A stretch of 62,862 nucleotides of DNA, the filler included, from Neolecta irregularis DAH-3 (Eukaryota), in assembly GCA_001929475.1 (NCBI GenBank). It is 11 parts of 11 records of this genome, joined end to end, with 100 filler letters (N's around TTAATTAATTAA, not from the genome) between each part and the next. Parts side by side here need not be neighbours in the genome. Positions count along the whole stretch, not along the records: positions 50,159 to 57,461 come from LXFE01000667.1; 10 more parts are not named here. One strand, 5' to 3'. Shown one piece after another: positions 1 through 62,862 of this stretch (positions are counted from its first letter, which is position 1; the number at the start of each line of letters is the position of its first letter). The position numbers and the translations under genes were made by a program. Below the pieces are notes generated by a model. It was not told the DNA's origin, did no database searches, and saw only the letters and a program-made list of their open reading frames with translations.

Positions 1-194
1 ACAATGTATACCCAGCAATTGGAGCGATTGCTCTTTCAGTCAATATGGGCAAAGCTGCTTGTCTATTGTACTCTCCAGACTAACTTTTTCTTACTGGACA
101 GAGATTGCTACTTAGATTATGTGACAATATGTAAACGGTGACAATTAGTTAAAGCTTGATCTTGACCATGGACATCATATTTTTTTGGTCACCT

Positions 195-1198
195 TCATTT
201 TTCCTCAACTAGTGCTAGATACCTAGAAAATGAGCAACATTTATTACCATGAACCTGTACCCCTTGTTTTCAACTACTCCGCGATCCCGCACAACAATAG
301 AATATTTCAGCACCCACTTTGACCAAACAGTCTTTTGATAACCAACTGTTTGAAGAACTTCCTTTAAATGTTCATCTGGGAGAATATCTCATGGATAAGA
401 TTTGATTTAAACAACAAGACATACTGGAGCAGTCATTATGCGTAAGTAGTTTTATCCCTCGTTCTTTTGCAAACAAAATTAAGTTTTTTGGAACAACGCA
501 ACAATCTCGAAGGTTGAGTTGATTTACTGATGGTGGAATCTCCACCTTTGATAAAAAATGGGTTAGTCGAGGGATGCTGAATTCTGAGACGCCAAGGTCC
601 CCGATCGACCCTTCCTTAACAAGGTTTTGTAGAACCTATTTGTCATTAACATGAAAAGAGGAAAGTAGTACTCTCCAAGGTCTTATCCAGCGTGAAATTT
701 CAGCTTCTGAGGGTAGAAGAGACTGGTCGTCATCTGCATCAAACGTTATTCCTGTGAACGAAACAATAACTAATCCGATGCGATTAATCCCTGTTACTTG
801 TCGGAATGCATCAATGGCCTCTTTCACGTGAAGATCAAGTTCTGATTCCGACGATCTAGGTAGGAAGAAGAGTTTTACTGGAGATTATAAGCAGAGTAAT
901 GAGAGACAGCACGCTCATACAAGTGATGTCATAGTTCTCTTCGGGTTCTTTGAGCAAAGTGCTCTGTTTCTGAGGAACCCATATCAAGTTTTTCTGATCT
1001 TTGGTAGTTGACTCGATGTCTTTGACCGTGATATTGTTTGTTAATAAATTGGTTTTCAAAGACGATATCAACTATTGGTCACATTCTGATGTTGACCCGG
1101 ATATATACCTCTTTGTTACTCTTCTCATGTACCCAAATTCCATGAGATTGAAAGAGCATTACATTTCCTGTTTGCAATAGGATCCTCCGAGGTGACAT
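195..1198 (-). CDS. GCLM: glutamate-cysteine ligase regulatory (modifier) subunit, multi-exon
   Basis: Manual splicing gives MSPRRILLQTGN...VKLFFLP...LGVSEFS...PSVNQLNLRDCCVVPKNL...LLTHNDC...WVLKYSIVVRDRGVVENKGY, the motif order of the AKR-like GCL modifier subunit; ATG at 1198, TGA at 195. Confidence 0.85.
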
Positions 1199-1667
1199 GT
1201 TTAGTTGTGGAAAGTAAACCTAAAGCGGCGATCCTCGTTTCCGTTTGGGATACTATCTACCAGTTTCGCAACAACAAAGGTAACTTTTTGTCGAACGAAG
1301 AAGATAGAAATGCAGATGCTTCTGTTATGAGTACCCAATAAAATACCGAACTAGAATACTAGCAAGATTCAAGATCAACATTTACAAGTTTACAAGTTGG
1401 GCGGTGTACTGTTTCTGAGAGCGCACCACAATTGTATCGCCTTTAGTTGGCATATGGAACTTGAAAATTCCGAAAATTTGGCTGTTTATTGTTTACAAGC
1501 ACAGCTCGTGTCGCTTTAATTGGCATAAGGATATTGGCAGTCCCGGTGAACTGTACGAGGATAATTATGTATAATCCAGACATTTATAAATCACAAGATC
1601 CATAACAAACTTCTTTATCAAGAGCTGACAGATCAGTTGTATTTGGTAGACTGTACTATATATAGAT

Positions 1668-3391
<1,724 letters not shown>

Positions 3392-3491
3392 NNNNNNNNN
3401 NNNNNNNNNNNNNNNNNNNNNNNNNNNNNNNNNNNTTAATTAATTAANNNNNNNNNNNNNNNNNNNNNNNNNNNNNNNNNNNNNNNNNNNN
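3392..3491. other. artificial scaffold linker N44-TTAATTAATTAA-N44 (also at 8197-8296, 20747-20846, 23952-24051, 26640-26739, 27775-27874, 46480-46579, 50059-50158, 57462-57561, 61488-61587)
   Basis: Identical 100-nt pattern with stops in all six frames, repeated ten times. Confidence 0.99.
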
Positions 3492-3998
3492 ATCCTCGAA
3501 GACGATATCGACGTTCGATTGGATATCAAACCACGAGTCAAACGTGGATGGTTACAACTTCCCTCAGATTGGCAGTATTATTTTTTAGGAGTATGTTATT
3601 ATAGGTCTGTGGATAAAGATATTCCTCACCTGGATGGAATGAGTCCATTTTCAGTTGATGTTCCTGTTATTAGAAAGCTCGACAGGGGTGCTTGTCTGCA
3701 TGCTTATGGAGTTCGTCGTTCTCTTCTTCCGCAGATTCTAGAGTGGAGTAAACATCCGTCAAATGGGATTGATCTAGATATCTTGAGCAATCCACTTGAG
3801 AAAGGATTGGTTGAAGGATACACGTTGTGGCCTGTGGGGATGATTCAACGACCATTGACCAAAATGCGAAATAGTCTTATTAATGGGTTCGAAGGGTTTA
3901 GAGAGGATGGGTTTTTTTATGCAGATTGGAGACGCAGCGATGTATTTCGTCAGGGCGAAAGCACAGCAGAGAAGGTTGGGGTTGATTATTGGTATTGA
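3492..3998 (+). CDS. glycosyltransferase family 25-like protein, C-terminal part (5'-truncated)
   Basis: Frame open from the scaffold edge: ILEDDID...YYFLGVC...ACLHAYGV, matching the GT25 ILEDD and C-x-HAY motifs. Confidence 0.75.
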   Translation: MLEDDIDVRLDIKPRVKRGWLQLPSDWQYYFLGVCYYRSVDKDIPHLDGMSPFSVDVPVIRKLDRGACLHAYGVRRSLLPQILEWSKHPSNGIDLDILSNPLEKGLVEGYTLWPVGMIQRPLTKMRNSLINGFEGFREDGFFYADWRRSDVFRQGESTAEKVGVDYWY

Positions 3999-4397
3999 GA
4001 ACCACACTGGTTCTTGCGCCGTCTTTGTATAGCTAGATTGCTGTTAAATATAGTTCTGATGGGAAGAATTGTACACTGTCCTTGTCTGTATTAGTACTGC
4101 GTTCCGAATCTAGTGGACCAGACCGACCAAAAATATCCTTTCCCTCAATCCATTTTTGAAATTGACTGGTTGTGGTCGTTTCCTTTGTACAGCGGTTTTA
4201 GGCCCCAAGAACCTTAGTAATATGTTTATCACCGTGATTTGTAATGTCTATCATTGTAATTTATTCCATAGCCTTCTTTGAGTTTTATCATCCATGCTTC
4301 TTCTGTTGTTTCCGCAGTCTCGTAAGAAAATCTTGCAATGGGAAGGTGGTTAGGGAGGAGAGATGGGAGGAGAAGGGCTACATAGAATTATTTAGTA

Positions 4398-4539
4398 TCA
4401 CGTGGAAAAGCCTATTTCGGCCCATGGGCTGATGGGCCGGGCTTCTTTCTTGGCCCGGCCCATGGCCTTAAAAGCCTATGGGCTAAGCCCGCGGGCTTTT
4501 AATGGACCAGGCAAAGCCCATGGCCCATTGCCAACACTG
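4398..4539. mobile_element. terminus of a hAT-like non-autonomous element
   Basis: Ends in ...CCCATGGCCCATTGCCAACACTG, whose reverse complement matches CAGTGTTTGCAATGGGCCATGGGC at 29252; many GGCCC/GGGCC subterminal repeats. Confidence 0.65.
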
Positions 4540-4796
4540 TCTACACCTATGCTCACTCAGTAAACTTATTCTATTCACCAAAACTATGCTATGATCTCAA
4601 ACTACAATCTGTACTTCTCATGAGTAATGGATATCATCTCGTAGAACCCACAAGTGCTTCAGGTGAATCATAAGGTCTATTCATGTCTCAAGGAGAGACT
4701 GAAGTGTTGAGACATTGGCAAATGCAGTTCTTCTGAAAGCGGAATAAAATCCTATTTAAAACCCTCTTCTTGCTCTTTTTTGTTTTACCCTTCAGA

Positions 4797-5362
4797 ATGG
4801 TGTTATTGCGAAATATAACATGCCTCCTTTCTGCAGGAATCGCTGTGGGTTCTTTTCTGCCAGACCCACCGATTGACTGTTCTGTCGAGCACATTTTTCA
4901 TGGAAAGGCATCTCCACGGGGTGGGACTTATTTCGCTCATTACTCCCTCCCCGAGTTTGACCCTTTGACAATGGATGCCAAGTTTGGGACAGATCCAGAA
5001 GGAAAGTGCGAACACTATTGTCGGCTGGAGTCCTGCACATATATGGGGGTTCGTTATTATAACTTCAACCCGAGTTGTTACCTGTAAGTTCAACTGTTTG
5101 CAGATTTCCTGACAATGATAGGTTTACCATAGACCCGACCAAGATTCTCGGCGGTCTTCAAGACGCCGAGATGAAGACCGTCGAGATAAATATGAGCCTG
5201 GATGTCTATAAAGTAAACTATCCAACTGTGGATGAAGATCCACTCTCGGATGATGATGATCCTGATGCATTCGAGAAATTTTTGAACAAGTGTGCTATGT
5301 CGTCGCCCCAGCGAGAAGCTATGTCGTCGTCGCCGCCGCGAAAAAAGCTCCGCTTCGAGTAA
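4797..5362 (+). CDS. secreted PAN/Apple-like protein with acidic patch and C-terminal NLS-like motif; intron 5084-5121
   Basis: Hydrophobic N-terminus; C-EHY-C-RLES-C...SCYLF after removing a GT-AG intron; ends PPRKKLRFE; TATTTAAA upstream at about 4753. Confidence 0.7.
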
Positions 5363-6361
5363 CATACTGGATATCTCTCTAGAATTATGATATATAAACA
5401 TGGACCATTGCCAATGCCAAGTAAGAAGGACCGGAATACTACCGCTATCGATGGTTTGGAGGTATAATGGACTCTTTCCTGGCATAAATATCTGGGCGAG
5501 ACAATGTTGAGTGCCTATATACTGTCATTACCTAGCCCTGCGCTACTCTGTCACTCTCGTATGACTTGCGTGGGCCTACCACGCCGGCTTTCTGGCGGCC
5601 ACCTTTGCGTACACTGTCGCGATCTACAACAGATGACCACTGCCACCACTACCGCTACCCGATCTCCCATTGCCCCTGCACAATCGCTGTTGTGTCCATG
5701 CCGACATGATCGCCCAGCGCGTCCCGCTTGCATACAACCGCGCGGGCAAATCCTCGCTCAGCTGGGCGCCAACCCCCGTGCCAGCACATCCTCCATCAAC
5801 CCCTTTCTCCGAAACCCCGCCCAGCTTGACAAGAAGCCCGCCCACCCGCAGCACTCTGGATCTCAGCTTACAGTGCTCCTCATTGGCTTCATCGCCGGAG
5901 TTGGCTGCGCAGCCCACCAATGCCGCCATCGGGACATTGGTTGCTTCTTGTAGCCTTCCACAATGTTGTGCGTCTCCTGATACCAGCGCATCTAACCTGG
6001 GTGTCTGTACGCGATCGCCGATGGTGGCTGTGGGGTGTCCTTGAGTCCCCACCCTTATCCATAAAGTAGGCCTGCCTGGCTTTGCCGAATAGGCTCCCCT
6101 GGAAACTCAATAGTAGGGTTGGGTTCCTTCAAAGTAGCACATGTCATTCAGTTTTCATCCAGGTCTACTGTAAGGACCAACTATAGCTTTGATGGCGTCC
6201 TAACACATCAAATCCGAGATAGGGAAAGACAAAAGGTTAAGAGTGGAATGTGTATAAAGCCGGTCTGGAATAGTACGCAGAAATAGCAAGTCCTATTGAG
6301 ACACGGCCTGCTCAGCTTAGATCTACACAAATTTACACAACCCGCAGATACAACCATTCAC

Positions 6362-7533
6362 ATGTTGCCCAAACTCTTCTTGCTTTTTCTGTCTTTAGCA
6401 ATGGGACATTTCACAGACATCACAAGTCTATGTCCACACATTAACGTCTACTACATTGGTCCGAGCCAAAGAATTCTTAACACGGGCATAACGGACAAAA
6501 GTGAGGCAATAGATTTCTGTGAAAAGAAATGCCTTGAAGCCAAATATTTTTGCAAAGTGTTCATCGTTTCTAAGTGGGACAAATGAGGCGTTGTCATTTA
6601 GCTGCGAAATGTTTGGGAATCCAATATCACAATTAGCCGTCAAGTCTCATTGGCAATCTCCCCCACTACAGATATTCAAGTAAGTGTTTGTGACTGAAGG
6701 TGATTTTGATCATCTAGGCTTTCTGAATCAGAACAAGTCAAACCCATTGTGGAGAGATTTTCTCATGATCGTCATCCAGAATCCCAGTGGATCAGCCATC
6801 TTGAAAAGGGGTATGGTTTCAGCCTTGATGATAAAAGATCAAAGCACTTCTTTGAGAATGTAATAAAAGGTTGCACACTTGCCATGAAGAGCAAACGACC
6901 AACATACCTCGCTAGAAATATTCATCCAAGAGCAGCTTCTGACCTTGTAACATTTTTTGGCCACGAAATCTTGGAAGGCGTCAAATCACCTTCCGAATCC
7001 TTTGTCAACGTTGTGTTTGCTTTTCTGGATGTAGTCTGCCCGCATATTGGTCTAGACATAAAGACTATTACGATCCCCAAAAAAACCAGCTTTTCATCGA
7101 CGGACCGAATATCCACATACTCGTCATTTCATTCGGGCGTCATGATTATGCGATAGTACGGGATGTGCCTACTAACTCAGCAAAGCCTTTGATGGTTTTT
7201 GTCTCAGATAGCCGGCGAAGAATAGTTCCAGCCAACGACGAAGACCCGCCTTACGAGGACGTTGACTTTGACGACGTAGACTACGACTATGTCGACCATG
7301 ACCTCATGGCACTATTTCAACAAGCAATGAAGCCAACCCTCCAGAATATCGATGTTAAATATCAACTCATCGATTACACTCCCCGCTTGGACATCGATGG
7401 ACAACATATAGCTATACTCGTATTGAACTACATTCTATACGCACTTCTTGAACCTGAAAGGCTTTCAGATCTCTATCCTGCTCAAATGCTCAAACAAATG
7501 GGGTTGAGTTTATATTTTATCGAGACCTGGTAA
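6362..7533 (+). pseudogene. secreted PAN/Apple-like + degenerate Ulp1-like protein with two apparent frameshifts (or sequencing errors)
   Basis: Signal peptide MLPKLFLLFLSLAMG; CEKKCLEAKYFCKVF...SCEMF; frame changes near 6580-6586 and in the A7 run at 7079-7085; one GT-AG intron at about 6680-6717. Confidence 0.55.
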
Positions 7534-7806
7534 CTGCTGTGCTCTCTAACTTTTATGCGCGGGATGGGATAGCTACGTTTAGATCCAACTTGCATTCAAA
7601 GCTTAATGTGAAGCAGTTTAATGACATCTCATTCAATGCACGCAAGTAATAATACTCAAATGTATGTTATCAATGGTCACAGTGGTTTGTTTAGGGTTAA
7701 ATATTTATGCTTGCTCCGAGTTAGTTTTTGCAAGTGGACAATTTTTCAATACAAATATTTCTACAGCTCGTTTCTCCCTGCCGTGGACATGGCCATGGCC
7801 TGTGGA

Positions 7807-8196
7807 CAGTGTTGTGGATGGGCCAAAGCCCAAGGGCTTTTCTGAGGGTCCGGCCCGGCCCATGGGCCAGTCCTATGGGCCGGGACCTAACATGTGACAA
7901 CCATTTGGGGTGGTGGCATTCAGGGCAGAGATGAGCAGGGCAGGAATATGTTAAAAAGCAAGTTTAAATTACCATATTATGTATATAATTCTTTATATTT
8001 ATTTAAATATTGGCAAGAAAGAACTGACAGGTGGGCGGGCAAGGTGGGTCAAATAGGCCAAATGGGTGTGGGAAACGGGAAAGATGGGAGAGCCGGGCAG
8101 GAGAGATGGGAGAGGTGAGAGAGATGGGAGAGCGAGGCAAGTGAGGCGGGCGGGACGGGCGGGACGGGAGAGTCGGGACGGGCGGGACGGGAGGGA
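7807..8196 (+). mobile_element. hAT-like non-autonomous element fragment; dispersed repeat shared with 29580-29750 (inverted)
   Basis: Starts CAGTGTTG, GGCCC repeats, then about 170 bp clearly alignable with the reverse complement of 29580-29750, then purine-rich repeats. Confidence 0.7.
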
Positions 8197-8552
8197 NNNN
8201 NNNNNNNNNNNNNNNNNNNNNNNNNNNNNNNNNNNNNNNNTTAATTAATTAANNNNNNNNNNNNNNNNNNNNNNNNNNNNNNNNNNNNNNNNNNNNGTTG
8301 GTGGTGACTGTGGCGACCCGGGGATTCGCGATCGTATGGGGACGTTCGAAGTCCCCACACCCATTCATCCAAAATGTAGATAGTCAGCCAGTACCTTCTT
8401 TGTAGTCTCTTGGGTGGTATCAAGAAGCGCAGAAGTAGAAACAGATGCATTTACTCTTCTACAAAATGAGAAAAGCCTCAAAGGCAAAAGTGTGTCTTTT
8501 CGTCCGTCAACAAGGCTTTAAGAATCCAGTCTAAAACACATCAGTTAAAGAT

Positions 8553-8891
8553 TTAGATCAGGACAGCATACGTCGATTTTGAGAGAAGAAGTTTGATCTT
8601 CCCTGCGTCCATTTCTTCCAGTTCTTGATATCTCACATGATATTCCCCTGATCTTTTGCCTTCTTCCACAGATCCATATAGCCGACAACATTTGCCCATG
8701 TAAAACCCCACACATTGCGGTAATTCCCTACATATGTAATAGCATCTAGCTTCACTTGCCGCCCGACATTCGTACAGTAGATAAAGCTCGTTAGCACTTT
8801 CAGAATTATGCTTCTCAATAACGCTAAAAAAGTTCCCAGCGGCAATACTTTTGAGAAAGCATGCAGCGTATATGGTACACAAGACCTGCAT
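8553..8891 (-). CDS. small secreted PAN/Apple-like protein (3' end uncertain)
   Basis: Signal-like N-terminus; CYYICRELPQCVGFYMGKCCRLY fits the PAN pattern C-x3-C-x5-C-x2-F...C-x-L. Confidence 0.6.
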   Translation of the reverse strand: MQVLCTIYAACFLKSIAAGNFFSVIEKHNSESANELYLLYECRAASEARCYYICRELPQCVGFYMGKCCRLYGSVEEGKRSGEYHVRYQELEEMDAGKIKLLLSKSTYAVLI

Positions 8892-9228
8892 CTCGAAATA
8901 TGAAGGGGTTAGAATGATTACAGGCAGAAGAAACTTTGTATGTCTCAGGGAATTGACATTTATCGGAGATCACGACATGGAGTTGCGAGACATTAGTTAA
9001 CCTTGATCAACTCCATGTTGAACAGCAATGTTTCCAAGTAGATAAGGAGATCACAAAGCTTGGAGATATGCAGATATCGATTCAGGAACGTTAAAACAAC
9101 TTCCCGTATACTGGGCTGTAGGTCTGAGCCCATAAACCTCCTAGCCTAAACATTACTCAATGAAATCGGTTTCATTCAATTTTTCTGGACGTGAAAGATT
9201 TTGAGACACCCTTCAACAAATGTTTATA

Positions 9229-9404
9229 CTGTTGAAGCTGCTTATAATGAATGTGGCGTTCAAGGGTGTTGAATTTGTTACAACGAGGATTCGTTCTGTC
9301 ATGATATCACGTTTGACCTCATACAAATTGATTTTGGAAGGCGGTTAGGTTCGTTCTAACGAGTAATTCGTTGTATGGAGGTCCCCTATAACCAGGTCCT
9401 ACTG
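9229..9404. mobile_element. degenerate Tc1/pogo-type MITE
   Basis: TA on both flanks; imperfect TIRs CTGTTGAAGCTGCTTATA / TATAACCAGGTCCTACTG; internal TTCGTT/AACGA repeats. Confidence 0.45.
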
Positions 9405-9668
9405 TATGAAGCTGATCATTTTGGGCCCCTTAAAATTAACAGCTTGATCCATATTTATGAATCTTTTTCGAGACGCCAACTTACAGTGTGGGGGAATATA
9501 GACACTTAACGATAGTATCCGTACCTGACAAAATGTAGCATCTCGTGGAAATAATCCGGGTTGGGGTTGATAGTTATGGATTTTACAATGGATTCGTTAT
9601 TCTAACAACTTCAAAAGTGCATACCGATGAAACAAGTCATTCAGAAACTACCAGACAACTTAATACGC

Positions 9669-10859
9669 TTAAATGCCTCTATGTCCACCAAGAACCACAG
9701 TATCGAAATCAATCATCTTCTCCTTCGTGATTCGCCTCAATTCATCTCGAGGTTCCAAAATATCCTCAGAACTTAAAACAAACTAAGCAAAATCAGCATA
9801 TCTTTTTGTTTGGTAGAAATACAGTCCCCCAATGCATGCCAACAGCCTTCTTCGCCTTTATATCTTGGAAAATCTCAACAGCCTCTGCCGGATCAACATG
9901 TACAGGACTCAATAAATATCTTGGTTTGTAAGCACCAATTGGAATCATAGCGAGATCAAATGGCCCCCTGAGCCTTCCGATGTCCTTAAATGCAGGACAC
10001 GAGGGCGTCCTTTGGCCGTTTCGACTGTACGATCGATATGCTGTGTCACCCGCAAACCAAATATTCTTGCCGCCGGATTCGAAAGACCACGAAGCCCAGA
10101 GAGTATGATATCGATCGAAGAGGCCCCGAGCGGTCATGTGCTGGGCTGGAAGACAAGAGATTTGCCCCGTTCTCCCGGAGATTGTGGTGATATCTCTGGA
10201 TTCCCACCAGTCCAGTTCGGTGACGTTCTCGATATTGAGAGATTTCATCCATGATTTGAGACCCAGTGGCACGAAGAAATGGACATTCGGGTGAAGTTTG
10301 AAGAGTCGTCGAATTGTTGATATGTCTAGGTGATCATAGCTTACGTAAGTCTTGTAGCGAAAAGTACATACTGATTATGAGATATTGCAATGATATCCGG
10401 TGTTGGGATATCTTCAAGTTTGCACGGTGGTTGGGTAAATCTCTTTGGACCAATCCATTGCGAAGGTGAACATCTAACGTATCAGCATCTCTGCTAACCA
10501 CATGGAACATGCCGATCCGAAAATACAGGATCAAATAAAAGTCTCACTTCAGTATCCATCTCGACGTAAAAGCAAGCATGTCCAAGCCATGTTGCAGCAC
10601 CTTTCCTGAATCCGGGCGCTTGAGTTCCGATTTGTTTGACGTCATCCTTTGATACAACTGCCATCTTGAATTCTCCTTGCCAGTGAGCTTTAGCGAAAGT
10701 CATTGGACTGGCCAGTCCCACGAATGAACTCCATGGATTTCGGAATATCGCCCCGTTGTGATGAGACTTTGAGTCTTCCGGAACTGCAGGCAAAAGCGCG
10801 GGTGGTGCTACTTTGAGCATTATGGAGAATTCACGAATGCATCGCCGCGCGACCGGCAT
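9669..10859 (-). CDS. NAPE-PLD/Fmp30-like metallo-beta-lactamase-fold hydrolase, multi-exon
   Basis: FRNPW, TWLGHA, LFDPVFS, spliced ISHNHYDHLD, ELDWW, PAQH, FAGDT, IPIGAY, MHWGTF. Confidence 0.92.
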
Positions 10860-11539
10860 CTACTTGGGTGAGAAAAAGGGATTTTTCCAGAGCAAAATGA
10901 ATTTTGTCACAGCTGAAACCAGGCAGTTATGTACATGAAACATGCCAATTCAATTCAAGTTGTAAAGATTTTGTTGTATGGTCTCAATATTGATCAGTGG
11001 ATACTATTCATCCCGTTTTGTAATGCCAATGGACTTTCAACATAAATTCCAGGTTTTCAAGCTGTTTGCTTTCAATTTATACCACAGGGGTGTTCGCATA
11101 ACGACTTTTGAAAAGATTGTGCATTTTATATTCCTTTTGCTTTCTATGTCAGGGGTGTCGGGCGAGACATTTCTCAACGTCACGATTCTGTCATTCCAGT
11201 CACTATCAACTTTCTTTTCATCTTTCAACAATCATATGACCTATTTGGGTAGACATATTCCCCCATTGGTTGTCAAGTCATTAGCTTTCTACCCAGATCT
11301 ACTCCATTAAAGGCTAATCACAGATCACGAGCTATTAGGTAGGCTCGGCCTTCAAGTTCATGAGCGAAGTCCATGCCAACATGTTACATGTACAATGGCC
11401 AATGCTAAAGAAGTGTCTTTGTGAAACAAGAGATCTTTGGAAGATTTTAATAAAATGGCATCCTACGAAGATCCTCTATATGTTGCAGAATAACCATGAG
11501 ATCATGACCTTATCTGATACACAGCGCATCCGAGTCATG

Positions 11540-12541
11540 TCAGGACAGTTGGAAATCCTCAATAGCTAGATCACTCGTCAACTTCAACATCCCGGCCCGA
11601 TTTGTGCACATAATCCCCCTGACCCAACTTGTGATATGTCCACTAGCGTTTCCCCCTCCTAGATCCTCACAGTAATGACATGAGCCCTCTTCTGAACAAT
11701 GCGTATAAAATTCGTCTTTGAGAAAATGTATAATGTCTCCGTCGAAAGACTCCTTAGAGAGGTATGGCGAAAGGAGGGCGTAGACTTCCCCCAGAGTAGG
11801 TTTCTTGCAATATCGGATACCGCTATCCGGAAACTTACAGTCCCTAATACTTGCGAGAATTGATATACATGCTCCTTCAAGTAAGTCCGGGATTGATGAC
11901 CGGATTGAGTCGATCGTCGAGACGAGTTTACCAGGGAGTACAAAGTATACCTTTGATTGGACCTCACTTTTATGACCAAAAGCGAGTTGGTGAATTGAGG
12001 TCTCCCACATTCTGTGATTTGATAGAAGAATGGCGCCATAGGTCATTATCGCAGCATTTCCTTGTATCGGAAGTTGTGTATATAAGTTGATGAAGGCGAG
12101 TTCAAATGTATCTCGTAGAGCTTCTTTGATATCGTACTTGTTCGCAAATAAAACTTGAGAGTAAAGATCTTGAATTGCATCAATTGAAATGTGCTGATAA
12201 TGAATAACCCGTAGGTATCTAATCAACGAATCTTCATCATCGTCTCCGCATAATACGATTCGATACACTGCCTCCTTTTCTTGTGCCTTGTCAAGAATCA
12301 ATTCGTTCAGTGGTTCCTCCTTTGTATCGATTGAGACGCTCTCGCTAAATCCTCCTTCCAACATAGCCGCAAAGACAGGAGACGACAATCGTAATGCAAG
12401 AGAGCTAACATAATATCGACCCTTCGCTGTCTGTAAGACAGTATCTGATTTGATGGCAGTCGCAAAGGCTTTTTCATCTGACTTCATGTCTTGTATAGGT
12501 GGTTGTTTCAGATAACATTTAGGGCTGATTTCAGTTTTCAT
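11540..12541 (-). CDS. BTB/POZ-domain protein
   Basis: SDTVL...YYVSSLALRLSSPVFAAMLEGGFSES...LRVIHY...ANKYD. Confidence 0.75.
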   Translation of the reverse strand: MKTEISPKCYLKQPPIQDMKSDEKAFATAIKSDTVLQTAKGRYYVSSLALRLSSPVFAAMLEGGFSESVSIDTKEEPLNELILDKAQEKEAVYRIVLCGDDDEDSLIRYLRVIHYQHISIDAIQDLYSQVLFANKYDIKEALRDTFELAFINLYTQLPIQGNAAIMTYGAILLSNHRMWETSIHQLAFGHKSEVQSKVYFVLPGKLVSTIDSIRSSIPDLLEGACISILASIRDCKFPDSGIRYCKKPTLGEVYALLSPYLSKESFDGDIIHFLKDEFYTHCSEEGSCHYCEDLGGGNASGHITSWVRGIMCTNRAGMLKLTSDLAIEDFQLS

Positions 12542-13008
12542 ATTGGTCCCTCCTAGTCCTTATCAATAAGTTGATAATCTCCTTTCGATAAACAGGACTA
12601 CCAGAAGCCCCAATATAACTTGACATTGAGAATGAAGTAAATAAAGTTAGACCAGAGGAATCGGTTGCACAGATTTCTCCCGGATAGCCTGAAGGATATA
12701 GACACTTGCTCGGGGAGCGTTTCAAACTTGATTCCTTGAAATCTGCTGATTGAAAATAATGACAAAGTACAGATTGCCATTTTCCTATGATTTGACGATT
12801 ATTGGTATGGGGGTGGATGTACTTTGAATTTTTGAGGATGTTTTCGAGGCAACGAGCTTACCTTTGGTAATCGCTTTGTAGCTTTCTCGGCTCATCACGG
12901 AACTGCCGTATTATAATGGCGTTGAATTGCATTCGACTTGCTCATTCGATCTTGACAAGATGCAATCATGTGATACAGAATATTCGCCCGACGTATCTTT
13001 CCCCAGGT

Positions 13009-14501
13009 ATGTCATCTATCCCAACACTCCCGGCCGAAGTTCTTGAAAAGATCATCATATACGCATGTCACTGTGACCCAGGCCCATATTATCCCGAAAA
13101 ATACGATACACTAGATTGGGATGTTGCATGTTCGGTGTGTACAGTGAACAAACAGTTTGCAAGAATTGCGCAACCTCTCATCTTCAGAAGACTATCTCTC
13201 AAAACCCCAAGTATAATCGCGAATCTCGCAAATAAGATCTCGAAAGACGCAAGGATATCGAGTTATGTAGAGGAACTAAGGATACAAACAGATGATGGTA
13301 TTCATTTTTGGGATGTCGATGAAGTTATATCCGCGCTGCCTAATTTACGAGTACTGTATGTGAAAGAATCGTACGGAAGAGATGTGTATTACATTGATGG
13401 TCGCCACCCGTTCGTGATCAAGCAACAGCATCCTCAAATCACATCGTTATATATCTTTGGAAAACAGGGCGATGACCAATTCTTTGTTCCGCAGATCATC
13501 TCTTCACTTCCAAATCTCAAGCAACTCCATTTATGGAACGAATATCCTAGCGATCTAATTCTAAATGAAGAGAAAGCGCCAGAACTCTGCAGAGTATTAT
13601 CTCAATTACACAACCTTGAACTATTTGAGTATGACTCCTTGGGAGAAATATTTTCAGAATATGTCATAACTAAATGTATAAATGGAGGTTACTGGGGAAA
13701 GCTCCATTCGTTGAAACTTTGGGATTCCCATTTTCTTAGCTATCAAGGTGATGCTTTTGCTATGCTACTATTTATACAAAGGTTGCGAAGCAATGATTCA
13801 ACATTTCGGTCCCCAGTTAAAGACTTTCATTCTTTCCTCCACAAACTTTGAGTTTTCCGGAACCTGGATAAATTTATTCGATGTAATCCACGAATCATGT
13901 GGTAAATCGATAGAGCACCTCTTTCTCGCATATTTTGACCAGCAATTTGAAGGCTATCTGAAAGGAACCTCATGGCCTTTTCTCCGCTCCTTTCAATTTT
14001 TTTGTCCTAATTCTTTGGAAGATGACATATCTCCTTTGCTGTTCGAGCAGATCCAGCGCAACCATGACACCTCATACATGCCGCAACTTTTAACCTTTAT
14101 GCTTCGTATTTCTGGTGGTCCAAGAAAAGGCAAGATTTTGAGCATTTCTATTAAGCTGAATGTGCACAGTTGTTCATACAATGAGTATTGAACGCGGTTC
14201 GCGTAAAGTTTCTTCCGTTCATGGTGATTTCTATGACGATGAAGTCGAGCAAGTGTATGGCATACGCGGAGCTGATATGTGGTCAATGCATTCCGATGAC
14301 TCATATGATTCAGAAGATGCCTATGGCAATGGACTTGATCAGTACGAGTATCAATACCACATCTACTCAGGCGATGATGATCTCATGCAGTTCCACCTCT
14401 CTGAGCATATGGGGATGGATAATGAAGCAATCAATGAGCATGATGGATGGGAGGTTGGGGATGATTTCGACGAGTGGGTCGACATGGATGAGTTTGACTA
14501 A
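13009..14501 (+). CDS. F-box/LRR-like protein with acidic C-terminus, multi-exon
   Basis: LPAEVLEKII...VCTVNKQFARIAQPLIFRRL (F-box-like); repeated LPNL/L-x-x-L-x-L units; three ORFs linked by putative introns. Confidence 0.7.
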
Positions 14502-15238
14502 AGTCATGCGCCATACAATCAACAGCATAGTAGAGCGATTCATGTAATCTTATTTTTGGGCTGGAGTTTGAAGACAGCAAGTGCGAAAATATTCCGGTGC
14601 TTCTTGATTCCATGATTCTTCGCAATTGCAATAGAAAATTGAGCAGTGTCAACTTCAATACCCTGTTACTGAAAGAGTTGGAAAATTTAATATTGAAAAG
14701 TCATCCATGCGATTATCGCGGAAAATTTACCCCAGGGCATTTTCCTTCTATGGCTATTTTTATTATGATGCAAGGTTTGCATAAAAGACGATATGTGGTT
14801 GATGCATTTTTATGTGATTTAAATAGATCATGCACTGACGATGATTCATAGGAGTATATCCAGGACATAATATCTTGAATATGATACTCCTTTTTTCCCT
14901 TTACCAGACGCGACAATCCCTTGTGGGCTAAGATTCCAACACAAACAACAGATATATTTGGAATATCAATATTATTTTTGGGTTTCAGGAGCTAGTTGGA
15001 AGAATATCATGATGGAATGAAGCGATGTGGATTCAAGGAGTATAAAAATTAAGATGAATCATTTTACCGATTCTGCTCCCTTGCTGATCTTGATTGTACT
15101 GCATGCTTGGACCAACTACCTGCATAGATGCGAATCTTGGCATTTCCGCATTTCGGCGGGTCCCGGGTGGGTTCCCCTACCACCTGACCACCGCCATGCC
15201 TGCTATATGAGACCCATAGAATCCTTGCAGTCGCAAGC

Positions 15239-16404
15239 ATGGCAGCCTACAATTCTTCAGAACAACTTACGTTGCAGACAGACTTTGTTACTCTGACGCG
15301 ATTTATCCTCGATGAACAGCACAAAGTCGGTACTGCCGCAACGGGCGACCTCTCAATGCTGTTAAATCATATCCAGCTAACATGTAAATTCATTGCCCAC
15401 AATATTCGCAGAGCCACTTTGATCAACCTGATTGGTCTCGCTGGCGCTGCGAACAAATCTGGAGAAGAACAAAAGAAATTGGATGTTTTGGGGAACAAAA
15501 TTTTCGTTGACGCCATGAAGGCCTGTGGAAAGGTTGGTATCATTATCAGCGAGGAAGAAGAAGAACCAATCTTCGTGGCTGGAGACGGGAAATATGCAGT
15601 TGTTTGTGATCCTATTGATGGTATGCTTCAACTCAGATACTCTGCAGACCATGTAGGAAGTTCCAATTTGGACGCGGGTGTGTCCGTTGGAACCATCTTT
15701 GGGATTTACAAACTTGTGCGCTTCGTCTTCCAATTGACAACTCATTTTTCAGCCCGACGACCGAGATCATCAAGTTGAAGATGTTCTCCGGCCAGGAAAA
15801 GAGATGATCTGTGCTGGATATTGTATGTATGCGGCATCCGCGAACCTCGTCCTCACTACGGGAAATGGTGTCAACGGCTTTACTCTAGACAATTCATTAG
15901 GAGAATTCATCTTGACGCATCCAAACGTACCTTTTATTTTCGCCATGAACTAACTATCAGCTTCGTATCCCTGAGTCACGAAATATATATTCAGTCAACG
16001 AAGGGAATTCAGTATACTGGCACGAACCGTGCGCTGAATATTTCCACAGTCTCAAGTTCCCTAAAGATGGTAGCGAACCATACTCCGCTCGTTATATCGG
16101 ATCTATGGTTGCCGATGTTCATCGAACAATTCTTTACGGCGGAATCTTTGCTTATCCATCTGATAAAAAGTCACGTGATGGAAAATTAAGACTACTTTAT
16201 GAATGGTGAGCTCTATCTCGAAATTGATTTAATAGTAGCTTTCCCATGGCCTTTTTGATCGAACAAGCTGGTGGAATCGCATGGAATGGCAAACAGCGCA
16301 TTTTAGATGTTGTTCCCAAGGGGATTCATGCGCGCGGACCAGTTTGGCTTGGAAGTAAGAAGGAAATTTTGAAGGCCCAAGAGATATTTAAAAAGTATGA
16401 TTGA
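15239..16404 (+). CDS. FBP1: fructose-1,6-bisphosphatase, multi-exon
   Basis: [47 protein letters not shown]. Confidence 0.97.
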
Positions 16405-17029
16405 GTTTTAGTGGTTTCGAAAATTAGTTTCATATCAAATCAATGATTAGGTAGGATTCTACTCCTTATACCATCTAGGCAAGTTCATTCGATGTCTTAG
16501 GTATAATGAATGTCAATTTCAAATGTGCAATTATCTTCGTGTTACGAGCGAACTATGATAATATTCTTACACCTACGAGCAACAGTTCACATTGCAGTTG
16601 AATGGAACCACAAACTACAAGGAAGCGACTCACTTCTGAGAAAGCAATTTCTATGGTGGGTTAATAAAAATGTAAGCAAAATACTCCATCTTCCATAATT
16701 GTTACATCGCCTGAGCCTGTTTATCCAATAACCATCTCTAATAAAGAAAAGCATATATTGGCTCGAAAAAAGCTGTAGTGCTCAAAGAATATCACAACTA
16801 GCGAGTCCCAGTCGTATTTAGGATTTACTTGTCAATCACCTGTGATACGCCTTGAGATAAAAGCTACAAATCCTTTCTCTTCAATTCGGTATATTTCATT
16901 CTCTTTGAATCCGGATACGCTCTTTGATGAAGATTTGTAAGGATATAAGTCCTTACCACACGTGAAGATGTTATCAATATTGCGGACATTCAATATTTGA
17001 GTATATTAACCTGCATGATTACGCATACC

Positions 17030-17130
17030 CAACCAAGTTCCCGCACTTAGGTTAGGTATACTCCCTGTATATTAGAAGTTCCCGCACTTGGGTTAGATTA
17101 TAGAACCGAGTCTTATTGTAGCTTCCGGCG
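17030..17130. repeat. dispersed short repeat (copies at about 22925-23022 inverted and about 29885-29985)
   Basis: Shared duplicated CTTAGG(C/T)TAG motif followed by a GTCTTATT motif in all three places. Confidence 0.5.
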
Positions 17131-17210
17131 ACTTAAAAGATTCCTATCTGATCACGTGCGATTATCATTGCTGACGCACCCTCCAGGTCTGCAACTCCGA
17201 TTCTGCAGAA

Positions 17211-18625
17211 ATGTCCGAGAACCAGATTCCTCACATCCCAGATCTCGAGCTTGCCCAACAGCTATTCGTCTTATCCTCTCCGCCACTTTCTGAAACCCAT
17301 GACACTGTCCGGAAATCAGTAGTCGAGAGAATTCGAGCGGAAGCGCTTGCGCCGTTATGGTTGGAGTACAAACATCTGTTGTCTTTCGATCAGTCGGAAT
17401 ACGAATCATTAAAGAAAATCAACGACGAAAAGATACAGGAATTGGATGCCAAGATAAAGGAAGCAGAGGAAAGCTTTGGTGAGGCTGAAGTTGCGAATGC
17501 GGAAAAAGAAAAGGCAGAATATCTAGCCAAGATCGGAGAGAAGGTATTCAAATTCTGTCTCAACTATTTAGTCAACTTTCTCAGGACAAGGCAGTTGAAG
17601 CATACAAACATACTGCCACAAAATCTCCCGGACTAGGCTCCAAAATTGATCTAATATTCTCACAAATTCGAATCGGCTTATTCTTTTCTGATCATCAAAT
17701 GGTAAAATCTGGAATAGACGACGCCAAAATGTATAGTCCAGATCTTGATCTCGGCTCATCTTGTCTAGATTGATTGATAAAGGAGGAGACTGGGAACGCA
17801 GGAACCGGTTGAAAGCATATAATGGAATCTACTTTCTTTCAATTCGAGATTTTTCGGCTGCTTCGAGTCTGTTATTAGACGTTTTGAGCACTTTCACATC
17901 AACTGAACTTCTCTCGTACGACGAAATCGTCAAATATGCGGTCATCGCTGGGGTCGTTTCACTATCCCGAGTTGACATGAAGACAAAAGTATTTTACTCT
18001 GTTGATTTTTTTGGTAGCTCATTAATTAGCTCATTGATTCCCCAGAAGTCCTTCAAGTTCTTCCAGTTCAATATTCGCCCCTCGATACTTTGATCAATTC
18101 ATTATATCTTTGCGATTATGCTAGATTCTTCAAGAGCCTTGCTGAAATTGAGGGATTGTATATCAAAACAAGTCGATATGTTGCTCCTCATACAAGATAC
18201 TTCATCAAGGAAATGAGGAAGAGAGCATACGCTCAATTGCTTGAGGTGCGGTGTTGTCGCCGAATGATTGCTAATTGTTAGAGTTATCGTGCATTGAGCA
18301 TTGAGAGTATGGCGAGAGCCTTTGGCGTTAGTGTGGAATTTCTCGATGCGTATGTTGTTTCACGAATTCTATCAAATAATCTTTCAAGCGATCTTAGTAG
18401 ATACATTACGTCCAATAAGCTGAATTGCGTTATCGATCGAGTTAATGGCACACCCGCCGTGATCTTTCCTTTGCTGATTTTGCAGGTATCATTGAAACCA
18501 ACCGTCCAGACAATAAGAACGCCCAGTATCAAGCTGTTGTCAAACAAGGGGATTTATTACTGAATAAGCTGCAGAAATATCAGGCTGCTGTTCGTATCAG
18601 TGGCATGGAAAAAGTTGTTGCTTGA
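17211..18625 (+). CDS. RPN7: 26S proteasome regulatory subunit Rpn7, multi-exon
   Basis: [48 protein letters not shown]. Confidence 0.97.
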
Positions 18626-18764
18626 ATATTCAGTTTCTTTACTTGGCTCTTCGCTTGATTACTCTCTACGAATGGAATCTTTTCAAACACTCCATAGGCT
18701 CAATTTCATGAACAGAAAAAGGTGAAACTCGACAGCTAAAGGATATTATATATACAATACATCA

Positions 18765-20746
18765 TTAGGACCCAAGTGCCACATCCGAATCACTCATTAC
18801 TTCTTTTCGCTTTTCACCACGACGTATTTCTTTACTGGGCGCATCCATATTTGACTCGACTAGCGGCCGCTGTAGCCATTTCAGAATTACTTGTCCCAGT
18901 TTTTTCGCGGTGACGGGTTTAGTTACATAGTCTGACATCCCGGCCTCAAGACACCGTTCCCGATCTCCTTGTATCGCGTTTGCTGTCAACGCGATTATGG
19001 GAAGATCCTTGGATGGCAGATGTTCTCGAATGAATTTTGTGGTTTCATAACCGTCTAGATGTTAGACAATGTGAAACGAAAGGGGTGGCCACCCATTAAG
19101 GGCATCTGGCAATCCATTAATATTAAATCGTACATCTTTCCATCTGTTTGTTGACATTTTCTGATTTTCGACGTTGCCTCTAGGCTGTAGAGATTAAACT
19201 AATTTTGGAAAGAACAATACCCGTTAGACGCTGTTTCCAAGTTCCAGAATCCGAGTCCTTTCAATAATCGTACTATTATCTCCTTATTTATATCATTGTC
19301 TTCAACTACTAAAATGAAAGTGGGACCATGACTAGACGAGACTGCATCCTGGGAATTCTTCGTATGTCCTGTCATTTGTCCGTTCAGAGCGGTTTGAATA
19401 CTCTCGGGCGTCGGAATACGAAATGGCACTTCAAGATTGACTGTTGTTCCCTGGCCAATTTCTGATATTAAATTGATACTCCCCTTCATCAGTGATGCCA
19501 GTTGCTTCGAGATGCAAAGACCAAGACCACTGCCACCGTACATTCTAGCTGTCGAGGAATCTTCCTGCACAAAAGCTTTGAACAGGTTCTGTTTCGCCTC
19601 TGGGGATATCCCGATACCGGTATCTTGTACTTGAAAGTGGACAAAGGCCTCGTTATCTATTGGACCTGGCTCCCGGACGTGCACAGAGAGGACTATTCGC
19701 CCTGACGAAGTAAACTTTACGGCGTTATTTAGAAGATTAATCAAGACCTGCTTCGTTCGGTTGGGATCGCCTATCAAGTGACAGTGATGGGGAATTTCGA
19801 TGATTTGGATAAACTCGAGATGTTTGGATTGTATTATATAACTAAAGATTGCTTTAATATCGTCAACCATACCTTCGAGGCTGAACAATTTCTCTTCGAT
19901 GGTCATTAGCCTGGAAATTTAGATGAAAATGAATTGAAAAAGACTTGCCCTGATTCAATCTTTTCATAGTCGAGGATATGATTGATTACGTTCATTAAAG
20001 CGTCCGCGGACTTTTGTACTGTCCTTAAAAAGTGGGATTGTTCCAGGTTAAGCGGAGTTTTCGAGAGTAAATCACACATTCCAATGACAGCCTGACAGGT
20101 TTCAGTATCAAATAGTGAATCATGAAACTCACACCTAAGGGTGTCCGTAGCTCGTGACTCATTTTAGCGACTATATTCCATGTGAATTTGACATAAAAAA
20201 AAGCACGTACGGAACTCTCCCTTCATTTGATTTGCCCTCTCTGCCAATTTTCGTTCAGCTTCTACTTGACGTAATTCGATTTCTTTGTTTCTCAGTGCCG
20301 TCACGTCGAAACTAAACACTGCGACACCGGTGATTATCTCTTGATCATTGCGCGTTGATGTGATAGGAGTATAAATTGACTGCCAATGTATACCATTAAT
20401 GTTTATTTCATCAAATTGTAATGGTAGCTCGCCGTTGAGAATTTTCCGGTATATGAGCATTCTTTCGCCATAATCGGGTGACTTGAAGTCGGTCAAAAGA
20501 CGACCGACAAATTTCTGCCCCTTTAAACCATCTTGTACGTAATGGTGATCACGAAAGTTTCCACCTTCGTCAATACCTTCAGAAATACATCTTGTGACCC
20601 GAAGATCCGTGTCTACAGTGAGATACAGTATATTTCCGAGTTTCCCATTTGTGATGAAGTCTTGGAATGACCGGTTTTCTTAAACCTTAGCGAGAATGAT
20701 TCGGCGGACCAAAAGTACGTTCATCCGCTTCTTTCCATTCTTGAAT
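18765..20746 (-). CDS. hybrid sensor histidine kinase (HisKA, HATPase, receiver), 5'-truncated, multi-exon
   Basis: MSHELRTPL H-box, NLLNNAVKFT, DTGIGI, GGSGLGL, VVEDNDIN, LMDCQMP, TANA...GMSDYVTKP. Confidence 0.95.
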
Positions 20747-20846
20747 NNNNNNNNNNNNNNNNNNNNNNNNNNNNNNNNNNNNNNNNNNNNTTAATTAATT
20801 AANNNNNNNNNNNNNNNNNNNNNNNNNNNNNNNNNNNNNNNNNNNN

Positions 20847-21427
20847 TACGTCTATCAAGACAAGCTTGAGCACAAGAATCATGATCATAAGAGTCCTGAA
20901 TTTCGAACAATCCAGACTTTAGAGCTTCCTTTTCGTCTTTGGACACCACCACAAGCTGTTCAGAGGGAATAATTTCGAAATGGGTTTTAAGCTTCAATTG
21001 ACCAACGATAGAATCTGCCAGAATATCCTTGGAAAGTTTATATTGTGCAACATATTGCAGTTCCTTTGCCAACAGAGAACCATCAAGGCTCTGGTGACGA
21101 TCAGGAATGTTTGATAATAACTGACAATGAAAATTTTGGAACCATGCAGTTGGCTGATTCCTGTTTTGTGATATTTGGAAAGCCTTACAAGATCCTGGAT
21201 GATATCAATTAAGTGCCTCATATGGAGATCGTACCAGTTTCCACGCACGATTGAGCACAGCGATCATGAGCCGATCCATGCACAACATCGAAGAATGCGG
21301 AGTCAAGAGCCGCAGGGTTACTGGTGGAAAGAAGAGTAAGAGATTCTTCATGGACAAAGAGGTCTTGTAGAAAGTGGGCTCCAGCTATCGAAATAACGGC
21401 ATAAAAGAACAAAAAGACGTGTCCCAT
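20847..21427 (-). CDS. secreted protein with tandem PAN/Apple-like domains, 3'-truncated
   Basis: Signal peptide; after removing a 40-nt intron: HDRCAQSCVETGSCKAFQ...FHCQLL; second repeat begins HDSCAQACLDR at the scaffold end. Confidence 0.75.
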
Positions 21428-22150
21428 TGTGAGTTAGATAGGTTACCTTTTTTGTCACTCGGGTAGGCTTAAGTAGACTTGTTGTCGTATAGCTTCAGAA
21501 AATTACTTGTAGCGAGCCCGTTTATCGGAAACAGCTGGCTTTGTATAGTCCTTACTGTGGCGTTATTCGCTCCTGTTCATTGGCCCCATGACGGATACCA
21601 AGTTCCATTCTCTGTCTCACTGCGTGAGTCCTAAATACCTATTTGCAGCATCCGATACGGATCGCTCGTTAATGACATAGACAAGCTTTTTATCACCGTC
21701 CGTATTTGTTGGCGGTTGGAGTGTTCCAAGAGTACCTACAGCATTGTTTAATGTCGACGAAGAGAATTCAAACTGAGAAATGACAAGGGAACGCCCATTT
21801 ATTGTGTACTAGGTCAAACATGTTCCACCCATGGCTGTCACCGAGACATTGACTACGGGATAGGGCTCGATAGTTCAGACTGCTGTTTCCAGGGAGTTAA
21901 TCTGAGACATAATATTGGAATTGCAAGATATCCAACTAGCATCTCTAGATCCAAAACACGTCGATCTGGGATAGCTTTGGAGCTGGGAGAAAATTAAATG
22001 GGGTCCAGAACAGTGCAATTTCTCCTTTCTCTTGCTTTCTAGTCCCAACTTTTGGTTGTACACTCAGGTCGTGATGGCTTGCGATTGGGGCTGCCGGTGC
22101 GGCCTGATCGTGGGACATAATCAAATCCCACTCTTACAAGAAAATCTGCT

Positions 22151-22275
22151 TGTAACGAGTGTGGCGCTCAAGGGTAATGCTTCCAAAGTCATATAGCTGA
22201 GTAGAGAACTAGGTACAAGGCAGAAACAGGCGCCTTTTATAGCCATTGCCGGCAAGGCTCCCTTGCAGGTCAACA
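22151..22275. mobile_element. possible LTR fragment
   Basis: TG...CA ends, TATAAAA on the minus strand, patchy similarity to 52290-52401; no target-site duplication found. Confidence 0.3.
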
Positions 22276-23172
22276 ATCAAAGAGAGACCAAAGGAAACAA
22301 AAGAACAGAGCTGTCTAGGAGGGCGAATCAATAACAAGAAGAAAAGTGAAAGAAAAGTAACAGAATGGAGAAATTGCTACTCGCGAGAGGCCTTAGCTTT
22401 CAGTAATGATATCAACTAAAGATTCTCCTGCTTAAGTCCACGGAACACTTTTCAACATTTGAGAGCCAAAATGAAAATCTTCAGTTTCGAGATAGCTTTG
22501 ACGAATCTTGTAAACCCATGATAATACGAATGTCGTCATAGTGTGTAGGGCATTTAGTAGAATTTGAGTTAGAAATACTACATGCTGTCGATCACCTATT
22601 GCCCTTAACGTGCCCGACTACTGCTAGTGCTATTTCTCCCTGAAGGTTAGGCTCAGGCTGAGATATAAGGGGATCTACTGTCTTGACGCCAGCGTGCTCA
22701 ATCCAGTGTTGTGGACGGGCTAGGGTTATAGCACCAATATCTTCCATCGTTGTAATTTCATGCAACAGTTCAACCAACGGAAAATAAGCGGCCTGAAAGA
22801 CATGATTGTTGACAATAATATCTTTGGCAAGTGTAAAAGACGACATCGACTGTGGATTTATTAATAAATTTTGCAAAAGAATAAAGACAGATGGATGTTC
22901 TGCGAGTCGCGAATAGATTGTGAGCGCTTTTGTAAGTTTTGATACTCCGGAGTACAAATAAGACCAGGGTTATAGTACTAGCCTAAGTACCTAGCCTAAG
23001 TGTTGTATCTCAGGCTAGGTATTCTCATTACATCAAGTTTACATCCGGCCATAAAGGCCGCAATATGATTCTACGCATCTTGCCGTATTGGTAAGGTGTA
23101 CCTGAAGGGTACATTCTTGCAGCTTTTGAAGTAGTGGAAGAACTGTAGAATATAACTGAACTTCGAGTTCAA

Positions 23173-23819
23173 TTAGACGGGATCGCGATCCAAACCCACT
23201 TCACCATCGCTGTCTCCTTCTTCCTGGTCTCTACCTGCACTTAAACTGACTCTGTAGGTTGCGGCTATGCCTGTTTGACCACGCCCGTAACTTGCTATGC
23301 TGCTAAACTCAGCACCGCAATTCTCTTTTACCAAACACATCCTCGCCTGCCTTGTCTGCTCGCTTCCTCTCGCTCCCCTGCCAGTTACTGCCCCGCCCTC
23401 CTTGCCCATATAATCTGAGTTTAGATGGTATCTCAATGTGTAGCACTTTGGCATTAGGGCGATAAACAGCGTCATATGGGTGGGCCATCCGCAACACTGA
23501 AGACTAATCAATTTCTATAAACACACAATTTCATCAGGAATCTACTCTGACACTTTCACATATCGATCGATTAATTTCTCAACCCACTCTCGACTTGCGT
23601 TGTTTTCATATATTCATCGATAAATCTCTCAAAATGCGCTCGAGTGACCTTTTTGGAATCCATCTGCTGTGTTATAAGGACATACGTCCTGAAAAGGTCG
23701 TCGGCATCCTTGAGTGTAAAATATTTGATATCACGCCCCTGCAAAAGTGCGATGAGAAGATCTACAAGTTGAAAGTATTCATCAGAGGAGAAACTCATGA
23801 CAGGCATTTTCTCCCACAT
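23173..23819 (-). pseudogene. decayed hypothetical gene carrying a minisatellite insertion (about 23341-23408)
   Basis: Short ORFs with internal repeat (FERFIDEYMK / EKLIDRYVK), stops and frameshift; GC-rich insert matches the 61640-62575 unit. Confidence 0.3.
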
Positions 23820-24051
23820 TTTGTTTATTATGTTGTGCGAAGCTAAGTTTATTGAGTTGGGTTGAGGTTGATTGCTTTTCTGGTCTTGAATTTTACCATA
23901 AGTATAGGTAAAATATAGCTGGAAAAACTCCCAACTATCGTTCGCGGCAAANNNNNNNNNNNNNNNNNNNNNNNNNNNNNNNNNNNNNNNNNNNNTTAAT
24001 TAATTAANNNNNNNNNNNNNNNNNNNNNNNNNNNNNNNNNNNNNNNNNNNN

Positions 24052-24714
24052 TTGTGAATGTTGACCTTCAAGATGTTAATTGCATTGAGATTCAAGGCGC
24101 TCACGGTCATCTACTTAACTCTTTTTGTTCACCGGCGGTAAATAAGCGATCCGATATATATGGTGGGACGTTTGAAAATAGAATTCGATTCCCGCTTGAG
24201 GTCATTCGAGCTGTTCGAACAGTCATTCCTTTTGATATGCCTCTGTTCTATCGGTGATAGCCCCCTGCAGACTATTTTACTGACGAGGAGGATATCTGCA
24301 ACTGACCGACTTTCCCCTGGTAAAGGATGGGAGATTGAAGATACTATAAGGTTTGCTCGGATCCTCCACAAGCAAGGGATCGACGTTCTTGATGTCAGTT
24401 CCGGAGGAAATGATCGAAATGAATTTCCTTCTGTAACGATTGATTATCAAATTTCACTCGCAGCTAGAATCAAAAAAGAGATACCTGACATTCTTGTGTC
24501 AGCAGTTGGATCAATCACTAACGGCAAACGAGGAAATGAGGTATATATCTGAACTCTTTAAATTCTTATTAAGTAGATCATCAAAACAGGCTTCGCTGAT
24601 GTAGTCTTCATTGGCCGGGCATTTTTGCAAAATCAAAGTGTTGTTGGTCTCTTTGCTCAACATTTAGATAGTGAGGGAAAGATACCTTTGCAATACACAA
24701 TCTCAGCCAAATAA
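24052..24714 (+). CDS. NADH:flavin oxidoreductase (Old Yellow Enzyme, YqjM-like), 5'-truncated, multi-exon
   Basis: [14 protein letters not shown]...[46 protein letters not shown]. Confidence 0.9.
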
Positions 24715-24828
24715 TGGCGTATGGTCAATGCACTATTCATACATAATATCGAAATTCAATCAGAGAAGAGTTCATTATGTCCATTGCCACCCTAAGAAAT
24801 CCAGCTATGCCATTCTGACAGCGCCAAT

Positions 24829-25951
24829 CTAAACGTCAGGGTTAGAGGGTAATAATATTGGTGATTCATTCTTGAATTTCTCACCAAAGTATCCATCAGA
24901 TAGTAAGGATGTTTGTAAAGTCGGGATGAAGGGAGAGCCCGCTCACTTAAAGATGGCTCTTCTCATGGAATGGGCTCAAAAGATGTCTGGACAATTCAGA
25001 CAGTATAACGTTTTCATCAATTGGACCATTTCTTTGAATTGAAAAGATGCGATTGAGCAAGTAATGCATGTCAACCTCTGTTCTGCTAAAAACAAACCAT
25101 TGCCTTTGTTACTCACATCAAGGCGCATGACCTTGAGATCCTATAAAAGCCAGTCTGACTAGGATGTTGACTTTCTGCAATGGCTTTGCGAATTCGTCGA
25201 AGTTTCCATTTCCTCCGACGATTCAACTCTTCCCAATTCTTTATGACTTCTTCATCGGATCGACAAATCCAATATTCAAACCTTGTATGAAGCTTGACGT
25301 GCTCGCAGAAAGGCAAAGCTAAAAAATTCTGCGAGTCATTAGTAGTCTTTAAAGAATATGCTGTATTACAATTGGAACGGGAAGAAATGGATTTTTTAGG
25401 ATATCGCCATTAATGCCAGTAATGATCTCGACAAATACTTTAGCTAGATCTCCGCAATTCCAAATAGCTCTCTGCTCTCCGAAGAAGCTAACAAGCATAT
25501 TCCCTATATCGATTCAGAGAGTAGGGAGCTGGGACTGCGTACCAACAGCGATAATACTTTTTGTACTCATCGATGTTTTGCCAACTCTACATTCTCGCAG
25601 CAAAAGAGCTTTTTTCGGATTAAACCAGTAGAATTTCTGACATTCTATCCCGGTAATTTTTCCAGTATCTTCAGTGATTGCTAGTTGAAAGTAGTAAAAC
25701 ATTTTTCCTAATTTCAAGGCCCAGAGGCCCATCGTGTTGGACATCCAAGCATTTCCGCAAGGTGTAGTAATCGGCAACAAGTCAAGGTTGGATGATAGGA
25801 AGACGATATCCACGTCCACATGCAAAGTATCCGAAATTTTGCCAGGGATATATAAATCCCTCGCGCTCTGGTGTGCCTTCCGTCGGATGGAATCGAATTC
25901 AAAAGCTAACAGTCGAAAGTGATGCTCGATTTGATTGAGAGAATTCGACAT
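24829..25951 (-). CDS. hypothetical multi-exon protein (5' end uncertain)
   Basis: Successive minus-strand ORFs joinable via short GT-AG introns; no family recognised. Confidence 0.35.
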
Positions 25952-26433
25952 TACCTCTGATTGAGCACAAATATCGGGAGCGGACGCCCAGGCTTTCTAT
26001 TCCACCATTTCACTTTGATGACATGTGGACAAGGTAATAACTTGACATTTCGTCGGTAGATGAAACAGGAAATTTCGAAAGATTTCTTTAAAGTGAGATG
26101 ACTAAAATGAGAGAGAAAATTTCTGATGAAAAGAACATCAAGCGGGAAAGGCATAGCTTTTTTTTATCCATTAAACTAGTTGAGCGACGATCGACGTGTC
26201 TTCAATGATACGATGAGCCCGAGATTGTCACTGTTTTTAAGGGACGGCTGGCAAGCTATATTCCATCCAAGGCTTCAAAGCTTTTGAGAAAAAAGTGGTA
26301 AAAGCCGATTCAAGACTAGAATTTTTGTATAAATTGGATATAGTGAGTAATGAAATTCAAATGTGTGTTTAGGGTGCGTTCGCCAGCCACCATTTTGAAA
26401 CTAATATCCTGATATTAGGTTCAAAATACGAAA

Positions 26434-26524
26434 TTCCGAATCCGGGAATTGAACCCGGGTCTCATCGGAGCTACCAAGCAGATATCTTGAAAGCGATATA
26501 TACTAGCCACTGTACTAATTCGGA
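26434..26524 (-). tRNA. tRNA-Glu(TTC) with a 19-nt intron
   Basis: Acceptor TCCGAAT/ATTCGGA, D arm, anticodon stem TATCG/CGATG with CTTTCA, T arm CCGGG-TTCAATT-CCCGG. Confidence 0.93.
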
Positions 26525-26739
26525 CTGAGTGAATATACAACTTTGAAAGTTACATATATTGGAAACNNNNNNNNNNTAACTCTTTTTGTTCACCGGCGGT
26601 AAATAAGCGATCCGATATATATGGTGGGACGTTTGAAAANNNNNNNNNNNNNNNNNNNNNNNNNNNNNNNNNNNNNNNNNNNNTTAATTAATTAANNNNN
26701 NNNNNNNNNNNNNNNNNNNNNNNNNNNNNNNNNNNNNNN

Positions 26740-27774
26740 TTTTCTTCATAACTAGCATTTATTTCCTTTATCTTAGTATCACTTAGGTTTTCCACCTCAT
26801 AGCGCCCAGTGCCCTGCATTAATCTTGCGACATTTTAGACATCCATTGTTATTGGTAATATATTGTCATTCTTGATCTGTTAACTTCTTAAATGTCCTAT
26901 GTGAAATTGTGTTTATATTTGTATTTCTGTATGGTTTGCATGACTTCTTTAATTGAGTTATGATATTGTCTGCTCGTTCTGCTACTATGATTATGTCATT
27001 GAAAGAGGCATCTCTTAATCCAGGTTCAACTTGTAATCTTAAATCAAGATTCATGCCCATCAGAAGCGTCTCACTCGCTAATTCTTCTGGGATGATTTCT
27101 CTGCCAATTTCAGTCCATAATCGGCGTACTTCTAGAGCATAGTCTGTAAATGGTCTTCCTTTCTGTTTAATGGAATTCCACTCCTGTAGCTGTAATTTTC
27201 GATAATTTGATGGTAAAAAATTCGTTTTAAGCTGTTCTTTGAATTCTTCATACGATAGTGCTTCATCCCTGATACTTTCAAACCATCTTGCTGCATTACC
27301 TTCTAGATAAGTGCCAGCTAAATCAGTTTTTAGTTCTTCAGGGACTGCCGTTAATTTAAAATATGATGTCATTGAACCAAGCCAAGCTTGTACAACTGAA
27401 GGGGTTCGATCTCCATTATACTTGGCTGGTTTGTCTACTTTGAAAGTTGCTTGGTAGGCAGCAATAACTGGTTTTGTTTCAGGGGGTACTGGTGTTGGCA
27501 TTGGAGTGTTCATTGGGATTTCTGGTATCTTTGAGCTTCTTGTTCCTGGTCTCATTCAGAGATATTGCTTGCTGAATTGTTGAAAAAAGTGTAACCTTTT
27601 GCTTTCCATAGGATGGTTACACTGGTACGATCAGGTTACACGAGTACGATCGGGTTACACAAAGGTATACTAAGCAACAATGAACAAGTCTAATATCTCA
27701 ATAGATACAAAGTGAGAATCACCATACCTAATATCTCAATAGATACAAAGTGAGAATAGTTAGGTATGGTGCCA
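26740..27774 (-). mobile_element. Ty3/gypsy retrotransposon 5' part: leader + gag (ORF 26866-27555, premature stop before a decayed zinc knuckle)
   Basis: KPAKYNG...YLEGNAARWF...F...IKQ (Retrotrans_gag pattern); downstream GCLKCRKINAGHWA; PBS-like TGGCACC at the scaffold edge. Confidence 0.88.
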
Positions 27775-27874
27775 NNNNNNNNNNNNNNNNNNNNNNNNNN
27801 NNNNNNNNNNNNNNNNNNTTAATTAATTAANNNNNNNNNNNNNNNNNNNNNNNNNNNNNNNNNNNNNNNNNNNN

Positions 27875-29009
27875 CCCCCCGCCTGCCCCGCCCGCCGGAG
27901 GATCTCCGGCAGGCGGGTCAAATTTTTCCGGCGGCTGGTCTTTTTTGACAATTTATATATGTGCAATACAATCTTCACTAAATAACCAAAACTGCTAACA
28001 TAAAATGATTTCTATCTGGTCATTTCTTTTATTGGTGAAGTATGCTGCACATACAAATGCTGATCACTGTGTCACATGAGACAAATCTTGCGAGCCTAAC
28101 TTTGAGCAAATTGCAATCAATTCACAGTTCAACAACCAACCAATGTATTCAAACAAAACAAACACTATCGAGATCAGAATTTTAAAGGCAAAACTAATGG
28201 TCTGCCAACAAATTCAATACAAGAAAGTCAAAGGGGGACATTTAAAGAAGCATCACATGGAGGAAACTACCAAACCGCCGTACAACCTAACAGCCTCCCA
28301 GAACATTCTCCAGATGGTTGGTTGGATCTCTTGGTGAAGGCGGGAGACATAAACATCTGGTCTGAGAGGCCCTACCCGCCAGAGAGGTTCCGGCGGGCGC
28401 ACAGTTTAGATTTTTCCGGCAGGCGGCCTGCATCCTAATCCTCCCACATTGTTGCGGATGGACCATGGACTTAATCCAGTCCATTAACAGTCCATGGATA
28501 AAGTCCATGAACTGGACTATGGATAAAGCCCGGCCCATGGTCCGTGGGCCTAATGGGTCATATCACGTGATATTAGATTGTAGGGATTAATCGCGTCTAT
28601 CAGTGACATGGAAAAGGCTCTGCTTGCTGCCTCTTACTCCCCTACTCGCTTCCTCTCACTCCCCTGCCCATTATCGCCTGCCCTCCTCGCCCGTTACTGC
28701 CCGCCCTCCTCGCCCTTTATCACCCCACCCTCTCGCCCGTTATCGCCTGCCCTTCTCGTCTGTTATCGCCTGCCCTCCTTGCCTGCTATCGACCCGCTCA
28801 CCTCGCCCGTTACTGCTCCCCCTCCTCGCTCTTTACCGCCCGCCCTCTCGCCCGTTATCGCCTGCCCTTCTCGTCCGTAATCGCCCGTTATCGCCTGCCC
28901 TCCTTGCCTCCTATCGCCCCGCCCACCTCACCCATTACTACTCCGGGCGGGTGGGCGATCTTCCACCCGCTCGCCGGTGGTCCGCTAGGCGGGCAGTGTG
29001 GACACACTG
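27875..29009. mobile_element. nested cluster of hAT-like non-autonomous remnants, including C-rich minisatellite 28620-28935
   Basis: GTCCA/TGGAC and GGCCC subterminal repeats, GGACACACTG end at 29009 as in the MITE at 46230-46290. Confidence 0.55.
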
Positions 29010-29107
29010 GATTTTTAGTGTTGATACAACTGGGTCTCACCATATTGTAAGCATTGCAGCGTATAAGCTAAATATAAAAGAAAAGATATATTAACATACA
29101 TATTAAA

Positions 29108-29251
29108 TTACCAATTCACAAAGTCATTCCGACCCCAGCGTCGCTGGCACTGGGCTGCTGCAATAATATCTGGTTGAAGTTTAGATCGACGAGGCTCAAA
29201 CATATCACCTGCCTCACTAAATGCTCTTCCACAATTAGCACTTGATACTGG
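29108..29251 (-). mobile_element. hAT transposase C-terminal dimerisation-domain fragment, cut by another element at 29252
   Basis: PVSSANCGRAFSEAG...RRSKLQPDIIAAAQCQRRW matches the hATC pattern P-x-SS...R-x-FS-x-x-G...R-x-x-L. Confidence 0.8.
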
Positions 29252-29750
29252 CAGTGTTTGCAATGGGCCATGGGCCGAAACGGGCCTTTTCACGTGATAT
29301 TAATAATACTACCATGTCTCCTCCCTAACCGCCTTCCTACCGGCTTCGCCTGCCCGCCTTGCCAGTCCATCTCGCCAGCCTCTTCCACCTCACCCTCCTC
29401 GCGCTCCTCTCCAGCCTTGTGTGCCTGTCTTGCCCACCTCGCCTGCCTCACGCGCCTCTCCCGCCTCACGCACCCATCTCTCCCGCCTCGTGCTCCCATC
29501 TCGCGCTCCAATCTTGCCCGACTCGCGCACCTCTCCCACCCTACGCGCCTGCCTCACGCTCCTGTCTAGCACGCCTGTTTGGCCCACCTGCCTTGCCCAC
29601 CTTGCCCACCCGCCTGTCAGTTTCCTTGCCAATATTTAGATAGATATAAAGAATTATTTACATAATATAGAAATTAATTTTTACTTGCCTTTTAACATAT
29701 TCCTGCCCTGCCCATCTCTGCACTGCATGCCACCACCCAAATTGGCCGTC
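29252..29750. mobile_element. hAT-like non-autonomous element remnant
   Basis: CAGTG TIR matching the 4539 end; pyrimidine-rich repeats; segment homologous to 7900-8070. Confidence 0.65.
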
Positions 29751-30053
29751 GTTTGTACTCTAGCGTGTTTGGAGTGGGTTATACCCTTGGGCAGAGCTTA
29801 CCATTACGGAAGGAAGGCTTGCAATAATATTGCGGCATTTTAATAGTATTATATGAAGTAGATAGGGTTAAGCTAAGTTCAGTCCCTTAGGCTAGGTATG
29901 TCCGCGGGGAAGTTCAGTTACTTAGGCTAGTATAATAAAATCTGGTCTTATTCGAACTCGAGCTTCAACACTTACAAGGTTTCATTGTTGCCTTGAAAGC
30001 CTTGTAGTGGTAATTTTGGTGAATCACCGTGCAGTCTATCAGAGGTTTCGTCA

Positions 30054-30625
30054 TCAGATCCTTGAATTCGCAAAGGGCAAGCGGGGTCTACTATCATCAG
30101 TATAGAGTTGATGCATCAGGTGGTCACTTTCAGTCTCAATACCTTGAGATGGGGGATCACATAGATTCGAAACGAATATTCCAACCATTTTGCAATTCCT
30201 CCCGATATTATCCAAGTCTCCTAAAGAGCGGATTTTTTTCCCAACCTTTTCTTGACAAATATAGAATTTGCGATTCTGGTTTCCTTCAAAGGTGGTTACT
30301 CCGAGCTCCCCAAGATGGTTAAATTGAAATGCATCTGCTTCTAGATATTTTGTGGTGAGAGCTAGGTCTCCGGTAGGAGTGATTCGTACACATGCTTGAA
30401 TCCTATTGCAAAGGTTGTTTTCTTTCAAAAAGAAAGTACTTGGAATGACATCAATGACGATTGACGAATCAACGCAATTCAAATAATGAGGAGGCCAATT
30501 AACGGCACTATTGTAGACAACTTCCAAGGCTAAAGTGAGATCTCAAAATTTAAATATAAATGCTTACTTAATGACATTATTCCAACAACAATTGCAAAGA
30601 GCTTTGTGAGAAGCGCAATTCTCAT
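30054..30625 (-). CDS. small secreted Cys-containing protein (loosely PhiA/Pir-domain-like); one intron
   Basis: Signal exon MRIALLTKLFAIVVGIMSL, GTAAGC..TTAG intron, ...CVRITPTGDLAL...FQFNHLGELG...KFYICQ...NCKMV; paralogue at 45334-46035. Confidence 0.7.
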
Positions 30626-31131
30626 TAGATCCATGCGCTTTGAGAGAAATCCCATCACCTTTTATGATATTTCAGTTGGGTTGTCTCAGTGTATCAAAAT
30701 GGGTATACCGCTGTCTTGAGATATATTTGGCCGAGCTGTGAGTGGAAATGTCTACTCGGAAAGTAAATAGCATCTTCGAGATTGTATATGTCTTGAATCC
30801 CACATCATCCATTCTGTGATTTTATTTTGATTCCTGTGTGTCATATATCATTAGAAACGGGTTCTTTACAAAATTAGGAGTCTTCATCGTCGCTTCACAA
30901 TCTAACCCCCGTCATTATACTAACCGTCTAGTTTCTAGGTTAAAGACTACAGGAAATTCATATTTTCAGTCATATGCCCCATTGGGCGATCAATTTCTCA
31001 TAAAAGTACTGGCCATGGTTTTAATGTTAGAATTTCAAAATTTCGCGTAGGTGGTGCTAGTACACTTAATCAACTGATTATAACTCGGAGGGTCGTAAGT
31101 GATAGAGTTGAGATGCAGACAACAAATATTA

Positions 31132-31360
31132 CGCGAGCGTTCGGTGGGCGCCACATTTCATGGAATTTTCCAATTCTTCAAATTCCAATTTTAAGCGAAA
31201 TTTCATGCAATTTGCCAATTCATAGAATCCAATTTTAAATCGAATTCCAATTTTAAATTGCCAATTCATAGAATCCCATTTTAAATCGAATTCCAATTTT
31301 TAAATTGGAATTTGAAGAATTGAAAAATTCCATGAAATTTGGCGCCCACCGAACGCACCA
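31132..31360. mobile_element. Tourist/Harbinger-type MITE
   Basis: About 55-bp near-perfect TIRs (GCGTTCGGTGGGCGCCA...TTCAAATTCCAATTT), TTA/TAA flanks, internal direct duplication. Confidence 0.8.
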
Positions 31361-31660
31361 TAATATATCTCTTGCTCAACGGGCTTGCTACAAGTAGGCG
31401 GTTGCGGAAGATACCATTACTTTAGGATAATGAGAATCAAAATATTGTTACCAACTTCACCAAAATCTTTTGGGATGAAAAGAAATCACCTTTCAATAAT
31501 TTTAATCTTTGAAACCTAACGGTGGTTAGTTACAGATATACAATGGTTATATACATACAATACAGGCCAAGAGAATGGTGAAACCCTTTTACACCTAGCG
31601 GAGTGCTGAAAATGTGTTTTCCTAACCCAATGATAGTTCTGACCGAACTGAGCTTAAACG

Positions 31661-32821
31661 TTAACCTGTGGAGGAACTCGTATCTCCACTACTTCCAATG
31701 TCTTCATCTTCATCCATAGCATCAAGGACCAAGTCCAAATCGTTATCAATCTTCCACGCCTTTGTTTTCATACTAGCTTTAGCTCTGATTCCAACACCTC
31801 GTATTAGGTCAATCCAAGATAGTGAAGAACTACAGCCAGGACAGAAGCCGATAATTGGTAATAGAGATTTGCTTTTGTCAAGGAAGATCGCAGCAAGGCA
31901 ACGGACGTGTGCGAGATGAGTACACGGTCCTGAAGTACATAGTATTATGTTTTCGTGTGGCGACGTTAGAGTTTGTAATAACTTTGCGGAGAAAGGTTTT
32001 AAGCATATTGAGCAAATCTTTCCTTCAATTCCGTTATCAAAAATCTTTTCAGCCTTTTCGAGATGATCTGTAGTGAACTTTGCTATTTGGTCAACCGCAG
32101 ATCTAACAAGTAGTTGCACTTGCGAGGAGATCGATCCCCTGTACCCCACCAAATTCATCTGGCTTATAAATAAGGCGCTTTGTTTTTGAAACTGGGCTTC
32201 CAGGCAATGGAGTTTTCTCTCTTATTTTCCCTGGTCTAAGGGGGATTTCATGTGCCGGAGACCCTTCCTTGGTCTCAACTGTCCTTTTTCTTGGATCTAA
32301 TTCGAGAGTAATATGAGCAGGTAACCCTCCGGAAGCCTTGTCGAGGATCTGTTTCCAAATGATCCAAACTTCTTGTGAAAATATTTTCATTTTCAGAGGC
32401 CACCCACTCCAAGCATCAGATGTCAACATAGCAAATACATTCTGAGCGCTTTTTTTAAGGTCAAATCGAGGACTCGAAGCGCGCTTTCTAGCTGATTTAG
32501 AACCGCGAATTATCGATCTTGTTTCCGACGGTAACCGAAGTGTTTTATGAGGATGTTGCCAGGCCCATTCAAACTGCAAAGCCGCAAGCTTTGAGGGAAA
32601 GCCATACACTATCATGGTCATATCCCATGGTCTTCTTTTGCTTGTTTTGGAAGCACCAGAGGATATTAGTCCGTTGTGTTGCCGGAGACGCTTAAACGTT
32701 AATTGGTTGTTATTGCTAAGAGATATACGCGTATTGGATTTGGAGTTGAACCTATATAGACTGACTTTGGAAATGAGAGGGATTTGAGGAGATAGCAGGC
32801 GTAAAAAGACGGGACGTCCAT
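31661..32821 (-). CDS. SLX1: structure-specific endonuclease Slx1 (GIY-YIG + RING-like), multi-exon
   Basis: FYACYLLKS...[27 protein letters not shown]-terminal CSIC...C...C..H..CL...CPGC...W. Confidence 0.95.
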
Positions 32822-34044
32822 TGGGGCAGCCTCGCGGCGGTTAGGCGGATTACTAAGCCGCCCGGCTGCCGAAGAGGTCTGAACCGCCCGCCCTCTCCGG
32901 CAGGCGGTTGGGCAGTTGGGCGGGTCGGATAGAAGGAACAGAGGGATAAAGTGTATAGTGTAGTATATTGTTTCAAAACTGGTGATAAGTATAAACATAT
33001 ATGCTAACTGCATTTCTACTTCTATTATTCTATTATGCCATTCTAATGTTGTTGTTTTTGCCCTTTGGTTAATTAAAGGCCTTTCCACGAGGAGAAATAA
33101 TAGCAACTGAAGAAATGGCCAGAGAGAAATCAATTTATCTTGGCAATTTTTGTTATTTAGTGAATGCAGGACAGCTTGTCCATTCATTTCACTTAGCAGA
33201 CAAACAACCCGAACCGACAACTTTCTGTTAATTCGGAAATGTCTGTCAAAATCCACAATTAGACTCTCTGCTCCGACCTTTGAATTTTGGGCAGAATGAT
33301 CCGAAACAAAAGTCTTTCGCTAATCTCGTATCTCCGTTATTCGCAGTTGCTGCCTTGATTACTTGATACATGTTCAAGACAATTGAAGAAAACAGAAAGC
33401 ATACAGGTACAAAGACTAAGTTTATGTCTTGTATGAGGGGCATGTTCTACGTAACATTGATGCTGGCTGATACTTGTAGGAAACTCAACTCGTTGATGAA
33501 ATCTACTTTCATTTCCCAAAGGGATTTTCCATGTCGAAAAGTTGAAATAAGGAGTTAGCTTTTACTTCTAATTATTGAGCCTTCTGGGGGTGCTCGCGCC
33601 AATTAGGACACGGATTGAACAGCGACCTATGTTGGGATTCCAGCGAATCAAGATCTGCAATCATACCTGATTGACCTCGAGCTTGATATATGTATTGGAC
33701 CAATACTCATAGTCACCAGGCGCTTCTATTTACCCCTTTATTGTCGTATTGGCTGGATGCTGGATAGTCGAGATCACGGCGACTGGGTTATGCTGATAGT
33801 TTAGGCAATAGTCAATCAGCTAGTGACACACTCCATAGTTCCACTTTTGCCACGTTTGTGCAGTGTCATTGTCTCCACTGGTTCGAGTCACATAGCTTTT
33901 CTCCTCCTTTATCCTTTTACACGGTCTCTTCTGGCCGAAGGCCGGTCTCGGTGGCCCGAAATTCTTACACGCACCCCATCGATCTTGCTTGCACGACAAA
34001 CCGTTCTAGCATTTCAAGTTCAGTCTTGTTATAATTCCGAAATC

Positions 34045-34970
34045 ATGGCAGAGCTTCAGAATTCTTGCAGGTTGTGGAAATGGAAACTTGATAGAGGCAA
34101 AACTTGGGCCGTTTTCCCAGGCTTTTATAAGACTTCGATATCTTCCTCTGAAACAATCCCACGAGTACCCATGACAGATATAGCTGAATCAGGGAGTCGG
34201 TCTAGATATCCAGCGATTCCTCCGCGGTCTTCTTCGTTATCGCGAGTCCCTCGCCTTTTTAATAATAGATATATGTCTTCTCCATCATCTTCCTTGAGAT
34301 CGATGAGTTTGGCTTCAACTGGCACTTCACTGTGTAGCGACTGTGAAGTACATCACAAGAATAACGGCACGTCCATGGTTCGAACCATGTACCATACCGA
34401 TCTGACAGACATTACCAGACTCCCTCGCCTCCCCCACAAAAACTTCGTCGACGGTTTACTGATCTTCCGAGAATCGAGACAAAGATTCCCAGTTCACTAG
34501 GTCTTAATGACCGGATGTTAAAGAGGAATTCATCGAGGGCCTCGCCCTCTCCACGGCGTGAAGTATCGCCCATGAAGTCATTGGTACGAAGCCGAGCCCC
34601 GAGTTCGCAGATCTTTGAAAGAGATGTTGCATATCAACAACCAATGTCTTTCGTTCCTCGACCAGATCTCAAACGAGCTGTAAGCATGCCGGTCCAGCCA
34701 ACTCAGCCGACTATATCTTACCATCCGCCAAAACTATCACTGAGAGCGCTTCCACAAATGTCCTCGACGATTGTCTCTGCAGCAGCTGTACGAGCTGCAA
34801 CGGACGAGCTATTCAAGGAAGCGGAAGAAGTGCTTAAGAAAATAGCTGGGGAAGCCAGAATCATCAGAGCCAAGGTTAAAACACTGAATCAGCACGAATC
34901 AGCACACGCCACTTCAGGTTTTAGGAGATTATGGAGAGTCACCGTTGCAGCATTTCTACGACCTTCGTAA
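34045..34970 (+). CDS. hypothetical Ser/Arg/Pro-rich protein
   Basis: Two adjacent long ORFs, probably joined by an intron; no family recognised. Confidence 0.4.
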
Positions 34971-35168
34971 ATGTTCATCTCTTCATGCCTATGCATTTCA
35001 TTTTCCCAATAACTTTTATTGTAGATGTAAACGGAGTTTGCGATGTCGATGGTAACGAGAACTTTTATTTTGTATTCTTTCTACAGGACACAGTTAGTAC
35101 AGAAATACAGATGACTTTCATGACATGATACTTGCTGGGTCTCACGCTAACCTCTCGAAAATTAAACG

Positions 35169-35926
35169 ATGTCCACACCTCTCGAATTAGTCAAACAAGG
35201 TGCTGAAGCCGTATATTCTTCGATTTTTAGGCGTAATTTCTGATATAAGCTTGCATTTAAGACTATTTTTCTCGAAGATTCCCTGCCAGCTTTACTCAAG
35301 CGACGCCCGAAAAAAGCCTGGAGACACCCTGTTCTCGACGCTCGTTTAACAAAACAACGTCTTCTTTCAGAATCGAGACTTTTACAACGGTGTAGATGCT
35401 CTGGAGTATTATGTCCAGCATTGTACGATGTTTCTCTGGAAACCGGAGAAATTTGGATGGAATGGGTCGACGGTTCATCAATTCGCGACATTTTGATGCG
35501 AGGCGAACAAATCCCAGAGTTAGGGAAAAAGATTGGAGAAATTATAGCAAGATTGCATTCGTTAGATGTAATCCACGGGGATTTGACAACGAGTAATTTA
35601 ATGTTGAACGAAAACGAAGATGTTGTGATTATTGATTTTGGATTGGGGAGTTCAAGTACGCAGGATGAAGACAAGGCGGTCGATTTATATGTCTTGGAGC
35701 GTGCCTTAAATAGTACACATCCTGGAAGTGAAGATATTGTATTATCTGAAATGTGAGTCAGCAATAATCGGCGTAGTTTGAGGAAATCCTTTCGATTTAC
35801 GAAAGAGGATGGAAAGGAGGTCCAATGGTAAGGGAGAGACTAGAATCTGGTACCAATATCTCATTTATAAGAATTTTAACCTCCTTAGTACGTTTGAGAG
35901 GAAGGAAACGGAGTATGGTTGGCTGA
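35169..35926 (+). CDS. BUD32: EKC/KEOPS kinase Bud32 (PRPK), multi-exon
   Basis: KQGAEA, IHGDLTTSN, IDFGLG, EDKAVDLYVLERA, VRLRGRKRSMVG. Confidence 0.97.
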
Positions 35927-36605
35927 AGATTCTCTTTCATGGTATTCCCAGGTCATCACAAACCCTTGGCAACGATATGTTTGCCTTCTAGTTTCTATGT
36001 CGATTGCCCTTGGAATTGTAGCACTCTTCCACCCTTGTACCTCCTCTCCATGTTAAAACCTGTGATCTTCAAACACTGATTTTTCACTCGTTAGAAAAGG
36101 AAAATGAGACTATTCTCATGAGTCCACTTCATCGTAGAGTCAGATGCTCGTCATCTTGCTCTACTAACCTCGCTATTAGTAGGAATGGTTGTTATTCTTA
36201 CTAGATTTCCTCGACAATCCACTGGTGGAACACTTTTGAATTTGCGACTTAATTCTACGAATCAGAAAGTCTTTCGAACCCTGGGTGGCAAGATCCTGTC
36301 TATGATTTCTCATCGAAGCTTCCTGACCATACTCTTCTCGAGAGACTTGACATTCACTTACGGTCTCTGTAGGGATCTATCAATCCATGTTCTATAGGAC
36401 TCTCACTATTAAACATTGAAACCATTGAAGCAGTGGTATTAAGTAGGCACAGCTTTGATGTATTTGTTATCTATATTGCAGATATTATCAGTGACTACTA
36501 CTTGTAACCATTTGTTGAAGCTCACGTAATTGGGGTCATTTCTGATGTCTGAAATAAAAAAAGATGAAAGAATTGTGTACAAAAGCACTGCTCACAGCAA
36601 CGATT

Positions 36606-37553
36606 ATGACCAGCCCGACATTTTGTAAATCTCGGTATCTGATCTTATACTTAATCCATGCATTAGATATATTTTGCGATTTCGATGAAACAATCACGCT
36701 CAATGATACCCTCCAATTAGTTGCTTCAGCAGCCTACGATTCTCCAAATAGAGCAGTTGCAAATCCACCACCATGGAGCTTTTTCGTTGAGAGGTGCATC
36801 ACAGTATCTCTAAATTAACTGGAAAGTTATCTAGCGGATTACGCAGAGCAGAAACAATCTTACGATCCCATAGTTACCCTTGACCAGGAACTTGATTTTC
36901 TTCGGTCGCTCGAACCGATTGAGCTCAAAAGTGTCCATCGAACTGAATATTTGCAGTTGTTTAAAGGAATAACGGATGATGATATCGCAAAAGAAGCGAC
37001 CAAAGTCGAATTTCGAAACGGCTGGCATCAGTTCGTTCATGAAATACTTGGTCGAGGCTATCCACTATGTGTTATATCTGTCAATTGGAGCGGCTATTTC
37101 ATTTCAAAGGCTTTGTCATTAGACACGACGACATATCCTTCGATTCAAGTCATTGCAAATGAAATCATTATGGATGCTGACGGCCATGCTTCGGGGAAAC
37201 TATCAAAATCAAATGAAGCAGATATACGAATAGGTGACGATAAAAAGAGAGAGATGGAGCAAGAGCTCAAAGAAATGAAATTTGATGGGAAATCTGTATA
37301 TTTTGGAAATTCGACTGGGGATCTGCCTTGTCTCCGTATATTCCCTCCTGGTTCCACGATTTATTTTCTAGTCACCGCCGATATAGGAATCATCATGGGA
37401 AAGGATGAAGATTTCCTGGCCAGCTTGAAGGACTGGAATATTCAAGTGGTTCGTAAGAGTTCTATCCTTACAATCCTCGACTCTGCCTCTTGTCTCCATC
37501 AGAGCTCGAAGAAGAATATGCTTCTTTATCAGGTCGACGATTGGACTTTGTGA
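36606..37553 (+). CDS. HAD-superfamily hydrolase (Cto1/MtnX-like), multi-exon; 3' end approximate
   Basis: DFDETIT, ISVNWS, ANEI, YFGNSTGDLPCL...ADIGI. Confidence 0.8.
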
Positions 37554-37863
37554 TTCTAGGAAAAGAGTCTTTTTAATGTTTCTGCTGTATTCTCCAATAT
37601 TCTTCTCTTCTACTTGAACACACTAAGGCAGACCCTGCCGTTGCAATAGACAAACGATGGTTGATTAATATGAGTTGAGCTACAGAGTGAATAATGGTCT
37701 TGAAAAGTGGACCTATAAAGGAGTCACTCGTCATTGACTGTTTCCATTCCAAGCTCATGCTTGTTGGCTCAAAAGAATGTGTCATTTTATCTGCCTGCAA
37801 TTCTCTAATAAACACCGGCGCAATCTTTTTCTTCCCCCATTTTTTACCTTTATCTGACCTAAA

Positions 37864-38325
37864 ATGCCTGTTTTGGAGCCTTCTACCTTAGAGTCTGGTT
37901 CAGAGCCAAACTCGCAGTCTATCGTAGAGTCAACCTCAGAGCCGACCTCGGACGATACTCATCTTCCACCAATTCGAGACTTTACTGTTCCGCGTGACCA
38001 AGATCTTCATGCGAGCCTCAGGCTTGAAATCCCAGAAATACAAGATTCTACAGACATTACCACGTCTCCCGTGATAGCCAACCCACCAAGAGATTGGTCC
38101 TGCCACGAGTGTGGGTTTGTGACACTGACTGAAGAAACAGGAAGATCACACATGTATGTGTACAAATCTCATGCAGTGTCATCTCACATATTGACAGGTT
38201 CTTTCGACACTATGAGCATAGACTTATCCGGGAAGTCAGGGAAAAAGAAGCCCGCACCCTTGAACGTCCTGAAGCTTGGGACAAATTCATTCACGATTTC
38301 TGGATTCCTGCTTGTACATTACTGA
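37864..38325 (+). CDS. hypothetical protein with a possible C2H2 zinc finger (probably continues after an intron)
   Basis: WSCHECGF...GRSHM followed by a GTATGT donor. Confidence 0.35.
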   Translation: MPVLEPSTLESGSEPNSQSIVESTSEPTSDDTHLPPIRDFTVPRDQDLHASLRLEIPEIQDSTDITTSPVIANPPRDWSCHECGFVTLTEETGRSHMYVYKSHAVSSHILTGSFDTMSIDLSGKSGKKKPAPLNVLKLGTNSFTISGFLLVHY

Positions 38326-38946
38326 TGATTTCGGAGGAGAAATACGATTGCATTTCCTTGGTTGGAAAGTCAATCAAATCAAATGGAGGACCGCGCGTTC
38401 TATGTACTCACTTGTTGGAATATTTTTAAACCTCTTCATTGCTTTTTCGTTGTAATCCACATAACAAAGATTGCAAGGTTGGTCAGGGTTAAAACTTTAT
38501 ACTGGACAAAGTTGTATCTCGTCAGTAATTCTTCATTTCTCCTGATATCCATCTTTTGATGATCGAAATGCTGATCGAATTGGAGCACACTGGGAACGGA
38601 CAGAAAACGCAGCATCCCTTCGTTCTCCGACTGATTGGTTGATTTACGCACCCTGAACAATAATCTCTCAAAGCGATGAATAAAGCAATCGTGAATTCTG
38701 AGTCGCAAATATCAAACTCAGGGGGCAGAAATGCCTCTAAAGGAAATGAAGCGATATTATGCATGAAAAGTGTTCTATTCCATTACACAGAATGAAAACC
38801 TTGCCCGATCAGAGGAGTATTTCTGTCACAAAACTCTGTCAGCAAAATCAATTTATAGATAAGATGAAAGTCTGGGTAAACCGAAACTCTTGGCAGTGTT
38901 GACGATTTGGGCTATATTGTAACGATATCTCAAAGGAAAGACGATA

Positions 38947-40389
<1,443 letters not shown>

Positions 40390-42463
40390 TGTAGATGGAT
40401 TTTATTAGAAGTGTTGGTAAATTCGAAGAGGTGATGACGACGTAAGTTGGACGAGAATATCCACTCGCCAGATATGTATGAATTCCTTTATATCCTATGA
40501 ATTTTACATTTACGAGTAAAGAAGTTTAAAAGAGATCTTGTATATCTGAATGTTTTACGTCAGTCGACATGACCTGCAAATCTTGCGGTGCGAATATTTC
40601 TCCACTCCGAAGAAAATGTCGATATCCTAGATCTAAGGGGGATTGAAATCGTGCATACGCCATGATATCAACGACAATTTTGACTTGCGCTGGAATAAAA
40701 GATACGATAAGAATACATGTAAAAGTGTTTGAGTCAAGTTAAAGGTAATTCCCCAGGTAGTCAACAATCATTGTGGGATTTTTCTGGTGACGACAAGTTT
40801 CTTAAATGGCTTCTGGCCATGGTTTTGACCCATTTTGGCTTCAGGGTTGTCCCATTAGCGCTTCTTTTAGAAGCTTGTTCTGAGCGAGCCAGTTAATCCT
40901 TTTCTTCATGACTTACTTCCAAGGTGACGAACTTGTACCTTGTTTAACCACCTGTTTTAATATATCATCGTGTCCGCACGGAGTTTGTCAATATTTCTGG
41001 CCGCTTTGGACTAATGTATAAAGTCTGTCAGATCCCGTTACTTTTCGGTCAGATATTATTTTTTCACATCCGTCATGCCTATTTTTCAGTTCAATGTCAA
41101 CCATTGGAGGGAAATCTGAAGGTTCTTCTCGTCTATCTCGCATTCCTCGGCCAGTAAGACACTCGTACCATGTTTGAAAAGAACTTTCTACAGCAAGTGG
41201 TACTGCTTCCTTCCATGGTTCCGAAGTTGTTAAAACTGCTGAACATAACTTTTTCCAGTTCTGAAATTCAGATCTGGTCAAGTAAAATAGGGAATATATG
41301 CCATCCAGATACTCGATTATCTTCTCCAAATATGGCTTCAAAATCAAACACGAAGCCTCAAGGCACGTCGTCACAAAGTTCCAGTACCCCTGTTGCTTCC
41401 TGTTCAATACAACCAGGCCCGGCTATCGAACAAAGTCATCCACTAAGTTTGGCATCTTCCTGTACAAACACTTCTCGATTCCCTACTTCCAAACCTACTC
41501 TCAAGTCTTCTGGTCAAGCTTTATTATCGCGTCACAAAACCGTCTCGAGTGAGATACCACTTCCGCCTATAGCATCATCCGTTCAATATTCCACAGTTGG
41601 CTGTGGCTTTCAAAAACCATCAGAATTGGTTTGACTGATAATTTCCACTCATATCCAAGAATCTCTAGGGGCTATCATAATGAAACATACTCCGAAAAGT
41701 GCTCCTGGATCAGGAGAACCGGTTCAGCAAAGCATTGCCTTAACGACAACGCCTCTCAACACTCTTGTTGACTGCTCTGGGCTATTTAAAGATTCAGTTG
41801 AAAGTCCTATCGACACCATGAAGGCCGAATTTCATCAGCAGAATGGCAGTTAGGACTCTGTTTCGATGGTTGTTATTATTGCAACATCTCCTAAACAAGA
41901 ACATGTTGTCGTTGCATCTTGTTTTCCGATTTACACGAAAGACGCATCTCCAGTTGCCGAATCGCAACGTCGCCTTGCAAATACTACTCGGCCCATCAAC
42001 AAGGTGGTGGCACACCATCAAGTAACTCGATACAACACGAAGCAACGACAGGTAGCGCTGAAGCCCGGTTCTCTTGGAAATCGCTATTGATGGATGTTGA
42101 TGCTGTATTGCCTGGATGTGATTTTCCGCCTTCAAGGTCCACAACGGAAGCTTGACATCGATCTTGTTGGGAGATATGGCATATGTCAACTTCATTTCAT
42201 TGCCACGGGAATGTTGCATAGACAGCTATCACATCATCAAATACCGCCATTTCATCTGAGTATCACTATATGGAGTCCACCTTGCGATGTTTCAACATTT
42301 TGGGGCTATCTTCAAATTGATGAAAAACTTCCTCGCGATCGGAGCATGAGATACACGGTCTTTACATCGGATATTTTTAGAAAAACACAGGATCATCAAA
42401 TAAGCCCAACCGTCTATGAAATTACAAACCGAAGAAAAACATATCCGACCAATGTATAACAGT

Positions 42464-44919
42464 TTAAAAATCTTCCGTACCCTCAACAGTTAGATCTTTG
42501 GAAATTATTAAATCGTCCAGCTGTTCGCTACCTTTGATTTCTAGCCCCTTCTCATTCGCAAGGTGTAACAGACAAATAAAACAAAAGCTCGTCGAGATAT
42601 CAGCCATCGCTTTTTCTGTGTATGATTTCGCCAGTCCGTTGATGATTTCAGTGAATCTGCGAGGTTCGTTGGATGTTGATTTAGGCGGTAACGAAGGGAC
42701 ATCTAGATCCATCATCTGTTCAGTTAGCAATGAAGCTTGATAAGACTTACCATTGTGTCCTCATCTGGCAGTTCTTGTTTATCCTCAAGGTCAAGCTGCT
42801 GCCAAATGTTTTCCTTCAACTTCCTTACGTCAACCTTCTTTGCGACTCGTGCAAAGTTAACGTATTCAGACTTTGCTCTCCTTGCTTGCGCAATGAGATC
42901 ACTTCCAAAATTACCTTCCTGCGTTGCAGTTGGGATATCTGGAGATTCTCTTGCATCCACAAAATCATCGTCATCATCAGGAATCATTACACCACCATCA
43001 TCATCGTGAAAAAAATTAGCATCATAGGTTTGCTTAGGCACTACATCATTAGTCGAAAATTTGTCATGCTTCCATGCAGTCATTGCTTTCATGATTGATT
43101 GTCTGATTCGCATTCGCCCAAAACTTTTCGTCCATATCAACATATTCGCCATTTCGATTTGGGCCATTTGAATGTAGCTTATTAGTTAGTCTACCCAATA
43201 ATTGTTTGTAGATACCATAAACTTTGGCTTAATGAACAAGCTCAATAGCTGCTTTGAACTGAAATGAATATCATCTGGCAGTAAATTCCTTGTCGTAGAT
43301 TTCCACTGCGTTTTCGGAAGATAAATCGTAGCTCCTCCTTGTGAAAAAAGAGAGTCCTCGTCAAGATTATCTGCATCCATGAAATCAATCTGAAAAACTT
43401 CCTTCTCCTTCCGTTTCCTTGGTTCCGCTGAACTGGAATTTTCTTCCTATAAATACCTATTTCTGAAAGTGATCATATACCTTTCTTTAGCCTCTGAATC
43501 CTCCAATGTTCGGGTCCTGCCCAATTTCTCCTTAATGCCTGATCAAAATACGCAAAAAGATTATTCTCATCACCAGCTTTCATAACCATGACATAATCGC
43601 TCTCGGTTAGATTCTTCAGGGGTCCAAATCCCTCTGATGCCCGTTCCATTTCTCCTGCAACGGATTCATTGGCCCAGGCATCTCCCCCTTCACCGAAAAT
43701 AGGGTTGTCGTCTTCTAAGCCATTCATAAAAGACAGGTCCACTCCGGGATCACTGTCATTATCTTCCAGTAGTGCTGGATCATCTCCATCGTTGACTAAA
43801 GAAGAATCACTGTTTTCAGTTTTGGAGTCAAGATGGTCTTTCGCCCATGGGATGTCGAAATTTTTGCAATTGCCAAATTCAAAATCTTTAAGGCTCGGGC
43901 AGATATCTTTCTCATCTAGTAATTCAAGGTCGGGTAGAAATCGATTTCGAAGGGAAAATATATCAATATCGATATGTTCATTTGTTTCATCCTTCTTGTC
44001 TTTGACTGCTGCGTCACTGGCATCGAATACAATCCTCCCTTCACCATCTATGCAAAGGTGATTGAGTAAGAGTCCTTTCGCACCACCTTCATCAAAATCG
44101 GCAGAGGTCTTTTTGAAAAGTGGATCAACGGAAAATTCCAGGTCAAATTTCTTGATTTGGAGAACAGCAAAGTCCTTAACGAGGGTCGCTTCTGATCGAT
44201 TTGCCTGAACCATTAGCTTATCAATTTTAGGAACATTATACCCTCCGTTTCTTAGCCTTCTCATCTCCAGACCCCAGATCACCATCTTCTTCACTTTGTA
44301 CTTTTTTCGAGGCTAGGTTGTGAGCGGGGGGCCGGACGGTTGAGAAACACTTGAACTATCAGCCAACCCACTCAGCAATTTCCCTGTTTCTGTAGCGACT
44401 GAATCTATTCGCGAGGTGTAAATTTTGACACATCCGTCGAGCGTGCACGATGCTTTCTGAAAGTTGATTCCATCACCATCTCTCAATAACGACATCTCGT
44501 GAAAATAATCAATTAATGCGAAATTCCAACTATTGGTGGCATTAATTTTCTGATATTTAGTAGAGCGCTTCTAAGAAACGCACATTGTCAGTCGCCAACT
44601 TCATCCATTCTTCAAAATCAGCCAATATAGGGACCTTTACTGCGGGTGTGATTGGCACCAGTCCCTTTGGTCTTTGATCATCGGGTGTTAAAGGCGAAGA
44701 GCCAAAATGTGTTTGGTGTGGAAGAGCTCTGCGTGGAGTGGCAGCAGCAATTAGATTACTTCTATTTTGAATATCGCGAGCAGACTTTTCGTCTCTCCGT
44801 CGTTGTTTTTCGGCAGAATCGTCATTTAACGGCACGAGCCTGGATAATGGAGTCGCGCCGTTTTTCGAAGGTGATCTAATCAGCGATTTGTGTCGAGAAT
44901 GTTTAGCTGGTGGTTGCAT
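42464..44919 (-). CDS. BRN1: condensin kleisin subunit Brn1/Cnd2 (barren), multi-exon
   Basis: FEEWMKLATDNKINA, NFQKASCTLDGCVKIYTSRIDSV, DPLFKKTSADFDEGGAKGLLL, NWAGPEHW, FICLLHLANEKGL. Confidence 0.97.
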
Positions 44920-45333
44920 AAAAGGTCCAAGTGAACAATTGTGGTGGTTGATGACGCGTGATCTGCGCGTTTCTTGATCTGCTCTGGTGGTGGATAATTC
45001 TTTGCTAAAAATATAAAGGCCTTGATGGACATTGTAAGCTTGTTCAAACACAATTGATAGATTGCTCTGCTCTTGAAACAGATTCTCTTGCATTTTAGAC
45101 TCAATCAAGGATTCAAGATTGTCTTCGACCTTGACTGAGCTCAAATGGAGAGAAGCACTTCACAACCTCCAAGACTTACATTGGCATATAGGAAATGAGT
45201 GAAGAGATCGTTCCAGTGATGGCAAATATTATAGGCGTCTATTTGTAGTTATTCTACTATTGGCTCTCTATTCCCCTGACTTGTCCGCAAATCCCAGTTT
45301 TGTCTTCATGATCTCTGCCAAATAAGAAAGATA

Positions 45334-46035
45334 TGATACTCAGAAATGTTCCAAATTCCTATAGTCACTAGTACTGCCGATGACTATTGAGGAATCATCA
45401 TAACTTACTTGATCTCATTTTAGCCTTGGAAGTTTTTTACAATGCGGTAATTCATTCGCCTAATTATTTGAGTTGGGGTGATTCGTCACTCGAAATCGAT
45501 GAATCCACAAGTGATTTCTTTTGGAAGGAAAGTCATATTTGCAAACAGTTCCAGGAATGTGTACGTATCACTCTGACAGGGTGTAACGGAGACTCCCTCC
45601 TGGAGCAGGTATGGATAGGGTGGAGGAGAAGTACAATCATATCCCGGTGGAAGAGGACCGCATAGCCCAAGCACTTGTATATAATTAGCACCATGTGGAC
45701 AGTGGCCGTCATCTTGCTAGTGACGACTCACTGCCACATAGGTATGGGGAATACGATCTTGTTAGTGACGATTCGCTGCCACATAGATCACCTCTCCTCT
45801 GTGACACAGGGGGCATGGCGTTTACTACGAACCTCCAAATTATATTGGAGAACTTGAAGTAATCACTTTTGATGGAAACAGGAATCGCAAGTTTTACGTT
45901 TGCCAAGAAGAGATTGGTCGAACAATACGTTATTTCAGAGGCTTGGATGATATCGGGATGAATTGCGAGATAGTTAGAACATTCCGGGATTCTCCAAGGC
46001 AATGTCCAGCGTACTTTGGTGAGGGCTTGACATGA
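45334..46035 (+). pseudogene. disrupted paralogue of the 30054-30625 secreted protein (start approximate)
   Basis: LEVFYNA...CVRITLTG [LTR] GMAFTT / NYIGELEVITFDGNRNRKFYVCQE aligns with the paralogue; frameshift and broken signal exon. Confidence 0.8.
45582..45806. mobile_element. solo LTR (225 bp)
   Basis: TGTAACGGAG...CTCTGTGACA ends with perfect 5-bp TSD CAGGG (45577-45581, 45807-45811); TATATAA inside. Confidence 0.92.
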
Positions 46036-46229
46036 GTGGTGGTACTAGGTTTCTCATAAGTGGAGATTGGTGGGTATCCCTGCCAAGGCCAAAGCAGGCA
46101 TATTGAACATCTTGGGAATATTATTTCCATTTTATATTCTGAAATCACTGAATTTAGGCTTGAAATCTTTTTTCTGTTGCTATTGAATAGGTCAGGAATG
46201 CAGCAATTCTATTAATCTAATGATTTAAT

Positions 46230-46290
46230 CAGTGTGTCCAACCGCCCGCCCGACCTCGCAGAAGCCCCCGGTGGACGATTGGACACACTG
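46230..46290. mobile_element. 61-bp hAT-like MITE
   Basis: Perfect 12-bp TIR CAGTGTGTCCAA/TTGGACACACTG; imperfect 8-bp flanks GATTTAAT/GTTCTAAT. Confidence 0.75.
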
Positions 46291-46579
46291 GTTCTAATCT
46301 CTTCAAACCTATTCTAAATCTAGTTCGATTAAATTCTCAGAGTTCCGGTATGAGAAAGGTCTAGCGGCAGGAATTCTTGTAGTTATCCGTGCGATTCGGA
46401 TCTGTTGTGCAAAATATGAGGACGACAGCGAAATATCAACGTAATTGATTAAGTACCAGTAGTACTTGTTTCAACCCCGNNNNNNNNNNNNNNNNNNNNN
46501 NNNNNNNNNNNNNNNNNNNNNNNTTAATTAATTAANNNNNNNNNNNNNNNNNNNNNNNNNNNNNNNNNNNNNNNNNNNN

Positions 46580-46858
46580 AAGTAGGAGAGGCAGGCGAAG
46601 TAGGAGAGGCAGGCGAAGTAGGAGAGGCAGGCGAAGTAGGAGAGGTGGGCAGGGTGGGTAGGAAGGTGGATAGAGTTAAGAAATGGAAGGGGAAGGCCCT
46701 CACCACCACTACTACTATATGCTATCCAAATATCCAAATATCCAAATATTTGACTACTAGGATTTGGTTTATATTTGGCTAATTTTGAGCTCATTTGATT
46801 TGGCTATTTGGCAAATATTTGAATTTGGTTATTGTGGTTTGATTTGTTAGGAACACTG
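46580..46858. mobile_element. terminus of a CAGTG-ended element with 18-bp tandem repeat (AAGTAGGAGAGGCAGGCG)x3.5
   Basis: Tandem repeat at 46580-46645, AAATATCC x3, ends GAACACTG. Confidence 0.5.
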
Positions 46859-47410
46859 CTAAATGTTTCAAGACTTTGATGAACCATGGACTCAAGATTG
46901 GCAATCATCTCAATGGGGAGAGAGGCGGGAGAGAGGCGGGTGAGACAGAACGCTGGAATGACGGAGAGCACCGGCGGGGGTAATCCTGATGGCTATGATG
47001 ATGTGTAAGCACGCGACCGTGGGGGTTGGTGTTTCTCGGACCTGGGCGTAGTATTCTGCAACTGGTGCCTCACGTAAAGCAATACAGATATTGGATAATG
47101 GGTTTCAGTGTAGTCGGCTAGTCCTGCGAAACGCTACTTGTAAACAGACTCGGCTCGTTTGTTGAGGTGTTCGCCTCGCTTTGCCCTGCGATGCCTGCGA
47201 TAGGCCGGAACTGGATGGGCGGCCCCCTGTGCTCCTCTCGACGATTGGACGGTGGCCGGAGACCACCTGGCGGGTCATCTTACGGTTGGGCAGAATCGCA
47301 GCAGGGGTCTGTTTCACTATTTCCGACGGGACAATATATAAACGACGTTGGGCAGCATCTATTTTAATAATCTACGCGTCGTTTTTCACGTTCCTATTCT
47401 TCCAATATTC

Positions 47411-47575
47411 ATGAATCGCTTCCACACCGTGCTTACCATATTCGGGTTGTTCTGTCCTTTGGGATTGTCAATGCCATTTGATGCAAGCGCGTCATTGACA
47501 ATACGTGAGAGCCAACCTGATCGTATAATTCGACGAGAGGGTTGTCTCCATTCTAGATCAGACAAGACTGATTAA
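47411..47575 (+). CDS. secreted peptide precursor (54 aa, intronless): signal + pro + RR + EGCLHSRSDKTD
   Basis: MNRFHTVLTIFGLFCPLGLSMP...IIRREGCLH; TATATAA at about 47335; clear paralogue at 49776-49977. Confidence 0.7.
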   Translation: MNRFHTVLTIFGLFCPLGLSMPFDASASLTIRESQPDRIIRREGCLHSRSDKTD

Positions 47576-47959
47576 ATATAGCCCAGAGCTTGTTCCTAAA
47601 TTTTGTCTCGCTGAGGGGGGGAGGTGGTGGCGCTAATACACAAGTGACAATACTTGTCTGGTTGTACTGAATCGTTAGGTCGCCCAGTAGGAATCCGATT
47701 TAATCTGGGAAATGTGATCAAGTAGATGGTGTCTGAATCTTCTTGAGGGTTGGGATTGTATTGTGTTGTGCTGTCTTTGGTCGGGTGGTTGATTAACAGA
47801 GATTTTCGTTGCTCCATTTAGTGTGCTCTTCCCTAAACTCGGCAGGCAGCGGTATTATGATATGAGCTTTGTATCTATTTGTGAGTGAACCTATGTACTC
47901 TTTAATTTTTAATCTTGTCGCTCAAGAAAAGGCACTCCCTTGGCCTAACTCCACTCCAA

Positions 47960-48830
47960 ATGAACAGTCGGCGATTTCTCTCACTATGCCCTATCCCCTC
48001 TCGTACTTGTATTCATCGTGCCATCTGACTTGTAGGCAGTCCATCACTTTATCCAGGTCATGTTCCTCTCTCGCTACCTGAACGAATTATGCTTGCCATC
48101 GGCTCTGCAGTAATGTCTCTTTACAATCCTCGTCGCGCCGGTACTAGCCCTTTGTCTATTCGCCGACTTGACGAAAAGACATGATTGCGGCACTATCTGA
48201 AGCAACGTGTTCACCCTTCTTCATCCAGGCCCTACACAGAGACATGCTCTCTACAAAATCAGGAAGAAGAGTCCTACGTGATCGACCAAGAATAACATCA
48301 GCATCCCTAAACCTACCCAAACTCCGCTCCCTACCAGCAGGATCTGTCGGTAAAGAATATGTTAATTGGCTGGACGTGGAACACGTCAGCCCCGATACCC
48401 GAACACCCGTAATAACCCTTAGCATTTTTAATCAATTGATAACAAGGTTCGATACATTGACGATCCGGAATTAGCCTACGTTATGCAACGGCACCGCGAA
48501 TCCCACGATTTCTACCACGCAATCACTGGTCTTCCCGTTTTCATCGAAGGTGAAATCGCATTAAAATGGTTCGAGTGGTGTAACATGCGTCTCCCCGTTG
48601 CCGCCCTCTCGGCTTTATTCGCACCTTTAAAACTCCCCTCGCCTGCTCGTCGGCGGTTGAGGGAAATTTATATCCCATGGGCTGTGCGTAATGGATTGAA
48701 AGCAAACAGTTTAATTGACGTTTACTGGGAAGAAGAAATTGAGAATTCTGCAGATGAACTGAGGGCGCGACTGGGAATTGAACGACCACCTGATTTGAGA
48801 AATTTGAGAAGAGAGACAAAAGGACCGTGA
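47960..48830 (+). CDS. COQ4: ubiquinone biosynthesis protein Coq4, multi-exon
   Basis: [39 protein letters not shown]...GEIALKWFE. Confidence 0.96.
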
Positions 48831-49006
48831 CAAGATTTGTTGATTTGGGGGTTTCCGCTTCTGAGCAATCTGTTGACCTTTCTCGATATATTCAGCCATA
48901 GTGTCGAAGGCATAACTACTGTTTACGATCCATTGAATATAATACTTTTCATTGATGGAAGGGACATTCACCTGCTCCTCGTTGACAAGAAATAAAAAAT
49001 AAAAAA

Positions 49007-49122
49007 GGAAGAAGCAACAAGTCCCAACCCCGGGATCCCCCTAGCCATGCAGCGCTCTGCATACTCCCAATGGTTCACATTACCCAGGGCGACAGCTAAC
49101 TGAGAAACCTCCGTTGACTTCC
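49007..49122 (-). ncRNA. candidate structured ncRNA of unknown class, followed by an oligo-T tract
   Basis: GC-rich island with nested helices (see findings) and T6-A-T6 immediately downstream. Confidence 0.35.
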
Positions 49123-49304
49123 GAAATACTGATGATCGAAGGAATTATGAAGGCGCTTGAATTTGAAGGAACGAAGGGCAAGGATTTGAGGATAATTATT
49201 TGAAATAAATAAATATAATATTGGATTTAATGAAGGTTGATTATTAAATGCCCAACAATTGAGGGCGTAGGGGTGGAAAAGGCCATTCTACGCATTCATA
49301 CAAA

Positions 49305-49388
49305 CATAGCACTTGATACTGGTATTGTCAAGATATCAAAAGCTAGGTGACTGAGAGTTGGATAGGTGGTTTGTTGCTGTATCCAGTA
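49305..49388 (-). mobile_element. hAT dimerisation-domain fragment (N-terminal half)
   Basis: YWIQQQTTYPTLSHLAFDILTIPVSSA; last 15 nt identical to the start of the 29108-29251 fragment. Confidence 0.75.
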
Positions 49389-49775
49389 AGTTAGGGTTAG
49401 GGTTTTACAGAAAGCTTGATCAAGCAGAATTGGTTTTTGGCACAAAGCCTTTTAAGGTCCCACAGAGATACATAATCACACCCATATGATAATACTGCTG
49501 CCTGTCGAGTTTAAGGAAGAGCACATTAAAAGCAACAAAAATCTCTGTTAAACCACTAGGCAAACGATGGCAGAACACAATACAAAGTCAATTGTCAAGA
49601 GAAATAACAGATCAATTTCACTTCTTCCCATTTCCTGGAGGCAAACGGAAGCAAGCCCCTATCGTTTCAGTACCATTGGACAAATATCGTCAAATACTAA
49701 TATAAACGTTAGTCATCTGGCAGCTCAGTCGAAGTCCAATCTTGGAACAAGCTCTTGGCTATTCTTTGTCAATCA

Positions 49776-49977
49776 TTATTTGCAATGGAGACAACCGTCT
49801 CGTCGAAATTTTGGACTGCCTGGAAGATGTCAGCACAAAGCCTGATCCAATTGTCGTCATACCATCATCAGGTTGGTTATCAGGTTTGGTCAATGACGCG
49901 CTCACATCAAGTGGCATCGTCAATCCCAAAGGACAGAACAAAACGAATATGGTAAACACGGTGTAGAAGTACTTCAT
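49776..49977 (-). CDS. secreted peptide precursor (52 aa; intron 49820-49862): signal + pro + RR + DGCLHCK
   Basis: GTATGA..GCTGAC..CAG intron removal gives MKYFYTVFTIFVLFCPLGLTMPLDVSASLTKPDNQPDDGSPKFRRDGCLHCK*, colinear with the intronless paralogue. Confidence 0.75.
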
Positions 49978-50158
49978 GGAAAGATCGAAAATAAGTAGTG
50001 AATTGCTAAAGCAGATACCCAAGCGAACGTGGTGTATTTATTGTCCCGGAGAAAATAGNNNNNNNNNNNNNNNNNNNNNNNNNNNNNNNNNNNNNNNNNN
50101 NNTTAATTAATTAANNNNNNNNNNNNNNNNNNNNNNNNNNNNNNNNNNNNNNNNNNNN

Positions 50159-52080
50159 GTGAAATACTTACTAGCACCCCGAAATATCCAACAGAGAATT
50201 CTGATAAAAACCATGCAAAGAATGTTCTCCGGGAAGGGGTCAATAGACATAAAATCCACCAACCAGTCTCGACCTCCCAATTTATACGGGGCGACACCAC
50301 TGGGGACAACAATGCCTTGTGGAGTGAAATTATTGCCAAATCTTCTATTGGTACTTCGAAATCCACAACAAACGATTACAATGACGATCGTAATAAGGTT
50401 CTTGCAAAGAAAGTCACCTTAGCAAACAAGGCCGTCTCGCAAGTCACGATTTCAAAGACAATTTCAAAGACCAATGCATCATTCGTATCCAGAACTAACG
50501 AGAAACAATCTGCACTATCTTCCAAGTCTGAGATATTGTCTGTAAAATCATCGACGGACATTCTACACAAATGGTGTAAAAATCATAAAAGTACAGTTAA
50601 AGAATCTACACCAAAATGTTCCTCTTCAAAGTCATCAAAGTCAATGACAGGATCGCAAAGCTCTTTGACATTAAAATCCATGGAAGCGAAAGTCACTGCT
50701 ATGTACAAAGACCTGGATGGAATAAAAGTGGTTGAGAGTGCAGAGATTTCATTAGAGGTTCCGTCCACTTCTGTTCCTGCACATATGAGTGGTGCTTTGG
50801 GTCCCGATACGGTTCTCGTAAAGAAAGTGCCTAATCAACTCACCACCGCAAACATGATCATCCCACAAGTCTCGACTACGAAAATCCCTTCAAAGAATGT
50901 TGCATCAAGCTTATCCAGTAATAACCAGCAACAATCTGCCCAACGTTCTCTGTCCAGGCGTTTCTCTGCCAAATCATCTGATGGAATTCCACGCAAAACC
51001 CACAACAATGATATTGGCATAGTTCAAGTATCTTCATCAAAAGATGTATCACCGGAATTTTCAAAGTCGATGACTGAATCACAAAACTCCTTAACATCCT
51101 TCGGCAAAGCATTCCTGGAAGCGAAGGCCGATAAGGTAGAAGATCATTTGGGTCAAATGATCGTTGTCGAGAGCTCAGAGGTCTCTGAAAAATTACAATC
51201 CACTCCGGCTCCGGAGCCAAATTCTGGGAAAGGCAATAAAACAGCCCCAGAGAAGAGCAAGAAGAATAAAAATCCTAGGAAAGGTGGCGATGATAGCGAT
51301 TTGGATCAGTTTTTAAAAACCTATGTCAAGTCACCTGTAGAACTTGATCGAATCACAGACCCCATGAATCTACCGAAGATCAAAATCCCGAATGCATTAT
51401 TCTCTTCGCAAGAGTTTGGACAGTTATATTCAACTTTATCAAATTCTCGAGATGAAATTTCTGCAAAGTTACTTGATCGCTTCGCGAGGATTCAGTATGC
51501 TCAGAGTTCAGCGCAGATCAGGACGAAAGTTCTTTTCCTTGACGCAAGTGAACTTGCCCTAGGATATAGTCTCTCTCAGGAAAAGCCTTATGGCAAACAT
51601 TTTACATCTTCGGATTTCCTCTGGAGCTCTGTCACTAGAGATCCTCCGGAAAACATAGTTATGTTTTGGGCACCAAAAATAGAATCTCAACAGCATCAGG
51701 CGATATTCCTATTCAACTTCAACCTCAAATCTGGAGTTTTCACTGGTGCAGGTAAGAGGGAGTTTCGAAGCCAATTTTGTCAAAACATTTCAGCTCTTTC
51801 GGAGCTAGCAGATTTGATTCTTTCAAATTGTGCTTTTGATTATATTCCCACCTTCAAGCAGACACAATATTCATATTCGTCTATTGATAATCTAAAATTT
51901 CAGGCCTTCGGATTGGATTCAAATATCTTCCTCGCTGGTGAGGTTATGACAATCATGCAAAATATGACGCCAGAATCACCTTATCACCGTGCTCAATCAT
52001 ATAAGAAACCCATCGAATTCCTTTATATGATGAAAAAGGATATGGCAAGAGCCTTGGCGAAATATGCAGAAAAAATCTAG
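50159..52080 (+). CDS. large Ser/Lys-rich protein with degenerate Ulp1-like C-terminal domain, 5'-truncated
   Basis: Frame open from the scaffold edge (EILTSTPKY...), intronless, more than 630 codons; paralogue at 55726-57461. Confidence 0.8.
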
Positions 52081-52676
52081 GCCATAGGAAACCCCAACTT
52101 GTGTCTAATTTCTATTGAGGTGCATTCGCCAGCCACCAAAAACGAAAAACTCGATATTCTAAACAGGATATTTTTGGGTGAAAATTAACATTTTGAGTAA
52201 TTATTTTTTGTTAACTCCTCAAGAACGCGTTTGCTGCCACTGCTTAGCTACAGTCATACAGCAGATGCAGAGTGCCTACAGGGTGTCTGTCATCTACAAG
52301 GCATATGGCCATGCCGGCTTCCCTTCTGGCTGAACATAAATGCCCAGTACATTCTCCATAACCTAGTTCTAGGAAGGTGTTATTTATCTACCTGGCGTTA
52401 CATAAGCAACAGCATATCAAAATAACCCGTCAGTTACAACCATTTAGATGTGGCAAGATACTTTACCGGATTCCCCCAAAGGAGTGTCTTACACACATTG
52501 CCTTGGTCAAGGAATTTTCAATAGTCAATTGAATCGATTAGAAAGTCATTCGGGTTTGATATTATCAATATATCAAAACTGTTTCCTATTGGGATTTAGA
52601 ACCAACTCTAGTTATGCCCTGAAAATGCTTGATAATATAAGAAACATGCAAACCTTTTGGCCTGTATATCTCCATT

Positions 52677-55273
52677 CTAAAAGGAAAACAATCCGCGCAG
52701 ATCAAACTCGTTTGTAGTGATGTTGAACTCCAGTACCAGATTCACGATCAAACTCGAAATGTAAATAAATATCAACCCCATCCCAATTTTTCTTGACATG
52801 CCATACTTTGGCACTACCATGAGTAATATCACCAGCGAAACCAGCAAACTTGTTGCAGAAACAACGAGATGTGGAGAAACTTCAAGATGGTATCCGTTTG
52901 AATTGCCAGGATGTTTAATGTTCATAAAGATACCCGAAGCACCAATTCCAATAAGAATATCTGTAAAGTTTTTAGCATCACGATAGAGACAAAAACGTAC
53001 TCAACATTGGCCCACCAAAACAAGCAGACATAGCCATCATCGGAAATCCCATTTTCGCAACGGTAACATTGGCAATAAGATCACCCAAACTATTTCCCTA
53101 TTTTCTTCAGCAAAATTTTCAAAACTAAATACCATTGCAAATACTGTTAACCCCAAAATTGCATCGCTGATATTCAGGATTATGCCCAACGCTTGTAAAA
53201 CGCCCACGACTTCATTGGCAATACTCGAAATCCAAAGTGTGCCAACAAAGAAACCAACATAGCTCAATAATCCGAGCCATCCAGGTTGACTCTTCGAATT
53301 GGTCAAAATTGCAATCAGCAACCAGCACATTGAACCCGACAACAAAGCATAAAGGAAAGGCAAAAGACGACCAGGAACTAAGAATTAATCAAACGATTAA
53401 AAATTCCATTCATACAAAATAGTAAGGCCAATAAGATGGGGATAGTCATGCTTTGCAAGGATACGAGCCATCTTTTCCAGGGTGGGGCCTTTTCTGATAT
53501 ACTGGGGAATGAAGACACATCGCTCTCGTCGCGATTCTCCAATACAGATGACGAGCCATCTTCAAAACCAGCCGCTACTGATCGACCATGATGACTGTGA
53601 ACTACGGGTACTGTTACTTTCAGAAGGAAGACCGTCGGCACAGCCATAACGGAAAGAAGAATTTGAAAAGGTGATTTCGTAGTTAAATTTTCGAGCGTAG
53701 GGAATAATGTGTAGATTATATCTGGAAGAGGTGATAGATATCCGTCTGGCCAGAAAGATGCTAGATGCTCGAGTCCACTTGGCGGAACGGCAGTGATAGT
53801 TTCTGGCAAAGCTGGAGAAATGGTGATATTTGGTATTGAATCCCAAGTACAAGACTCAGGCAAGGCGTTCAAAATTGTGGCATTCCGAGGAGTAACATTG
53901 TGCAACTTGGGCAGAAAATCCTTTCGTAAAGCATTGCTTATGTCGTGGGAAACAGGCGATTGAAGATGGTCGTGGTGGAACCCCGTCAATTCTGGTATTT
54001 CTTGAAATGATCTTGTCGGTTGTATAGCTGAAGCAGATAGACTTCTTTGACGAGATTGAGAACCTTCTGGAGATCGGCCGTTGACCAATTGCAGTCCCAA
54101 CCCCACATGTGGGCTATCGTCGATCTTCAGTGATGCTGGATGATCTTCAAAGGAAGAGCGATCATAAGAACGCGATTTTTGCAGTCGCAAAACATCACTA
54201 CTTTCTTGAGCCAGCCGGGTTACAATGGACCGAAACTAAAAACATTTACTACATGATACATTGTGAATCTCACCTCAAGTGCTCCAAGAAGTGAAGGTCG
54301 AATTGGTATTCGAGGTGAACATGACACGGAGGTCTCCTGCGATCGCATTATAGTCATCCTATGGTTGAGGTTTGTGTATTCTTCTTGTTCAGAGGGATCA
54401 TCGCGCTCTTGGTGTTCCAGATCCCCGATATCAGGTGCGAGAAGCCTCGTGTGTTCATCCAACTCTTCTGCTCCGTATTCGGTGCCAGGTGTAGCAAAAC
54501 GATTGCGAGATAATATTTCTGTTATTCGATGGGCTTTCTTTGTGGTTGAATACCACGAATCGCTTATAATGCTGACGACGTAAAGTGCATAGATCCCAAT
54601 CAAAGCAAAAGATTCCCATAAATGCAATATGCCATCAGAGATCATGACCATTGTAAAGAATGCGGCAACCATGAAAACGCCGACATCTCGAAAAAATTCT
54701 CGTTGAGCAACTTTAAAAGGTCGAACGATTGCCATTGATCCCAAAACTACAGCAACAATGAATGAAGCTGCACCAAGTAACTCTCCTACTGCTAATGACC
54801 CTCTACCAGCCTTCATCGCGGCAAATGTACTGAACACATCAGGTGCACCGTTACCAAAGGCAAGGAACGTCACACCAGCCTCATTTCGTCAGCATGGGTA
54901 AGGCGGACAATTGGATACGATGTTTTCTGAAATACCCAATGAATGCGAAATATATGCCAAATTTGGGCAGAAAAATTCAGACGCAGCTATTCCTATAGTG
55001 CTAAATAGAAGAGACAGCCATATCGCCTGTATGATTTAAAGTCGGCCTGTAGAGAAGAAAACATACCAAAAGCACAACCCCGGTAAACTTTGCGTTCTCC
55101 ATTCGGCAAAAATAAAAGTCCAGATAATTGAGATAACCAGCTGAATCCGAATTACAGATTTCGAGCTGTTTAGCGGCTGGTAGATTGTTCAATATTGAGA
55201 ACCCCGATGTAAACTGGATCAATAAACAGATGCAAATACAGAGCCATAGATAACGAGGACGCGAGTATGCCAT
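52677..55273 (-). CDS. cation/Ca2+ exchanger, CCX/NCLX (Ecm27-like) family, multi-exon
   Basis: GVTFLAFGNGAPDVFSTF (alpha-1) and LGLTVFAMGNSLGDLIAN...ACFGGPMLN (alpha-2). Confidence 0.95.
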
Positions 55274-55725
55274 GGCTGGTGTGTATAATCCTCGATATTC
55301 GGCGCCGGTGGACTTATGGCGGTGTTCCAGTTTAGCGATATTAAATGGAGACGTAAACTTGGACGATTGGCGTTCAGACTTCCAAATTAGACTATGCCAC
55401 CACATTAATACGTCAGGTGCAGAACGCTATTTTACATCTGTTCCGCGCGAAATATAAAATCCGCGAAACGTAAAGGGAAATAACCACCGCCACCACTACT
55501 ACTCCAACGCTTTGCTTATACCCATCTAGATGTCATCCGTGATCCACCTCTAAGAGAACCAGCAACACTAGTCACAGACAAGACTATTAAAGCTTTTAAG
55601 CAGTACCTGGAGAACTATGTGGCCAATTTGAAGAAACCAATCCTTTTCGATCAACTAAGGTACAATTGGTACATGCACTATCAAAACAAATCAGGGTTTG
55701 ATCAAAGGAACTGAAAACACAACAA

Positions 55726-57461
55726 TTACGACCTAATTATTCCCCGCTTATTCGCAAGGATTCTCGCCATATGCTTTTTCATCATGTAAAGGAACTCGAC
55801 AGGGTGCCTGTGTGCTTCTCCTGAGCGATATGGTATGTCCAGATGCGAATCTTGCAGTAATTCTATAATCCAAATACCAAAGAAGATATTTGAATCCAAT
55901 CCAAGAGCGACAAGCGTTGAGTCACCAACCGACAAATATAGAACGCCCTTATTCGCTGGGGGAATGCCCGGAAATTTCCAACTTGACTTTATCCTTGTTA
56001 ATTGTTGGTCAATAGCCAAAAAGGTTTCACTTGAAATAGAATTATGATCCTCCTTACCTATAATAAGTGTAACTCCAGTTGTGATGCAACTCGCGACTAG
56101 TAATATGGGCTGATGTTGAGTCTCTATTTCGGGTATCCAAAAAAATAGTACGTCTTCCGGGGGAGTTTTGTAAGTGTCATGGTCCCAGAGAAAATCCGAA
56201 GATTTGAAATAATTTTCAGAACCATTTTCCTGATAGTTTCTATTTCCGACTGCGAGTTCATTTGCGTCAAGGAAAAGAAGTTTCTTCTTGACATGCGCTG
56301 AACTATGAGCATACTGAATCCTCGCGAAACGATCGAAGATCTCTGCAGGAATTTCTGTTCGAGGGTTTGATAACGTTGAATACAGCTCTCTATATTCCTG
56401 TGGAATGGATGATGCTTCCGGTATTTTGATCTTGGATAGGCCCATCGAGTTTCTAATAGCCTCCGGTTTGTTCGTTGACTTGACATACAATTTCAAAAAC
56501 TCATCCAAATTATCGTCCTTGTTGTTTTTCGGTTTATTAGTATTCTTTTGCTTTAGGCGTGTTTTGGGTTTCCCGGGACCATCACTCTTGGACATATGAA
56601 CAGAAGCGGGCTTAACCAAGGAATTTTGCGGTTCCAAGAGGCCATGTGGCGCATTCGCCCCCGTGGATGTTTGACCGGAGAATATCAAAGAGTTTTGCAA
56701 TGTCTTTGGCTTTGACGACTCTGAAGAAGATAACTGTTGGGTAGATTCTGGAACTCTACCTTTATGATTTTTGCGCAATTTATGTGGAATCTTTTCAGCC
56801 GATGACTTGGGCTCAGACTTGGAAGATTTGTCATATTGAACAGAAGCGGGCTTAACCAACGAATTCTCCTGTCTCGCAACATTATTTCTTTGGTCCAAGT
56901 GATCATGTAGCACACTGACATTTCCTTCCGCGGATGTTTGGCCGGAGGATGTCAAAGAGCTTGGCAATCTTGCCTTTGGCTTTGGCGACTTTGAATTCGT
57001 ATCTTTTTGTGTAGATTTTTGAGCCTTACCTTTTTCATTTTCGCTCGATTTGTGTGGAATGTCCGTCGATGATTTTGCAGACAATATCTCAGACTTGGAA
57101 GATAGCGCAGATTGTTTCTCGTTAGTTCTGGATACGAATGATGCATTGGTCTTTGATATTGTCTTTGAAATCGTGACTTGCGAGACGGCCTTATTTGCAA
57201 AGGTGACTTTCTTTGCAAGAACCTTATTACGATCGTCATTGTAATCGTTTGTTGTGGATTTCGAAGTACCAATAGAGGATTTGGCAATAATTTCACTCCA
57301 CAAGGCATTGTTGTCCCTAGTGGTGTCGCCCCGTATAAATTGTGAGGTCGAGACTGGCTGGTGGATTTTATGTCTATTGACCCCTTCCCGGAGAGCATTC
57401 TTTGCATGGTTTTTATCAGAATTCTCTGTTGGATATTTCGGGGTGCTAGTAAGTATTTCAC
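55726..57461 (-). CDS. paralogue of 50159-52080, 5'-truncated
   Basis: First about 410 bp nearly identical to the other copy; shared DRFARIQYA, LFLDA, SSDFLW, GLDSNIF, EFLYMMKK. Confidence 0.8.
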
Positions 57462-57561
57462 NNNNNNNNNNNNNNNNNNNNNNNNNNNNNNNNNNNNNNN
57501 NNNNNTTAATTAATTAANNNNNNNNNNNNNNNNNNNNNNNNNNNNNNNNNNNNNNNNNNNN

Positions 57562-57633
57562 AGTCTAGCGGGTGGGTGCGGCAATTAAAGTTTGCTTATA
57601 TACCCTTAACCCTAACCCTAACCCTAACCCTAA
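57562..57633 (+). repeat. 66-bp terminal direct repeat (= 61422-61487) running into a telomere-type (CCCTAA)4-5 tract
   Basis: Exact match of the two scaffold ends; CCCTTAA(CCCTAA)4 at 57603-57633. Confidence 0.95.
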
Positions 57634-57672
57634 TAATTACCAGGGCTGGTAGTACGTACTCGCGCTCTGTTG

Positions 57673-59501
57673 CTACAGGTCGACGCCAGCCCCGCGGACC
57701 CGCGTCCAGAAATTATACTTGCCCGCCTGCACAAAGTATAGCGGTATCCCTGCGCCTCAGCCGCGTCCATGCCCGCCCATACCTGCAAGAATAAACCCAA
57801 TCCCTGCCGCGGATTCTATCGGCGCCGTCATGATCCCTTGGCTTACCAGAAACACCGCCACACTGCAAAATAGGAGAGGCGTCGTCAGCCATGTCTTGTA
57901 CGGCCTCGAGTCAGCTGGCAAAAACATTGAAACCACACCGCACAAGATCAGGCTCTTCATACCGCAGCACCACAACCCCCATCACTGTAACAAGGTAGAA
58001 TATCCATCCGCAAAGCCCGTAAAATGCACTGCCAACTTCAGCTCCCTTGTCACCGGAAAATTCTTACATTAGTCGCTTGAAATCACTGCAAACCAATATA
58101 ATCGCACTCGCGATCCCCGCATTGAACAAGAGCGCATTCACAGGCGTCTTGCGTTTCGAAAGGATCCCCAGCCGCACAGGAAGGTACCCTTCATGCGCCG
58201 CAATATATACGATTCGCGAACTGGTAAACGTCATCGAGCTAAGTGCTCCTAAACAACTCCCTGCTACCAGAATTGCAAAGATAAACCCCCCGGCTTCACC
58301 AAACACCTTCTTTCCAAAATCAATTGCAATCGTGTTTGTAGTTGTCATTGTTTGCGAGGGTAGTACAATGTAGTACGAGATATTTGCCAGGACATACGAT
58401 ACTTTGCGATGAGCCCAGGGTTATATGACTCGTACCAACTACAATAGCCTCGGAAATGTGGATCACTCTGCTTAAATCCCGGCTAGGATTCTTCATTTCC
58501 GCAGTAACGTAGTTCACCTATCCAATTAGGCTTTTATTTTAAAAACATACATTATCCCACCCGTCGTATGCCCAGAGACCAGCATATAATGCTATCGCGT
58601 ACTGCCCAAACGATCGACTCGATCCTTGAAATATATTACTCGAGAAGTTCTCGCTTACCGCGTTCCCGCGAATAGCTACAAAAACGCCCGTCCCCGTCAA
58701 AATCAAAAGCAGCAGTATCTTGAAATCAATCCGCAGAAAAGAGACCAAGTACCTTTATTACAAAAAACACATTATTTGTTCGTGTGCCGGAATTGGGCGA
58801 CCATGCATTGACTCCAGAGACGAAAAGGATACAAGTGACCGCGATAAACTTCTTCACCAAATTGGTCTCGACAGGTGGAAACAGCCGAAGCAAGTATTCT
58901 GCAAAGATAATTGCGATGATCGCCGCGCCACCTGGTTTCAAAGCCGTTATCGCGGTCCCTAGAAATATTAGCGCAGTCGTCATTAATACATACAACTAAA
59001 CAGAAATGACGGTAACGGGCCAAATATATGATGCAAATATGCCTTGAAACAGTAAGAACCCACAAACAGAGATACAAGAGATACCACTGGACCACCATTT
59101 AATGGTATTGCAGCTCCTAGTTCAGCATAACTAGCTGCACCTGTCCAAGCAAGTAACCCAGCAACAATCCAAACAATCAAAGAAACACCAACACTCCCCG
59201 AATTCAAAAAAACAAACCCCGTACTCGAAAATATCCCAGAACCAATTTGTAAACCTACGACCAGCGCCACGCCACTTGCAAACGAAACAGATTTTTCTTT
59301 TTCAAGACGAATTGATGTTGAGTTTATGTCTGTGCTACGGGAAAGTGGAATTAAATGGTCTTGAAAAGTTAGGGAATGGAACGATAATCGGCGTGATGAG
59401 ACTGAATCGCGAGCCGAAGGGGAAAAGTCTTCAGAGTCGTCTGATGACGAAGCAAGTGACCTAAAATCAGGGGAACCCCGCTCTTTATTTGAATTGACCA
59501 T
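57673..59501 (-). CDS. APC-superfamily LAT-type amino-acid permease (Mup1-like), multi-exon
   Basis: GLQIGSGIFS, SYAELGAAIPLNGG, LYAGLWAYDGWDN, EMKNPSRDL, SSRIVYIAAHEGYLP, RPYKTW, LAGIPLYF. Confidence 0.93.
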
Positions 59502-60837
59502 ACTGTCGTAAGTGGAAACCAAAAGGGGAGAGAAACTTTTACGATTTTTAAATATTGGAGAGTATGCCGATGGGAGTTGAAGGTTTGTCAGTTTTGAAAA
59601 CGAGCATGTTTTCTGTTTCACCAACCAAGAATCAATTGATAAACACACGACCTTTCAAACCAAAAGAAACATTGCGGGGGTACTATGATTTATTTGGAAT
59701 TTATATATTCTGGGGTTTATGGACTTTGGGTATTGTTAAAGCAATTGAACAACTAATTTCATAGATCGCCCCATCTTCATAAATACTCAATCGCAGTGCT
59801 GTACATTTCAGTTGATCATCCTGCAATAACCACCCCCTGTCTAATTCGATTTTCATCCTTGAAAAGTATCAGTGGGTTAAAGGATATCAGTACGTTGGTT
59901 CAGAACTAGTACCTTTATCAATCAGTCTAAATACCAAATTTAATTGAAAAACATCTATTTCTAATAATTAACCGGCGTTTCGATACCACGATAATTAAAA
60001 AGCAACAGAAGGAAAAATCAGACATCTGGATCTCGAAATGGAATATGTCAAGGGATAGATTTATTGTCAGTTCTGATTCGCGATACATGCTCGATCGTTT
60101 TTAGGACGATAAAAGGGGATAGAGCCACACATTTGTGAAATATATTTCGTCAATCTTAATGCAGATCTCGGATTACTTTCATGTGGTGATTTGGGAATCA
60201 CGTGTCGATACGATCCCTGAACTACGTACAATATCGCGTAGTGTGGATTTGCCTTGGCTCTTTTGAACGATAAGAGAGATACAATTTGTCGGTAAATCTG
60301 AATAATGCACAGAATTATAGTTCTTCTCCTTGTGGTCTTTTTATCGTCAAAGAGACGCTCAACTCGTCTCATTGTAGACAAAGTACAAGGAACTTGACTA
60401 CGTCACTCCTGTCGCGTGTGGCTTTGCACCGTGAAACTCCCGTTTGTGATTTCCGATCTCCGATCTAGGGCTTTTGTTCCGAAAAATGTTCGGCAATGGG
60501 ATTGAAACTACCCGATTTTGCATTCCCGCTCATGCTTCAGCATCGGAAACCTCGAGCTAGCTCTTGGATATACATTCAATAACCCATGAAAAACTTGGTC
60601 CAGATAGTGTTTTTCATTGCCGACAAACTGATTCCTTTTTTGACGGGGTTTACCCATAAAATAATTGATTTTTCGGCTGCTTTTATGGAAAGCGCTTCGG
60701 CATTCTCAACTATAAGGGTACTGGCTACCCTGACTGCAGGACCGTTGGCATTAAATACGACCTTACGCCCGCTGCTGAAGACTACTCTTTCAAACTTGAC
60801 CAGTTTGTTTCTTCCAGGATTATATCTCGTCCTCGAT

Positions 60838-61236
60838 ATGATCGCTGCAGACCACGTAAAGAAGTTGCAAAACAGTGAACGTGCCTATATTGCAGCTTCT
60901 CGTCGCACTGGCAGACCTTTACAGGAGCGTTTCAAGTCTGCTCATGGCGCTAGTCTCAAGGTGGTCCTGGCATTTGACTTTGTCATACTCATAATAGCAT
61001 TTCGAAAGAACTGGAAAGTGGCTTCGAGTTACTGAAGAATCAGTAGAAGCTGAAGATATCTATGAGGAAATAGATACCCGATACGAAGCTCATCTTGCTG
61101 CTTTACAATGTCAAAGGGAAGACTCGTTACAAGACGACTCGTTACCAGACGACTCGTTACTAGAGGAGTATGTACAGCAGGAGTTTGTACAGCAGGACTC
61201 TGTACAGCAGGATTCTGTACAGCAGGATTCTGTACA
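60838..61236 (+). CDS. conserved ascomycete hypothetical protein (AYIAASRR domain) with pentapeptide repeats; start uncertain, runs into gap
   Basis: ERAYIAASRRTGRPLQERFKSAHGASLK / HFERTGKWLRVTEESVEAEDIYEE after a 37-nt intron; resembles a motif I recall from uncharacterised ascomycete proteins. Confidence 0.65.
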
Positions 61237-61639
61237 NNNNNNNNNNGGCGAGATAGAGCGCATAGCTGCCCCCGGCCACAGGCAGCAGCACCGGCCCCGG
61301 GATCTGCAGTCAGCCTCCTGCGGCCAGCCGGGCACTGCCCACTGCAGAAACAGATACGCGCTCGCTCGCAGCAGCACAGACGCGGCAGCAGCGACACGCC
61401 CAGCCATTGCCGGGTGGTTGGAGTCTAGCGGGTGGGTGCGGCAATTAAAGTTTGCTTATATACCCTTAACCCTAACCCTAACCCTAANNNNNNNNNNNNN
61501 NNNNNNNNNNNNNNNNNNNNNNNNNNNNNNNTTAATTAATTAANNNNNNNNNNNNNNNNNNNNNNNNNNNNNNNNNNNNNNNNNNNNTAATTGATTGTTG
61601 ATTAAAAGTATTGAAGTGTTGAAAACAAAGAATCCATAC

Positions 61640-62575
61640 CACAGCGGGCAGGTCGAGATGAGGTTTATAGCGAGTGGTAACGGGCGAGAAGGGCGAGCGA
61701 TAACAGGTGAGGAGAACGAGTGATAACAGGCGACGAGGGCAGGCGGCAATGGGCAGGGAGGGCAAGCGGTAACGGGCGAGGAGTGCGGGGCGGGATGAGG
61801 AGGGTGGGCAGTAATGGGCGAGGAGGGCGAGCAATAACTGCGAGGCTGGCGGGTCGAGATGAGGTTTATAGCAAGTGGTAACGGGCGAGAAGGGCGAGCG
61901 ATAACGGGCGAGGAGAACGAGTGATAACGGGTGAGGAGGGCAGGCGGCAATGGGCAGGGAGGGCGAGCGATAACGGGGGAGGAGGGCGAGCGGTAATGGG
62001 TAAGGAAGGTAGGCGGTTGGAGGGAGGGGCAATAACGGCCAAAGACCGCAGAGGGATAATGGGAGAGGAGGGCAGGTCGGGATGAGGAGGGCGAGCGATA
62101 ACTGGCGAGGAAGGCGGGCGGCAATGGGCAAGGAGGGCGAGTGATAATGGGCGAGGAGGGCGTGTTGGGATGAGTGATAACAGGCGAGGAGTGCAGGGTG
62201 GGATGAGGAGAGTGGGCAATAATAGGCGAGGAGGGTGGGCGAAAACAGGCGAGGAGGGCAAGCGATAACGGGCTAGGAGTGTGGAGCGGGATCAGGAGGG
62301 CGGGCAGTAATGGGCGAGGAGGGCGGGCAATAACTGGCAAGGAGGGCAAGCAATAATGGGGCGGGCGATAATGGGAGAGGAGGGCAGGTCGGGATGAGGA
62401 GGGCGAGAGATAACCGGCGAGGAGGGTAGGGCGGGCTGGGAATACGAAGGGCAAGCGGTAATGAGAAGGGCGAGCGATAACTGGGGAGGAAGGTAAGCGA
62501 TAACGGGAGAGGAGGGCAGGTCAGGATGAGGAGGGCAAGTGATAACTGGCGAGGATGGCGGGCGGCAATGGGCGA
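61640..62575 (+). repeat. degenerate purine-rich minisatellite (about 22-bp unit GGGCGAGGAGGGCGAGCGATAAC) with higher-order duplication
   Basis: Dozens of variant units; same unit inverted at 28620-28935 and 23341-23408. Confidence 0.9.
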
Positions 62576-62599
62576 GTATATTGTCCTCACCCAAAAAAA

Positions 62600-62862
62600 A
62601 TGGATCACAACAGGCTTAATGCATTGTTTGTTCAATATCTTGAACAAGTCAGTGAATTTATCAGAGTTTACTATAACATTCATACTGCAAACCAACCTTG
62701 TCGGACCTCTTCACTCAGAGGAGCTGAGTATATTGCAGAGCTCCTGCAGCCAGGACAAAATCCAAGAAGGGTAAAGGAGGTACTTCGGATGGAAAGGCAT
62801 GTCTTTATTGAGTTAAGAAACTGGATGATAGAGCATGGAGTACTAAAGCAGCAGAAGAGTAT
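62600..62862 (+). mobile_element. PIF/Harbinger transposase N-terminus (runs off window)
   Basis: PCRTSSLRGAEYIAELL...NPRRVKEVLRMERHVFIEL matches the Harbinger N-terminal pattern TS-x-L-x-G...ELL...RM...F..L. Confidence 0.75.

Follow-up and report, generated by a model that had tools for sequence, protein, structure and literature searches.

Does the DNA on either side of COQ4 on this 3.5-kb contig hold a pair of genes for very short secreted peptides, released at a dibasic site, or only the open frames of an old duplication? The window analysed here (the whole stretch of 62,862 nucleotides) comes from a fungus that is ascomycete-like, and on this one contig COQ4 lies between two copies, now diverged, of a tiny gene-like unit (Table 1). 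Their paralogy, open frames, intron signals and hydrophobic N-terminal architecture are plain. As far as sequence can tell, both units probably encode short secreted peptides, and the explanation that we favour, at an evenly balanced level of confidence, is that a lineage-specific gene for a small secreted peptide gave rise to both, as diverged paralogues, through an inverted duplication around COQ4.

The inverted duplication and its reading frames

The duplicated unit is ~575 nt long, with a mean column identity of 79% over 671 alignment columns, and the aligned DNA of both copies runs from a TATA-like box to ~290 nt 3′ of the stop. Repeat pairs I2 and I5–I10 make up the inverted arms; the contig stops at 50058, inside the right arm, which may extend further upstream. 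In tblastn of the left copy against right exon 1, 25 of 37 residues were identical (E = 2.4e-13). Together with the alignment and a signal-peptide heuristic, this upheld the first-pass annotation where it had described two paralogous ORFs of 52–54 aa with hydrophobic signal peptides: the paralogy was confirmed, and the signal-peptide-like N-termini were supported. No third copy was found by tblastn in the 62.9-kb window, leaving two copies only. Inverted duplications are recurrent in the contigs of this window. COQ4, which lies outside the peptide units and provides their context, needs introns of 27, 38 and 38 nt for its 255-aa protein, and the spliced protein aligns over 219–245 residues with four homologues. 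By Pfam and gene model, COQ4 is all that the contig carries besides the two ORFs, and the ORF list gives only short ORFs beyond COQ4 between the arms.

Table 1. Features of the two units and of the gene between them, in window coordinates.
Feature	Position	Strand	Basis
Left arm, whole gene-like unit (promoter-like region, ORF, ~290 nt downstream)	47317..47864	+	Repeat pairs I2, I5–I10 and alignment
TATA-like box TATATAAA, 76 nt 5′ of left ATG	47335..47342	+	Direct reading; aligned with AATAAATA of right copy
Left ORF, 54 codons plus stop, intron-free	47411..47575	+	Read from sequence, ORF list
Left signal-peptide-like segment, residues 1–27	47411..47491	+	Heuristic scan; −3/−1 rule by eye
Left RR codons CGA CGA, candidate kexin site	47531..47536	+	Direct reading; cleavage inferred only
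Left C-terminal 12 residues EGCLHSRSDKTD	47537..47572	+	ORF translation
Possible conserved hairpin in shared downstream patch	47806..47852	+	Right copy 49538–49495, minus strand
COQ4 gene between copies, 4 exons, 255 aa	47960..48830	+	Pfam PF05019 (E = 1.3e-25 and 3.9e-41), gene model
Right arm of inverted duplication	49483..50058	-	Repeat pairs and alignment; meets contig end at 50058
Right exon 2, ...SPKF-RR-DGCLHCK-stop	49776..49819	-	RR 49805–49800, stop 49778–49776
Candidate 43-nt intron, GTATGA donor, CTGAC branch-like site 7 nt upstream of CAG acceptor	49820..49862	-	Sequence signals
Right exon 1, 38 codons plus 1 nt, signal-peptide-like N-terminus	49863..49977	-	tblastn and sequence reading
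TATA-like box AATAAATA upstream of right ATG	50035..50042	-	Direct reading; alignment

In the left copy no other ATG separates the TATA-like box from the ORF start, and the protein ends in RR-EGCLHSRSDKTD, its final residues being ...DKTD; in the right copy, too, the ORF ATG is the first after the TATA-like box. Unspliced, the right copy is a 72-aa ORF (49759–49977, minus strand), which removal of the candidate intron shortens to 52 aa. The difference in length between the copies is a 52-nt indel that resolves into the 43-nt intron (GTATGA...CTGAC...CAG) plus 9 nt, so that both copies reach RR-xGCLH in frame, and the intron resembles those of COQ4 in both size and signals, a length of 43 nt being normal on this contig. 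When the 61-nt variable segment was shuffled, a frame-restoring intron with GTA, branch-like site and HAG arose in 346 of 20,000 trials, and in 2,379 of 20,000 when no branch was required. The right copy had been described earlier as readable only after splicing, and the well-formed mini-intron, giving the same RR-xGCLH frame as in the left copy, bears this out. A 34-nt GTATAA...CTAG 'intron' in the left copy, which would remove RR-EGCLH, has neither a branch-like site nor a right-copy counterpart and was rejected. A literature search on intron length in Taphrinomycotina gave no useful result.

Residues 1–27 of the left ORF comprise one basic residue, a 14-residue uncharged hydrophobic core and A-S-A before the predicted cleavage point, with a Kyte–Doolittle mean of 1.83 over residues 6–20. 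A simple home-made heuristic for signal peptides, applied to ATG-initiated ORFs of 40–120 aa, was passed by 3 of the 253 such ORFs in the window, the left copy among them. The right copy has the same N-terminal architecture, with V-S-A where the left has A-S-A, and was missed solely because this site falls outside the search range of the heuristic. Residues 6–25 differ by five substitutions, all conservative (L/F, G/V, S/T, F/L and A/V), and exon 1 is free of gaps over ~114 aligned columns, against 2 in ~95 upstream and 8 in ~345 downstream (hand count). In simulations with 17 random substitutions, 30–32% of the sequences stayed stop-free with no charged residue in the hydrophobic core; signal-peptide retention is not significant by this neutral simulation. 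In language-model recognition, where the benchmark is 2300, the left ORF scored 2320 and the right ORF, unspliced, 2065; such scores are not proof of a real gene.

Conservation and relatives

Between the two copies, the 37 codons of exon 1 differ by 4 synonymous and 13 non-synonymous changes, for a Nei–Gojobori dN/dS of 0.88; over 44 codons the ratio is 1.01. This does not support purifying selection on the peptide, and the 18 substitutions are spread 5:6:7 over codon positions 1, 2 and 3 (hand count), thus giving no coding signature. Identity is 85% across the ORF and 96% over the 24 nt of the RR-xGCLH core. Outside the ORF, 56 nt (I5) are 86% identical, and directly 3′ of the stops the copies differ at one position in 18 nt (hand count); since such patches are equally conserved, conservation of RR-xGCLH does not rise above background. 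The conserved core put forward by the first-pass annotation therefore survives as a stretch of DNA (I10) but not as one set apart from its non-coding surroundings. The RR codons, CGA CGA, are identical in both copies. The putative released peptides, of 12 and 7 residues, have only xGCLH in common (4–5 residues), and their tails after GCLH differ and stop at non-homologous positions, so that a conserved released peptide is not supported. Nor is disulfide cyclisation through CxxC, as only the right copy has the second Cys, the left reading C-L-H-S.

No credible homologue was found among 1,835,955,588 representative proteins, Pfam (0 families for both ORFs), the Atlas or the prokaryote contigs. 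The only two phmmer matches among those proteins, P0001 and P0002, are both tandem-repeat proteins scoring 18.5–25.4 bits per repeat, and their E-values of 1e-4 arise from summing over repeats. In the prokaryote contigs, a protein-pattern scan matched 427 stretches, none of which was confirmed, and an exact 21-mer of the hydrophobic core at one locus in a Prevotellaceae MAG was rejected because similarity ends after 29–38 nt and ~0.3 chance matches are expected in 596 Gb (estimate). The Atlas gave no usable match; the right ORF in its unspliced form most resembled clusters of bacterial lipoproteins there, at 0.81–0.84, below the lead level of 0.9. By title and start of abstract, literature on the motifs DGCLH, EGCLH and FCPLGL included no fungal-peptide match. 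With no further copy in the window and no credible relative in the searches, a '(D/E)GCLH family' is not supported.

A downstream second exon was rejected. The conserved patch does stay open for ~24 codons in each copy, with an indel of 3 nt, but it lies directly after a stop, has 5 of 6 codon changes non-synonymous and would require an intron of >200 nt in a genome with 27–43-nt introns. Antisense ORFs in the shared downstream DNA (47596–47817, minus strand; 49567–49845, plus strand) read homologous bases in different frames and were also discarded. The possible hairpin in this DNA has two compensatory pairs among seven substitutions, equalled in 4 of 1,000 simulations; its folding z-scores of −0.04 and −0.51 denote a stability no better than that of shuffles. 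Sliding-window RNAalifold gave 2–5 'compensatory' pairs in highly diverged stretches, where such counts are therefore unreliable. At the gathering threshold, the sole Rfam match in the whole window was an unrelated tRNA elsewhere; at E ≤ 1 on this contig, there was one chance match, of 18.5 bits, against a gathering score of 103.4 for the bacterial sRNA family concerned.

Processing and competing explanations

We infer transcription and splicing of the units, and secretion, RR cleavage and any activity of their products, along the following lines. Both copies would go back to one unit of ~0.57 kb, duplicated in inverted orientation around COQ4; in each, a frame of 52–54 codons begins at the first ATG past the TATA-like box. 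Residues 1–27 resemble an ER signal peptide, with a predicted cut after (A/V)-S-A that would leave a hydrophilic peptide of 25–27 residues, containing one RR pair and then (D/E)GCLH. If the genes are real, we put at roughly even the odds that a Golgi kexin (Kex2-type) cuts after RR, which would free the last 12 residues of the left precursor and the last 7 of the right. The proteins would evolve at a nearly neutral rate, like many fungal orphan secreted proteins.

A dN/dS of about 1, flat codon-position counts, non-coding flanks as conserved as the ORF and the absence of a credible homologue from all searches made would suit non-functional DNA, in which chance or decaying frames, perhaps relics of a once-real gene, persist within an ancient inverted segmental duplication that no longer yields any secreted product. 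A fraction of 0.30–0.32 of neutral simulations kept the hydrophobic core open and uncharged, and inverted duplications recur in these contigs. This reading, in our judgement the less likely one, is opposed by the rarity of the signal-peptide-like N-terminus (3 of 253 window ORFs), by a canonical frame-restoring mini-intron that chance would seldom supply (346 of 20,000), by the indel-free exon 1 and by the layout of TATA-like box and first ATG, kept in both copies. Conservation that reaches ~290 nt past the stop, the downstream hairpin with its two compensatory pairs and arms inverted around a host gene, the right one meeting the contig end, might point instead to a non-coding RNA or a transposon-related inverted repeat in which the small ORF is incidental. 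We consider this very improbable, as Rfam offers no match, the hairpin z-scores (−0.04 and −0.51) are no better than those of shuffles, the 62.9 kb contain no further copies, the DNA between the arms has COQ4 and short ORFs but no transposase, and the antisense ORFs are not conserved in frame.

Two further alternatives retain real genes but alter their products. The right copy, whose 72-aa frame is open, may go unspliced and acquire an unrelated C-terminus, or may use a second AG, 4 nt downstream of the acceptor of the 43-nt intron, to remove 47 nt, leaving the signal-peptide exon alone common to both copies; intron retention is described as common in fungi (PMC12861292). That is quite improbable, given that the unspliced C-terminus has no relatives in the protein search, the recognition score is lower unspliced (2065, against 2320 for the left ORF), the 43-nt intron uses the first AG after the branch-like CTGAC, and it alone puts the 96%-identical 24-mer in the frame of the left copy. 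The other alternative, which we regard as rather unlikely, leaves RR uncut, so that the mature products are the whole 25–27-residue peptides after signal-peptide removal and RR-xGCLH is simply where a small, rapidly evolving secreted protein has diverged least. Kexins accept RR sites with an aliphatic or basic residue at P4 and an acidic residue at P1′. The sites here, with I or K at P4 and an acidic P1′, resemble these, and the identical CGA CGA codons likewise speak for a cut; against it stand one dibasic site with zero repeats, EG or DG after RR rather than the STE13-type XA/XP given as a criterion in PMC6339444, and putative released peptides of unequal length (12 and 7) that share 4–5 residues only. 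A [KR]R pair would occur by chance within 25 hydrophilic residues about 1 time in 8 (estimated from rough residue frequencies), and the case for processing that one RR pair makes is weak. That Kex2 cuts the precursors, or that the peptides bind metal or act as signals, is conjecture.

Known fungal systems and meaning

Fungal small secreted proteins (SSPs) are characterised as having <300 aa and a signal peptide, and as mostly orphan genes (PMC7105643). Our candidates resemble them in small size, a signal-peptide-like N-terminus (by heuristic), the lack of recognised domains and homologues, rapid divergence and nearby paralogues; size and orphan status agree with SSPs, and the signal peptide is predicted by heuristic. 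Unlike typical SSPs, they sit at the extreme small end (52–54 aa), their secretion is a prediction, and they have 1–2 Cys after signal-peptide removal, hence no disulfide-stabilised fold. KEX2-processed repeat proteins (KEPs; also treated in PMC7329392 and PMC9769878) have been sought with SignalP and with the demand that in-silico cleavage give four or more fragments and that three or more repeated motifs be split by KR, RR or KK (PMC6339444). Both ORFs have the signal-peptide-like start and a KR/RR dibasic site before a short peptide that might be released in the secretory pathway, but with one RR site and no repeat in either, they are not KEPs.

MF-alpha1 and MF-alpha2 are a paralogous alpha-factor gene pair, a-factor-type precursors lack a signal peptide and end in a CAAX box, dikaritin-type RiPP loci have clustered DUF3328/UstYa-type tailoring genes, and Ece1, a much longer precursor, is divided into a number of peptides by cuts at multiple KR sites. 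As in Ascomycota alpha-factor precursors, a pre-pro architecture with a dibasic site occurs here in a paralogous pair, and a single core is possible: some precursors are reported to have just one repeat, and two Cys are found in many pheromones of Pezizomycotina (PMC6339444). Single-core mating pheromone precursors of this type, with signal peptide, pro-region, dibasic site and then a short C-terminal peptide, are nonetheless scarcely credible here, as the Kex2 site should be followed by STE13 XA/XP dipeptides (here EG left, DG right) and a mature peptide of 9–24 aa (here 7 aa on the right), the W...GQ...C(W)-type motif is absent (PMC6339444), and the mature peptides, which should be the same or nearly so in all repeats or copies, would here be unlike in both sequence and length. 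Unlike a-factor, the C-termini (...DKTD and ...CLHCK) have Cys at −2 and −5 but none at −4, and a hydrophobic N-terminus is present; the earlier statement that KEP/alpha-factor repeats and a CAAX box are lacking held for both ORF sequences. Dikaritin-type (ustiloxin-like) precursors have repeated, KR-flanked cores (PMC7329392), whereas there are no repeats here, and COQ4 is the only neighbour on a 3.5-kb contig that is too short to exclude a cluster. The likeness to Ece1, source of the 31-aa toxin candidalysin (PMC5784256), lies in a putative secreted precursor cut at a dibasic site to free a peptide, with no sequence similarity and no hint of an amphipathic helix in either copy.

The boldest construction would make the pair an undescribed, lineage-restricted class of single-core kexin-processed micropeptides, in which an intron-dependent 52–54-aa prepropeptide releases 7–12-residue (D/E)GCLH peptides, a thiol/imidazole head made up of the N-terminal amine, Cys and His binds metal or is redox-active, selection diversifies the tails and a structured 3′ UTR element co-evolves with the gene. 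We think it improbable, and not even these two copies have the suggested chemistry (CxxC, metal binding) in common. It is plausible that the pair is of an ordinary kind of fungal orphan gene, lineage-specific small secreted prepropeptides, and as such it opens no long-standing question. If the genes are real, they would add to the fungal secretome very small single-core pre-pro-peptides of a sort missed by standard gene callers and repeat-based KEP screens, together with micro-ORFs that become readable only after splicing in a genome with 27–43-nt introns.

Paired small ORFs and their contig

Both peptide units lie wholly within a single contig (46580-50058, 3479 nt), organised as the two arms of an inverted duplication around a central COQ4 gene. 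The window itself strings 11 contigs of 1.0-18.6 kb together with ten identical 100-nt linkers (each 44 N + TTAATTAATTAA + 44 N), so contiguity across linkers is not established, and the genomic neighbourhood of the units was taken as 46580-50058 only, sequence before 46580 or past 50058 being no proven neighbour. The first-pass annotation had placed here two paralogous Kex2-type secreted peptide precursors, one visible only after splicing, and its coordinates and description were correct: we recovered both ORFs, the candidate 43-nt splice and the RR-DGCLHCK terminus that ends the 52-aa right copy once the candidate intron is removed. Between the exon-1 peptides (exon 1 being 49863-49977 on the minus strand in the right copy), 25 of 37 residues are identical (tblastn E 2.4e-13). 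At the DNA level the units can be aligned for ~575 nt, beginning at a TATA-like box, crossing the ORF and ending ~290 nt beyond the stop, with a mean column identity of 79%. As the right arm reaches the contig end, the duplication may be longer; no third copy was found within the 62.9-kb window.

Coordinates of features discussed in the text
Feature	Position	Strand	Remarks
Linkers (window positions)	3392-3491, 8197-8296, 20747-20846, 23952-24051, 26640-26739, 27775-27874, 46480-46579, 50059-50158, 57462-57561, 61488-61587		
Left ORF	47411-47575	+	54 aa, C-terminus RR-EGCLHSRSDKTD
Right copy, unspliced	start 49977	-	72-aa ORF
Candidate intron, right copy	49862-49820	-	43 nt; GTATGA donor, CTGAC branch-like site, CAG acceptor
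COQ4 intron	48009-48035		27 nt, donor GTATTC
COQ4 intron	48141-48178		38 nt, donor GTACTA
COQ4 intron	48409-48446		38 nt, donor GTAATA
Possible conserved hairpin	47806-47852; 49538-49495	+; -	Best-conserved downstream patch, ~230-290 nt 3' of both small ORFs
18-nt tandem repeat	46580-46668		Very start of peptide-unit contig; AAGTAGGAGAGGCAGGCG-like; 9-nt register in tool output
Inverted duplication, next contig	50159-50671 and 56949-57461		Both contig ends; 513 nt at 93%
Further inverted pair, same contig	51299-51636 and 56173-56510		338 nt at 74%
Condensin subunit Cnd2	43476-44312	-	ORF piece, 18.6-kb contig, Pfam E 1.6e-63
HAD-like hydrolase	36819-37550	+	ORF piece, 18.6-kb contig, Pfam E 2.3e-07
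GIY-YIG nuclease domain	32106-32840	-	ORF piece, 18.6-kb contig, Pfam E 1.3e-06
tRNA match	26434-26524	-	91 nt against a 71-position model, 53.4 bits

COQ4 (Pfam PF05019, E 1.3e-25 and 3.9e-41) has an unnamed protein as its best match (90% identity), followed among named proteins by Taphrina deformans (64%), Tortispora caseinolytica (65%) and Saitoella complicata (64%), so that the organism is apparently an ascomycete of which no close annotated relative is present in the protein collection. All three COQ4 introns are needed, their removal yielding a full-length 255-aa product alignable to four homologues across 219-245 residues. Introns as short as 27-38 nt are unusual in fungi and may be a sign of a lineage with minimised introns; with such introns on the same contig, one of 43 nt is normal for this genome.

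Elsewhere, the tandem repeat opening the peptide-unit contig is probably the cause of the assembly break. On the next contig (50159-57461), two long open frames (639 and 577 codons) head inward from the ends and neither matched Pfam; inverted paralogue pairs seem recurrent in these contigs. The length of the tRNA match probably reflects an intron within the tRNA. G+C across the window is about 0.39-0.50, with a local peak of 0.504 and a strong negative GC skew (-0.23) at 28001-30000 and values of 0.39-0.46 otherwise.

Coding evidence and rival readings

Our favoured reading, in which we place about half our confidence, takes the two ORFs to encode small secreted prepropeptides that evolve fast and are specific to the lineage, possibly kexin-cut after RR. 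The signal peptide would be taken off after (A/V)-S-A in both copies, and the remaining 25-27-mer could then be cleaved by kexin after RR, giving peptides of 12 (left) and 7 (right) residues; if the genes are real, such cleavage, predicted from one dipeptide, is plausible at roughly even chances. Each N-terminus combines a single basic residue, a hydrophobic core of 14 uncharged residues with exclusively conservative substitutions between copies, and the (A/V)-S-A motif. Of the window's 253 ATG-ORFs that are 40-120 aa long, only three passed a simple signal-peptide heuristic, the left copy among them, and the right copy failed solely through the heuristic's search range. The other two (4797, +, 96 aa; 57960, -, 67 aa) are unrelated in sequence to the left copy. 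In both copies the ORF starts at the first ATG past the TATA-like box, and exon 1 has zero gaps, against 2 in ~95 columns upstream and 8 in ~345 downstream. The 52-nt indel separating the copies equals the 43-nt intron plus three codons. When the 61-nt variable segment was shuffled, 346 of 20000 trials produced a frame-restoring intron (GTA donor, branch-like site, HAG acceptor), rising to 2379 of 20000 when the branch-like site was not demanded. A right copy left unspliced, or spliced differently, is a lesser alternative.

The main rival, possible but on balance unlikely, reads both ORFs as neutral or decaying frames within an old inverted duplication. Against coding constraint, dN/dS is 0.88 in exon 1 (4 synonymous, 13 non-synonymous changes) and 1.01 across 44 codons, 18 substitutions split 5:6:7 over codon positions 1, 2 and 3, and 30-32% of sequences given 17 random substitutions retain an open frame and uncharged core. 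The released core had been described as conserved; because the RR-xGCLH stretch common to both copies (24 nt at 96% identity) is matched by patches outside the ORF, including 56 nt at 86% identity 230-290 nt downstream, while tails past GCLH are unlike, stops are non-homologous and CxxC occurs in the right copy only, this is a two-sequence impression with no demonstrated constraint.

That the unit is non-coding or transposon-related is another lesser alternative. In the possible downstream hairpin, 4 of 7 substitutions form two compensatory pairs, reached in 4 of 1000 random-substitution simulations, with alifold covariation counts inflated elsewhere in the left/right alignment; stability showed no excess over shuffled sequence (z -0.04 and -0.51) and Rfam holds no family for it. 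If real, the hairpin would speak for sense-strand transcription well beyond the stop codon.

Relatives and affinities

A word-indexed protein search with the left ORF and unspliced right ORF gave zero matches, Pfam has no family for the small ORFs, Atlas offered no usable match for the left ORF, and the peptide motifs are absent from any relevant paper in the searchable literature. Exhaustive phmmer against 1,835,955,588 representative proteins returned two matches at E 1e-4, both dismissed as tandem-repeat proteins since each repeat scores merely 18.5-25.4 bits; protein-pattern and 21-mer scans of prokaryote genomes gave a chance match only. Small ORFs in fungi are frequently left unannotated, and the searches covered protein collections and prokaryote genomes, so the lack of matches does not establish that the family is restricted to this pair.

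The first-pass annotation's separation from known precursors holds: with one RR site and no repeat, the ORFs are not KEX2-processed repeat proteins, for which PMC6339444 gives at least three repeats, and lacking a CAAX box they are not a-factor-like. Alpha-pheromone precursors, a lesser alternative, fail on STE13 signature (XA/XP dipeptides), peptide length and identity between copies under the criteria in that same paper. Dikaritin-type precursors are unsupported, as the ORFs have no repeats, and the contig is too short for judging clustering. The pair best fits a wide and familiar category, the orphan small secreted proteins of fungi (as defined in PMC7105643), where it would stand at the smallest end.

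Follow-up and report, generated by a model that had tools for sequence, protein, structure and literature searches.

Convergent orphan paralogs around a Na/Ca exchanger gene in Neolecta irregularis: an inverted gene pair whose 5' parts were probably homogenised by gene conversion

The window, which is the whole stretch of DNA analysed here (62,862 nt, filler included), is a chain of contigs separated by artificial spacers of the form N44-TTAATTAATTAA-N44, and all results come from one assembly of one field-collected specimen of Neolecta irregularis DAH-3. The contig of interest carries two convergent open reading frames, ORF A and ORF B, whose 5' ends run off its two edges, with a Na/Ca exchanger gene between them (Table 1). 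The remaining ~55 kb of the window carries a Ty3-type gag, and an Rfam scan of the whole window returned a single tRNA, which is located on a different contig.

Table 1. Features of the contig (positions along the window; aa, residues of the open frame; offsets count inward from each contig end).
Feature	Position	Strand	Remarks
Whole contig	50159..57461	.	gap-free, 7303 nt, bounded by artificial spacers (spacer map)
Left arm, putatively homogenised recently, offsets 1-405	50159..50563	+	homology onward to 50671 at ~74% identity
ORF A (P0001), 639 aa + stop	50161..52080	+	open at contig edge
ORF A module 1, aa 80-211	50398..50793	+	first 58 residues within the putatively homogenised arm
Putative inner end of conversion tract, left arm	50556..50572	+	offsets 398-414; right-arm mirror 57048-57064
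ORF A module 2, aa 218-356	50812..51228	+	old diverged tandem copy of module 1
C-terminal domain of A, candidate divergent clan CE (Ulp1/SENP-like)	51268..52077	+	conserved His codon 51694, GLDSNIF Ser codon 51919
Na/Ca exchanger (NCKX6/SLC24A6-type) gene, with introns	52677..55273	-	Pfam PF01699, annotated protein P0004
ORF B (P0002), 577 aa + stop	55726..57459	-	open at contig edge; architecture like ORF A
C-terminal domain of B	55729..56541	-	conserved His codon 56115, GLDSNIF Ser codon 55893
ORF B tandem modules, aa 134-207 + aa 224-287	56599..57060	-	45% identity, E = 8e-12
Right arm, putatively homogenised recently, offsets 1-405	57057..57461	-	homology onward to 56949

Open frames of such length are not expected by chance (probabilities from base composition of ~5e-18 for ORF A and ~2e-16 for ORF B), and the first in-frame Met occurs at aa 162 in ORF A and at aa 289 in ORF B. 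The opening 16 nt of the contig close with a TAG that follows ACTTAC, so an intron may span the contig edge. ORF A consists of a Ser/Thr/Lys-rich N-terminal half followed by a C-terminal domain of ~270 aa. The C-terminal ~257 aa of the two proteins are 45% identical (E = 9e-65), in agreement with an earlier note on this DNA that had described frames open to the contig edges and homologous C-terminal domains. Tandem modules occupy the N-terminal halves: modules 1 and 2 of ORF A are 42% identical (E = 2e-17, protein segment comparison), those of ORF B are also visible as DNA repeats spaced ~240-276 nt apart (families D2, D3, D7 and D9), and the A and B bodies differ in module number. Overall, the gene bodies are ~64% identical in DNA and 45% in protein, compared with ~97% for the arm.

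The enclosed gene has also been identified as expected from the earlier reading of the sequence. Its Na_Ca_ex domain (Pfam PF01699, 4.5e-20) is the only one above cut-off in the ORFs of the contig, and it matches an annotated 731-aa NCBI protein (P0004) at 99% identity, the model of which maps to ~55062-52680. The coding start is probably further upstream than annotated, at a Met codon at 55273.

When both strands are compared inward, the contig ends are inverted copies of each other that are identical over offsets 1-66 and then differ at only 11 positions in offsets 67-411 (67, 104, 119, 144, 185, 263, 269, 305, 356, 385 and 406). Dense mismatches start at offset 415; beyond the arm identity is ~74% as far as offset 513, past which the ungapped alignment is lost and the sequences become gapped while still alignable. 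Arm against arm, blastn gives 513 nt at 92.6% identity (E = 0.0). The arms, at 50159-50671 and 56949-57461, form an inverted repeat within a single gap-free contig and are separated by unique sequence; blastn against the remaining ~55 kb revealed no additional copy of the arm or of either ORF. A two-rate change point is placed after offset 405 (2-lnL interval 398-414), with 10 mismatches in the 405 positions before it and 28 in the 108 positions after it (Fisher p = 4e-13). The shared end base, 66-bp identity, scattered differences and abrupt divergence described in the earlier note all recur in the strand comparison and in blastn.

Divergence at synonymous sites follows the same boundary. Six of the 11 arm differences are synonymous and five nonsynonymous, which gives dS = 0.066 and dN = 0.016 from these 11 differences only. 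A sliding-window comparison of dS, proposed earlier as a check, gave values in 40-codon windows of 0.04-0.11 in the arm, 0.17-0.48 across the boundary, saturation in the middle of the genes and 0.22-0.85 in the C-terminal domain. The suspected pattern of a young constant part attached to old variable ones is therefore present (arm dS of 0.066 against 0.2 to saturated elsewhere), and the dS contrast, with a step in identity at p = 4e-13, shows that the arms are too similar for the age of the duplication. Because dS in the arm is far below that elsewhere, recent homogenisation of the 5' part is indicated, and the similarity is therefore young, beyond what selection alone would maintain. The arm is native to the gene, since module 1 of ORF A starts within it and has its tandem copy further along the same frame.

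The identical 66 nt at the contig ends resemble an assembly signature. The two ends of a second scaffold of the window (57562-61487) share an overlap of exactly 66 nt, which supports the view, already put forward in the earlier note, that the 66-nt identity is a de Bruijn k-1 overlap. The assembler passed through an identical run of 77 nt within the arms (offsets 186-262), so the run of identity at the contig ends is likely to exceed 77 nt and to extend outside the contig. By our own arithmetic, the chance of 78 or more consecutive identical bases is ~0.08 at 3.2% arm divergence; identity outside the contig therefore need not exceed that of the arm. A search of the window's other contig ends did not turn up the collapsed upstream node, and the assembler and its k-mer size are not given in the main text of the genome paper or in one supplementary file.

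Searches of two large protein collections, one of 5.8 billion proteins (shared-word search) and one of 1.84 billion representatives (profile search), recovered neither ORF A nor ORF B, although the exchanger from the same contig is present there. Residues 370-639 of ORF A had no match among proteins of 351-1119 aa in a word-indexed search, and for the 137-aa arm none appeared at E up to 1 when proteins of 241-2000 aa were searched. The lone profile-search match of the C-terminal domain, P0003, is a 5817-aa repeat protein in which 12 short stretches align to profile positions 144-193, and its sequence marks the match as spurious. By these searches, A and B appear to be orphan, lineage-restricted paralogs, with no homologues beyond the pair detectable by sequence.

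The C-terminal domain may be a very divergent fold of the Ulp1/SENP type (clan CE), as several weak lines of evidence suggest. A conserved His (aa 512 in A, aa 449 in B) is located 75 and 74 residues, respectively, ahead of the Ser in a GLDSNIF motif, and this Ser is at the start of a predicted helix; judging by the Ulp1 motif, we take it to occupy the expected position of the Cys nucleophile in both copies. Of the His-Asp-Cys catalytic triad, these two positions are the ones placed as candidates. Predicted structures of both C-terminal domains, computed from two-sequence alignments, have mean pLDDT values of 40 and 38, and fold searches with such poor models count as leads only. Foldseek lists from these low-pLDDT models are led by Ulp1, SENP, NEDP1 and poxvirus I7L, and clan CE entries, classed by description, make up 28 of 44 and 34 of 40 of the matches listed, none of which reaches E <= 0.001 (TM-scores 0.2-0.37). 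Among Atlas feature matches, which are language-model look-alikes, 23 of 30 and 22 of 30 fall in clusters with 16-27% PF02902-carrying members. A long disordered N-terminal region ahead of a C-terminal domain of ~220-270 aa is a layout shared with Ulp1/SENP proteins, and for both paralogs the look-alikes and top fold matches point to clan CE. Unlike those proteins, the domain carries Ser at the presumed nucleophile position and has no sequence match to PF02902 (E up to 0.1 for whole proteins or 10 for domains) or to any solved structure, with a PDB profile search returning eIF1A alone (E = 1.6) and a relaxed Pfam scan only sub-threshold noise (DUF7040, MSP1a and KNOX2).

Taken together, the contig is best explained as a two-copy inverted repeat of old paralogs whose 5' parts were later homogenised by gene conversion, to which we assign a probability of roughly 0.68. 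An old inverted duplication would have left two convergent paralogs flanking the conserved exchanger gene, each with a disordered, Ser/Thr/Lys-rich N-terminal half of tandem modules ahead of a ~270-aa C-terminal domain. At a much later time, non-allelic homologous recombination would have copied the 5' part of one paralog onto the other, in a tract with its inner end near codon 135 and its outer end beyond the contig, and the outcome would be a young, ~97% identical 5' arm on old gene bodies. A short-read assembler, most likely with k of 67, would have been unable to resolve the identical stretch just outside the contig, and so the contig would stop at the same base on both sides. Old-level homology resumes beyond the step, which agrees with a tract that ends inside homologous sequence and disagrees with a junction to unrelated DNA. 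Because the copies are inverted, a crossover outcome, expected in a minority of such events, would turn the 6.5-kb interior around and exchange the two bodies between the flanking upstream regions. The inverted arms thus support the topology claimed earlier, in which an arm crossover would invert the exchanger and swap bodies between upstream regions, but such inversion is expected to be an occasional by-product and no regulated switch. Homogenised inverted paralogs need no switch because conversion during non-allelic recombination suffices, as described for Saccharomyces cerevisiae (PMC9731477).

A recent partial inverted duplication, in which the upstream region and the first ~400 nt were grafted onto an older paralog without conversion, would yield the same young-on-old mosaic, and it is an unlikely alternative chiefly on account of where the junction falls. 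That junction is in register within homologous sequence, the frame is kept and old-level homology resumes immediately, whereas a non-homologous breakpoint is rarely so placed; a graft made through homologous recombination would be the same process as conversion and formally inseparable from it.

A high-copy dispersed repeat or mobile element whose edge forms the arm, lying beside two genes of unrelated age, is quite unlikely. The contig does stop at a collapsed node, and the feature-based look-alikes of the C-terminal domain belong to clusters of unnamed proteins, a minority of which contain Peptidase_C48. Clusters of this kind that contain Peptidase_C48 are often transposon-borne in plants and animals. 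Yet the arm is in frame with both bodies, more than half of its differences (6/11) are synonymous, and ORF A contains an old diverged tandem copy of it. The rest of the window holds no other copy despite the Ty3-type gag there, and arm and domain alike are without a match in the two protein collections. Homology past the boundary and the old arm copy inside ORF A favour gene conversion over a foreign repeat.

Two readings give the inversion a function. In the first, which we regard as very unlikely, the locus is a regulated invertible cassette in which the upstream regions differ, a promoter or first exon being present in just one of them, for instance, and arm recombination flips the 6.5 kb, a two-state switch that chooses whether body A or body B is expressed. 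The topology allows this, since the genes converge and the inverted arms fall in their 5' coding parts; arm similarity is maintained, and both gene starts lie off the contig, as is compatible with a single expression site. But the identical stretch runs outward at both ends, so that the nearest upstream sequence would be common to both genes, and an arm difference of 3.2% is unlike the result of frequent switching with conversion. For the homogenised inverted repeats of S. cerevisiae, the best-studied natural example, orientation was moreover without detectable phenotype (PMC9731477). Pfam scans of the contig detected no recombinase, MAT or MSG domain, which weighs against a cassette of this kind: MAT-type domains (HMG, alpha-box and homeodomain) were found neither in ORFs A and B nor in the interior ORFs, and thresholds of E up to 0.1 or 10 gave no Pfam match to the MSG domain. 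In place of a large MSG-like family, two copies only are known, with no others found in searches of the window, the 5.8 billion proteins and the 1.84 billion representatives. The mating-type and MSG analogies of the earlier note are thus not upheld, as neither domain nor a third family member appeared in the window or the two collections. A more specific version, with a single expression site on one side such that arm recombination joins either clan-CE-like body to the sole promoter and first exon, strikes us as distinctly improbable; if true, the locus would act as a protein-variant switch with two states, worked by inversion, in an early-diverging ascomycete, and the conserved calcium exchanger would be carried along.

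An assembly artefact, either a chimeric or hairpin contig or two heterokaryon haplotypes joined head to head, is highly improbable. The sequenced DNA was taken from fruiting bodies collected in the field, the assembly has an N50 of 16 kb (PMC5309816) and other graph oddities are present in it; but the arms grade into bodies that share 45% protein identity and have unequal module numbers, as paralogs do and as neither alleles nor a fold-back would, and the interior is unique and holds one intact conserved gene.

If gene conversion between the inverted paralogs is the correct reading, the locus would be a clean, small case of partial concerted evolution between inverted paralogs, with a datable conversion tract that has a sharp end within a coding region. 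It would also illustrate how conversion tracts interrupt short-read assembly and leave genes unannotated, and it draws attention to a pair of genes missing from the annotation of a fungus that is of interest for how multicellular ascomycetes arose. The weight of the finding would grow only if the interior occurs in both orientations and the two upstream regions are different.

Known systems with similar geometry place the locus in context. The flip/flop mating-type locus of Ogataea polymorpha likewise has inverted repeats, and its inversion alters the gene set that lies beside a given neighbourhood, but it is a 19-kb inversion with MATa and MATalpha that is induced by starvation and acts through centromeric repression (PMC5720833), whereas no MAT-type domain was found in the Neolecta contig. 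Pneumocystis MSG genes likewise combine a constant 5' leader with variable bodies, and both fungi belong to the Taphrinomycotina; that family has ~50-80 genes and a single upstream conserved sequence expression site (PMC2743713, PMC3411419), in contrast to two known copies without a Pfam MSG match in Neolecta. The closest likeness is to the flip/flop region of S. cerevisiae chromosome XIV, where homogenised inverted repeats carry the Centroid paralogs YNL018C/YNL034W (PMC9731477). Both loci have paralogous, fast-evolving, lineage-restricted inverted genes around one or more ordinary genes, with repeats that are more alike than their age allows, by way of conversion in non-allelic recombination in the yeast case; in both, inversion is expected as a by-product and the repeat is unresolvable by short reads (PMC9731477). 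The chromosome XIV repeats are 4.2 kb long, span whole genes and are almost identical, and the block they enclose is 24 kb and has been observed in both orientations (PMC9731477), whereas the Neolecta locus, seen here in one assembly, has only the 5' ~405 nt and probably a stretch outside homogenised, at ~97%, on old bodies around a 6.5-kb interior with one gene. This type of genome behaviour is thus already known, and the Neolecta locus is a further example of it, most likely through gene conversion.

The finding is confined to exactly one contig without gaps (50159–57461; 7303 nt) in a window of 62,862 nt laid out as separate contigs with artificial spacers (N44-TTAATTAATTAA-N44) in between. 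Neolecta irregularis is a filamentous, early-diverging member of the Taphrinomycotina (Ascomycota). Its genome paper gives fruiting bodies as the DNA source and describes a 14.5-Mb assembly (N50 16 kb, coverage 199-fold); the main text and one supplementary file name neither the assembler nor the k-mer size (PMC5309816). The ends of the contig are mutual reverse complements. Compared inward from both ends, these arms have no mismatch at offsets 1–66 and 11 mismatched sites at offsets 67–411; mismatches are dense from offset 415 on, and the ungapped alignment breaks down past offset 513 (blastn, arm against arm: 92.6% identity across 513 nt, E = 0.0). A two-rate likelihood scan places the change point after offset 405 (2-lnL interval 398–414), with 10 mismatches in 405 sites before it versus 28 in 108 after it (Fisher p = 4e-13). 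The 66-nt identity, scattered differences, abrupt divergence and open ORFs that an earlier note had described are all present on the contig.

In a de Bruijn graph, a contig with a copy-specific base reaches exactly k−1 bases further into shared sequence. The first arm mismatch lies at offset 67, as k−1 = 66 predicts. The assembler's k−1 was most likely 66, so k = 67, which has independent support from scaffold 57562–61487, whose own ends (57562–57627 and 61422–61487) overlap directly by exactly 66 nt. Both observations back the earlier note's reading of the terminal identity as a k−1 overlap. The longest identical run inside the arms (77 nt, offsets 186–262) exceeds 66 nt and yet was assembled through, showing that repeats of this length could be traversed; we therefore infer that the terminal identical run is longer than 77 nt and extends past the contig end. 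By our own arithmetic, 78 or more identical nt in a row have a chance of about 0.08 where divergence is 3.2%, as in the arm, and the sequence beyond the contig need not form a long perfect repeat. Other scaffold ends also have peculiarities. The end overlap of 57562–61487, which has a 10-N gap at 61237–61246, resembles a circular or tandem route through the assembly graph. After a 10-N gap in scaffold 24052–26639, the last 63 nt (26577–26639) repeat 24116–24178 near its own start, a graph or scaffolding oddity, and the terminal 30-mer of contig 46580–50058 recurs at 18-nt steps (46580, 46598, 46616) in a short tandem repeat (46580–46633).

Features of the contig with inverted arms, in window positions
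Feature	Position	Strand	Description
ORF A (P0001)	50161–52080	plus	639 aa, from contig edge inward
ORF B (P0002)	57459–55726	minus	577 aa, from contig edge inward
Exchanger (P0004 match)	55035–52680	minus	several exons

The first in-frame Met is at residue 162 in ORF A and 289 in ORF B, and the chance of the frames staying open that long is about 5e-18 and 2e-16, respectively. The two proteins are 75% identical across the first 206 residues, with nearly all of this identity within the first 137, and 45% identical across the last ~257 residues (E = 9e-65). The 11 arm differences comprise 6 synonymous and 5 nonsynonymous changes (dS 0.066, dN 0.016). In 40-codon windows along a codon alignment of both ORFs, dS is 0.04–0.11 in the arm, 0.17–0.48 across the arm boundary, saturated in the middle, and 0.22–0.85 in the C-terminal domain; the aligned DNA is identical at 182/408 sites in the middle and at 510/795 in the C-terminal domain. 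This profile agrees with the young part on old parts that had been proposed, and because synonymous divergence is low, arm similarity is recent and not due solely to selection on the protein. The N-terminal halves (38% Ser + Thr + Lys) are built from tandem modules. Residues 80–211 of ORF A, which start within the arm, recur in diverged form at residues 218–356 (42% identity, E = 2e-17), and residues 134–207 of ORF B do so at residues 224–287 (45% identity, E = 8e-12), with the ORF B copies appearing in DNA as repeats 240–276 nt apart (families D2, D3, D7 and D9). These diverged tandem copies indicate that arm-type sequence is long native to the gene. Beyond the change point, homology between the ORFs persists at the old level with the frame unchanged. 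Neither ORF has a self-match in protein collections, although the neighbouring exchanger is present, so both appear to be without annotation in the public record, probably because their starts lie beyond the contig edge. The outermost 16 nt (50159–50174, mirrored at 57446–57461), GTGAAATACTTACTAG, could represent a branch-point-like ACTTAC with a TAG acceptor; the contig edge may lie inside an intron instead of coding sequence.

ORFs between A and B match Pfam Na_Ca_ex (4.5e-20, 4.8e-06), and the middle one is 99% identical to the NCBI entry 'putative cation exchanger [Neolecta irregularis DAH-3]' (P0004, 731 aa). Relatives of 800–1000 aa, termed sodium/potassium/calcium exchanger 6 by some sources, occur across Ascomycota at 43–59% identity; the enclosed exchanger is an ordinary conserved gene. 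P0004 begins MENAKF, whereas similarity to the Taphrina deformans homologue reaches about 20 residues further upstream, and another Met followed by a hydrophobic stretch occurs upstream at 55273 (55062–55273, minus), which makes an N-terminal truncation of the public gene model probable.

Old inverted duplication with later 5′ gene conversion is the most likely origin of the pair. The duplication would have placed two paralogs around the exchanger; later non-allelic homologous recombination would have overwritten the 5′ part of one paralog with that of its partner, with the inner end of the tract near codon 135, and the 11 arm differences would have built up since. A conversion tract that ends in homologous sequence fits both the native arm and the in-frame, old-level homology past the step. 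Partial re-duplication without conversion is unlikely, since the same two features argue against an arbitrary breakpoint. They likewise argue against a mobile element, and a dispersed repeat is quite unlikely given that arm-type sequence is old in the gene and homology continues past the change point. In blastn, the remaining ~55 kb of the window contains no additional arm, ORF A or ORF B sequence. A regulated switch is improbable, with its analogies failing wherever tested. An assembly artefact is very unlikely: the arms pass gradually into gene bodies with different numbers of modules and just 45% identity, a pattern of paralogs rather than alleles or a fold-back, and the interior is unique with one intact gene. 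The structure is best read as a pair of inverted paralogs with partial concerted evolution, a kind already known; the literature searched contains no paper joining Neolecta with inverted repeats on this subject.

Elsewhere in the window, Ty3-type gag is present as an ORF with Retrotrans_gag and Ty3 capsid domains (26866–27555, minus) that fills most of a 1035-nt contig. A tRNA gene at 26434–26524 (minus) probably contains an intron because the match spans 91 nt versus a 71-position model. The 18.6-kb contig 27875–46479 opens with a C-rich run, and its first 2 kb (27875–30000; 50% G+C, GC skew −0.23) are unlike the rest of the window; it carries condensin subunit 2 and an ORF with a GIY-YIG nuclease domain (32103–32840, minus; E = 1.3e-06).

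For ORFs A and B and their C-terminal domains, no Pfam family reached its cut-off, and the PF02902 Peptidase_C48 sequence test was negative. Word-indexed searches of 5.8 billion proteins returned nothing for the C-terminal domain or for the arm (the latter among lengths of 241–2000 aa). The sole match of a profile built from both C-terminal domains among 1.84 billion representatives, a 5817-aa repeat protein, is read as spurious. Among the Atlas feature look-alikes listed for the two domains (top score 0.94, 169–171 shared features), 23/30 and 22/30 fall in clusters with 16–27% of members assigned to PF02902. AlphaFold models of the two domains are poor (mean pLDDT 40 and 38); Foldseek searches of the PDB with these models nevertheless place Ulp1, SENP1/2/5/7, NEDD8 protease, poxvirus I7L and further enzymes of clan CE at the top, and by our own classing of descriptions this clan accounts for 28/44 and 34/40 of the matches listed, with no match at E ≤ 0.001 and TM-scores of 0.2–0.37. 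A His within QHQ is retained in both ORFs, 75 (A) and 74 (B) residues ahead of an invariant GLDSNIF, where a predicted helix begins, a spacing that we take to match His-to-Cys in Ulp1 motifs, with Ser replacing Cys. These three weak lines point to one fold; a clan CE fold is a lead, not membership. No paper in the literature searched names both Neolecta and Ulp1.

The earlier note had likened the pair to two regulated systems, and neither analogy held up where a test was possible. In Ogataea, flip/flop inversion involves a 19-kb MAT region and works through centromeric repression (PMC5720833), whereas Pfam scans of the Neolecta contig found no MAT-type domain. Pneumocystis MSG comprises about 50–80 genes with one expression site (PMC2743713, PMC3411419), whereas the Neolecta pair has two known copies, in which Pfam found no MSG domain. 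An inversion switch with a single expression site is highly improbable in Neolecta. The closest documented case is the flip/flop region of S. cerevisiae chromosome XIV, where 4.2-kb inverted repeats, left unresolved in short-read assemblies, contain fast-evolving, lineage-restricted paralogs that are continually homogenised, which its authors ascribe to gene conversion during non-allelic recombination (PMC9731477). There, about 4% of events end in a crossover and flip the 24-kb interior, and orientation is tied to no phenotype (PMC9731477). By the same logic, the topology that the earlier note had outlined, with the exchanger flipped by an arm crossover, is right: such a crossover in Neolecta would invert the 6.5-kb interior and exchange gene bodies between two upstream regions.
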